This document shows, piece by piece, positions 1 to 24,000 of a stretch of DNA of 24,000 nt (positions within the stretch are counted from its first letter, which is position 1; the number at the start of each line of letters is the position of its first letter). The DNA lies in NCBI RefSeq assembly GCF_042651445.1, contig NZ_JBHSDC010000002.1, forward strand, positions 679,148 through 703,147, given 5' to 3'. The position numbers were made by a program, and so were the translations under genes. The DNA is from Parasediminibacterium paludis. Lineage in GTDB: Bacteria > Bacteroidota > Bacteroidia > Chitinophagales > Chitinophagaceae. A model generated the notes under the pieces. The model had not been told where the DNA came from, searched no databases, and saw only the letters and a program-made list of their open reading frames with translations.

Positions 1-1822
1 CCATTCTAGCGATTACTTTTTTGCCAGTTTCGGCTACAAAACCCAATTCACGTTCACCTTTGGCTCTTTCTGCTGTTTCAAGTGTATTTTCTATATTGGT
101 GTGAAAGGGCTTATAAAAACCATCAATCATATTGCTCCAAATAATTTTGCCTTCGGCTATTTGGTCAAATTCTTCTTCAATTTTAGCAGTAAAGCTAAAA
201 TCCATTACTTTTTTAAAATGTTGATTCAAAAAATCAGTAACTACCAAACCCAAATCTGTTGGAAATAACTTCGCTTTTTCGGCACCAGTATTTTCCATTA
301 ACATCGATTTTTCAATCTCGTTGTTGGCTGTTAGGCGCAAAATATTTACCTGTCTTTTTACACCATCTTTATCACGTTTTTCAACATAATTTCTTTTAAT
401 AATGGTTGTAATAGTAGGCGCATAAGTAGAAGGACGACCAATACCTAATTCTTCCATTTTTTTCACCAAAGAAGCCTCGGTATATCTTGCTGCTGCTCTA
501 GTAAATTTCTCAGTCGCAGTCATCTCTTTAAAGTCTAATACCTGCCCAATACTTAAAGGCGGCAACATTCCTTCAGTATCTTCTTCGTCTTCATCATCAC
601 GGCCTTCCAAATATACTTTTAAGAAACCGTCAAACTTCATTACTTCACCAGTCGCAGCAAGTTGTTCTTTATTGGTAGAAATATTGATTTTGGCAGTTGT
701 TTTTTCAAATTCTGCATCACTCATTTGCGAAGCGATGGTACGTTTCCAAATTAACTCGTACAAACGTCTACCATCTTCATCTGCAACTGTGTGGTGGCTC
801 ATGTAAGTAGGGCGAATGGCTTCGTGGGCTTCTTGAGCGCTTTCGTTTTTATTTTTAAACTTACGTGGCTGATGGTATTTATTGCCAAATGCTGTGTTAA
901 TTTCTTTACTAATATCTGCTAATGCAGTGTCGCTTAAATTAAAGCTATCGGTACGCATATAAGTGATATGACCATGCTCGTACAATTTTTGTGCAATCAA
1001 CATGGTCTTACTCACGCCATAACCTAACTTTCTAGAAGCTTCTTGCTGTAGGGTAGAAGTGGTGAAAGGCGCTGCTGGTGTGCGTTTGGCTGGTTTTACT
1101 TCAATAGAAGCAACCGTGTAGTTGGCATTAATACAAGTGTTTAAAAATTGTTGTGCATTTTGTAAGGTTGCTACTTTTGATGGGCCTTCTGCTTTAAAGG
1201 TTACAGGCTTGTTGTTAATGTCTTTTGCCGCAAAAAATGCCTCTACTTTATAGCTACTTTCTGGTACAAAATGGTTAATTTCTCTTTCTCTATCTACAAT
1301 TAATCTTACTGCTACGCTTTGTACACGGCCAGCGCTTAAACTTGGTTGCACTTTTTTCCATAACACAGGACTCAATTCAAACCCAACCAATCTATCTAAT
1401 ACACGACGCGCTTGCTGTGCATTTACCAAATCCATATTTATTTTTCGTGGATTGGCAACCGCTTTTTTGATGGCTGGCGCAGTAATTTCATGAAATACAA
1501 TGCGTTTTGTTTCTTTTGGATCTAGGCCTAAAACTTCCGCTAAATGCCAGCTAATGCTTTCACCTTCGCGGTCCTCATCGGATGCCAACCAAACTTCTTT
1601 CGATTTTTTTGCAAGGCTTTTTAATTCGCTTACTACCTTTAATTTGTCTTCTGGTACTTTGTAACGAGGTAGATAATGATTGTTTAAATCAATGCCCATA
1701 TCATCTTTTTCAAGGTCGCGAATGTGGCCGTAGCAGCTACGTACATCAAAGTCGTTACCTAAGATTTTTTCTATGGTTTTAGCCTTTGCAGGCGACTCTA
1801 CAATTAATAAATTCTTGCTCAT
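1..1822 (-). CDS. topA: DNA topoisomerase I (type IA), N-terminal ~607 codons; the C-terminus lies beyond the window start
   Basis: Absent from the ORF track because the ORF runs off the window edge. Reverse-complement translation from the ATG (complement of 1820-1822) reads MSKNLLIVESPAKAKTIEKILGNDFDVRSCYGHIRDL...VWLASDEDREGESISWH (TOPRIM motifs). Further in it reads ...EHGHITYMRTDS, the type IA active-site Tyr region (complement of ~940-975). Confidence 0.93.
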   Translation of the reverse strand, partial: MSKNLLIVESPAKAKTIEKILGNDFDVRSCYGHIRDLEKDDMGIDLNNHYLPRYKVPEDKLKVVSELKSLAKKSKEVWLASDEDREGESISWHLAEVLGLDPKETKRIVFHEITAPAIKKAVANPRKINMDLVNAQQARRVLDRLVGFELSPVLWKKVQPSLSAGRVQSVAVRLIVDREREINHFVPESSYKVEAFFAAKDINNKPVTFKAEGPSKVATLQNAQQFLNTCINANYTVASIEVKPAKRTPAAPFTTSTLQQEASRKLGYGVSKTMLIAQKLYEHGHITYMRTDSFNLSDTALADISKEINTAFGNKYHQPRKFKNKNESAQEAHEAIRPTYMSHHTVADEDGRRLYELIWKRTIASQMSDAEFEKTTAKINISTNKEQLAATGEVMKFDGFLKVYLEGRDDEDEEDTEGMLPPLSIGQVLDFKEMTATEKFTRAAARYTEASLVKKMEELGIGRPSTYAPTITTIIKRNYVEKRDKDGVKRQVNILRLTANNEIEKSMLMENTGAEKAKLFPTDLGLVVTDFLNQHFKKVMDFSFTAKIEEEFDQIAEGKIIWSNMIDGFYKPFHTNIENTLETAERAKGERELGFVAETGKKVIARM

Positions 1823-2111
1823 AATGTCTGAACCTTGATTGATATGACTTGCTTAATTGACGGCAAAAGCTGCAAATGGTTGTATAGGTTGCAATGTGCA
1901 AAGCAACTGCAGTTCAATAGGCATTCAACTGCTCATTACAAACCATTTTTTTCAACTTGCCTCCCTAATAACACGCAAATCTATACTCAGGTTGATGCAA
2001 TATTAGTTTAATAGTCGAAAACACAAAAAATGTTAAGAAAATGTATAGGTTTTTGAATTTTATTTTTTGGCACGCATTTGGGATTATGAAAAGTAACTAA
2101 AACGTTATACC

Positions 2112-2597
2112 ATGAAAAAGATGATGACAATTGCCGCAATTATAACTGTTATATTCACTTCATTACATGTAAATGCTCAACGCGGATATGAGCGTGATAG
2201 AAGAGGCGATGACAGACGTGATTTTAGAGAATATAGAGATAATAGATTTGACGATAGAAGAGAAAGACGTGACTTTTATAATGATAGCAGATATGTATAC
2301 AGAGCGCCAGAGCGCAGAAGTTATTACTATTACCCTCAGGCAAATGTGTATTTTAACCCAATTGCACACAACTACTGTTATGCTAGAAATGGTGCTTGGA
2401 TAACTGTTAATACCTTGCCTAGAGATATTTATTTAGATCAAAATTATCAAGAAGTGTATTGTAACGATAACGAAGACATCTGGGCTTATAATCGTGCACA
2501 CATTGATTGTTACAGACCTGCACCAAGACCTATATATGTGGCGCAACCAATAAGACCAAGAGTAGCAGTAGGCATTAATTTCGGAGTAAGATTTTAA
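2112..2597 (+). CDS. Exported hypothetical protein with an Arg/Asp-rich low-complexity N-terminal region
   Basis: ATG ORF of 161 aa. N-terminal signal-like segment MKKMMTIAAIITVIFTSLHVNAQ, then RGYERDRRGDDRRDFREYRDNRFDDRRERRDF, then a Tyr/Pro-rich C-terminal half. No family recognised. Confidence 0.7.
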   Translation: MKKMMTIAAIITVIFTSLHVNAQRGYERDRRGDDRRDFREYRDNRFDDRRERRDFYNDSRYVYRAPERRSYYYYPQANVYFNPIAHNYCYARNGAWITVNTLPRDIYLDQNYQEVYCNDNEDIWAYNRAHIDCYRPAPRPIYVAQPIRPRVAVGINFGVRF

Positions 2598-2621
2598 ACT
2601 ATTATTCCTCTACATATAACA

Positions 2622-2648
2622 AAATGGCGGCTATAAAAGCCGCCATTT
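2622..2648. terminator. Bidirectional hairpin terminator between convergent genes
   Basis: AAATGGCGGC (2622-2631) pairs perfectly with GCCGCCATTT (2639-2648) across a 7-nt loop. A/T runs lie on both sides. It sits between the stops at 2597 (+) and 2650 (-). Confidence 0.75.
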
Positions 2649-2649
2649 C

Positions 2650-3501
2650 TCATTTTTTTAAGAAGTTGATAATGGTTTTCACCGTTTTTCCTTCTCTGTA
2701 AATTTTGCTATGGCCTAAGCCGGTGGTGATGTAAAATTCAATATGTGGCAAATTGAGCGCTTGTACAGGTTTTACATCTTCAAAAGTACAAATGGCATCT
2801 TCTGTATCATGTAACCAAAGGGTTGGTATATGAAATTTTTGCACAGCTGTACTTGTGGCAAAATAACTAATCGGCTGTTTCGAAAAATCAACAATATAAT
2901 CTGTTAATGCTTGTTTCATATCATTACCCAATCCTAAAAATTTAATAAATCCCTTAATTGCCGTGGTCGTTTCTACGGCAGGAGCAATCAAAACAAGCTT
3001 TTCTAGACTTGGTAAATGTTCTGCGGCTAGTGAAGCAGCCAAGCCACCAATGCTATGAGCCATAATGCCATATAATGGTCCAAAAATTTTGTTAAATTCA
3101 AGCATCGATTGGCTATAAAATAAAGCGTTGATAGTTTTTCCATCACTAATGCCGTGGCCAGGTGCATCGTAGGCAAATACCTCAAAGCCAGCTTTTAACA
3201 TGGGATGAATGTATTTCTCAAAGCGATAACTAAAACTATCGAAACCATGATTAATTAATATTTTTTTACCATTTGGCTCTTTGGGTTGCCAATGCCAACC
3301 ACGCAGGGTTAAACCTTCAAATTGAAAACTTATTTTTTCAGCCTCTAGAAAAGAAGTTGGTTCTGGCCTTACGGGTTTGCCACTATAAGGTGTACAGAAA
3401 ATTTTAAACGCATATTCAGCCGCTTTTCTTGGCGAGATAAGCGCTAAAGTTGTAATCTTTGTTTTGTAGTAGTTGATGGCTATTGATTGAGCTAACTTCA
3501 T
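2650..3501 (-). CDS. Alpha/beta-fold hydrolase
   Basis: 283 aa with an HGFDS oxyanion-type motif, an AHSIGG nucleophile elbow, a later HDTEDAI acid and a GLGHS histidine. Order and spacing are typical of alpha/beta hydrolases. Confidence 0.85.
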   Translation of the reverse strand: MKLAQSIAINYYKTKITTLALISPRKAAEYAFKIFCTPYSGKPVRPEPTSFLEAEKISFQFEGLTLRGWHWQPKEPNGKKILINHGFDSFSYRFEKYIHPMLKAGFEVFAYDAPGHGISDGKTINALFYSQSMLEFNKIFGPLYGIMAHSIGGLAASLAAEHLPSLEKLVLIAPAVETTTAIKGFIKFLGLGNDMKQALTDYIVDFSKQPISYFATSTAVQKFHIPTLWLHDTEDAICTFEDVKPVQALNLPHIEFYITTGLGHSKIYREGKTVKTIINFLKK

Positions 3502-3547
3502 TTACCAGCTTTAAGTTGTTACACTTTGTTGTTTTAAATTCAAATAT

Positions 3548-4303
3548 ATGAACGTTGTGATGATTGGTACGGGTAATGTGGCAACAGTTTTATGCAAATT
3601 AATGTACCACAAAGGACACCACATTAAACAAATTGTGGGAAGAGATGCAGAAAAAGTACAACAACTTGCATCCCTTATGCAAGCTGAAAGCTGCACCAAT
3701 GTTGTTGAAATTTGCCCTGATGCTAACATTTATATCATTGCAGTAGCGGATGATGCAGTGACAGATGTTGTAAATACGTTATATCTGCAAGATAAATTAG
3801 TGGTGCATACAGCTGGTTCGCTAAATAAACATGTTTTGCAACAAGCAAGTAGCAACTATGGTGTACTATGGCCGTTGCAAACATTACGAAAAGAAACCAA
3901 CCATTTGCCCGAAATCCCATTTATTATTGATGGTAACAGCGATTTGGTGATTAATAGATTGCAAGCATTTGCAGAAACTTTATCTAACAAATGCTTTGTA
4001 GCCAATGATGAAGCAAGAATTCAGTTACACTTAGGCGCGGTGGTGGTATCTAATTTTACCAACCATCTATTTGCACTAGTAGCTGAATTTTACCAAAAAG
4101 AACAGCTAGATTTTAAACTGTTATTGCCTTTAATGAATGAAACTGTATCGCGATTGGCAAATCATGCACCAAAAGATGTACAAACAGGTCCTGCCGCAAG
4201 AGGTGATTTTGAAACGGTACAGAAACATATAGCATTACTGCACGATTATCCCCAATTGCAAGCGTTTTACGAAGCATTTTCTAACAGTATAGTCCACAAA
4301 TAA
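3548..4303 (+). CDS. Rossmann-like / DUF2520 domain protein
   Basis: 251 aa. N-terminal VVMIGTGNVA dinucleotide-binding loop. C-terminal LHLGAVVVSNFTNHL ... TGPAARGD motifs, as remembered for DUF2520 proteins of Bacteroidota. Confidence 0.75.
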   Translation: MNVVMIGTGNVATVLCKLMYHKGHHIKQIVGRDAEKVQQLASLMQAESCTNVVEICPDANIYIIAVADDAVTDVVNTLYLQDKLVVHTAGSLNKHVLQQASSNYGVLWPLQTLRKETNHLPEIPFIIDGNSDLVINRLQAFAETLSNKCFVANDEARIQLHLGAVVVSNFTNHLFALVAEFYQKEQLDFKLLLPLMNETVSRLANHAPKDVQTGPAARGDFETVQKHIALLHDYPQLQAFYEAFSNSIVHK

Positions 4304-4627
4304 AAAGCCCCAAAAGGAGAACCAATCGGGGATTATTTATAAGCAAGCAACCAAAAAAACAATGCATATTAAAAGTCCATCCTCGTTTCGATAGACTAAG
4401 TTTTCATATTTAAGCAGCCTTAGAGGTCTAACAAAACAAACTTGCGTTTGTGAGAATTGGGTATTCTATGCAAACGCTTGCACAAAGTAGATATCTTTTT
4501 TGAATTGTGAAAAGAAATTTAATTTTTAAGCTAAAATTAAGGTTGGGCAGATTAAAATTTCTCATTCCGACTTTTATAGGCTTTTATTATACACTTGTTT
4601 CAGATACTTTTGCATGCCAAAACAAAA

Positions 4628-4969
4628 ATGATGTACACGATTAATATTCAATTTGAAGAGAAAGGTAAACAGCCACAAACCCTGACCAATATTGGGTTTG
4701 GTGAAAGTTTATTAGAAGTGTTATTAGACAATAAAATTGAACTTCACCATAATTGTGGCGGTGTTTGTGCGTGCAGCACTTGCCACCTCTATGTAGAAAA
4801 AGGTGAGGAATTTATAGAAGAATTATCTGATAGAGAAGAAGATTTTATTGATAGAGCCATTAACCCACGTTTAACGAGTCGCCTTGGCTGTCAATGTGTG
4901 TTGCACCAAAGCGCTGGTGGTGAAATTAATATTACCTTACCAGACCAAACCCAATTTTTAGGCGAGTAA
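4628..4969 (+). CDS. fdx: 2Fe-2S ferredoxin, ISC (Fdx/adrenodoxin) type
   Basis: Cys pattern C-x5-C-x2-C (CGGVCACSTCH) plus a distal Cys in SRLGCQC. Alignable by eye to E. coli Fdx. The start is moved from the track's TTG (4595) to the ATG at 4628 (MMYTINIQF...). Confidence 0.88.
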   Translation: MMYTINIQFEEKGKQPQTLTNIGFGESLLEVLLDNKIELHHNCGGVCACSTCHLYVEKGEEFIEELSDREEDFIDRAINPRLTSRLGCQCVLHQSAGGEINITLPDQTQFLGE

Positions 4970-5010
4970 ATAGTTTTACTTATTATATACTTTAAACTAA
5001 AAACTAATAT

Positions 5011-5250
5011 ATGAGTCACTTTGAACCACCAATACATTGGAATGATCATGAAGATATAGCGATGAAACTATATGAAAAATTTGGTGATGATTTCGGAGAA
5101 AGTAAAATATATCGTATCCGTTTTACGGACTTGCTAGAATGGATTTTACAAATACCAAACTTTGAAGGCACAAGAGAACAAAGTACTGAAGGGCATTTAG
5201 AAATGATTCAAAGCAAATGGGTGTACGAGTGGCGCGACAACCAGAAATAA
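5011..5250 (+). CDS. iscX: Fe-S cluster assembly protein IscX (YfhJ family)
   Basis: 79 aa. W-D..EDIA..LY ... RFTDLLEWI ... EGHLEMIQSKW matches the conserved skeleton of E. coli IscX (WTDSREIGEALY...RFTDMHQWI...EKILEAILLVW). It lies directly downstream of fdx, as in isc operons. Confidence 0.82.
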   Translation: MSHFEPPIHWNDHEDIAMKLYEKFGDDFGESKIYRIRFTDLLEWILQIPNFEGTREQSTEGHLEMIQSKWVYEWRDNQK

Positions 5251-5327
5251 GCAATGATAACATGAACTTATCACGCTAGTGGATAAGTATAACTGCGCAA
5301 ATTGTATATTGCTACAAATAAATTTTC

Positions 5328-6248
5328 GTGACTAAAATTAATGCCTTTCTTAAGTTAATTCGTTGGGGCAATGTACTCATCATTGCATTAACACAGTGCT
5401 TGTTTTTTTATTGTATTAAGTTGCCATTATACCGATCAAATGATGTTGCGAAAGCAGAGCAACAGTTCTTATTTTTGTTAGCTGCTTATGCTTGTATTTC
5501 TGCTGCAGGCTACATCATTAACGATTATTTTGACCTTAATATCGACCAAATCAACAAGCCAAAAAGGGTTATTATTAATCGCTTTATTTCAAGGCGTTGG
5601 GCTTTATTTTTACATGTTGGATTAAGTATTGTGGGCATTGGATTATGTACTAAAGTAAATATAGAAAATTGCTTATTAGCATTTGCATCTGTGGTTGTTT
5701 TGTTTGCCTATTCTGCTACATTTAAAAAGAAGTTTTTAATTGGCAACGTACTGGTAGCCATTTATTTAGCTTGGATTGTGGCCATTACAGCTTACTTCGA
5801 TTTTAGGGGTATGTTATTGCATAAAATTATTAGTGGTAACAACTTTGATATTCTATTTAATAGTGCACTAATTTTTGTTGCTTTCTCATTCATTATCAAT
5901 TTGATACGAGAGATTATCAAGGATATGGAAGATGTAGAAGGTGATAGAAAATATGGTTGCAAAACAATGCCTATCAGTTGGGGCATCAATCCATCAAAAG
6001 TGTTTGTGGCAGTATGGTTAACGGTGCTTATTGCCCTATTAATTACTGTGCTAATATATGCTGTACGATTGCACTGGTGGTGGCCAATTGTCTATGGGCT
6101 TCTATTGGTATTATTGCCTATTACCTGGATTTTTAAGCAGTTATTTTCAGCACAAACACCTGAGGATTTTCACAAACTCAGCTCTGCTATAAAATGGGTA
6201 ATGCTTACAGGCGTTTTATCAATGGGGCTTTTTAAATTATACCTGTAA
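5328..6248 (+). CDS. UbiA-family membrane prenyltransferase
   Basis: 306 aa and polytopic hydrophobic. It has both Asp-rich motifs (NDYFDLNID and DMEDVEGD). GTG start as in the ORF track; the substrate is not assignable. Confidence 0.85.
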   Translation: MTKINAFLKLIRWGNVLIIALTQCLFFYCIKLPLYRSNDVAKAEQQFLFLLAAYACISAAGYIINDYFDLNIDQINKPKRVIINRFISRRWALFLHVGLSIVGIGLCTKVNIENCLLAFASVVVLFAYSATFKKKFLIGNVLVAIYLAWIVAITAYFDFRGMLLHKIISGNNFDILFNSALIFVAFSFIINLIREIIKDMEDVEGDRKYGCKTMPISWGINPSKVFVAVWLTVLIALLITVLIYAVRLHWWWPIVYGLLLVLLPITWIFKQLFSAQTPEDFHKLSSAIKWVMLTGVLSMGLFKLYL

Positions 6249-6258
6249 TACGCACTTT

Positions 6259-6846
6259 ATGTCATCAATTATACTTGCATCACAATCGCCTCGTAGAAAA
6301 CAATTACTAGAATGGGCTGAAATAGACTTTGAAGTAATTGTAAAAGCTACAGACGAAGTTTACCCGCCAAATTTATCAGTGGAGGATGTACCAGTGTATA
6401 TTGCAAGAGAAAAAGCATTGGCCGTACAAACTTTTGCGCAAACGGTTTATCATGCAGAACATCGAAAAGAAATCATTATTGCCGCTGATACAGTGGTGGT
6501 TTTGGACGATAGAATTATTGGCAAGCCAGCCGATAGGCAAGAAGCCATTGCAACGCTTACAAGCTTATCAGGGAAAGCGCATCGTGTTATTACAGGCGTG
6601 GTTATCTTAGAAGGTAAAAAAGAAATTGCCTTTGCTGATATTACAAAGGTTTGGTTTCACGAGCTAACGCAAGCTCAAATTGAGTTTTATATTGATAAAT
6701 ACCAACCTTACGATAAAGCTGGTGCCTATGGTATTCAAGATTGGATTGGTGTGGTTGGCATAAAAGCTATTGAAGGCGATTTTTATAACGTAATGGGCTT
6801 GCCTATAAGTAGGGTAGTGCAACAATTACAGTTATTAAAAAATTAA
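6259..6846 (+). CDS. maf: Maf-like nucleoside triphosphate pyrophosphatase
   Basis: 195 aa with ILASQSPRRKQLL at the N-terminus and YDKAGAYGIQ near the C-terminus, the hallmark Maf motifs. Confidence 0.9.
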   Translation: MSSIILASQSPRRKQLLEWAEIDFEVIVKATDEVYPPNLSVEDVPVYIAREKALAVQTFAQTVYHAEHRKEIIIAADTVVVLDDRIIGKPADRQEAIATLTSLSGKAHRVITGVVILEGKKEIAFADITKVWFHELTQAQIEFYIDKYQPYDKAGAYGIQDWIGVVGIKAIEGDFYNVMGLPISRVVQQLQLLKN

Positions 6847-6905
6847 TATAGTAGTTTATATTTTCATTAGTTTAGCTGCTTATTTGTTAGCTCAACTATT
6901 GGTAT

Positions 6906-8180
6906 ATGAACGAAAAATTATTACAATTCATCTGGCAATTTCAATATTATAACCGTCAAGAATTAACTACAACTATTGGTGAAAGCCTTTCAATTGTTGC
7001 CCCTGGCAAGCATAATCTTAACCAAGGGCCCGATTTTTTAGATGCCTGTATTCAAATAAATAACTTACGTTTTGCTGGCAATATTGAATTGCATGTTAAA
7101 GCATCTGATTGGTATAAACATCACCATCAAATAGACGTTACATATAATAATGTGATACTACATGTAGTTTGGGAAAATGATGCTGCTATTACCACTGAAA
7201 ACGGCACATCGTTACCAACGTTGGTATTGCACGATAGAGTACCCAAAGTGTTGCTAGAACGATATACACAACTGATGCAAGCTGCTAATATTCCTTGTCA
7301 TGGCAATGTTGCTCCTAGGTTAAGTGAGCTTGGTTGGCATGCTTGGAAAGAACGTTTGGTAGCCGAACGGCTAGAACGAAAATCCAAAAAGATTTTGGCA
7401 TATTTAGAAGCTACCAAGCAACATTGGGAAGAAGTATTCTGGATAATGCTTGCGGGCAATTTTGGTATTAAGGTAAATACAGAATTGTTTGAAGCGATGG
7501 CGCAGACTATTTCTGTAAATATTTTGGCAAAGCATAAGCACCAAATACACCAAATAGAAGCGCTATTACTAGGGCAAGCTAATTTATTAAATGGCTCTTA
7601 TTCAGACCATTATGCTATTTTGTTACAAAAAGAGTATCGCTTTCTTCAGAAAAAATACCAGCTTCAACCCGTATCTATTCAGCCTAATTTTTTACGAATG
7701 CGGCCAGCTAATTTTCCAACAATTCGATTGGCGCAATTAGCGATGTTGATAGTGCATTCTGTGCATTTGTTTTCAAAGATTAAAGAGCAAAATGATGTAG
7801 CATCAGTAAAGCAACTGTTTAATGTAACTGCCAACGATTATTGGCACACGCATTATCAATTTGATACCGAAAGTGATTATTTAGAGAAAAAACTTGGCGC
7901 TACTGCCATCGATAATGTGTTGATTAACACGGTTATTCCTGTGCTATTTGCTTACGGGATGCACATGCAAGACGAAGCTATCAAAGAAAAAGCCATCAAG
8001 TGGTTGATGGCTGTAAAAAAAGAAAATAATACGATTATAAAGCAATGGCAACAAATACATGTTGCGATTGCTTCTGCCTTTGATAGCCAAGCATTGATAG
8101 AATTAACAAATAATTATTGCACTCAAAAACGCTGTTTAGAATGCGCTGTAGGCAATAGTATTTTTAAAAATGTAGAATGA
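6906..8180 (+). CDS. DUF2851 family protein
   Basis: 424 aa. The N-terminus MNEKLLQFIWQFQYYN...GPDFLDA...IELHVKASDWYKHHH is the characteristic DUF2851 opening, recalled from Bacteroidota annotations. Confidence 0.78.
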   Translation: MNEKLLQFIWQFQYYNRQELTTTIGESLSIVAPGKHNLNQGPDFLDACIQINNLRFAGNIELHVKASDWYKHHHQIDVTYNNVILHVVWENDAAITTENGTSLPTLVLHDRVPKVLLERYTQLMQAANIPCHGNVAPRLSELGWHAWKERLVAERLERKSKKILAYLEATKQHWEEVFWIMLAGNFGIKVNTELFEAMAQTISVNILAKHKHQIHQIEALLLGQANLLNGSYSDHYAILLQKEYRFLQKKYQLQPVSIQPNFLRMRPANFPTIRLAQLAMLIVHSVHLFSKIKEQNDVASVKQLFNVTANDYWHTHYQFDTESDYLEKKLGATAIDNVLINTVIPVLFAYGMHMQDEAIKEKAIKWLMAVKKENNTIIKQWQQIHVAIASAFDSQALIELTNNYCTQKRCLECAVGNSIFKNVE

Positions 8181-8252
8181 CCACTAAACGGTTTGGTGGT
8201 TAATTTGTTAAATAGCTACAATTTAACAATTAAGCACGTAAACCATTAAATG

Positions 8253-8657
8253 CTACCACTCAAAAGTGATGTCTAGTTCCATATCTGGGTGTAAACTTCT
8301 TTCTACTGGGCAAGTACGTGCTACACGTTCTAGTATTTCTTTGGTTTTATCATCTAAATTTAAAGATTTAGACATGGTTACATGTGCTTTTATGCCCCCA
8401 ATTCTACGTGGGTCAGCCTTCATAATTTTCGTGATGTCTACCTTTGAGTCGGTAAGGTCAATATCCATGGAATTAGCTTTAATACCCATAGTAGTAAGCA
8501 TGCAACTACCCAAAGCAGTAGCTACCATATCTGTAGGGCTAAAACGTTCGCCTTTACCCATATTATCGGTCGGGGCATCGTTTTCTATCACTGAAGTACT
8601 CTGTAAGTGTGTCATCTCTGTTCTTAACGCACCTTTATAAATTACGGTTGATGTCAT
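8253..8657 (-). CDS. OsmC/Ohr family peroxiredoxin-like protein
   Basis: 134 aa with two conserved Cys contexts (LGSCMLTTM and ARTCPVERSL) at OsmC-family spacing. Confidence 0.85.
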   Translation of the reverse strand: MTSTVIYKGALRTEMTHLQSTSVIENDAPTDNMGKGERFSPTDMVATALGSCMLTTMGIKANSMDIDLTDSKVDITKIMKADPRRIGGIKAHVTMSKSLNLDDKTKEILERVARTCPVERSLHPDMELDITFEW

Positions 8658-8694
8658 TTGACTAGATTTTATATAAATTTACAAACACAAATAT

Positions 8695-9531
8695 ATGCAC
8701 GTGAAGAAGATAATTGTAATGACCATGATCTGTTTGCCGTTTTTAGTAGCAGCACAGCAAAATAAGGCACAGGAAAGACAGCAAAAAGCCGCCGAAAAAA
8801 AAGCAAAAATTGAACAATTAATCAAACAAGAAGAGGAAGGCGCATTGGTATTTCAAAAGCAAAGCACTTTTGGTTTAAACTTTAATAGCGATGGGTTTGG
8901 ATTTACTTACGAGCATGGTAAGTACAAAACTATCAAAAAAACCAACCTTTGGTGGCTTTCTTTAGGTGAGCGTAAAGACCCTAAACAGTATAAGCAAACT
9001 AACACATTTACAGGCGGTGGTGGAGCGGTTGTTTTCTTCGGTAACTCTTATGTATATGGCAAGCAAAATAACTTTTACTACCTACGTTTAGGTTTTGGTC
9101 AGCAAAAATTGCTTGGCGCAAAAGGCAGCAAAAACGGTGTGGCAGTGTCTGCTATTTATGGTGGTGGCTTAAGTCTTGGAATGTTAAAGCCCTATTATGT
9201 ACAAGTTCCAGACAATTCAGCGCAAGGAACTGGTACAAAAGATATCAAATACACCGATTCTACAGCATCGACTTTCTTAGATCCTACAGCCATTATAGGC
9301 GGTAGCGGTTTTGGAAAAGGTTTGGGCGAGATAAAATTTGTACCTGGCGCCACCACAAGGGTAGCACTTCGTTTTGATTATGGCAGATTTCGAGAAACTA
9401 TTAGTGCACTTGAAGTAGGTATAAATGCTGAATTCTATAGTCAGGCAATGCCTATTTTAGTAGGTGTCAATGACCAAAAGAAGTTTTTCTTCAATGGCTA
9501 TATTGCCTTACAATTTGGTAGAAGAAAATAG
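8695..9531 (+). CDS. Exported hypothetical protein (possible outer-membrane beta-rich protein)
   Basis: 278 aa. Signal-like N-terminus (MTMICLPFLVAAQQ), a Lys/Glu/Gln-rich linker, then a Gly/aromatic-rich alternating sequence. No family recognised. Confidence 0.7.
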   Translation: MHVKKIIVMTMICLPFLVAAQQNKAQERQQKAAEKKAKIEQLIKQEEEGALVFQKQSTFGLNFNSDGFGFTYEHGKYKTIKKTNLWWLSLGERKDPKQYKQTNTFTGGGGAVVFFGNSYVYGKQNNFYYLRLGFGQQKLLGAKGSKNGVAVSAIYGGGLSLGMLKPYYVQVPDNSAQGTGTKDIKYTDSTASTFLDPTAIIGGSGFGKGLGEIKFVPGATTRVALRFDYGRFRETISALEVGINAEFYSQAMPILVGVNDQKKFFFNGYIALQFGRRK

Positions 9532-9671
9532 TTTTTAATTACTATATTAAGGAAATCATACTTACTAATCAGTAATAGGTTAATTTCCTATCAGTTTACA
9601 TATGTTTTAGCATCATCAGCCAAGCATTATTGTATCAAGTCATCGCTTAAATAGGCTGAGACATTTTCATT

Positions 9672-10739
9672 ATGGCAATTCAAAAAATAACGATTCAAGC
9701 ATACTTACAAGAACCACATAATTACTTATTGCTAGATGTAAGAAGTCCGGGTGAATATGCACACGCACATATACCCAATGCCATCAGTTTGCCATTATTT
9801 AATAACGAAGAACGAAGTGTTGTGGGTACCGCCTACAAACAAGAAAGCCGTGAAAATGCTATAAAAATTGGTCTGAAATATTTTGGACCAAAAATGGCAG
9901 AAATGGTAGAGGCAGTTGAAAAAATTTTAGCTAAACATAACCGGAAACCGAACAGCCCTAGTGCTACAAGTACAAAAATAGTGGTGCATTGCTGGCGAGG
10001 CGGTATGCGTAGTGCAGGCGTTGCTTGGCTTTTAGATTTATATGGCTTTGATGTATACACCATAATTGGCGGTTATAAATCTTACCGACATTGGGTAATG
10101 CAACAGTTTGATAAAGACTACCACTTTAAAGTCGTTGGAGGCTTTACTGGTAGTGGTAAAACAGAAATATTACAAATATTAAAGCAGGCGAATGAAGTGG
10201 TTATTGATTTGGAAGCATTAGCACAGCACAAAGGCTCCACGTTTGGTAATCTAGAGGCCATTCAGCAACCCTCACAAGAAATGTTTGAGAACATGCTAGC
10301 AATGGCATTGTATGCCGCTAATGACCGCATTATTTGGCTAGAAGATGAAAGTCAACGTATAGGAAATGTGACCTTACCCAACATACTATATCTTAAAAAG
10401 CAATCTTCGATGGTGTATTATATTGATATCCCTTTTGAAGAAAGATTACAGCATTTAGTAGCTAGCTATGGCAGATTCAAAAAAGACCAAATTGTAGCAG
10501 CCATTATGCGTATAAAAAAACGTTTGGGGGGCTTAGAAACGAAAACGGCTATAAATTTTCTTCTAGAAGATGATATACAACATTGCTTTGCAATTTTATT
10601 ACGCTACTACGATAAATACTATTTAAAAGGGTTAGAACAAAATAACCGACAAATTAAAAAAATAACCTGTAATACGGTAAATGCAGTTTGCAATACAAAC
10701 AACCTGCTTGCTATTGTAAAAGAAGAAAAGGCATTATAA
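9672..10739 (+). CDS. selU: tRNA 2-selenouridine synthase
   Basis: 355 aa. N-terminal rhodanese domain with active-site HCWRGGMRS, followed by the P-loop GGFTGSGKT. This is the YbbB/MnmH architecture, and the gene is adjacent to selD. Confidence 0.9.
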   Translation: MAIQKITIQAYLQEPHNYLLLDVRSPGEYAHAHIPNAISLPLFNNEERSVVGTAYKQESRENAIKIGLKYFGPKMAEMVEAVEKILAKHNRKPNSPSATSTKIVVHCWRGGMRSAGVAWLLDLYGFDVYTIIGGYKSYRHWVMQQFDKDYHFKVVGGFTGSGKTEILQILKQANEVVIDLEALAQHKGSTFGNLEAIQQPSQEMFENMLAMALYAANDRIIWLEDESQRIGNVTLPNILYLKKQSSMVYYIDIPFEERLQHLVASYGRFKKDQIVAAIMRIKKRLGGLETKTAINFLLEDDIQHCFAILLRYYDKYYLKGLEQNNRQIKKITCNTVNAVCNTNNLLAIVKEEKAL

Positions 10740-10808
10740 CACCATCTCATTTCTGGTACTTGGTTAACCTCAATTATTTATTTTAGAATTTAAGAAACAC
10801 AACAATCA

Positions 10809-11882
10809 ATGGCAGCAAATTCAAGTATACCCAATCTTAGTGAAATTAAGTTAACACAGTATTCGCATGGTGCTGGTTGTGGCTGTAAAATTTCGCCTAA
10901 GATGCTCGATCAAATATTGGCCACCAATTTAGCCACACCAGATAATGATAAATTGATAGTTGGAAACCATAGTAAAGATGATGCTGCTGTGTATGATATG
11001 GGTAATGGTACGGCGCTAATTGCCACTACTGATTTTTTTATGCCCATCGTTGACGATCCTTATAATTTTGGTAGAATAGCCAGCGCTAATGCCATTAGTG
11101 ATGTTTATGCAATGGGCGGAAAGCCCATATTGGCAATTGCGATATTGGGTTGGCCTATTAATATTTTGCCGCCAGAAGTAGCACAACTAGTAATTGAGGG
11201 CAGCCGTAGTATTTGTAAAGAAGCGGGTATTTCACTGGCTGGCGGTCATAGTATTGATTCCCCAGAACCCATTTTTGGCTTAGCGGTTAATGGCATTGTG
11301 CCTATTGCAAACATTAAGCAAAATAATACAGCACAGCAAGGCGATATACTTTTTCTTACTAAGAAAATAGGGGTTGGTATTTTAACCACTGCAGAAAAAA
11401 ATGGCTTACTAGCAGAAAAGGATACAGCATTGGCCGCTTTACAAATGATGCAATTAAACAAAGTGGGTGAAGCATTAGGTATGATGAAAGAAGTCCATGC
11501 AATGACAGATGTAACTGGTTTTGGTTTACTAGGACACTTGACAGAAATGGCAGAAGGAAGTGATGTAAGCGCAGCCGTGCATTTTGATAAAGTACCATTA
11601 ATAACCCACGATTTGCCAGCCTACATTGATAAAAAATGCGTTCCTGGTGGTACCAATAGAAATTGGGATAGTTATGGCAGCAAAATAGCATTTGCTACTG
11701 GTATCAATCAGGTTTATACAAAAGCCATATTAGCCGATCCGCAAACGAGTGGTGGCTTGCTCATTGCAGTTGCACCAGAAGCCGCTGAACAAGTACAAGC
11801 ATTATTACTATCGCACAATTTATATGCTGAGCCAATAGGTGTGATTACTGAAAAAAATGAATATGTGGTAACTGTGGTGTAG
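10809..11882 (+). CDS. selD: Selenide, water dikinase (selenophosphate synthetase), Cys-type
   Basis: 357 aa, alignable along its whole length to E. coli SelD by eye (LTQYSHGAGCGCKISPK..., TTDFFMPIVDDPYNFGRIA, GGHSIDSPEPIFGLAV, MTDVTGFGLLGH, DPQTSGGLL). The catalytic position is a TGT Cys codon (10878-10880), not TGA. Confidence 0.95.
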   Translation: MAANSSIPNLSEIKLTQYSHGAGCGCKISPKMLDQILATNLATPDNDKLIVGNHSKDDAAVYDMGNGTALIATTDFFMPIVDDPYNFGRIASANAISDVYAMGGKPILAIAILGWPINILPPEVAQLVIEGSRSICKEAGISLAGGHSIDSPEPIFGLAVNGIVPIANIKQNNTAQQGDILFLTKKIGVGILTTAEKNGLLAEKDTALAALQMMQLNKVGEALGMMKEVHAMTDVTGFGLLGHLTEMAEGSDVSAAVHFDKVPLITHDLPAYIDKKCVPGGTNRNWDSYGSKIAFATGINQVYTKAILADPQTSGGLLIAVAPEAAEQVQALLLSHNLYAEPIGVITEKNEYVVTVV

Positions 11883-12030
11883 TGGTAATAGAGGTAGGGA
11901 AGGATTTTTAAAAGATATTTTGCTCATGCAAAAGCCTAAAAGCCAAGAATATTGCGAGTCTGTAAGACTATTTAAATATGACTGCAAAATGGCGTATGAA
12001 ATAAGCTTAATTACTATAAGATATTGTAAG

Positions 12031-12057
12031 AAGCGTACCAGTTTGGTGCGCTTTTTT
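12031..12057 (+). terminator. Rho-independent terminator ~150 nt downstream of selD
   Basis: AAGCGTACC (12031-12039) pairs with GGTGCGCTT (12045-12053) with one G-U pair, across a 5-nt loop. It runs into a TTTTTT tract (12052-12057). Confidence 0.7.
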
Positions 12058-12078
12058 GTTTTTGGGTAAATGGAAGAT

Positions 12079-12310
12079 AAACTAGAGTCACCAAAAAGCA
12101 AGTATGAATTCGCTATAGCGAACTGTAGTCACCAAAAAGCAAACTAGAGTTATAAAAAAGCGAGCATGAGTACACTACAGCGAACTGGAGTCACCAAAAA
12201 GTGAACAGGGGTTACCAAAAACAGAACTCAAGTCACAAAATTTGGAACTCGAGTTCGTTCCAGCGAACTGTAGTCACCAAAAAGCAGATTAGAGTTCTAA
12301 ATATGGAACA
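12079..12310. repeat. Degenerate tandem array of ~11 units of 20-21 bp, approximate consensus AACTNNAGTCACCAAAAAGCG
   Basis: The best-conserved copies contain AGTCACCAAAAAG at 12087-12099, 12127-12139, 12189-12201 and 12272-12284. Diverged copies are GTTATAAAAAAG, GTTACCAAAAAC and GTCACAAAATTT. A ~62-bp higher-order period is visible: 12081-12141 resembles 12142-12203. No ORF is present. Confidence 0.8.
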
Positions 12311-12362
12311 ATAAGAATGAAAATGATACTTGCAAGCGCAAATCTAGTGGATGCAAGAAGCG

Positions 12363-12758
12363 TTAGCTGGTTCCAAGAGCAAAAAAGGTGATTGCATGAG
12401 GTGTTTGGGTGCATACAAAAAGCTTGAGTTGCTTGTAAGAAGGAAAATAGTTGGTAAAAGAAGCTGTAAGTGCTTTTAATATGTATTTTGGTTGATGGAA
12501 GAACTTAAAGTACAAGTTTTCTCTGTAATGTACCACGCCATGTAAAATGGGCTTTTGTATGGCATCTTCATCCACAACAGCAACTTTTAATGTATTGCCT
12601 TGTGCATCAAAAATTCAAGACAAAAGCCATAATTTCCTTTTAAGTCTTTTATTACTTCCACAATTGTAGCTACATCACCTTTAATAAAACCTAACTCAGG
12701 TAGATCTTTTGCTAATTGTATTTCGGTATATATTTCAAAATTATTTACGGTACATCAT
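12363..12758 (-). pseudogene. DUF4926-like small gene, frameshifted
   Basis: Minus-strand reading gives ...NNFEIYTEIQLAKDLPELGFIKGDVATIVEVIKDLKGNYGFCLEF. The frame then breaks at an A5/T5 run (12609-12613) and continues in another frame as DAQGNTLKVAVVDEDAIQKP... (the 12363..12575 track ORF). The ATGATG at 12753-12758 is out of frame with the body. Family assignment is from memory of the DUF4926 pattern (DLPE.GL.KGD.GTIV...EF.D..G.T). Confidence 0.55.
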
Positions 12759-13071
12759 TTATACAGGATATAAATTTCCAAAACGAAAAGTATTATCTGG
12801 CAATTCTTCTAACTAAATTGTAATAACTAATTTGCTTCTCAAAGCATCAACAACAGAAGAATATAAATTATCAAAATCACTTATTCTTGATAAAATAAGA
12901 TCATTTTCTGTCGCTAGTTATTTAATATCAGCTATCAGAATTTCAAAATTTCCTTTGTTATAGCCTAGGCTTTCAAGGAAAATTGATTTGCCATTTTTTA
13001 ATATCCTAACCAAAAAGATAGTCGGTAATTTTTTCTTCTGAAATAGTTATTTGTTCAAGAGATAACCACAT
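12759..13071 (-). pseudogene. DUF6883-like small gene, with one frameshift and two in-frame stops
   Basis: From the ATG (complement of 13069-13071): MWLSLEQITISEEKITDYLFG*, then a frame shift to ...LVRILKNGKSIFLESLGYNKGNFEILIADIK*LATENDLILSRISDFDNLYSSVVDALRSKLVITI*LEELPDNTFRFGNLYPV*. The skeleton (KLTDYLL...GK..F..LGY ... W....P.RF.T.YP) resembles DUF6883 as I recall it. Confidence 0.5.
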
Positions 13072-13105
13072 TAAGTATATTTTGTTGAATAACGATATTG
13101 AATAT

Positions 13106-13134
13106 AAAAAAGCCCCTGCATCTCTGCAAGGGCT
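13106..13134 (-). terminator. Rho-independent terminator of dnaK
   Basis: AGCCCCTGCA (13111-13120) and TGCAAGGGCT (13125-13134) form a 10-bp stem with a 4-nt loop. The single mismatch is a G-U pair only on the minus-strand RNA. The A-run at 13106-13110 gives the U-tail on the minus strand. It lies 39 bp after the dnaK stop. Confidence 0.8.
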
Positions 13135-13172
13135 TCATCATTCGTATCATTTAAATCACTACAATCAGCGGT

Positions 13173-15074
13173 CTATTTTACTTCTTCAAACTGTGCATCT
13201 TCTACTGTATCGCTTGCAGTTTGTGTACTAGCACCTTGGCCAGCAGGCTCTTGTGCAGAAGCACCACCTTGAGCTTGCGCTTTGTAGATGTCTTCGCTTG
13301 CGGCTGTCCATGCAGTGTTCATTTCAGCCATCGCAGTATCAATTGCAGCAATATCTTGATTTTTGTGTGCCTCTTTCAATTTCGTTAATGCCGCTTCAAT
13401 AGGTACTTTTTTATCAGCAGGTATTTTGTCGCCAAACTCTTTAAATTGTTTTTCAGTTTGGAAAATTAGGCTATCAGCTTGGTTGATTTTCTCAACTCTT
13501 TCACGGGCTGCTTTGTCAGCAGCTTCATTCGCTTTTGCTTCCGCTTTCATTTTTTCAACTTCTTCTTTGCTCAAGCCACTACCAGCTTCAATACGTATGT
13601 TTTGCTCTTTACCAGTGCCTTTATCTTTTGCACTTACATGCAACATACCATTCGCATCAATATCAAATGTTACTTCAATTTGCGGTACACCTCTTGGTGC
13701 TGGTGGTATTCCATCTAAGTTAAACATACCAAGGCTCTTGTTTTGGCTAGCCATTGGGCGTTCACCTTGCAATACATGAATTTGTACACCTGGTTGGTTA
13801 TCGCTTGCAGTTGAGTAAACTTCAGTTTTCTTAGTAGGGATGGTTGTATTGCTTGCAATCATCGTAGTCATTACACCGCCCATCGTTTCAATACCAAGAC
13901 TTAAAGGTGTTACGTCTAATAGTAATACATCTTTTACTTCACCAGTTAATACACCACCTTGTATCGCAGCACCTACAGCTACCACTTCGTCAGGGTTTAC
14001 GCCCTTATTTGGTTTTTTGCCAAAGAATTTCTCTACAATTTCTTGTACTTTAGGGATACGTGTACTACCACCTACTAATATTACTTCGTCAATCTGAGAA
14101 ATACTATAACCAGCATCTTTCAACGCAACTTCACATGGTTTTAAGCAACGCGCAAATAAATCATCAGCTAAAGCTTCAAATTTAGCTCTGCTTAATTTTT
14201 TTACTAAGTGTTTAGGTACACCATCAATAGCTGTGATGTATGGTAAGTTAATTTCAGTTTCGTTACCGCTACTTAATTCAACTTTAGCCTTTTCAGCAGC
14301 TTCTTTCAAGCGTTGTAATGCCATAGGATCTTTGCGTAAGTCAATCGCTTCGTCAGCTTTAAACTCATCTGCCAACCAATCCATGATTACTTTATCAAAG
14401 TCATCACCACCTAAGTGTGTATCACCATTGGTGCTTTTTACTTCAAAAACGCCATCACCAAGTTCCAATACAGAAATATCGAATGTACCACCACCAAGGT
14501 CAAACACAGCAATTTTTTGGTCTACGCTCTTCTTATCTAAGCCATAAGCCAAAGCAGCCGCTGTAGGTTCGTTTACAATACGTTTTACATTTAAACCAGC
14601 TATTTCGCCAGCTTCTTTTGTCGCCTGACGTTGTGCATCGTTAAAGTAAGCAGGTACAGTAATTACCGCATCAGTTACTTCAGTACCTAAATAATCTTCA
14701 GCAGTTTTTTTCATTTTTTGCAACACCATCGCAGAAATTTCTTGCGGTGTGTACAATCTGCCATCAATATCTACACGAACGGTATTATTGTCACCTTTTA
14801 CTACTTTATAACCCCAATGGCTTATTTCTTCTGTCACCTCATCAAATCTTCTACCCATGAAACGCTTTACAGACGCAATGGTGTTTTGAGGGTTTGTAAT
14901 AGCTTGACGTTTAGCAGCATCACCCACTTTACGCTCGCCATTTTTCAAAAAGCCAACAATTGAAGGTGTGGTTCTACGTCCTTCCTCATTAGCTATTACA
15001 ACCGGTTCGTTACCTTCCATTACAGAAACGCAACTGTTCGTTGTTCCTAAGTCTATACCAATAATTTTGCCCAT
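13173..15074 (-). CDS. dnaK: Molecular chaperone DnaK (Hsp70)
   Basis: [16 protein letters not shown]..., [22 protein letters not shown] and the full Hsp70 layout. The start is trimmed from the track's 15110 to the ATG at 15074, which restores the canonical [15 protein letters not shown]-terminus. Confidence 0.98.
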
Positions 15075-15363
15075 AATATGTATTTTTACGAAATTCGATA
15101 AGTCAATCATTATGCCACGGCATTTGTAAGTGAAAAATTGGCAGACTGAGCAGGTGATAGTTTTTATGGAACGAACTTTTGTCCTTCAATCGGCAGTAGT
15201 TGCGTCGCACACTGCAACTATTGTCACTTTTTTCAACTTTGTCCAAGGCGAATAGTTGTCTGAACTAGGATTTTGTACGATTTAAAGGATTTTGTGATGA
15301 AAAATTTGCAAAGGCATATAATTTTGTATACTAAACAATAGTAGAAGTTGTATTAAAGTTTCT

Positions 15364-15475
15364 GACTATTGACTATTGACTATTGACTATTGACTATTGA
15401 CTATTGACTATTGACTATTGACTATTGACTATTGACTATTGACTATTGACTATTGACTATTGACTATTGACTATT
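15364..15475. repeat. Perfect heptanucleotide tandem repeat (GACTATT)x16, 112 bp
   Basis: Counted unit by unit: unit starts at 15364, 15371 ... 15469, with no substitutions. The next base (15476) is the A of the hscB ATG. Stops occur in all six frames of the repeat, so it is non-coding. Confidence 0.97.
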
Positions 15476-15985
15476 ATGACCTACTTTGAATTGTTCGATA
15501 TACCAGTAAGCTTGCAAGTAGATGCTGCCGTTGTAAAAGCCAAGTTTTACGAACTCAGCAGAAAATACCACCCTGACTTTTTTTCGCAAGCCACAGAGGC
15601 AGAACAGGAAGAAGCTTTGGAGAAATCATCGCTCTTGAACAAAGCGTTTAAAGTATTTACCAATAAAGACGAAACGCTGAAATATGTGTTGCAGCTAAAA
15701 GGTTTAATAGAAGATGAAGAAAAGTACCAGCTATCCCCCGATTTTTTAATGGAAATGATGGAGCTAAATGAAGCTTTGATGGATGCAAAAATGGAAAGTG
15801 ATGAAGCAGCCATAGCCAATCTCAAATCTCAAATCTCAAATTTGGAAATTCAATTGTATGACAGTATTAGAAGCATTATTGAAAATTATAAAGACGGTGT
15901 TTCTACCCAAGAAGCGCTGTTGCAAGTAAAAGATTATTATTTCAAGAAAAAATATTTATCACGGATTTTGGCAAGTTTGCAATGA
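15476..15985 (+). CDS. hscB: J-domain Fe-S co-chaperone HscB-like protein
   Basis: MTYFELFDIPVSLQVD...KFYELSRKYHPDFF parallels E. coli HscB (MDYFTLFGLPARYQLD...RQYHPDKF), including the HPD motif, followed by a helical C-terminal domain. The start is set to the ATG at 15476; the track's TTG at 15467 lies inside the repeat. Confidence 0.82.
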   Translation: MTYFELFDIPVSLQVDAAVVKAKFYELSRKYHPDFFSQATEAEQEEALEKSSLLNKAFKVFTNKDETLKYVLQLKGLIEDEEKYQLSPDFLMEMMELNEALMDAKMESDEAAIANLKSQISNLEIQLYDSIRSIIENYKDGVSTQEALLQVKDYYFKKKYLSRILASLQ

Positions 15986-16023
15986 TGCCCCTATATTTGC
16001 AGCCCAATTCACAATGAGTAGTT

Positions 16024-16107
16024 GCCCAGATGGCGGAATTGGTAGACGCAGCAGACTCAAAATCTGCCGTTCGCAAGGATGTGCAGGTTCGATTCCTGTT
16101 CTGGGCA
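16024..16107 (+). tRNA. tRNA-Leu (anticodon CAA), class II with a long variable arm; CCA not encoded
   Basis: Acceptor stem GCCCAGA/TCTGGGC, D-arm GCG-GAATTGGTAGA-CGC, anticodon stem GCAGA/TCTGC with loop CTCAAAA, T-arm GCAGG-TTCGATT-CCTGT, discriminator A. Confidence 0.93.
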
Positions 16108-16108
16108 C
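16092..16108 (+). repeat. attL core (17-bp direct repeat, part of the functional tRNA)
   Basis: ATTCCTGTTCTGGGCAC, identical to 22386-22402. Confidence 0.85.
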
Positions 16109-16113
16109 TTTTT

Positions 16114-16156
16114 AAAAACGCTGAAAATCAATGCTACATTGAGTTTCAGCGTTTTT
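16114..16156 (+). terminator. Hairpin terminator following the tRNA, carried by the insert
   Basis: AAAAACGCTGAAA (16114-16126) pairs with TTTCAGCGTTTTT (16144-16156) across a 17-nt loop, followed by a T-run. Confidence 0.65.
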
Positions 16157-16168
16157 TATTTATCCTAC

Positions 16169-16192
16169 ACTTACAGTTTTACTGACAGCTTT
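16169..16192 (+). promoter_or_regulatory. Subterminal 24-bp repeat, left copy (candidate recombinase arm-type or accessory site)
   Basis: ACTTACAGTTTTACTGACAGCTTT matches 22251-22274 (ACTTACAATTTAACTGACAGTTTT) at 21 of 24 positions in the same orientation. Confidence 0.55.
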
Positions 16193-16213
16193 GTAATTTC
16201 TTCTTTTTATAAA

Positions 16214-16249
16214 AAAGCCTACTTGAAATCAGCGTTTCAAGTAGGCTTT
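16214..16249. other. Perfect 15-bp-stem hairpin (bidirectional terminator-like)
   Basis: AAAGCCTACTTGAAA (16214-16228) and TTTCAAGTAGGCTTT (16235-16249) with a 6-nt loop. An A-run lies before it and a T-rich stretch after. Confidence 0.6.
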
Positions 16250-16351
16250 CTAATTTTCGTATTTCTCTCATTAACGATTATAACAGACAATACAAGTCAA
16301 TTCAAGTAAACAAATAAGTAAATTAATTAGTCAATAAACCGTACTATTTAT

Positions 16352-16801
16352 ATGAGTAATAAGCTAAAATGTATCTATTGCGGTACTGAATATCCGTACC
16401 GAAAAAATAAGGTGTATTGTTCTCCAAGCTGTAAAACAATGGCTTATAGAGACAGACAAGCTGGCAAAACTATTTTGGGTGAAATGCCAAGTGAAAACTA
16501 TGATGTTGAGCGCAAAGCCTTTTATATGTCCGATTATGAAGGGTGGCAGTATAAAGATGATTTTTCTTTTCAGATATTTTGTTTCTTAATAAAGGGATTG
16601 CCCGAAAATACAAATGAAACCTTTTTGAGAAATTATGCAGCCACAATAGTAAATGATAATAGATTTTATGAGCAAGTTGAAGAAAGTAACCACCCAATAG
16701 GTAAGGAGTTTAAGAAATTTCAAGAACTATTTTTTCAAAATAAATATCAAATTAAAAACGAAAGGTTGTCTGAAAAAATGCAGCCTATAAATCAAAATTA
16801 A
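16352..16801 (+). CDS. Hypothetical protein with an N-terminal 4-Cys zinc ribbon
   Basis: 149 aa. CIYCG-x12-CSPSC followed by KTMAYRDRQ, a C-x2-C...C-x3-C ribbon of the FCS/TRASH-like kind seen in small mobile-element proteins. The rest is unrecognisable. Confidence 0.65.
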   Translation: MSNKLKCIYCGTEYPYRKNKVYCSPSCKTMAYRDRQAGKTILGEMPSENYDVERKAFYMSDYEGWQYKDDFSFQIFCFLIKGLPENTNETFLRNYAATIVNDNRFYEQVEESNHPIGKEFKKFQELFFQNKYQIKNERLSEKMQPINQN

Positions 16802-16812
16802 AAAAATATACT

Positions 16813-17004
16813 ATGGCAAAGAAAATCTTTAAGCTAATCAATGCAGCAACAAAAATTACAGAACTAAGAGACTTTCAAAAATTCAAATTTGAAAATCTGA
16901 AAGAAGGTAGTGAGCAATGGAAAATAGAATATCAATTGTTTTTAGAGTATGACCTACTCGTAAATGTAATTAATGACCACAACGATGGGAGCAAAACTTT
17001 GTAA
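16813..17004 (+). CDS. Hypothetical small protein (63 aa), 11 bp downstream of the zinc-ribbon ORF
   Basis: ATG ORF in a tight tandem arrangement, followed by a strong terminator. No recognisable motif. Confidence 0.5.
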   Translation: MAKKIFKLINAATKITELRDFQKFKFENLKEGSEQWKIEYQLFLEYDLLVNVINDHNDGSKTL

Positions 17005-17008
17005 TTTT

Positions 17009-17041
17009 AAAAGCGGTGAAGTTATCCTTCACCGCTTTTTT
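17009..17041. terminator. Bidirectional terminator between convergent ORFs
   Basis: AAGCGGTGAAG (17011-17021) and CTTCACCGCTT (27-37 of the 170xx block) form a perfect 11-bp stem with a 5-nt loop. A's lie upstream and TTTTTT downstream. The stop of the minus-strand 95-aa ORF lies in the loop. Confidence 0.8.
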
Positions 17042-17309
17042 CTTTAAATAAATCATTGTGCATCCGCTGAACTTCATGTTCCATAATATCAAAAATTTGC
17101 TCTTTTAATTTTGATATTCTTTCAGTTCCATTATAAAGAAGACCACCATCAATTTCATATAAAATAGACATTGCTTCTGTGCAAGAACCTAAGTAATCAT
17201 CAACCATTTCTTGTTCGCTTTCTAATGAATTATTCTCTAATTCATCATCATTCTTTTTTTCGTTTTCCATTTTTAAATTTTTAAAAAGTTCTTGTAGTAA
17301 GTTACTCAT
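17022..17309 (-). CDS. Hypothetical highly acidic small protein (95 aa)
   Basis: By my count 23 Asp/Glu against 10 Lys/Arg. There is an acidic N-terminal tract (ENEKKNDDELENNSLESEQEMVDD). The ATG is embedded in an 11-bp inverted repeat of the iteron motif. Confidence 0.6.
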   Translation of the reverse strand: MSNLLQELFKNLKMENEKKNDDELENNSLESEQEMVDDYLGSCTEAMSILYEIDGGLLYNGTERISKLKEQIFDIMEHEVQRMHNDLFKEKSGEG

Positions 17310-17481
17310 CTTACTACGTTACTACAATTGTAGTAAGATGCTAATTTTTATCTTACTACGCTAAAAATCAAACCAATAAAGGGTTTTGTTGATTTTGTAG
17401 TAAGTTGTAGTAAGTTGTTTTTTCTATCTTACTACACTAAAAGCCAATGCAGTAAAGGCTTTGACGGTTTTGTAGTAAGAT
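17292..17481. promoter_or_regulatory. Iteron field: at least 9 copies of GTAGTAAG/CTTACTAC in both orientations (candidate origin of replication or operator array)
   Basis: ATCTTACTAC at 17308-17317, 17350-17359 and 17426-17435. Its complement GTAGTAAGAT at 17330-17339 and 17472-17481. TTGTAGTAAGTT at 17292-17303, 17395-17406 and 17405-17416. A variant GTTACTAC at 17318-17325. The field lies between the stop of the primase gene (17491) and the start of the 95-aa ORF (17309). Confidence 0.75.
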
Positions 17482-17490
17482 AAAAGTGAA

Positions 17491-19605
17491 TTATACCTTT
17501 TTTATATAGTAACCTTTAACGGGAAACATTTTTTCTAGCCTTTTTGTACCTCTCACAAACCCTAATTTTTTAAGTACACTACCTATTTTTTTAAGACTTA
17601 GTTTGTTTGTATTTGCTCCTTTATGAATAACCATATATTGCAAAATGTCGTTTGCAGTCATAAAATTGCTTTCCTCTTGTTTACTATCAATAGCAAAATA
17701 TGTTGTAATCATTTCCTCCTCAATACTGCGTTCTTCGTAATCCCTATTTATTTCTTCGTTTTCCCTTTTCTCATCTAAGGTTAATTGATACTTAAAGCCA
17801 TTATCAAACAGGTATTTCGCTTCACACCAAACCTTATTTATATCAATATAATTGGGGCTGCCCTTTAACCAGTAGCCCTGTTCAAAACTATCAATCTCAA
17901 AACATAGCCATCTTGCGCTCCCTGTATCATCATTTAAAAACTCATCATTATTGGTACTACCTAAAAAATTAACTCGTCTAGGGTGAAACTGGCGGCGGCG
18001 GCCATAAGGTAAACGCTCGTTTATACTGGCCATACTTATTTTCGCTTTTAGTTGGTTTACATCGTATTTGCTCAAACTGGCTAATTCATCAAGGTTTATA
18101 ATAAAACTTGTTGCCAATGCAATAACTCCGTCTTTATCCATTGCTATATTTTCAACAAAATATTCGTTCAAAGCTGGGGGGCAAAGCCATCTACAAAAAG
18201 AACTTTTACCAATGGTTTGTTCTCGGTTTATAATAACAAAAACATGCTTGTTGAAGTTGTTATTTGTCATTTCTGTAACGGTGCTACATGCAACACAACG
18301 GACTAACATTTTCTTGAAATGCTTATTAAAACGCTCTTGGTTTTTGGCTTTAATTTTCTTACATAATTCGTCAATGTATGAAGGTTCGGTTTGTGGGTTG
18401 TATGTTAGAGAATTGAAATAATCAGTAATGGGATTGAAGAATTTTACAAAATCGCTGTCAAGCAATGATGCAGTTTTTGAAGGCGAATATTTAAAGTAGT
18501 TATGCTCTAATAAACGGCTAATTACATTCTCATTTGCTTCCATCCATAAATTATCATTGCCCTTTGCTTTGTACTCTGTTTTCTCATTTACGATGTTTTT
18601 TCTAAACTCAAACCGTTCGTTTAAAAAGTTTTCAACCTGTACAATTAAAGGGAGGTTTTTATTAGTAGGGTTGGGGTTAATTTGCTCAGTTTCTTTCTTC
18701 GCTTCAACTGTAATTTTCGAGCTGTTATTTGAAATGACAATTCCAAAATCTTTTGCTATACCAAAAAGGCTTTCCCATTTTCTGCTACCATTAGGATTTT
18801 TACAACAAGCTGTGTATTGTTCATCCGTTTTTTGTTGGTTGTAGTTTGATGCAATAGCACTAATTCTTTTAAAATAAGAACGTCCATTTTCACCCAAACC
18901 ATTCGCAATTGCAAAGGCAATGTCTCGCCATTCACTATATCCCTTTCTATTTGTAATATCAATATTTCGGGCTTCTAATTCCTTGCATAAAGCCTCAATA
19001 TCCTGTTGCTTTTTGTCTGTGGCAAATGGTATCTGTTTTCCTGAACTGGTATCTTCTGAAATTATAAAAACAGTGCTTTCTTGGTTGTAATAAAGTTTGC
19101 TATCAGCACTAATAAAAAATGCCCTGCAAACGTCTTTACAAGCTGTATCAATTACAAGGTTATACTTGTATTTAAAATAACTTTCTAGGGCTAAAAATGA
19201 AGGCTTATGCTTTGTGGCATCTATTTTAATGATTGCTTTTAGTCCTAAACCTCTAGGAGATAGAAATAGACTTAAAATAAACGCATCTTGCCTTAATAGT
19301 TCCCTTACGTGGTTGATATTAAAATTGGTTTGGTCTTTTGCATCAATATCAATTTGCATTAAACCGGAATGTTGTTGTAGGCTTTTTGCATCACGTTTAC
19401 CCGGTGCAAATATGCCTGAAAGAGTAGCATAGGGCAAAGCTGCTTTTATTGCGTCCTGTTGCTCACCAGTTGCCTTTCTTAAAGCAATTATTTGCTTAGA
19501 ATATTTACCCTGTTTTATCCAGTCAAGAAAAGTAGAAAGTTCGATTGTAGAATTTTGGTGTTCTCTACTTTTTAAAGGCGATGTGTAGAAAGAAAAATTA
19601 TACAT
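17491..19605 (-). CDS. Replication protein: BT4734-like AEP primase-polymerase N-domain plus a VirE/D5-type P-loop NTPase C-domain
   Basis: 704 aa. The N-terminal region with ...LMQIDIDAKD (DxD-type acidic motif) and ...LSPRGLGLKAII resembles the BT4734/VirE-N primase family. The central region resembles a PriCT-like segment (YSEWRDIAFAIAN). The C-terminal half has Walker A-like REQTIGKS (aa 461-468, nt 18202-18225) and Walker B FIINLDE (aa 501-507). Confidence 0.8.
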   Translation of the reverse strand: MYNFSFYTSPLKSREHQNSTIELSTFLDWIKQGKYSKQIIALRKATGEQQDAIKAALPYATLSGIFAPGKRDAKSLQQHSGLMQIDIDAKDQTNFNINHVRELLRQDAFILSLFLSPRGLGLKAIIKIDATKHKPSFLALESYFKYKYNLVIDTACKDVCRAFFISADSKLYYNQESTVFIISEDTSSGKQIPFATDKKQQDIEALCKELEARNIDITNRKGYSEWRDIAFAIANGLGENGRSYFKRISAIASNYNQQKTDEQYTACCKNPNGSRKWESLFGIAKDFGIVISNNSSKITVEAKKETEQINPNPTNKNLPLIVQVENFLNERFEFRKNIVNEKTEYKAKGNDNLWMEANENVISRLLEHNYFKYSPSKTASLLDSDFVKFFNPITDYFNSLTYNPQTEPSYIDELCKKIKAKNQERFNKHFKKMLVRCVACSTVTEMTNNNFNKHVFVIINREQTIGKSSFCRWLCPPALNEYFVENIAMDKDGVIALATSFIINLDELASLSKYDVNQLKAKISMASINERLPYGRRRQFHPRRVNFLGSTNNDEFLNDDTGSARWLCFEIDSFEQGYWLKGSPNYIDINKVWCEAKYLFDNGFKYQLTLDEKRENEEINRDYEERSIEEEMITTYFAIDSKQEESNFMTANDILQYMVIHKGANTNKLSLKKIGSVLKKLGFVRGTKRLEKMFPVKGYYIKKV

Positions 19606-19634
19606 TTGTGTCCTGTAGGTTTAAGTGATTTTAT

Positions 19635-19660
19635 AGGCTGCTTGGTAGGCAGCCTTTTTT
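19635..19660 (+). terminator. Hairpin plus T6, terminator-like in the plus orientation (faces the primase gene antisense)
   Basis: AGGCTGC (19635-19641) pairs with GCAGCCT (19649-19655) across a 7-nt loop, running into TTTTTT (19655-19660). Confidence 0.5.
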
Positions 19661-19665
19661 ATTGA

Positions 19666-19694
19666 ATAAAAAAGGTGCAACCGTAGTTGCACCT
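19666..19694 (-). terminator. Rho-independent terminator after the Xis/orf75 genes, upstream of the primase gene
   Basis: AGGTGCAAC (19673-19681) and GTTGCACCT (19686-19694) form a perfect 9-bp stem with a 4-nt loop. The A-run at 19667-19673 gives the U-tail on the minus strand. Confidence 0.7.
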
Positions 19695-19715
19695 CCTATT
19701 CAAGATTAATAGGAA

Positions 19716-19943
19716 TTAGCTATTAAAATTCTCGGTTAAATTCAAACTTTTTAAAGTCTTCTTTTTACCAGAACTATCTAGTTCAGCTAATTCAACTCTT
19801 ATGTTCTCATCCTTTTTGATACTGCGTTTACGCAAAATATCATATTGCTTTTCTGCATCGGATTTTGAAGCAAAAGTTTCTTGATACCCTTTTGTTTTAA
19901 CAACGAATTGGGCTGTTTCGCTGCCTTGTGTTTCATTTGCCAT
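19716..19943 (-). CDS. Hypothetical small protein (75 aa)
   Basis: ATG ORF, co-directional with and 46 bp downstream of the HTH gene. Lys/Glu-rich with no recognised motif. Confidence 0.55.
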   Translation of the reverse strand: MANETQGSETAQFVVKTKGYQETFASKSDAEKQYDILRKRSIKKDENIRVELAELDSSGKKKTLKSLNLTENFNS

Positions 19944-19989
19944 GATAATGGTTTTAATGATTAAATAATAATTATTAAAGAGTAGCTAC

Positions 19990-20268
19990 TCACAATTTAA
20001 TGGGCAAAACTTGCCTTGTCTTCAGTGCTTCTAACACTTCAGTTTTGCTGTAAAAAATTTTGTTATCAATACGGGTAAAAGGGATTTTACCGTCATTGCG
20101 CCACTTTTGTAGTGTAGTGGTGCTAATGCTAAAAAGCTGCATTACTTCTTCACTTGAAAGAAGTTTATCCTGTTGAATTTCTCTTTCAGAAAGTACCTTT
20201 CTGACTGTTTGCTCAATTTGAGAAATGAAATCAACTAAAGGGACAGAAATAATAATATTGCCTTGCAT
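19990..20268 (-). CDS. Excisionase/AlpA-type helix-turn-helix DNA-binding protein
   Basis: 92 aa. LLSSEEVMQLFSISTTTLQKWRNDGKIPFTRIDNKIFYSKTEVLEAL is the typical MerR-superfamily Xis/AlpA HTH pattern (..T.LQ.W...G.IP......K..Y....V...L). Confidence 0.75.
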   Translation of the reverse strand: MQGNIIISVPLVDFISQIEQTVRKVLSEREIQQDKLLSSEEVMQLFSISTTTLQKWRNDGKIPFTRIDNKIFYSKTEVLEALKTRQVLPIKL

Positions 20269-20338
20269 AACATTGAAATTGTTAGTGCAAATTGCAATTG
20301 GAATAAATCCTATAAAACTAAATTGGGGGACAAGAAAA

Positions 20339-21028
20339 TTAGTTGTCGGGGGATAGCTTATTTTTTTCTTTCTTCAATGCAAGTAATATTTTTTCTACTT
20401 TTTGGATAGTAGTATCATAAATTAGAACGTCAAAATCATATCCTTTTCTTTCGGCTATATCTTTTCGGGTTTGTTCAGCTTCAAATTTTTTACCAGTTAA
20501 AAAGTGAACCGCAAAACCAATTGCGGTATCATTTTTTTCAAATAATACATTTTCAGATGCTTTAAGAAAGAGTTGTAAAATTTGCTTTTGTTTAATTTCT
20601 TCTTTGGTATGAGAAATGCTTTTAGTTATATCTGTTTTTCTTTTAGCTATGTTGATTTTGTTTTCTTTCCAATACCTTTTTCCCGTTTTATTTTCCATTA
20701 TTTCAATCTCGCTTTTGACAAACATTTCAAAATCGAATAATAATGAAGATGTGTATTCAAAACTCATATATTCCTGAAATTCATTTTTAAAAGGCTGTTC
20801 AATTTGATATTTACAGAAAAATTTTAGATAGTCATTTTCAGAAATTGCTCCTTTTATTTTTTCAAGTAAGTCATATAAATTGTCTAGTTTAAGATTAATT
20901 TCTTCAAAACTGTCTAGCCATTTTGAGAAATTATCACCTTGAAATAATAAGTCGATTGGGTTGTAAATATTATTCTCATAATTCAAAAGTTGTATTCTAA
21001 AACTTTCAATATCAGTTTGTTGTGTCAT
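20339..21028 (-). CDS. Hypothetical protein (229 aa), start 2 bp after the integrase stop
   Basis: ATG at the complement of 21026-21028; the integrase stop codon occupies 21031-21033. Predicted helical and Lys/Glu/Phe-rich. No family recognised. Confidence 0.6.
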   Translation of the reverse strand: MTQQTDIESFRIQLLNYENNIYNPIDLLFQGDNFSKWLDSFEEINLKLDNLYDLLEKIKGAISENDYLKFFCKYQIEQPFKNEFQEYMSFEYTSSLLFDFEMFVKSEIEIMENKTGKRYWKENKINIAKRKTDITKSISHTKEEIKQKQILQLFLKASENVLFEKNDTAIGFAVHFLTGKKFEAEQTRKDIAERKGYDFDVLIYDTTIQKVEKILLALKKEKNKLSPDN

Positions 21029-21030
21029 AA

Positions 21031-22239
21031 TTATCTTTTTTGTGTTCTACTTAATTTCATTATTTCAACTTTATTAAAGTCATCATCGTTCTGTATATAC
21101 TTTTTAAGTGTTTGAAAACTGGCATGTCCTACAACACGCCTAACAACTTCTTGTGGTACGCCTATTTGAATGCAATTAGTTATAAAACTGTGCCTTGCAA
21201 CGTGCCAAGTCATCATTTCCCAAGCCTCAAATATTTCTTCTTTAGTTTGCCTACTTTGCTTTTGTGTGTAGTTAAAAGGTCTTACTAGGTTAGCTTTTTT
21301 ACCTATTTCTTTCAAATAGTCATTACCCTTTTGGTTTGATATTGTAGGCAATGGTTGGTTGTCGTTCCAGTATTTATTAAACAGTTCTAGGAGTTCAGGA
21401 ATAACAGGGATTTTAACAGGTTCGTTTGTCTTTAATGCTACTTTGTTTATAAAGCCATTTTGTAAGTGGATAGGCTTTAACGTTACTAGATCACTATAAC
21501 GCAACCCACAATAGCAACCCATTAAAAATAAGTCTCTCACCCTGTCTAATCGTGGCTCCAGTTCGACTTTTGAAAGTGCAATAATTTCATCGTGTTTTAA
21601 AAAGAAATGGTCTTTACCGTCTTCATTTGGGATTTTCCATTTTAGGTATTGTGAAGTAGTATGAAATGATTTTTCTTTTGCCCAATTGAGAAATGTTTTA
21701 AGGTTCTTAATGTAGAAACCAAAAGAGTTATCATACATGCCTAAAAAGTCTCTAAAACGCTTGTAAAAATCTGCATCAAAATCAGTAAAAGAAATTGGGG
21801 CTGAAAGTGTATCTGAATAGGTTTTCAAATACTTAAAAGTTGTATTGTAGCCCTTTACGGTTCTAGCTGCTTTGTCTGAACCATGACTTTCAATAAATTT
21901 TTGAAATAATGATAGCGGTTTAAAATCTTGTATTTCAATAGAGTTTGACCAGGCTAACTGTGAAACAATACTTTCTTTGTTTACCTGGTGTCCTAAACGT
22001 TCAAACTTTAAAACTATTCCTTCAATTTCATTTTGCTGTTCTTCAAAGATTGCGTTAAACTCATTGTAGTTGGCTCGTGTTCGTTTTACTTTTTGATTTT
22101 CCTTATCCCAATGCTTTTTTTCTATTGCTTGACCTGTACTAATCCTAAAACGGTTACCTTTATAGTGAACAGAATGATAAACCGTAACAGGTTTATCGAC
22201 CGTTAATTTATCCAAATTCAAGTTCAATTTTACTCCCAT
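21031..22239 (-). CDS. int: Tyrosine site-specific recombinase (integrase), Bacteroidota Arm/SAM-like/catalytic layout
   Basis: C-terminal catalytic motifs GLRYSDL (Arg), HVARHSFIT (H-x-x-R) and GHASFQTLKKY (His...Tyr). The N-terminus (VYHSVHYKGNRFRISTGQAIEKKHWD) resembles the Arm DNA-binding domain of Bacteroidota integrases. The start is set to the ATG at 22239 rather than the track's TTG at 22251. Confidence 0.9.
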   Translation of the reverse strand: MGVKLNLNLDKLTVDKPVTVYHSVHYKGNRFRISTGQAIEKKHWDKENQKVKRTRANYNEFNAIFEEQQNEIEGIVLKFERLGHQVNKESIVSQLAWSNSIEIQDFKPLSLFQKFIESHGSDKAARTVKGYNTTFKYLKTYSDTLSAPISFTDFDADFYKRFRDFLGMYDNSFGFYIKNLKTFLNWAKEKSFHTTSQYLKWKIPNEDGKDHFFLKHDEIIALSKVELEPRLDRVRDLFLMGCYCGLRYSDLVTLKPIHLQNGFINKVALKTNEPVKIPVIPELLELFNKYWNDNQPLPTISNQKGNDYLKEIGKKANLVRPFNYTQKQSRQTKEEIFEAWEMMTWHVARHSFITNCIQIGVPQEVVRRVVGHASFQTLKKYIQNDDDFNKVEIMKLSRTQKR

Positions 22240-22250
22240 GATTAAAAACA

Positions 22251-22274
22251 ACTTACAATTTAACTGACAGTTTT
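22251..22274 (+). promoter_or_regulatory. Subterminal 24-bp repeat, right copy (in the integrase leader)
   Basis: ACTTACAATTTAACTGACAGTTTT matches 16169-16192 at 21 of 24 positions. It lies 12 bp upstream of the int ATG on the opposite-strand numbering. Confidence 0.55.
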
Positions 22275-22385
22275 AAAGTTGTATCAAATTTATTGGAATT
22301 TTATTGAATTGTATGAAATATTTATCTACATTGCATTACAGACGAAAAGTAACACAATTGAAAACAAAAGAAATCAACATAATTT

Positions 22386-22402
22386 ATTCCTGTTCTGGGC
22401 AC
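22386..22402 (+). repeat. attR core (displaced 17-nt copy of the tRNA-Leu 3' end)
   Basis: ATTCCTGTTCTGGGCAC, identical to 16092-16108. The upstream sequence does not continue the tRNA. Confidence 0.85.
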
Positions 22403-22416
22403 GATAGAAAAGTATA

Positions 22417-22451
22417 ATCCCCTGTAAATTAAGTGTTTATAGGGGATTTTT
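22417..22451 (+). terminator. Probable original terminator of tRNA-Leu, now separated from the gene by the insertion
   Basis: ATCCCCTGTAAA (22417-22428) pairs with TTTATAGGGGAT (22436-22447) with one G-U pair, across a 7-nt loop, then a T-run to 22451. It starts 15 bp after the displaced tRNA 3' fragment. Confidence 0.65.
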
Positions 22452-23161
22452 GTTTATAGGGGGCAAAGTGAGAAGGATTCGCAAATAATCATGAAAATAG
22501 TTTTTATCGAATGGTGTATATCGATTTCGATTTTAACTCAATCGAACATAATCCTTTTTACTGCTAGATCAAAAGTGTTTCTATCCTTTTTTAAAGGTTT
22601 ACTTGTTGCAGGATGTCTTACACAAGCCTGGTTTTAATAAATTAAAGTTTTATCCAGGGGTAATATGGATTTTTTACTGAGTACGTAATTTTAATAATTA
22701 GCGTTGGAAAAGCCTCTTAAAATAATTATCAATAAGTGCATTTATGCTATAAAATATTTATACTATATCAGGAAAGATTATTTTCAAATGATTGTTCGAA
22801 TTTATATATTAAATTTAATGTTATTATCTGATTTTGAAAAATGATTGTTTTGTAAAGAAAACTATAGACAAGTACAAAGCCATATTTCGATTCCTTTCTG
22901 TTGTAAGCCCTAATTATATACCTTTAGTTACTTACATATGCAACATTGGCATTGTTGTTAGTATTGTTTAACGTTCAAACTTGTTTACAATGCTTATGAT
23001 TTCTAACAAACTCTCTCTAAAATACTAGTCAGATATTTGTTGTTTTCACGTACTTTTAGACTCAATTTTAAGTATTTCTGTAAGAGTGAATAACCAATGC
23101 ACGCTGCCTGCGCAAAGTTTTTTTGTTACAGGCTATTTTTCGAATTAATAATATCTTCAAA

Positions 23162-23935
23162 ATGAAAATTTTAAAAACATTTGTGTTCTTATTTGCTGTT
23201 TTAACGGTAACAAATTCATTTAGCCAGCAATCGCTTTTTAGCCCTCTACAATTTACTAATGGAAAAGGTGATACCTTAAATTATAGATTCCTATTTCCTG
23301 ATTTTAACCCTTCGAGAAAATATCCACTCGTAATTTTTTTACATGGTTCTGGTGAAAAAGGGAATGATAATGTGTCGCAATTAAAATGGGGTGTTTTAAA
23401 CTTTGCAACAGATTATAATTTAAAAATTTATAAACCTTTTGTCATTGCACCTCAATGCCCCATAAACCAAACTTGGTCTAACTTTAAAAGAGATTTGGAT
23501 TTCGCCTATAACGATACTGCAACAAAAGTGTGTGATTTAATATTTGCGCTTATCGACTCAACCATAAAGAAATTTCCAATCGACACAGATCGTATTTATA
23601 TCACTGGATTATCGATGGGTGGCATAGGAACATTTGATTTCATAATTAGGCGCCCTAATCTTTTTGCTGCTGCTGCACCCGTTTGTGGAGCTGGTGACAT
23701 TTCAAAAGTTAATGTAATCAAACATATACCAATGTGGCTTTTTCATGGTGCTGAAGATCCTACTGTAGACGCTAAATATTCTTTAGCAATGGTTAATGCC
23801 TTGACAAAAGCAGGTGCGCATCCCGGTTATACACAATATCCTACGGTTGGACATTTTTCATGGATCGCTGCTTATAGTGATCCAATGTTTATGGATTGGC
23901 TGTTTAGTCAAAACAAAGCGAATAATAAAAAATAG
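23162..23935 (+). CDS. Secreted alpha/beta-hydrolase (carboxylesterase / S9-like serine hydrolase)
   Basis: Signal-like MKILKTFVFLFAVLTVTNSFSQQ; FLHGSGEKGNDN; nucleophile elbow GLSMGG; HGAEDPTV acid; GH near the C-terminus. The start is moved from the track's TTG (23123) to the ATG at 23162. Confidence 0.82.
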   Translation: MKILKTFVFLFAVLTVTNSFSQQSLFSPLQFTNGKGDTLNYRFLFPDFNPSRKYPLVIFLHGSGEKGNDNVSQLKWGVLNFATDYNLKIYKPFVIAPQCPINQTWSNFKRDLDFAYNDTATKVCDLIFALIDSTIKKFPIDTDRIYITGLSMGGIGTFDFIIRRPNLFAAAAPVCGAGDISKVNVIKHIPMWLFHGAEDPTVDAKYSLAMVNALTKAGAHPGYTQYPTVGHFSWIAAYSDPMFMDWLFSQNKANNKK

Positions 23936-24000
23936 CTATTTTATTGAATGGTTAAAAAAAAGCATTATGATACTGTTTTTAGTTTTCCTATATCGTTGCC

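Follow-up and report, generated by a model that had tools for sequence, protein, structure and literature searches.

What role, if any, does a long, perfect heptanucleotide repeat play directly in front of the start codon of hscB, a housekeeping Fe-S co-chaperone gene, in the environmental bacterium Parasediminibacterium paludis (Chitinophagaceae)? A first-pass annotation of the window (the whole stretch of 24,000 nucleotides analysed here) had described 16 uninterrupted GACTATT copies ending at the base before the hscB ATG and had treated them as an isolated contingency locus belonging to a chaperone gene. We find instead one case of the widespread heptanucleotide arrays that lie at gene starts and ends. 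In our preferred explanation, to which we assign a probability of about 0.58, the array would be a slippage-driven, largely tolerated heptanucleotide SSR in the transcribed leader of hscB, between the -7 box of its promoter and the ATG.

A perfect heptanucleotide array adjoins the hscB start codon

Direct reading of the (+) strand and Tandem Repeats Finder (15363-15475, period 7, 16.1 copies, 100% matches, 0 indels, score 226) both bore out the 16 perfect copies. Searching with the two-unit pattern and allowing up to two mismatches retrieved 15 matches, all within the array, compared with a mean of 0.28 in 100 dinucleotide shuffles, none of which reached 15. The array lies on the same strand as hscB, its last base (15475) is position -1 relative to the ATG (15476-15478), and it contains no purine-rich motif or Shine-Dalgarno sequence before hscB. 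As had been noted at first pass, every unit junction reads TTGACT, and translation confirmed that none of the six frames is free of stops, the three forward frames containing TGA and the three reverse ones TAG. No second intergenic array of at least three copies was found within the 24-kb window. With head-to-tail perfect 7-bp units far beyond chance, a non-coding site in a 401-bp intergenic region and a length difference between strains in steps of one unit, the array shows the features of the long SSR class (5-11 bp units) and of STRR-like heptanucleotide repeats; it is a real, perfect SSR of the hypermutable type.

Table 1. Features of the dnaK-hscB region, numbered from the first base of the window
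Feature	Position	Strand	Evidence
dnaK, divergent neighbour, true ATG 15074	13173..15074	-	NCBIfam DnaK equivalog, E=0
GATTTTGTGAT, conserved motif 5' of the -7 box; may be a -33 region or bind a regulator	15288..15298	+	near-invariant in 8 relatives
TAATTTTG, putative hscB promoter; matches TAnnTTTG (-7 element, Bacteroidota)	15319..15326	+	TA..TTTG invariant, 8/8 aligned relatives
Unique lineage-specific stretch from -7 box to array; includes AATAGT (complementary to the unit)	15327..15363	+	shared by L121 only
(GACTATT)x16 perfect heptanucleotide array, probable hscB 5' leader	15364..15475	+	sequence, Tandem Repeats Finder, shuffles, L121 (x10), L213
hscB CDS, 169 aa, J-domain and HSCB_C	15476..15985	+	NCBIfam HscB profiles match from residue 1; ATG conserved
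In-frame perfect heptamer run in the hscB CDS, (AATCTCA)x3.4 (NLKSQISN)	15818..15841	+	Tandem Repeats Finder, sequence

The array lies downstream of a conserved promoter box

The hscB ATG is conserved in all relatives compared, and hscB homologues carry PF00226 and PF07743. On the opposite side, the DnaK profile alignment begins at residue 13 of a 645-aa open reading frame, which is why the dnaK ATG was placed at 15074; the divergent region thus delimited (15075-15475) measures 401 bp and the array takes up 28% of it, compared with the one third of ~400 bp first estimated. Alignment of eight relatives revealed a conserved block running from the dnaK ATG to a box matching TAnnTTTG, the -7 consensus of the Bacteroidota (PMC6847099). 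Conservation stops just past this box, leaving ~37 bp to the array, and the leader beyond is hypervariable. Judging from the position of the box, transcription of hscB would start near 15330-15335, and the conserved motif GATTTTGTGAT may represent a -33 region or a regulator site. The stretch between box and array cannot be aligned with relatives other than L121, and its pairing with the array in the predicted minimum free energy (MFE) structure is weak. A sigma70-like match (TTTGCA-16-TATACT, 15305-15332) is also present upstream of the array, in a consensus that is not this phylum's. The junction hexamer TTGACT, previously likened to a sigma70 -35 element, fails as a promoter element on the same ground, and the conserved TAnnTTTG box is found upstream instead. 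Rfam gave no match in the intergenic region at the gathering or a permissive threshold.

Since the array lies downstream of the conserved TAnnTTTG box, it is most likely part of the 5' leader of hscB rather than a spacer between promoter elements, and slippage would change leader length only. The earlier proposal that copy number alters either promoter-to-ATG spacing or the leader would therefore hold for leader length but not for the spacing of promoter elements, as the array begins ~37 bp past the -7 box. An effect on dnaK, which had also been considered, is unlikely: 289 bp separate the array from the dnaK ATG, with the hscB promoter candidate in between, and the dnaK-proximal 250 bp are independently conserved in the eight relatives. 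The suggestion that a one-unit change would shift the frame of the TTG at 15467 proved wrong. This TTG is in frame with the hscB ATG (TTG ACT ATT ATG) and, with the array anchored to the ATG at its 3' end, it remains at -9 and in frame whatever units are gained or lost.

Copy number differs between near-identical strains

The array had been called a slippage hotspot, with a comparison of copy number across strains as the check. We made this comparison, which comprises two full-length alleles, both from assemblies of unknown read type: the same-site array has 10 copies in L121, an independent metagenome contig of a near-identical strain (98.1% nucleotide identity in hscB, 95.5% over 3 kb), and 16 in the window. 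Exact-protein look-ups with the HscB and DnaK of the window found no other assembly, and a metagenome scan returned relatives that were all at ≤69% identity, giving breadth rather than a strain comparison. Neither array contains a substitution, whereas the flanks have diverged by 4.5-8.7%, with 25 of 289 positions differing in the flanking non-coding DNA of the window and L121. The probability of zero substitutions is ≤~0.04 at the lower flank rate, as calculated by hand, and ≤0.002 at the higher. Such substitution-free arrays amid diverged flanks would fit ongoing homogenisation, as had been deduced, with recent expansion as the alternative, from the lack of degeneration.

Mis-assembly, raised at first pass as a source of the perfect array, is hardly credible. 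Perfect tandem repeats are hard to assemble and several arrays of our survey (L005, L069, L094 and L213) are located at contig ends, but three independent assemblies (the window plus one contig each from JGI and Logan) have GACTATT units adjoining the hscB ATG. In both the window and L121 unique sequence flanks the array on either side within the contig, and the contig of the third assembly, L213, from a more distant lineage, ends inside a GACTATT array next to the hscB ATG. Only the exact copy number of 16 remains open to assembly error.

Predicted leader structure and translation initiation

Folding predictions indicated that the hscB leader is less structured than expected from its composition, with an MFE of -13.1 compared with -21.6 ± 3.0 for shuffled sequences (z = +2.87); 200 of 200 shuffles fold at least as well. 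The predicted centroid structure of the leader is unpaired, and the array alone has a predicted MFE of 0.0, against -15 for its shuffles. Opening positions -18 to +12 is predicted to cost 7-9 kcal/mol when 0-3 units are present, 2.3 with 10 and 1.9 with 16, such that accessibility of the initiation region would improve by 5-6 kcal/mol once four to six or more units are present and reach a plateau above ~6.

Initiation rules for the Bacteroidia, together with a mean leader length of 33 nt, are available from PMC6847099, and A at -3, -6 and -13 is a positive determinant in Flavobacterium johnsoniae (PMC6847099). The register of the array in the window puts A at precisely these three positions, and (GACUAUU)n contains no AUG. 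Initiation in this class is Shine-Dalgarno-free and requires an unstructured, AUG-free, A-containing leader, for which (GACUAUU)n appears suitable. A general rule that all arrays carry A at -6 and -13 was rejected, as L138 and L140 lack it. Because the repeat itself would be the ribosome-contact region, any copy number of at least ~3 leaves the context from -1 to -20 unchanged. Slippage within the observed range would then alter leader length alone, with little effect on expression expected; at most, the array would be an unstructured, insulating spacer that brings no further benefit beyond ~6 units.

Sense-strand arrays at the hscB site are all predicted to be structure-free, compared with 26-45% of random heptamers with about the same GC content, and the array of L212 read antisense has a predicted fold of -30.6 kcal/mol. 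This predicted lack of structure on the sense strand suggests that a filter or selection may act on the RNA.

Different heptamers occupy the same site in relatives

The leaders of orthologous hscB genes carry AATCTCA-type, AACCAGT-type, CACCATT, ATTCACC and TTTGACT arrays adjoining the ATG, so that at least five unit families are represented among the relatives, and GACTATT itself is found at this site in two non-sister lineages. An array is missing from most hscB relatives in the 52-69% identity range, from which it follows that the array is not needed for hscB expression. In the contig of one relative (L042), ACTGGTT-type and GACTATT arrays are found side by side. We rejected the idea that the unit was seeded from the CDS start ATGAC(C/T)TATT, a mere resemblance that does not extend to other units.

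The short heptamer run inside the hscB CDS (Table 1) has the same unit, AATCTCA, as leader arrays in relatives. At the matching CDS position, hscB of L212 carries (GTTGCAA)x4.4.

The adjacency of dnaK and hscB is kept across all close relatives, with or without a given array, while synteny is lost directly downstream of hscB in every relative. The break maps to the 3' end of a tRNA-Leu (16108-16110) and an integrase-bearing island, and the array was accordingly rejected as its cause.

Heptanucleotide arrays are widespread in Nostocales and Bacteroidota

Besides the one at hscB, GACTATT arrays were found at more than 120 locations, chiefly in Nostocales cyanobacteria and in Bacteroidota, amid many other 7-bp arrays. 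In 0.93 Mb around them, perfect arrays of at least three copies numbered 300 for period 7 (~130 of which are the seed matches themselves), compared with 2-18 for periods 4-6, 8, 9 and 12; no array had period 10 or 11. Around 40 different heptamer units occur at the survey loci, and the preference for period 7 is as expected of the long SSR class. Units beside GACTATT arrays include ACTGGGG (CCCCAGT), AACAGTC and AACTGAT (TAACTGA), related units sharing a TGAC core; TAACTGA (canonical form AACTGAT) was confined to a few Nostocales loci of the survey.

Arrays lie close to both ends of genes. Among the Bacteroidota, an array lay within 14 nt in 10 of 39 stop flanks (4.3 expected) and in 6 of 33 start flanks (2.2 expected), and 23 cyanobacterial stop flanks were within 2 nt (3.9 expected); heptamer arrays were also found between convergent genes. 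With stop-codon abutment as strong or stronger, a rule that the arrays mark start codons was rejected, and the arrays at gene ends and between convergent genes argue for a general filling of tolerated intergenic space. Near predicted starts, called by a crude first-ATG rule, GACTATT was oriented forward in 25 cases and reverse in 6 in the Nostocales, where many arrays end 0-9 nt from an ATG, and in 3 and 5 cases, respectively, in the Bacteroidota, which show no bias. Literature searches for the GACTATT repeat string in any rotation found no paper, and those for the STRR unit strings returned unrelated papers only.

Relation to known heptanucleotide repeats

Heptanucleotide STRR (short tandemly repeated repetitive) sequences were reportedly described by Mazel et al. 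in 1990 in Calothrix PCC 7601, with the units CCCCAGT, TTGGTCA and CAACAGT. Cyanobacterial STRR sequences are mentioned in PMC2670836 and PMC4692102. Both STRR and the GACTATT array are intergenic 7-bp tandem arrays without established function. GACTATT arrays are abundant in the Nostocales beside CCCCAGT-type and CAACAGT-type (STRR) arrays, and GACTATT is one substitution away from GACTGTT; the latter is the reverse complement of AACAGTC, itself a rotation of CAACAGT. However, STRR are dispersed genome-wide in heterocystous cyanobacteria, whereas the GACTATT array is a single locus within the window and its host belongs to the Chitinophagaceae. For long SSRs, a class attributed to Mrazek 2007 as cited in PMC4679880 and PMC4692102, heptamers are the most abundant size and a link to polymerase slippage has been proposed (PMC4679880, PMC4692102). 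The GGGAATC (Xanthomonas) and GGGGAYT (Nostoc) units of Rehm et al. 2015 (PMC4692102) are G-quadruplex-capable, while GACTATT is AT-rich and has no G-run; period-7 excess, intergenic location and a proposed slippage origin are common to these repeats, the long SSR class and the array at hscB. Two Xanthomonas species share intergenic sites that differ in repeat length and sequence (PMC4692102). Judged by its sequence, the array is a member of this known class of cyanobacterial STRR and long SSRs with 5-11 bp units.

A close counterpart in position is the set of start-codon-proximal TAACTGA direct repeats described by MacGregor in 2015 in the Beggiatoaceae, cyanobacteria and a few Bacteroidetes (PMC4679880). 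Like the GACTATT array, these consist of forward 7-nt units that end 0-1 nt before the start, have stops in all forward frames, lack a Shine-Dalgarno sequence and precede genes of any function, housekeeping genes included. They reach 43 copies in Bacteroidetes and show indels in 7-nt steps between strains, and at the corresponding sites in relatives the repeat is missing or replaced by other heptamers, as at the hscB site. The units themselves differ, GACTATT and TAACTGA being identical at 4 of 7 positions when their register is compared by eye. The Maribeggiatoa genome has 169 TAACTGA sets, compared with the one intergenic array of at least three copies in the 24-kb window, and TAACTGA sets are mostly forward at starts, whereas our Bacteroidota sample of GACTATT arrays follows no orientation rule and adjoins stops as much.

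The (ATCTTTC)n repeats of hmw1A and hmw2A in Haemophilus influenzae (PMC12721329, PMC8262952), to which the first-pass annotation had compared the array, also comprise at least 10 heptanucleotide units between promoter and start and vary between strains. The comparison stands in so far as both are probably leader repeats: the hmw1A repeat is transcribed as a leader, and the hscB array would probably be transcribed as well, judging by the TAnnTTTG box and the sigma70-like match. It breaks down at the mechanism, since the hmw repeat forms a long, RNase III-cleaved hairpin with a G-rich arm and expression falls with repeat number, whereas no complementary arm is present in the hscB leader, which is predicted to be unstructured. 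The hmw genes also encode adhesins and not a housekeeping co-chaperone.

Weighing the explanations

Under the preferred explanation, slipped-strand mispairing would cause gains and losses of 7 bp, yielding a substitution-free array with strain-variable copy number (16 and 10). Three observations sit uneasily with mere tolerance: heptamer arrays at the hscB ATG persist or recur across many lineages with unrelated units, their sense strands are predicted to be structure-free, and forward orientation prevails by 25:6 near cyanobacterial starts. The recurrence at hscB, with GACTATT in two non-sister lineages, is explained less easily by pure drift than by selection or a sequence-specific process. 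A selected Shine-Dalgarno-independent leader is possible, though not probable, serving as an unstructured landing pad or as a multi-site target of an ssRNA binder (bS1, a cold-shock protein or a CsrA-like protein; compare MacGregor's proposal for TAACTGA), with copy number tuning HscB. The unit families at the hscB ATG, their sense strands predicted to be structure-free, the A at -3, -6 and -13 and the predicted gain in accessibility would agree with this, as would the Nostocales arrays close to ATGs and the mostly forward TAACTGA sets ending ~1 nt before starts (PMC4679880); in the Nostoc 7120 study, deletion of heptamer repeats changed the activity of a recO reporter. However, orientation is 3:5 in the Bacteroidota, start calls rest on the first-ATG rule, stop codons are adjoined even more often than starts, arrays also lie between convergent genes, L138 and L140 lack A at -6 and -13, most hscB relatives are arrayless and the window holds no other such array. 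More doubtful is a further-reaching version, in which heptamer arrays are selected, modular initiation leaders independent of Shine-Dalgarno sequences and the unit at hscB has turned over at least three times in a Chitinophagaceae-like clade. It builds on GACTATT in two non-sister lineages, the structure-free sense strands and the ~4:1 forward bias in the Nostocales. If true, it would call for a factor reading a 7-nt register (bS1 or another OB-fold ssRNA binder) or a dedicated repeat-generating activity, and would account jointly for the STRR and TAACTGA repeats of three phyla.

That slippage reversibly switches or grades hscB, and perhaps dnaK, as a form of bet-hedging like that of hmw1A/hmw2A is unlikely. 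The long perfect tract, its polymorphism between strains and the placement of its 7-bp units, like those of hmw1A, in what is probably a 5' UTR are what a contingency locus would show. Yet the array is outside the open reading frame and not between promoter elements, hence a length change alters neither frame nor promoter spacing; by sequence logic and the predicted accessibility plateau, the initiation context would be invariant to copy number; the leader, less structured than all 200 shuffles, has no predicted counterpart of the repeat-arm hairpin that hmw1A requires. In addition, hscB has a housekeeping function, the control region of dnaK is separately conserved ~290 bp away, and like arrays occur in many unrelated intergenic contexts. 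We regard as similarly unlikely an element acting at the DNA level, in which TGAC-containing heptamers are protein-binding sites, or structural or recombinogenic, and affect transcription of the divergent pair or local rearrangement. The TGAC core common to related units, a repeat-binding protein speculated upon in the Nostoc study, the rearrangement role suggested for very long arrays (PMC4679880) and the synteny break right after hscB would be in its favour, but that break lies at the tRNA-Leu and integrase island away from the array, dnaK and hscB stay adjacent whatever the array, and differing units at one site speak against a single sequence-specific binder.

Significance

Heptanucleotide arrays have been known in cyanobacteria since 1990 and as a cross-phylum oddity since 2007-2015, with function and origin not established. 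The hscB array is a further case of this described but poorly understood class. As a test case, the locus is compact, combining a defined gene start, a conserved promoter box, at least two natural alleles (10 and 16 copies) and orthologous leaders with unrelated units, in a phylum whose Shine-Dalgarno-independent initiation can now be measured in Flavobacterium johnsoniae reporter systems. If the array is merely tolerated slippage, it would offer a useful strain marker and a warning to those who assemble and annotate genomes; should copy number or the identity of the unit matter, the heptanucleotide repeat class would gain its first mechanism.

A perfect heptanucleotide array flush with the hscB start codon

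Direct reading and Tandem Repeats Finder (period 7, 16.1 copies, 100% matches, score 226) bore out the 16 uninterrupted GACTATT units described in the first-pass annotation. Allowing up to two mismatches, a probe of two units gave 15 matches, all within the array, against a mean of 0.28 in dinucleotide shuffles, none of 100 reaching 15. As claimed, the hscB ATG begins at the base after the array; HscB profiles align with the 169-amino-acid ORF from residue 1, and the start is kept in all relatives examined. The array takes up 28% of the 401 bp shared with dnaK, close to the third of about 400 bp first estimated, and all six of its frames do contain stops. The TTG at 15467, which, if ever used, had been thought to shift frame upon a change of one unit, is permanently in frame with the hscB ATG at any copy number, since the array is anchored at its 3' end.

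Features of the window around the heptanucleotide array
Feature	Position	Basis or remark
Block holding mnmH and selD	9536-13106	
mnmH (tRNA 2-selenouridine synthase)	9672-10739	
selD	10809-11882	
Repeats of ~21 nt (...GAGTCACCAAAAAGC...)	12079-12300	non-coding, downstream of selD; also scored as 62-bp period
dnaK true ATG	15074	profile alignment
Inverted repeat (AGTTGC...GCAACT stem, then T-run)	15192-15225	~120-150 nt upstream of dnaK ATG; conserved
Conserved GATTTTGTGAT motif	15288-15298	spacer alignment, eight relatives
Sigma70-style match	15305-15332	sole plus-strand match in intergenic region, upstream of array
TAnnTTTG box, TAATTTTG	15319-15326	spacer alignment, eight relatives
hscB transcription start (inferred)	near 15330-15335	
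(GACTATT)x16 array, plus strand	15364-15475	Tandem Repeats Finder: 15363-15475
Perfect (AATCTCA)x3.4	15818-15841	in hscB coding sequence, in frame (NLKSQISN)
tRNA-Leu(CAA)	16024-16108	directly follows hscB
Putative integrative element	16110-22251	
VapE/primase-like gene, 704 aa	17491-19605	downstream of tRNA-Leu
HTH_17 excisionase-like gene	19990-20268	downstream of tRNA-Leu
Tyrosine integrase gene	21031-22251	downstream of tRNA-Leu

The array probably lies in the hscB leader

When the dnaK-hscB spacer was aligned across eight relatives (hscB identity 79-98%), about 250 bp from the dnaK ATG proved strongly conserved, and conservation ended abruptly after a TAnnTTTG box, the -7 element of the primary Bacteroidota promoter (PMC6847099). 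With the transcription start placed just beyond this box, the array would make up most of a ~145-nt hscB leader; the mean leader length in F. johnsoniae is 33 nt (PMC6847099). Slippage had been expected to alter either promoter-to-ATG spacing or the 5' leader; the array lies downstream of the box, not between promoter elements, and copy-number change would therefore alter leader length only. The possible effect on dnaK is unlikely, as the region upstream of dnaK is separately conserved, ~290 bp from the array.

The inverted repeat upstream of dnaK keeps its stem in eight relatives. Its loop is swapped for a CCCGATAGCTATYGGG-type palindrome in L121, a JGI metagenome contig (~2160-2205), and in the relative L204, and for a 32-nt insert in L210. 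The CCGATAGCTATCGGG palindrome, as in the L121 and L204 loop, recurs at a different position in L123 (~2875-2895) and may be a small mobile palindromic element. Paired divergently with dnaK, hscB has no hscA in view (13173-15985, and in the syntenic relatives L210 and L212, where ferredoxin (Fer2) and IscX-like (Fe-S_assembly) genes lie ~8 kb away); the J-protein HscB may work with the general DnaK in this lineage.

Genes after hscB differ in each relative, and no relative shares homology with the window beyond 16110, the tRNA-Leu 3' end; with the genes it carries, the segment that follows resembles an integrative element that entered at the tRNA. The mnmH/selD block is missing from the otherwise syntenic L210 and L212, which would reflect either insertion in the window or loss in those two. 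The ~21-nt repeats downstream of selD, partly conserved in the same relatives, gave no match in Rfam.

Copy number varies and the tract stays perfect

P0002, which at 99% amino-acid identity is the HscB homologue closest to that of the window, is encoded on the independent contig L121; this contig matches the window at 95.5% over 3 kb and at 98.1% in hscB. Comparing copy number across assemblies, a check proposed in the first-pass annotation, gave 10 units in L121 versus 16 in the window at the same site. Neither array carries a substitution, although 25 of the 289 positions aligned in the adjoining unique intergenic DNA differ, a rate that predicts 6-10 array substitutions, with a probability of zero of <=0.002 (~0.04 and 0.007, by hand arithmetic, at the overall divergence of 4.5%). 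This argues that the tract is homogenised faster than it is mutated, in keeping with the earlier reading of its lack of degeneration.

An assembly artefact, the alternative raised earlier, is very unlikely indeed, the same array being seen in the independent L121 and in a third assembly, the Logan contig L213 (HscB 84% identical); the exact count of 16 could be off, as it rests on an assembly of unspecified read technology. L213 ends exactly within a GACTATT array adjoining its hscB ATG, the usual signature of an assembler breaking at a repeat. Further public contigs end exactly inside such arrays (L005, L069 and L094 at position 1; L213 at 1-30), and the 30 nt of repeat left at the end of L213 are presumably k-1 for a k-mer size of 31. 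GACTATT arrays fragment short-read assemblies, and assembly copy numbers are to be treated with care.

Different heptamers occupy orthologous hscB leaders

Directly before the hscB ATG, degenerate AATCTCA/AATCAAA/AATCGCT units, about five of them, occur in L122, L123 and L208, whose pattern survives in L204-L207 only as a shorter remnant (AATCTCA/AATCAGA/AATCTTT). L210 and L211 carry CCAGTAA/CCAGAAA/CCAGCAA there, and L212 about twelve TAACCAG/CAACCAG units (Tandem Repeats Finder). The majority of distant relatives (52-69% identity) have no array there; heptamer arrays reach the hscB start in L138 (CACCATT), L140 (ATTCACC), L154 (CTAACCA-like), L162 (ATTACAA) and L187/L188 (TTTGACT/TTTCACT, ~9 units). 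In a neighbour-joining tree of hscB, weak in being built on 510 nt but with clear pairwise identities (84% versus 90%), the GACTATT-bearing L213 is not sister to the window/L121 pair, and the lineage nearest that pair is L204, with its AATCTCA-type remnant. GACTATT would thus be old and repeatedly replaced, or have arisen twice, or the leader was exchanged.

The AATCTCA run inside the hscB coding sequence repeats the unit of the L122 and L123 leaders; L212 has (GTTGCAA)x4.4 at that position, with protein length unchanged. The first bases of the gene (15476-15490 in the window) resemble the repeat unit: most relatives open the coding sequence with ATGAC(C/T)TATT, which reads as GAC-TATT plus one base. 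Many of the GACTATT/AATGACT arrays of Nostocales lead directly into ATGAC(T/C) starts. The resemblance may be coincidence or a hint at array seeding.

The array is predicted to keep the start unstructured

No pairing at all is predicted for (GACUAUU)16 (MFE 0.0, against a mean of -15 kcal/mol for shuffles of matched composition). Folded together with 45 nt of coding sequence, the whole leader has an MFE of -13.1, compared with -21.6 +/- 3.0 for dinucleotide shuffles (z = +2.87), all 200 of which fold at least as well; its centroid is unpaired. Prediction also gives no structure for the sense strand of the L212, L123, L138 and L187 arrays, and a fold at -30.6 for the antisense of the L212 array. 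Among random heptamers, 45% (GC = 2) and 26% (GC = 3) give structure-free arrays. Measurements in F. johnsoniae show that initiation independent of a Shine-Dalgarno sequence is favoured by low structure, AUG depletion and A at -3/-6/-12/-13 (PMC6847099). The GACTATT unit is free of AUG and places A at -3, -6 and -13; the argument from A phase is weak, as this phase is not kept in L138 and L140.

In an in-silico copy-number series, the predicted cost of opening -18 to +12 fell from 7-9 kcal/mol with 0-3 units to 4.0 with four, 2.8 with six, 2.3 with 10, 1.9 with 16 and 1.7 with 40, which suggests that the array shields the start from the unique sequence at the leader's 5' end. The x10 and x16 alleles both sit on the plateau. 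As positions -1 to -20 consist of the repeat, no slippage event can change the sequence that the ribosome contacts.

A heptanucleotide class at gene boundaries

A scan for further GACTATT arrays, run as three tandem units across 185,579 species genomes, found at least 120 places. The matches listed were mostly in Nostocales (Nostoc, Calothrix, Anabaena, Aliinostoc, Fischerella), and also in Chitinophagaceae, Saprospiraceae, Flavobacteriaceae, Prevotellaceae, further Bacteroidales, Chlorobium and a few others. The 0.93 Mb surrounding these places contained 300 perfect arrays of three or more copies with period 7 (~130 being the seed matches themselves), 13/2/4/6/18/4 with periods 4/5/6/8/9/12, and none with periods 10 and 11. 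Co-occurring units include AATGACT, AACAGTC, ACTGGGG and AACTGAT; these comprise one-base variants of GACTATT, the classical cyanobacterial STRR units, whose sequences were reportedly described by Mazel et al. in 1990, and MacGregor's TAACTGA. On the contig with L212 (82%-identical hscB), an intergenic region 26 kb off (L042) is full of ACTGGTT/GCTGGTT and GACTATT arrays.

ORFs were called crudely in the 120 loci listed (longest non-overlapping, first ATG); this start rule, and the stops inside the arrays, at which ORFs terminate, are caveats on the counts that follow. For GACTATT arrays with a predicted start no more than 60 nt away, the forward-to-reverse ratio was 25:6 in cyanobacteria, where many sat at 0-9 nt, and 3:5 in Bacteroidota. 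Heptamer arrays occurred in tandem, divergent and convergent intergenic regions. Against uniform placement inside each spacer, Bacteroidota had 6/33 start flanks (2.2 expected) and 10/39 stop flanks (4.3 expected) within 14 nt, and cyanobacteria seven start flanks (2.6 expected) and 23 stop flanks (3.9 expected) within 2 nt. Enrichment is general to gene boundaries, with stops at least equal to starts; abutment on a coding boundary thus characterises the class and is no signature of start codons, and it fits arrays filling the spacer left free by selection.

Weighing the explanations

We favour, at a probability of roughly 0.6, a slippage-driven heptanucleotide repeat in a permissive, Shine-Dalgarno-free leader, with little consequence over the observed range; turnover would keep the array perfect and make its length vary between strains. 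The main rival, that selection maintains heptamer arrays as initiation leaders or as platforms for protein binding, draws on the persistence of arrays with different units at the hscB site, the uniform lack of predicted structure in sense-strand arrays and the cyanobacterial orientation bias, and we regard it as possible though rather doubtful. The contingency repeat proposed in the first-pass annotation is improbable, since the array has neither a frame nor a promoter-spacing effect, and the hscB leader lacks any predicted hairpin of the kind found in the H. influenzae hmw repeat; a role of the array at the DNA level is, if anything, slightly less probable still.

Among long SSRs, no class is more abundant than the heptamers, for which polymerase slippage has been put forward as the cause (Mrazek 2007, as cited in PMC4679880 and PMC4692102). 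In Beggiatoaceae, TAACTGA repeats stop ~1 nt short of start codons; such repeats are also present in cyanobacteria and five Bacteroidetes, run to 43 copies, vary between strains by 7-nt indels, and are missing from the corresponding site in close relatives (PMC4679880). Two Xanthomonas species carry heptamer repeats at the same intergenic sites that differ in length and sequence (PMC4692102). These descriptions fit the window array, whose kind is already known (STRR, long SSRs, TAACTGA-type). Mildly new are the GACTATT unit, of which the literature searched made no mention as an array, and the orthologous series, in which the leader of a single gene bears heptamer arrays of at least five different kinds. 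Although unsurprising to a specialist, the array offers experimenters a good way into an unexplained repeat class of long standing.

Follow-up and report, generated by a model that had tools for sequence, protein, structure and literature searches.

The tRNA-Leu(CAA) gene of Parasediminibacterium paludis (Chitinophagaceae), called by ARAGORN and Rfam (RF00005, 59 bits) and adjoining an hscB-like gene, carries a 6.3-kb insert at its 3' end, which we analysed within a window of 24,000 nucleotides (the whole stretch of DNA studied; Table 1). A sequence-only reading had noted that the tRNA's final 17 nt, ATTCCTGTTCTGGGCAC, recur exactly at the far end of the insert, and a repeat search bore this out: the window holds exactly two exact copies and no third even at three mismatches (0.06 expected by chance). 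As that reading had also described, a terminator-like hairpin, probably the original terminator of tRNA-Leu, follows the displaced copy, and a different, insert-borne hairpin, kept in relatives L090, L092/L093 and L095, follows the intact tRNA. The 24-bp subterminal direct repeat that it reported at both ends is real (0 such pairs expected) but is 21/24 identical rather than exact; equivalent repeats lie near both ends of related elements. Likewise, the insert is AT-richer than the left flank (31.5% against 36.5% GC, with 6.3-kb windows of that flank at 35.5–37.4%), but the short right flank is equally low (31.2%). Searches that had been proposed for an empty tRNA-Leu site in relatives and, in viral contigs and the fetched loci, for the attP junction of an excised circle gave no matches. 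The 17-bp core, together with arm-type repeats at both ends, clearly indicates insertion into the tRNA-Leu(CAA) 3' end by site-specific recombination, and the 6.3-kb insert is almost certainly an integrated mobile element.

Table 1. Features of the element and its boundaries, numbered from the first nucleotide of the window.
Feature	Position	Strand	Basis or remark
tRNA-Leu(CAA), integration target	16024..16108	+	3' end rebuilt by element
attL core, 17-nt direct repeat, tRNA-Leu 3' end	16092..16108	+	repeat search
Element-borne hairpin (20-nt arms) and T-run, in place of the tRNA's own terminator	16114..16156	+	
Subterminal 24-bp repeat, tRNA-proximal copy; candidate arm-type Int binding site	16169..16192	+	
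orf149, N-terminal C4 treble-clef (FCS/YacG-like) zinc ribbon and helical domain	16352..16801	+	Pfam Ecl1/DUF2116
orf63, conserved small protein, co-oriented with orf149	16813..17004	+	
Bidirectional terminator-like hairpin between convergent orf63 and orf95	17009..17039	.	13 pairs then T-run
orf95, small acidic protein (pI 4.4), downstream of putative origin	17022..17309	-	dN/dS about 0.5
Iteron array, eight GTAGTAAG/CTTACTAC copies, both orientations	17294..17479	.	motif count
Replicase: AEP primase (BT4734-like_N), PriCT_2, VapE/D5-type P-loop helicase, DUF3874	17491..19605	-	Pfam, PHROG
Intrinsic terminator(s), conserved, separating orf75 from the primase	19635..19690	-	five compensatory pairs
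orf75, conserved small basic protein between HTH gene and primase	19716..19943	-	dN/dS 0.13
HTH_17 excisionase/AlpA-like DNA-binding protein	19990..20268	-	PF12728 at 2.8e-11; PHROG excisionase families; TIGR01764
orf229, fast-evolving int-contiguous gene	20339..21028	-	start 2 nt past int stop
Tyrosine integrase (Arm-DNA-bind_5, SAM_5, catalytic domain)	21031..22251	-	PF00589 at 3.5e-12
Subterminal 24-bp repeat, int-proximal copy	22251..22274	+	21/24 identical to tRNA-proximal copy
attR core, displaced tRNA 3' end copy	22386..22402	+	repeat search
Hairpin and T-run, chromosomal, outside element	22416..22448	+	terminator-like fold

ORF calls agreed with the gene order and sizes first described: the minus strand carries Int, orf229, an HTH_17 Xis/AlpA protein, orf75, a terminator, the primase-helicase, iterons and orf95, with orf63 and orf149 convergent on the plus strand. 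The integrase, whose ATG is likely at 22239, has R251, H350, R353, H376 and Y385 all present (dN/dS 0.12). Int-contiguous genes occur in 35 family loci, where they fall into 25 unrelated clusters, and in relative L095 the contiguous gene and int share an ATGA overlap; we infer that orf229 acts as an excision or specificity factor. A match of the HTH protein to phrog_57, the sole match to a head/packaging family, is insignificant (E=0.0038).

As expected from the earlier reading, a single ORF of the element exceeds 410 aa, the 704-aa primase-helicase, in which D86/D88, K467 and D506/E507 are invariant across a 30-sequence alignment (dN/dS 0.09). Pfam and PHROG matches and the conserved catalytic residues thus support the proposed set of intact integrase, Xis and primase-helicase (the helicase part SF3-type, VapE) next to iterons, with the catalytic residues of both integrase and primase-helicase intact. 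PF19263 was recorded in more distant primase homologues only. Eight of the ten window copies of GTAGTAAG fall within the array beside the primase, against a whole-window expectation of 0.76. The array is conserved in position and sequence in four relatives. Among 91 family loci, 50 carry iterons directly after the primase gene, in relaxase-bearing and relaxase-less loci alike, in motifs that vary with the primase lineage. Because they are clade-conserved, lie downstream and have lineage-specific motifs irrespective of relaxase, the iterons appear to belong to the primase lineage, and the array is probably the origin used by the element's own primase-helicase. The terminator noted between orf75 and the primase was confirmed on the minus strand; it is kept with five compensatory pairs across five elements and is possibly a point of regulated read-through.

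Among the accessory genes, orf149 is the most constrained (dN/dS 0.05) and belongs to a family of about 40 full-length members that recurs in distant primase loci. Foldseek matches to its AF2 model (pLDDT 89) are confined to the zinc ribbon, with no known fold matched by the helical domain, and the protein is a candidate regulator. Orthologues of orf63 are present in L090, L091, L092 and L095 (dN/dS 0.18–0.33).

Searches with Pfam, PHROG, NCBIfam, PADLOC and custom HMMs in six frames detected no relaxase, MobC, coupling protein, capsid, portal or terminase. Even HMMs for relaxase and MobC built from related loci, and one for Toprim, scored below 2 bits in all five clade members when run in six frames. 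These data support the description of an element without virion, conjugation or relaxase genes, and the profile searches gave no sign of the relaxase/mobilisation or capsid/terminase homologues that might have been hidden among its ORFs. Lacking genes for cell-to-cell transfer, the element would have to rely on a phage or on a conjugative element to move.

The recurrence at tRNA genes that the earlier reading had proposed to look for is seen in four diverged relatives (L090, L091, L093 and L095) with the nine-gene layout, in 6.26–6.82 kb, at the same hscB-proximal tRNA-Leu; their primases are 64–85% identical to the element's. The same 17-nt core brackets the elements of L090 and L095, and a 19-nt tRNA-end repeat brackets that of L091. 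On these comparisons, the element belongs to a small family found in Chitinophagaceae. IMG/VR holds no close relative, with primase identity there at most 39%, and no integrase relative was found in it. L092 also holds a prophage-like unit (Int, Xis, DnaD-like, TerS-like, tape measure), integrated in tandem with the element at that tRNA core.

Purifying selection on all element genes (dN/dS 0.05–0.54), intact catalytic residues and the lack of detectable transfer or structural genes together suggest a functional helper-dependent replicon rather than a fossil, an outcome that the sequence-only reading had considered, and the element is likely functional at present. Were it instead a decaying prophage or IME remnant, inactive after the loss of structural or mob genes, the absence of transfer genes would be explained, and copies do decay, since the integrase of the L092 copy is 5'-truncated. 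This view is nonetheless largely refuted and we consider it highly improbable: the compact nine-gene layout is identical across lineages whose synonymous sites are saturated, no gene escapes the constraint given above, the 17-bp att repeats are exact, and iterons, arm repeats and terminator are conserved. Our preferred reading, to which we assign a probability of about 0.4, is that of a functional minimal integrative, self-replicating 'hitcher' element whose most likely helper is a phage. On a signal, Xis/AlpA (with orf229) would direct Int to excise the 6.3-kb circle; the conserved terminator would be read through, allowing expression of the primase-helicase; this protein would bind the GTAGTAAG iterons and amplify the circle; and a helper would be needed for horizontal transfer, with a helper phage packaging the replicated multimers in the manner of a PICMI-like minimalist satellite. 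Consistent with a phage partner, phages use full-length AEP-VapE primases as replicases (Flavobacterium siphoviruses are one example), the same primase with eight CTTACTAC iterons is found on a viral contig that bears a terminase (L088), and a relaxase accompanies only one of the 33 loci with a full-length primase. The tandem prophage-like unit of L092, and a gene order, size and tight int-icg spacing like those of PICMI115, lean the same way. No cos/pac-like DNA is shared between the element and the L092 tandem prophage in the 8.4 kb of phage compared. Of the earlier proposal, a Bacteroidota satellite hijacking a helper or a new minimal replicative element, the bounded, intact and replicative element stands, but a phage helper is not established; the phage remains a tentative choice, and the satellite reading is plausible.

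Because the same int-icg-HTH-VapE-iteron core is joined to Toprim, MobC and relaxase genes elsewhere in Bacteroidota, a serious rival is a relaxase-less 'iOriT' IME from an NBU1-like Bacteroidota lineage, which would have kept its excision and replication core and be mobilised by conjugation. A relaxase supplied in trans by an ICE or IME in the same cell would then act on an oriT of the element, which might lie in the iteron region or next to it. At loci L066, L070, L077, L059 and L056, int, a contiguous gene, HTH_17, VapE and TGTAGTAA iterons are followed by Toprim, MobC/NikA and a MobA/VirD2 relaxase; such relaxase-bearing IMEs are the nearest architectural kin in Bacteroidota, and several of them have no sizeable intergenic space other than the iteron region ahead of the mob operon. 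Moreover, NBU1, a tyrosine-integrase IME of the tRNA-Leu 3' end, has a MobP relaxase (PMC5704250), elements of the iOriT kind are recognised as a class (PMC11389934), and two of 22 related relaxase-less loci encode RteC, a regulator known from the circuits of conjugative transposons. We nevertheless judge this origin somewhat less likely than a phage-dependent one: none of the five clade members retains remnants of relaxase, MobC or Toprim, so any loss was ancient and stable rather than recent, the iterons follow the primase lineage and are present at many loci without mob genes, the fused AEP-VapE replicase is rarely relaxase-linked and common in phages, and no oriT or nic motif is identifiable in the element. 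The sequence-only reading had missed the relaxase-bearing Bacteroidota loci with this core, which make conjugative mobilisation in trans a strong rival. Less demanding of partners is a self-maintaining integrative replicon without a dedicated helper, inherited mainly vertically at a tRNA-Leu hotspot, moving rarely by transformation, vesicles or generalised transduction, and maybe retained through a host-beneficial accessory gene, for example in defence. The clade is indeed rare in public data (only about five lineages, always at the same locus), defence islands also lie in tandem at the tRNA-Leu site, and the cargo of larger related islands is mostly restriction-modification and Abi; but the accessory ORFs match no known defence family (PADLOC), GC differs between element and chromosome, and selection on int, xis and primase is strongly purifying, which implies that excision and replication are used, and we regard such a replicon as unlikely.

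The gene layout matches that of the smallest known phage satellites, here in a freshwater Bacteroidota bacterium. [quoted passage not shown] Compared by gene content only, the element, of a freshwater or soil Chitinophagaceae clade, resembles VEIMEs and tycheposons in being small and integrative, with a tyrosine integrase, AlpA/excisionase and primase-helicase and no capsid genes; VEIMEs are defined by their recovery from purified virions as concatemeric repeats. PICMI115 has the order int-iolg-alpA(PF12728)-up1-prim-up2 in 6,110 bp (PMC10803314), and the element, also of ~6 kb, likewise runs from int through a contiguous or overlapping gene, AlpA/HTH_17, a small gene and the primase-helicase to a small gene, with orf229 in the position of iolg/icg and orf75 in that of up1. 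Further likenesses are an int-adjacent gene drawn from many unrelated families, the ATGA-type overlap in L095, and the lack of capsid-remodelling or packaging genes. The SatelliteFinder PICMI model calls for an integrase (PF00589, PF00239 or PF07508), AlpA (PF05930 or PF12728) and a primase with PF13148 and PF19263, next to fis (PMC10803314); the element has PF00589 and PF12728, but its AEP(BT4734_N)-PriCT_2-VapE-DUF3874 replicase has no match to the DUF3987 (PF13148) and DUF5906 (PF19263) of PICMI, and it lies in tRNA-Leu(CAA) by the hscB-like gene rather than next to fis. It differs also in phylum and in its two extra convergent genes, one for a zinc-ribbon protein. PICMI excise and replicate on induction by a helper phage and are packaged as concatemers, behaviour that is putative for the element.

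With P4-like satellites and PICI/SaPI the element shares Int, AlpA/Xis, a primase-helicase with an adjacent, putative iteron origin, and direct-repeat integration, at half their size or less. It lacks the psu, delta, sid and epsilon of P4-like satellites (every ORF scanned with PHROG and Pfam), as well as the packaging and interference module of PICI/SaPI (terS, ppi, cpm and cf-PICI capsid genes; Pfam, PHROG), and no Stl/Str-type divergent repressor pair was recognised in it. NBU1, of about 10 kb, has the order int - orf2 - orf2x - orf3 - prmN1, similar to the core of the element. Like NBU1-type IMEs, of which NBU1 targets tRNA-Leu (PMC5704250), the element has an Arm-DNA-bind_5/SAM_5 tyrosine integrase of Bacteroidota type and sits in a tRNA 3' end; it differs in its size of about 6.3 kb, in the fusion of its primase domain to the helicase, and in having neither its own MobP relaxase nor a relaxosome accessory protein, with no MobC/NikA, Toprim or remnant of them. 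The relaxase-bearing relatives L066, L070 and L077 share its core of int, accessory gene, HTH Xis and VapE, followed by intergenic iterons.

A single tRNA gene was placed in the window by ARAGORN, in agreement with Rfam: a tRNA-Leu(CAA), the final 17 nt of which (ATTCCTGTTCTGGGCAC) reappear unchanged at the far end of the insert. Allowing up to 3 mismatches, we found no further copy in the 24 kb, and 0.06 would be expected by chance, which rules out a chance origin and bears out the sequence-only reading on this point. That reading had also distinguished two different hairpins, and both are present: one follows the displaced copy of the tRNA end and the other follows the intact tRNA. The 24-bp subterminal repeat that it described at both ends is real (0 expected by chance) but imperfect, with 21 of 24 positions identical; such repeats were found again near both ends in relatives of the element, and as candidates they would fit arm-type Int sites. 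The claim that the insert is richer in AT than its flanks holds on one side only: GC content is 31.5% in the insert against 36.5% in the left flank (35.5-37.4% in 6.3-kb windows), but the short right flank, at 31.2%, is equally AT-rich. Between the displaced tRNA terminator and an esterase-like gene lies a stretch of ~670 bp with ~28% GC, in which every ORF is shorter than 50 aa; the stretch may be a leftover of an older insertion.

Coordinates of the element's features and its immediate surroundings
Feature	Position	Remark
tRNA-Leu(CAA)	16024-16108	plus strand
17-nt core repeat, intact tRNA	16092-16108	
Element hairpin	16114-16156	20-nt arms; after intact tRNA
Subterminal repeat, tRNA side	16169-16192	
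orf149 5' segment ahead of the annotated start	16352-16441	upstream ATG at 16352
Iteron array	17294-17479	GTAGTAAG
Terminator between orf75 and primase	19635-19690	
Likely Int start (ATG)	22239	minus strand
Subterminal repeat, int side	22251-22274	
17-nt core repeat, displaced copy	22386-22402	
Terminator-like hairpin with T-run	22416-22448	after displaced copy
AT-rich stretch	22450-23122	
Esterase-like gene	23123-23935	

The ORF map agrees with the gene order and ORF sizes read earlier: the minus strand encodes Int, orf229, a 92-aa HTH protein, orf75, a 704-aa primase and orf95, and the plus strand encodes orf149 and orf63, convergent with the minus-strand genes. Int (406 aa; likely 402 aa from the tabulated ATG) combines Arm-DNA-bind_5, SAM_5 and catalytic domains with residues R251, H350, R353, H376 and Y385 present, and the 92-aa protein is an HTH_17 excisionase of the AlpA type. 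The 704-aa protein joins a BT4734-like AEP primase domain to PriCT_2, a VapE/D5-type P-loop domain and DUF3874 (primase/helicase in PHROGs), and its DxD (D86/D88), Walker A (K467) and Walker B (D506/E507) residues are invariant in an alignment of 30 sequences. As the sequence-only reading had it for virion, conjugation and relaxase genes, none of the element's ORFs has a match among relaxases, MobC, coupling proteins, capsids, portals, terminases or known defence proteins, and PADLOC assigned it no defence family.

The element's primase matches a protein of Parasediminibacterium paludis at 100% identity, and the same module recurs in four further lineages (contigs L090, L091, L092-L094 and L095/L096), whose primases are 85, 67, 65 and 64% identical to that of the element, and all of which are inserted in tRNA-Leu(CAA) adjoining the same hscB-like gene. 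Their gene order is Int, an immediately adjacent gene of 205-234 aa, HTH_17, an orf75 orthologue of 69-75 aa (preceded in L090 by an additional 87-aa ORF), primase, a 76-147-aa gene and two convergent genes, and the length bracketed by the tRNA 3'-end repeats is 6,490 bp (L090), 6,816 bp (L091) or 6,258 bp (L095). Orthologues are 75-85% identical for Int, 73-76% for the HTH protein, 62-83% for orf75, 44-79% for orf149, 34-43% for orf63 and 35-46% for orf95. Compared with L090, dN/dS is 0.12 for Int, 0.15 for the HTH protein, 0.13 for orf75, 0.09 for the primase, 0.05 for orf149, 0.33 for orf63, 0.54 for orf95 and 0.29 for orf229. These values and the shared module therefore indicate that the element is a conserved, selected unit; the possibility raised earlier of a fossil with a dead integrase or primase is rejected on dN/dS (0.05-0.54), and the residues of Int and the motifs of the primase are intact. 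A prophage remnant was likewise rejected, as structural genes are absent and the layout is compact and conserved. The copy in L092 (1-1556; Logan ERR14847262) seems to be decayed or rearranged on the side that carries int, its predicted Int being without the first ~174 residues so that only residues 175-398 align. A second metagenome scan with the primase returned two short fragments only, at 44-45%.

The orf229 slot is occupied by homologous but very fast-evolving proteins, 16-35% identical versus 64-85% for their neighbours, and a profile search outside the clade found nothing; the gap from the int stop to the start of this gene is 1-2 nt in three elements and 17 nt in L091, and in L095 the two genes share an ATGA overlap. 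The orf149 family is small (76 matches among 1.8 billion representatives, ~40 of them full length), with members present in distant primase loci too. Its N-terminus is a C4 treble-clef zinc ribbon (Pfam Ecl1/DUF2116), and a confident structural model (pLDDT 89) matches only FCS/YacG/HNH-associated zinc ribbons, with no structural match for the helical C-terminal domain. Elsewhere orf149 is annotated as 120 aa (P0065), with a start 3' of the ribbon; because the ribbon cysteines (C7, C10, C23, C27) are invariant across the family, the upstream ATG is the likely start.

Eight of the ten copies of GTAGTAAG in the window lie in one array, where 0.76 copies would be expected for the whole window. 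This array is kept in position, arrangement and sequence in all relatives, and is absent from the rest of the elements. Across the wider primase/VapE family, 50 of 91 loci carry an iteron array directly 3' of the primase/VapE gene (an 8-mer with at least 4 copies among the 350 bp that follow the primase stop, usually the densest repeat of the locus), and the motif, built on a GTAAG core, varies with primase lineage (TGTAGTAA, CTTACCAC, ATCTTACC, AAGTAAGA, CTAAGTAA and others). Because the array is family-wide and its motif follows the primase lineage, the iterons are tied to the primase-helicase, and a replication origin is their best reading; this co-variation, recorded over L001-L089, can serve as a rule for origin annotation in the mobile elements and phages of Bacteroidota. 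L090, L091, L092 and L095 all keep the intrinsic terminator that separates orf75 from the primase, with five compensatory pairs and a second hairpin after it. Its conservation suggests controlled read-through into the replicase, and it may be a regulated attenuator gating replicase expression.

The layout of the element matches gene for gene that of PICMI115, a 6,110-bp phage-inducible chromosomal minimalist island (int-iolg-alpA-up1-prim-up2) without packaging genes (PMC10803314). In PICMIs, the alpA gene is recognised by PF05930 or PF12728, and the int-overlapping or int-contiguous genes (iolg/icg) comprise 13 families of unknown function (PMC10803314). These Vibrio genes are paralleled in the wider family of the element, where 35 loci among L009-L096 have an int-contiguous or overlapping gene (gap -52 to +54 nt, median ~3) and the 35 genes fall into 25 mutually unrelated sequence clusters. 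The element departs from the PICMI model in its primase domains and in its insertion site, which is not next to fis, and it lacks the signature genes of P4-like satellites and of PICIs. [quoted passage not shown]

The sequence-only reading had proposed either a satellite-like element hijacking a helper phage or conjugative element, or a minimal replicative integrative element, and it is supported in part: the element is probably a functional, minimal integrative replicon that depends on a helper. An empty-site/attR 29-mer gave 0 matches in metagenome contigs, an attP-junction pattern gave 0 in viral contigs and fetched loci, and viral contigs contained no close relative and none of the integrase. 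A PICMI-like phage satellite is our leading reading, at a probability of about 0.4. In the more tentative form of this reading that is described below, the satellite would excise and amplify at the GTAGTAAG-iteron origin by means of its fused AEP-primase/VapE helicase, its multimers would be packaged by a helper phage with the same replicon type, and the hyper-variable int-contiguous gene would act as a helper-specificity or excision switch. Phages, too, use the fused primase as a replicase: over the full length it shares 26% identity with proteins of Flavobacterium siphoviruses. A 714-aa primase homologue followed by eight CTTACTAC iterons lies in a 42-kb viral contig from IMG/VR (L088, at 9071-11500) that encodes a large terminase as well, and a 40-kb viral contig from the same source (L100, at 6850-8400) has a VapE gene followed by five copies of GTAGTAAG; these are the iterons that the element itself carries. 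Such a shared origin specificity of phages and element could make cross-replication possible.

The close rival to the satellite reading is a relaxase-less integrative mobilisable element (IME) of the iOriT class, mobilised in trans by a conjugative helper (PMC11389934), a reading that we consider somewhat less likely. NikA/MobC and a MobA/VirD2 relaxase lie directly downstream in 12 of the 74 loci with enough flank, and three of the family's loci (L066, L070, L077) have the order int, contiguous gene, HTH_17, VapE, TGTAGTAA iterons, Toprim, MobC, relaxase, which makes them NBU1-like IMEs that share the core of the element. NBU1 itself has the gene order intN1-orf2-orf2x-orf3-prmN1-oriT-mobN1. 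It is a Tyr-integrase, MobP element residing in tRNA-Leu (PMC5704250). The element differs from NBU-type IMEs in the absence of a relaxase; among loci with a fused full-length primase only 1 of 33 has one, and six-frame searches with HMMs from the related loci's relaxase, MobC and Toprim genes found no trace in any clade member. At 22 relaxase-less loci sampled from L002-L024 the cargo is mostly restriction-modification and Abi genes, with ORF6N in 2 loci and RteC in 2, and no capsid, terminase or conjugation genes were found around them. RteC-family proteins regulate the excision circuits of Bacteroides conjugative transposons, and their presence is a hint of wiring to conjugative helpers in some members of the family.

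Much genomic-island content in bacteria still lacks an explanation, and helper-dependent "hitcher" elements are believed to make up a large part of it; we know of no experimentally defined phage satellite family in Bacteroidota. A compact chassis of int, accessory gene, Xis, primase/helicase and iterons is conserved across this phylum: it occurs with a mob cassette in NBU-like IMEs, within real phages and, here, reduced to nine genes without transfer functions. Were the stripped form phage-packaged, the PICMI "minimalist satellite" design would reach a second phylum and a different replicase, and would offer a tractable system on how one chassis changes helper. We propose only tentatively that the element founds a Bacteroidota (Chitinophagaceae) family of PICMI-like minimalist satellites of 6.3-6.8 kb, resident in tRNA-Leu and packaged as multimers by a helper. 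If so, Bacteroidota satellites and NBU-like conjugative IMEs would be built on one int-icg-Xis-VapE-iteron chassis that changes between phage and conjugative helpers through gain or loss of the mob cassette. A culture of Parasediminibacterium paludis may exist, because it is a named species in NCBI.

The tRNA-Leu site is also used by other elements in the relatives. The junction next to the tRNA in L092 is a hybrid att (GGTGCCCAGAACAGAAGTCGCACCT), and a prophage-like unit (6600-15019), integrated in tandem at this core, separates the element from the tRNA side. Its products are an Int (438 aa, 29% identical to that of the element), Xis, a DnaD-like initiator, a TerS-like protein and a tape-measure protein (1,417 aa or longer). 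This unit is absent from L093, whose primase is identical to that of L092, and it is either a candidate helper or a mere co-user of the hotspot. Over the 8.4 kb of phage compared, no cos- or pac-like DNA is common to the L092 element and its tandem prophage, which have only an 18-mer in common, within coding sequence (the HTH gene of the element and a phage ORF). Beyond attR in L095/L096 (1-7253) there is a second integrase (354 aa), on the opposite strand. The genes that come after it (reverse transcriptase, PRTase-CE, BubE, ThiF and E2-like) resemble a defence island that occupies this hotspot in tandem. L091 (1-1881) has only a second integrase (355 aa) before the contig ends.

Follow-up and report, generated by a model that had tools for sequence, protein, structure and literature searches.

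We identified a field of nine short repeats that is probably the replication origin of a small integrated island in Parasediminibacterium paludis (Bacteroidota). The field occupies positions 17294-17479 of a 24,000-nucleotide stretch of contig NZ_JBHSDC010000002.1 (hereafter the window), directly past the gene for a 704-aa primase-helicase. Sequence comparison, structure modelling and analogy with characterised systems suggest that this protein reads the repeats and that the origin serves the 6.29-kb island on which both are found. An origin beside the primase gene had been put forward in an original prediction made from the letters of the window, and it finds computational support in the homology of the protein to the Rep of SaPI1, in a phylogenetic footprint, in arrays found across the protein family and in the confinement of the motif to the field.

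The island around the repeat field

The island, approximately 6.29 kb in size, is integrated at tRNA-Leu(CAA) and is bounded by a 17-bp direct repeat, ATTCCTGTTCTGGGCAC. On the minus strand the order is integrase, a 229-aa ORF, an HTH_17 protein, a 75-aa ORF, the 704-aa protein, the repeat field and a small acidic ORF, and two small plus-strand ORFs come after the acidic ORF. The main features are as follows.

16092..16108, plus strand: attL, the 17-bp repeat ATTCCTGTTCTGGGCAC, which is the 3' end of the tRNA-Leu(CAA) spanning 16024-16108
17022..17270, minus strand: small acidic ORF downstream of the field, 82 aa with the start revised to Met14 (probable start)
17491..19605, minus strand: 704-aa primase-helicase with BT4734-like AEP primase, PriCT-2, VapE-like SF3 helicase and DUF3874 (Pfam, PHROGs, 7PDS homology)
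17494..17670, minus strand: C-terminal domain of the primase-helicase (residues ~646-704), predicted winged-helix-like and proposed as the iteron reader
19990..20268, minus strand: HTH_17 (excisionase/AlpA-like) protein (Pfam, PHROGs)
21031..22251, minus strand: tyrosine integrase of Bacteroidota type, with Arm-DNA-bind_5, SAM_5 and Phage_integrase domains
22386..22402, plus strand: attR, the second copy of the 17-bp repeat ATTCCTGTTCTGGGCAC

Our searches of the island ORFs with Pfam and PHROGs recognised no relaxase/Mob, partition ATPase, terminase, capsid or packaging genes, and Pfam found no Rep_3 domain in any of them. A strong bidirectional terminator lies at 17009-17039, past the acidic ORF.

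Copies, positions and composition of the repeats

Motif enumeration found GTAGTAAG ten times in the 24-kb window, and eight of these copies are exact matches within 17294-17479. Dinucleotide-preserving shuffles (n = 100) gave an expectation of 0.76 copies per whole 24-kb window, and ten copies were reached in none of the 100. The eight copies start at 17294, 17330, 17397, 17407 and 17472 on the plus strand and at 17310, 17352 and 17428 on the minus strand, and a variant on the minus strand, GTAGTAAC (17318-17325), makes the ninth. These nine copies bear out the cluster first noticed within 190 bp 3' of the primase gene. The suggested check of motif confinement by enumeration over the window also came out in favour, with eight of ten GTAGTAAG copies and all seven matches to an extended core, TGTAGTAA, falling inside the field. 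No second cluster of the motif was found in the island or in the 24-kb window.

Numbered from the stop codon of the primase-helicase gene, the parts of the field are as follows, with R and F giving the orientation in gene sense and the alignment being that of five loci described below.

17472..17479, plus strand: iteron 1, R, CTTACTAC in gene sense; exact match, invariant in the 5-locus alignment
17436..17471: spacer 1, 36 bp, GC 0.39; sequence variable in relatives, length kept at 36-37 bp
17428..17435, minus strand: iteron 2, F; exact match and 5-locus alignment
17397..17414, plus strand: iterons 3 and 4, R R, a tandem 10 bp apart; exact matches and alignment
17360..17396: spacer 2, 37 bp, GC 0.27; sequence variable in relatives, length kept at 35-37 bp
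17352..17359, minus strand: iteron 5, F; exact match and alignment
17330..17337, plus strand: iteron 6, R; exact match and alignment
17318..17325, minus strand: iteron 7, F, the variant GTAGTAAC; alignment
17310..17317, minus strand: iteron 8, F; exact match and alignment
17294..17301, plus strand: iteron 9, R; earlier read as codons 3-5 of orf95
17271..17291: A/T-rich tract TTTTTAAATTTTTAAAAAG, adjoining iteron 9; partly conserved (T/A columns) in relatives

The iteron nearest to the 704-aa ORF starts 12 bp past its stop codon (17491-17493), and the orientations read R F RR F R FF R in gene sense, so that both directions are present. Longer patterns recur within the field: ATCTTACTAC starts at 17308, 17350 and 17426, GTAGTAAGAT at 17330 and 17472, and TTGTAGTAAGTT at 17292 and, as a pair with a 10-bp offset, at 17395 and 17405. 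These three, two and three copies, the 10-bp tandem and the variant all lie where they had originally been placed. The field also contains an 11-bp inverted repeat (17307-17317 and 17330-17340) and two modules spaced 76 bp apart and 81% identical. The modules had been described as having A/T-rich interiors, and this description fits spacer 2 (GC 0.27) but not spacer 1 (GC 0.39), against a window mean of ~0.35.

A central A/T-rich block was absent from the iteron field by both GC and melting scan. The easiest-melting 30-mers flank the field instead, at 17270-17299 and 17480-17519, and the 30-mer at 17270 lies at the 98.6th percentile for melting ease. The A/T tract at 17271-17291 is a candidate unwinding region and/or a candidate 5' leader of the downstream ORF. 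An Rfam scan of the field returned no family, the field holds no plausible hidden gene (only a 22-codon TTG ORF), and a sigma-70 promoter and terminator scan, whose scope does not extend to Bacteroidota promoters, found neither a promoter nor a terminator in it.

A phylogenetic footprint in close relatives

Four close relatives of the 704-aa protein (85, 67, 65 and 64% identity) have the same gene order on their contigs, and the three loci with sufficient flanks (L081, L084 and L085) sit at the same chromosomal site, adjoining an HscB-like gene. We aligned the intergenic regions of five loci, namely the window and L081, L082, L083 and L085, whose proteins are 85-64% identical. Across this alignment the nine iteron blocks are unchanged or almost unchanged, while the sequence between them has diverged freely. 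From start to start, the iterons of the five loci are spaced by 44/45, 21-23, 10, 43-45, 22, 12-15, 7-8 and 16 bp, and the first six sites therefore fall at roughly whole helical turns. Because the short sites and their geometry are conserved and the sequence between them is not, the alignment marks the field as an array of protein-binding sites and not as an RNA or coding element.

The same relatives bear on the start of the acidic ORF, which had been read as a 95-aa frame (orf95) whose ATG is covered by the 11-bp inverted repeat. An ATG does lie inside the repeat (17309-17307), but in L081, the relative at 85% identity, an in-frame TAG comes after the same ATG, a finding that speaks against this ATG as the start of orf95. 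The relatives share a start, ATGGAAAA, that lines up with Met14 of the window ORF (ATG 17270-17268). The acidic ORF probably starts at 17270 (82 aa), not at the repeat-embedded ATG, and with a start at Met14 the whole repeat field is therefore intergenic. The further suggestion that the inverted repeat acts as an operator over the orf95 ATG is left without foundation if, as is probable, translation starts elsewhere. Transcription that reads through into the downstream ORF may nevertheless be affected by the field to some degree.

The primase-helicase and its C-terminal domain

The VapE-like domain of the 704-aa protein was detected by Pfam with an e-value of 2e-31. A profile of the protein family matches one solved structure, 7PDS chain A (E = 2e-17; E = 2e-11 with the single sequence), which is the SaPI1 Rep bound to DNA (PMC9371898). 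On these sequence matches, the helicase core is homologous to SaPI1 Rep. The C-terminal domain models as winged-helix-like: the AF2 model of the C-terminal 109 aa has a pLDDT of 83 and the topology H-E-H-H-E-E. In a Foldseek search of the PDB with this model, the best matches were nearly all winged-helix DNA binders, including ORC, none of them significant (E >= 0.3), and the P4 origin-binding domain 1KA8 ranked 44 among these weak fold matches. Foldseek against BFVD matched the C-termini of phage VapE/D5-type primase-helicases (E = 4e-5), and a profile search with the C-terminal domain against PDB sequences gave spurious matches only.

In the clade of relatives with CTTACC motifs, the helicase core is 82-98% identical versus 38-56% for the C-terminal domain. 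A domain that diverges this fast behaves as would be expected of a specificity module. The original prediction had expected iteron sequence to co-vary with the C-terminal domain. Pairwise motif similarity, compared with the identity of the helicase core, the linker and the winged helix, gave weak correlations (rho 0.13-0.17), which are confounded by descent and do not demonstrate such co-variation. Comparative data alone cannot name the binding protein, because any cis element beside the gene co-diverges with it. A rule linking wing residues to the motif (Lys697 with T after TTAC; Tyr with C or A) was set aside as mostly one clade split, with exceptions in L046, L093, L114 and L149.

Arrays across the protein family

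For a wider comparison, 80 loci were fetched from species-representative genomes by protein alone, blind to repeats. Nearly all are from Bacteroidota, and their proteins are 33-46% identical to the 704-aa protein. We scored an array where the commonest non-trivial 7-mer, counted on both strands, had at least 5 copies in the first 300 bp past the stop codon, and applied this to 83 loci. By this measure 38 of the 83 loci carry an array within 300 bp of the stop, compared with 1.1% of 5127 background windows taken from those loci. Arrays lie within 1 kb downstream in 47 of the 83, a strong array is absent from that interval in about 36, and some loci carry the array upstream of the gene instead. 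In ~40 loci, no other part of the 8-14-kb locus is as dense in repeats as the downstream array. Comparison with homologous elements, which had been named as a way to check the prediction, thus places an array at the same position in the four close relatives and in 38 of 83 family loci.

The iteron motifs are lineage-specific (CTTACTAC, CTTACCAC, ATCTTACC, TTACAATG, TTACATGA, TTACTCGA, CTTACTT and TGACTACA, among others), and a (C)TTAC-like half is common to most of them. Of 40 array loci, 38 have their first site in gene sense, and the orientation strings across these 40 are of the type RR-F-RRR-FFF. Gaps from R to F are broadly distributed, with many shorter ones and a peak at ~40-52 bp; F-to-R gaps cluster at 19-27 bp and tandem gaps at 8-11 bp. 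Where primase and helicase are separate proteins (L043-L080), the arrays stay beside the helicase-bearing gene. Among 13 whole-contig loci, we found no terminal overlaps or circular contigs that would point to an episomal form, and a search of IMG/VR viral contigs for relatives of the 704-aa protein returned only 3, all distant.

No integrase or HTH_17 gene is annotated in Flavobacterium phage mymlan6-1, whose genome contains 14 copies of AGGTAAC, 11 of them at positions 16783-17683 of the phage. Two copies lie directly past the stop of its VapE-type gene (from 4 bp) and nine lie beyond a T5orf172 nuclease gene, which seems to have been inserted into the iteron field. Given an array in a genome without these annotated genes, arrays are therefore separable from integration functions.

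Scanning metagenomes for the tandem iteron pair gave hits at 64 places, 29 of which are true arrays with at least 5 TACTACA copies within 500 bp. A detectable VapE homolog adjoins 12 of the 29, in 11 cases within 600 bp. Other TACTACA arrays of similar build adjoin dnaB or S49 (head-)protease genes, with a VapE homolog undetectable, and the motif family therefore extends beyond this family of primase-helicases.

Comparison with known replication systems

The Reps of SaPIs are self-loading SF3 helicases, and the C-terminal winged helix of Rep binds 6-12 iterons that come directly after the rep gene (PMC9371898). A SaPI origin has at least two iterons per side, in opposite orientations on the two sides, and Rep without its C-terminal domain loses origin binding and replication; in SaPI5 the primase and Rep are fused (PMC9371898). 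The island resembles SaPI/PICI elements (SaPI1 Rep1, SaPI5 PriRep5, SaPIbov1 Rep) in its SF3 initiator, with a core homologous to that of Rep1, and resembles PriRep5 in the fusion of primase and helicase. Both kinds of element are small integrase-bearing islands with short iterons in both orientations right after the initiator gene, nine in our case, and the C-terminal winged-helix reader of the SaPIs has a predicted counterpart here. The differences are that SaPI/PICI hosts are Firmicutes whereas ours is a member of the Bacteroidota, that the primase here is a BT4734-type AEP, and that our island is only 6.3 kb, without recognisable packaging or capsid-remodelling genes. SaPI origins also have a central A/T-rich block, whereas the field described here has two 36-37-bp spacers of unremarkable base composition bracketed by inward-facing iterons, with A/T tracts flanking.

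In P4, the alpha protein carries a primase and an SF3-type helicase on the same polypeptide as a C-terminal winged-helix domain, which binds the origin by reading octamer iterons, and a second iteron cluster (crr), several kb from ori, is also required. The 704-aa protein likewise joins a primase, an SF3 helicase and a putative winged-helix reader in one polypeptide. Its primase domain, however, is of another family, neither sequence nor fold comparison matched the P4 origin-binding domain significantly, and a crr-like second cluster is absent here. In iteron plasmids with Rep_3/RepA initiators (R6K, F, pPS10), a Rep that switches between dimer and monomer binds 17-22-bp direct repeats, and DnaB is recruited via DnaA or DnaC. 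The field shares with them initiator sites beside the initiator gene and helical phasing, but its sites are 8-12 bp and in both orientations, the putative initiator is itself a helicase, and it has no Rep_3 domain.

In size class and gene set the island is like the PICMI and VEIME elements, which the accessible passages of two papers describe as integrative elements of 5-7 kb that carry genes for an integrase, an AlpA/excisionase-like HTH protein and a primase/helicase and none for capsids (PMC10803314, PMC9618062). These passages describe no origins for PICMI or VEIME. Our island shows no sign of helper-phage induction or packaging, and the few relatives in viral contigs speak neither for nor against a satellite lifestyle. 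As in phage satellites, it has a site-specific integrase with defined att sites.

A proposed mechanism and its alternatives

If the field is the vegetative origin, as we consider probable, the island would first be excised and the 704-aa protein would then bind the nine CTTACTAC/GTAGTAAG iterons through its winged-helix-like C-terminal domain. The inward-facing iteron sets around the two 36-37-bp spacers, followed by the compact cluster beside the A/T tract, would position SF3 helicase hexamers, probably two face to face. These hexamers would melt the spacers or the flanking A/T tract and load themselves. The N-terminal BT4734-type AEP primase domain, together with PriCT-2, would make primers, and a host polymerase or replisome would extend them.

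The position of the field would also suit a role in transcription. It lies between the co-oriented primase-helicase gene and acidic ORF, where the scan found no terminator, so that a protein bound there would be on the path of the transcript, and the revised start codon follows 24-70 bp downstream of the last four iterons. The repeats could accordingly be an operator and no origin, with another island protein, most plausibly the HTH_17 protein, controlling transcription of the acidic ORF. The HTH_17 gene is co-inherited with the arrays and is found a short way upstream of the primase-helicase gene in at least 43 related loci. We consider an operator of this kind unlikely. Nine sites over 190 bp with a conserved long-spacer geometry are unlike a simple operator, and the promoter regions of the HTH_17 gene and of the int operon have no motif copy nearby. 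Arrays are also present after the helicase gene in loci without a detected HTH_17 gene and in phage mymlan6-1, and the homologous SaPI system has its origin at exactly this place. It is similarly improbable that the field is an origin whose units are hairpins or cruciforms, acting as single-strand initiation signals for the AEP primase and PriCT-2 in the way that RSF1010 ssiA/ssiB act with RepB'. As single-stranded DNA, the gene-sense strand of the field folds at -33.3 kcal/mol (z = -5.7 versus shuffles) with 12-bp stems of facing iterons, and the protein fuses an AEP primase with a helical C-terminal module to a helicase. RepB' offers a precedent, in that it uses 40-nt inverted repeats inside oriV (PMC8567376). 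Such a fold, however, arises automatically because copies of one motif are inverted. Same-orientation tandems (8-11 bp) are conserved as well as inverted pairs, which fits duplex binding, the inner hairpins of the spacers are not conserved among the close relatives, and the characterised homologous system, that of the SaPIs, reads duplex iterons.

Similar TACTACA arrays stand beside head-protease genes in phage- or satellite-like contigs, and the main array of mymlan6-1 is ~850 bp upstream of terS. These observations would suit repeats that serve as packaging, partition, oriT or integrase arm-type sites, read by a terminase small subunit, a centromere-binding protein, a relaxase or the integrase. 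The oriT of NBU1, a Bacteroides element, reportedly follows the primase gene prmN1, a layout that would likewise fit. We regard all of these functions as very unlikely. Unlike an element with an NBU1-like oriT, the island has no detected relaxase/Mob gene, and genes for a partition ATPase or a terminase also went undetected by Pfam and PHROGs. Moreover, family-wide coupling of the arrays to the 3' end of the helicase gene is predicted by the origin model and not by these functions. Integrase arm-type sites were rejected on position as well: 1.2 kb separate the field from attL and 4.9 kb from attR, and one copy of a 14-nt motif distinct from the iteron, TWACTGACAGYTTT, lies just inside each island end, making this motif the likelier candidate for such sites.

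Replication of small islands in Bacteroidota

Small islands with an integrase and a primase are common in Bacteroidota genomes and metagenomes, and we know of no description of how they replicate. The accessible literature on the BT4734/VirE family mentions no origin for it. If the field is an origin, the SaPI model, in which a helicase loads itself at an iteron origin beside its gene, would reach into another phylum; the arrangement is the expected one in a new place, and nothing is overturned. The field would also provide a testable origin and a grammar with which to search for others, namely an array past the helicase stop, an R...F geometry and a CTTAC half-site. Such an origin would be useful for the annotation and engineering of Bacteroidota elements and could supply parts for replicating or suicide vectors in hosts of this phylum that are poorly tractable.

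It is conceivable, though rather unlikely, that BT4734/VapE replicons across the Bacteroidota, whether phages, islands or satellite-like elements, share one origin grammar, and that the initiator of an island could fire or block the origin of a co-infecting phage, or the reverse. The shared grammar may consist of a CTTAC-type half-site joined to a lineage-specific half, with inward-facing sets around fixed 35-50-bp spacers. Were this so, the origin would be a point of coupling or interference between satellite and helper. The idea of such cross-talk arises because phage-like contigs (L104 and L119) and islands alike carry the half-site and even the complete TACTACA motif.

Divergence of the primase-helicase C-terminus and the placement of repeat arrays

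Among relatives of the 704-aa primase-helicase encoded by the island, the helicase cores of one group (L014, L019, L024 and L029) are 83-87% identical to those of a second (L025, L026, L035 and L006), whereas the linker and predicted winged-helix region are just 38-56% identical between the same groups. This pattern points to a C-terminal module that has diverged rapidly or been exchanged.

Seven distant relatives form a sub-family whose densest repeat array consists of 6-9 copies of AAAAAGTC / AAAGTCCC and lies not downstream of the primase-helicase gene but ~750 bp upstream of it, before the HTH_17 (excisionase/AlpA-like) gene. These upstream arrays may reflect an origin that has been relocated, or they may be a site of a different kind. 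Arrays of CCTACTACA, with sites oriented RR-F-RRRR-FF and similar in build to the field of the island, were found in three metagenome contigs in which no VapE homolog was detectable. Of these arrays, two lie downstream of a gene for a DnaB_C helicase, and two have an S49 head-protease-like gene nearby.

Repeat arrays in the comparison loci (locus coordinates)
L005, L008, L010, L015, L017, L051: about 5250, AAAAAGTC / AAAGTCCC array
L007: about 2850, AAAAAGTC / AAAGTCCC array
L104: 2781-3181, CCTACTACA array
L144: 1963-2363, CCTACTACA array
L119: 4521-4921, CCTACTACA array

We also observed a TACTACA repeat of another type in L098 (5467-5660), L109 and L151, where the unit (TACTACAAACTTAGGCGCTAAACAAA) recurs regularly in tandem every 26 bp. 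These arrays do not adjoin a primase-helicase gene.

In the Flavobacterium phage mymlan6-1 (L155), an AGGTAAC array begins 4 bp past the VapE-type gene and extends over 16783-17683. A T5orf172 nuclease gene (16860-17423) falls within this span and appears to split the array. The split has the look of a homing-type insertion, with a putative origin as its target.

The acidic ORF downstream of the field

The small minus-strand ORF downstream of the field (17022-17309) encodes an acidic, fast-evolving product, and its position is kept in relatives. It had originally been assigned a length of 95 aa, but comparative sequence evidence favors a start at Met14 (ATG at 17270-17268), so the original start is probably wrong and the product 82 aa long. 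The following feature is likely a bidirectional terminator:

17009-17039: hairpin with a 13-bp stem and T-runs at both sides, lying between the acidic ORF and the 63-aa ORF convergent with it

Island ends and integration site

The 14-nt motif TWACTGACAGYTTT occurs just twice in the window, at 16179-16192 (71 bp inside attL) and at 22261-22274 (112 bp inside attR). Both copies point the same way, and this pair is a candidate for integrase arm-type sites. Just within attL there is also a perfect long hairpin, AAGCCTACTTGAAA...TTTCAAGTAGGCTT (16212-16250). An Rfam match to PK-repBA overlaps this hairpin but scores below threshold (24 bits; gathering score, 45) and is probably due to chance.

In three loci, relatives of the island share a site with further modules of a mobile or defence-like kind, arranged in tandem, and this site may be an integration hotspot.

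Neighboring modules (locus coordinates)
L082: 656-1723, second integrase
L085: 1-3045, second integrase; reverse transcriptase with PRTase-CE gene
L083: 6797-11019, second integrase/HTH_17 element

Other repeats in the window

Outside the island, a perfect heptanucleotide tandem repeat of 16 copies, (TGACTAT)16, was identified at 15363-15475. It lies within the divergent dnaK-hscB intergenic region and runs up to the start-codon region of the HscB/DnaJ-like gene. This repeat is a candidate for a phase-variable promoter or leader of the slipped-strand type. Imperfect tandem repeats with periods of 21 bp and 62 bp (unit AGCGAACTGGAGTCACCAAAA) were also observed at 12079-12240, in a gene-poor stretch at about 11.9-13.1 kb of the window.
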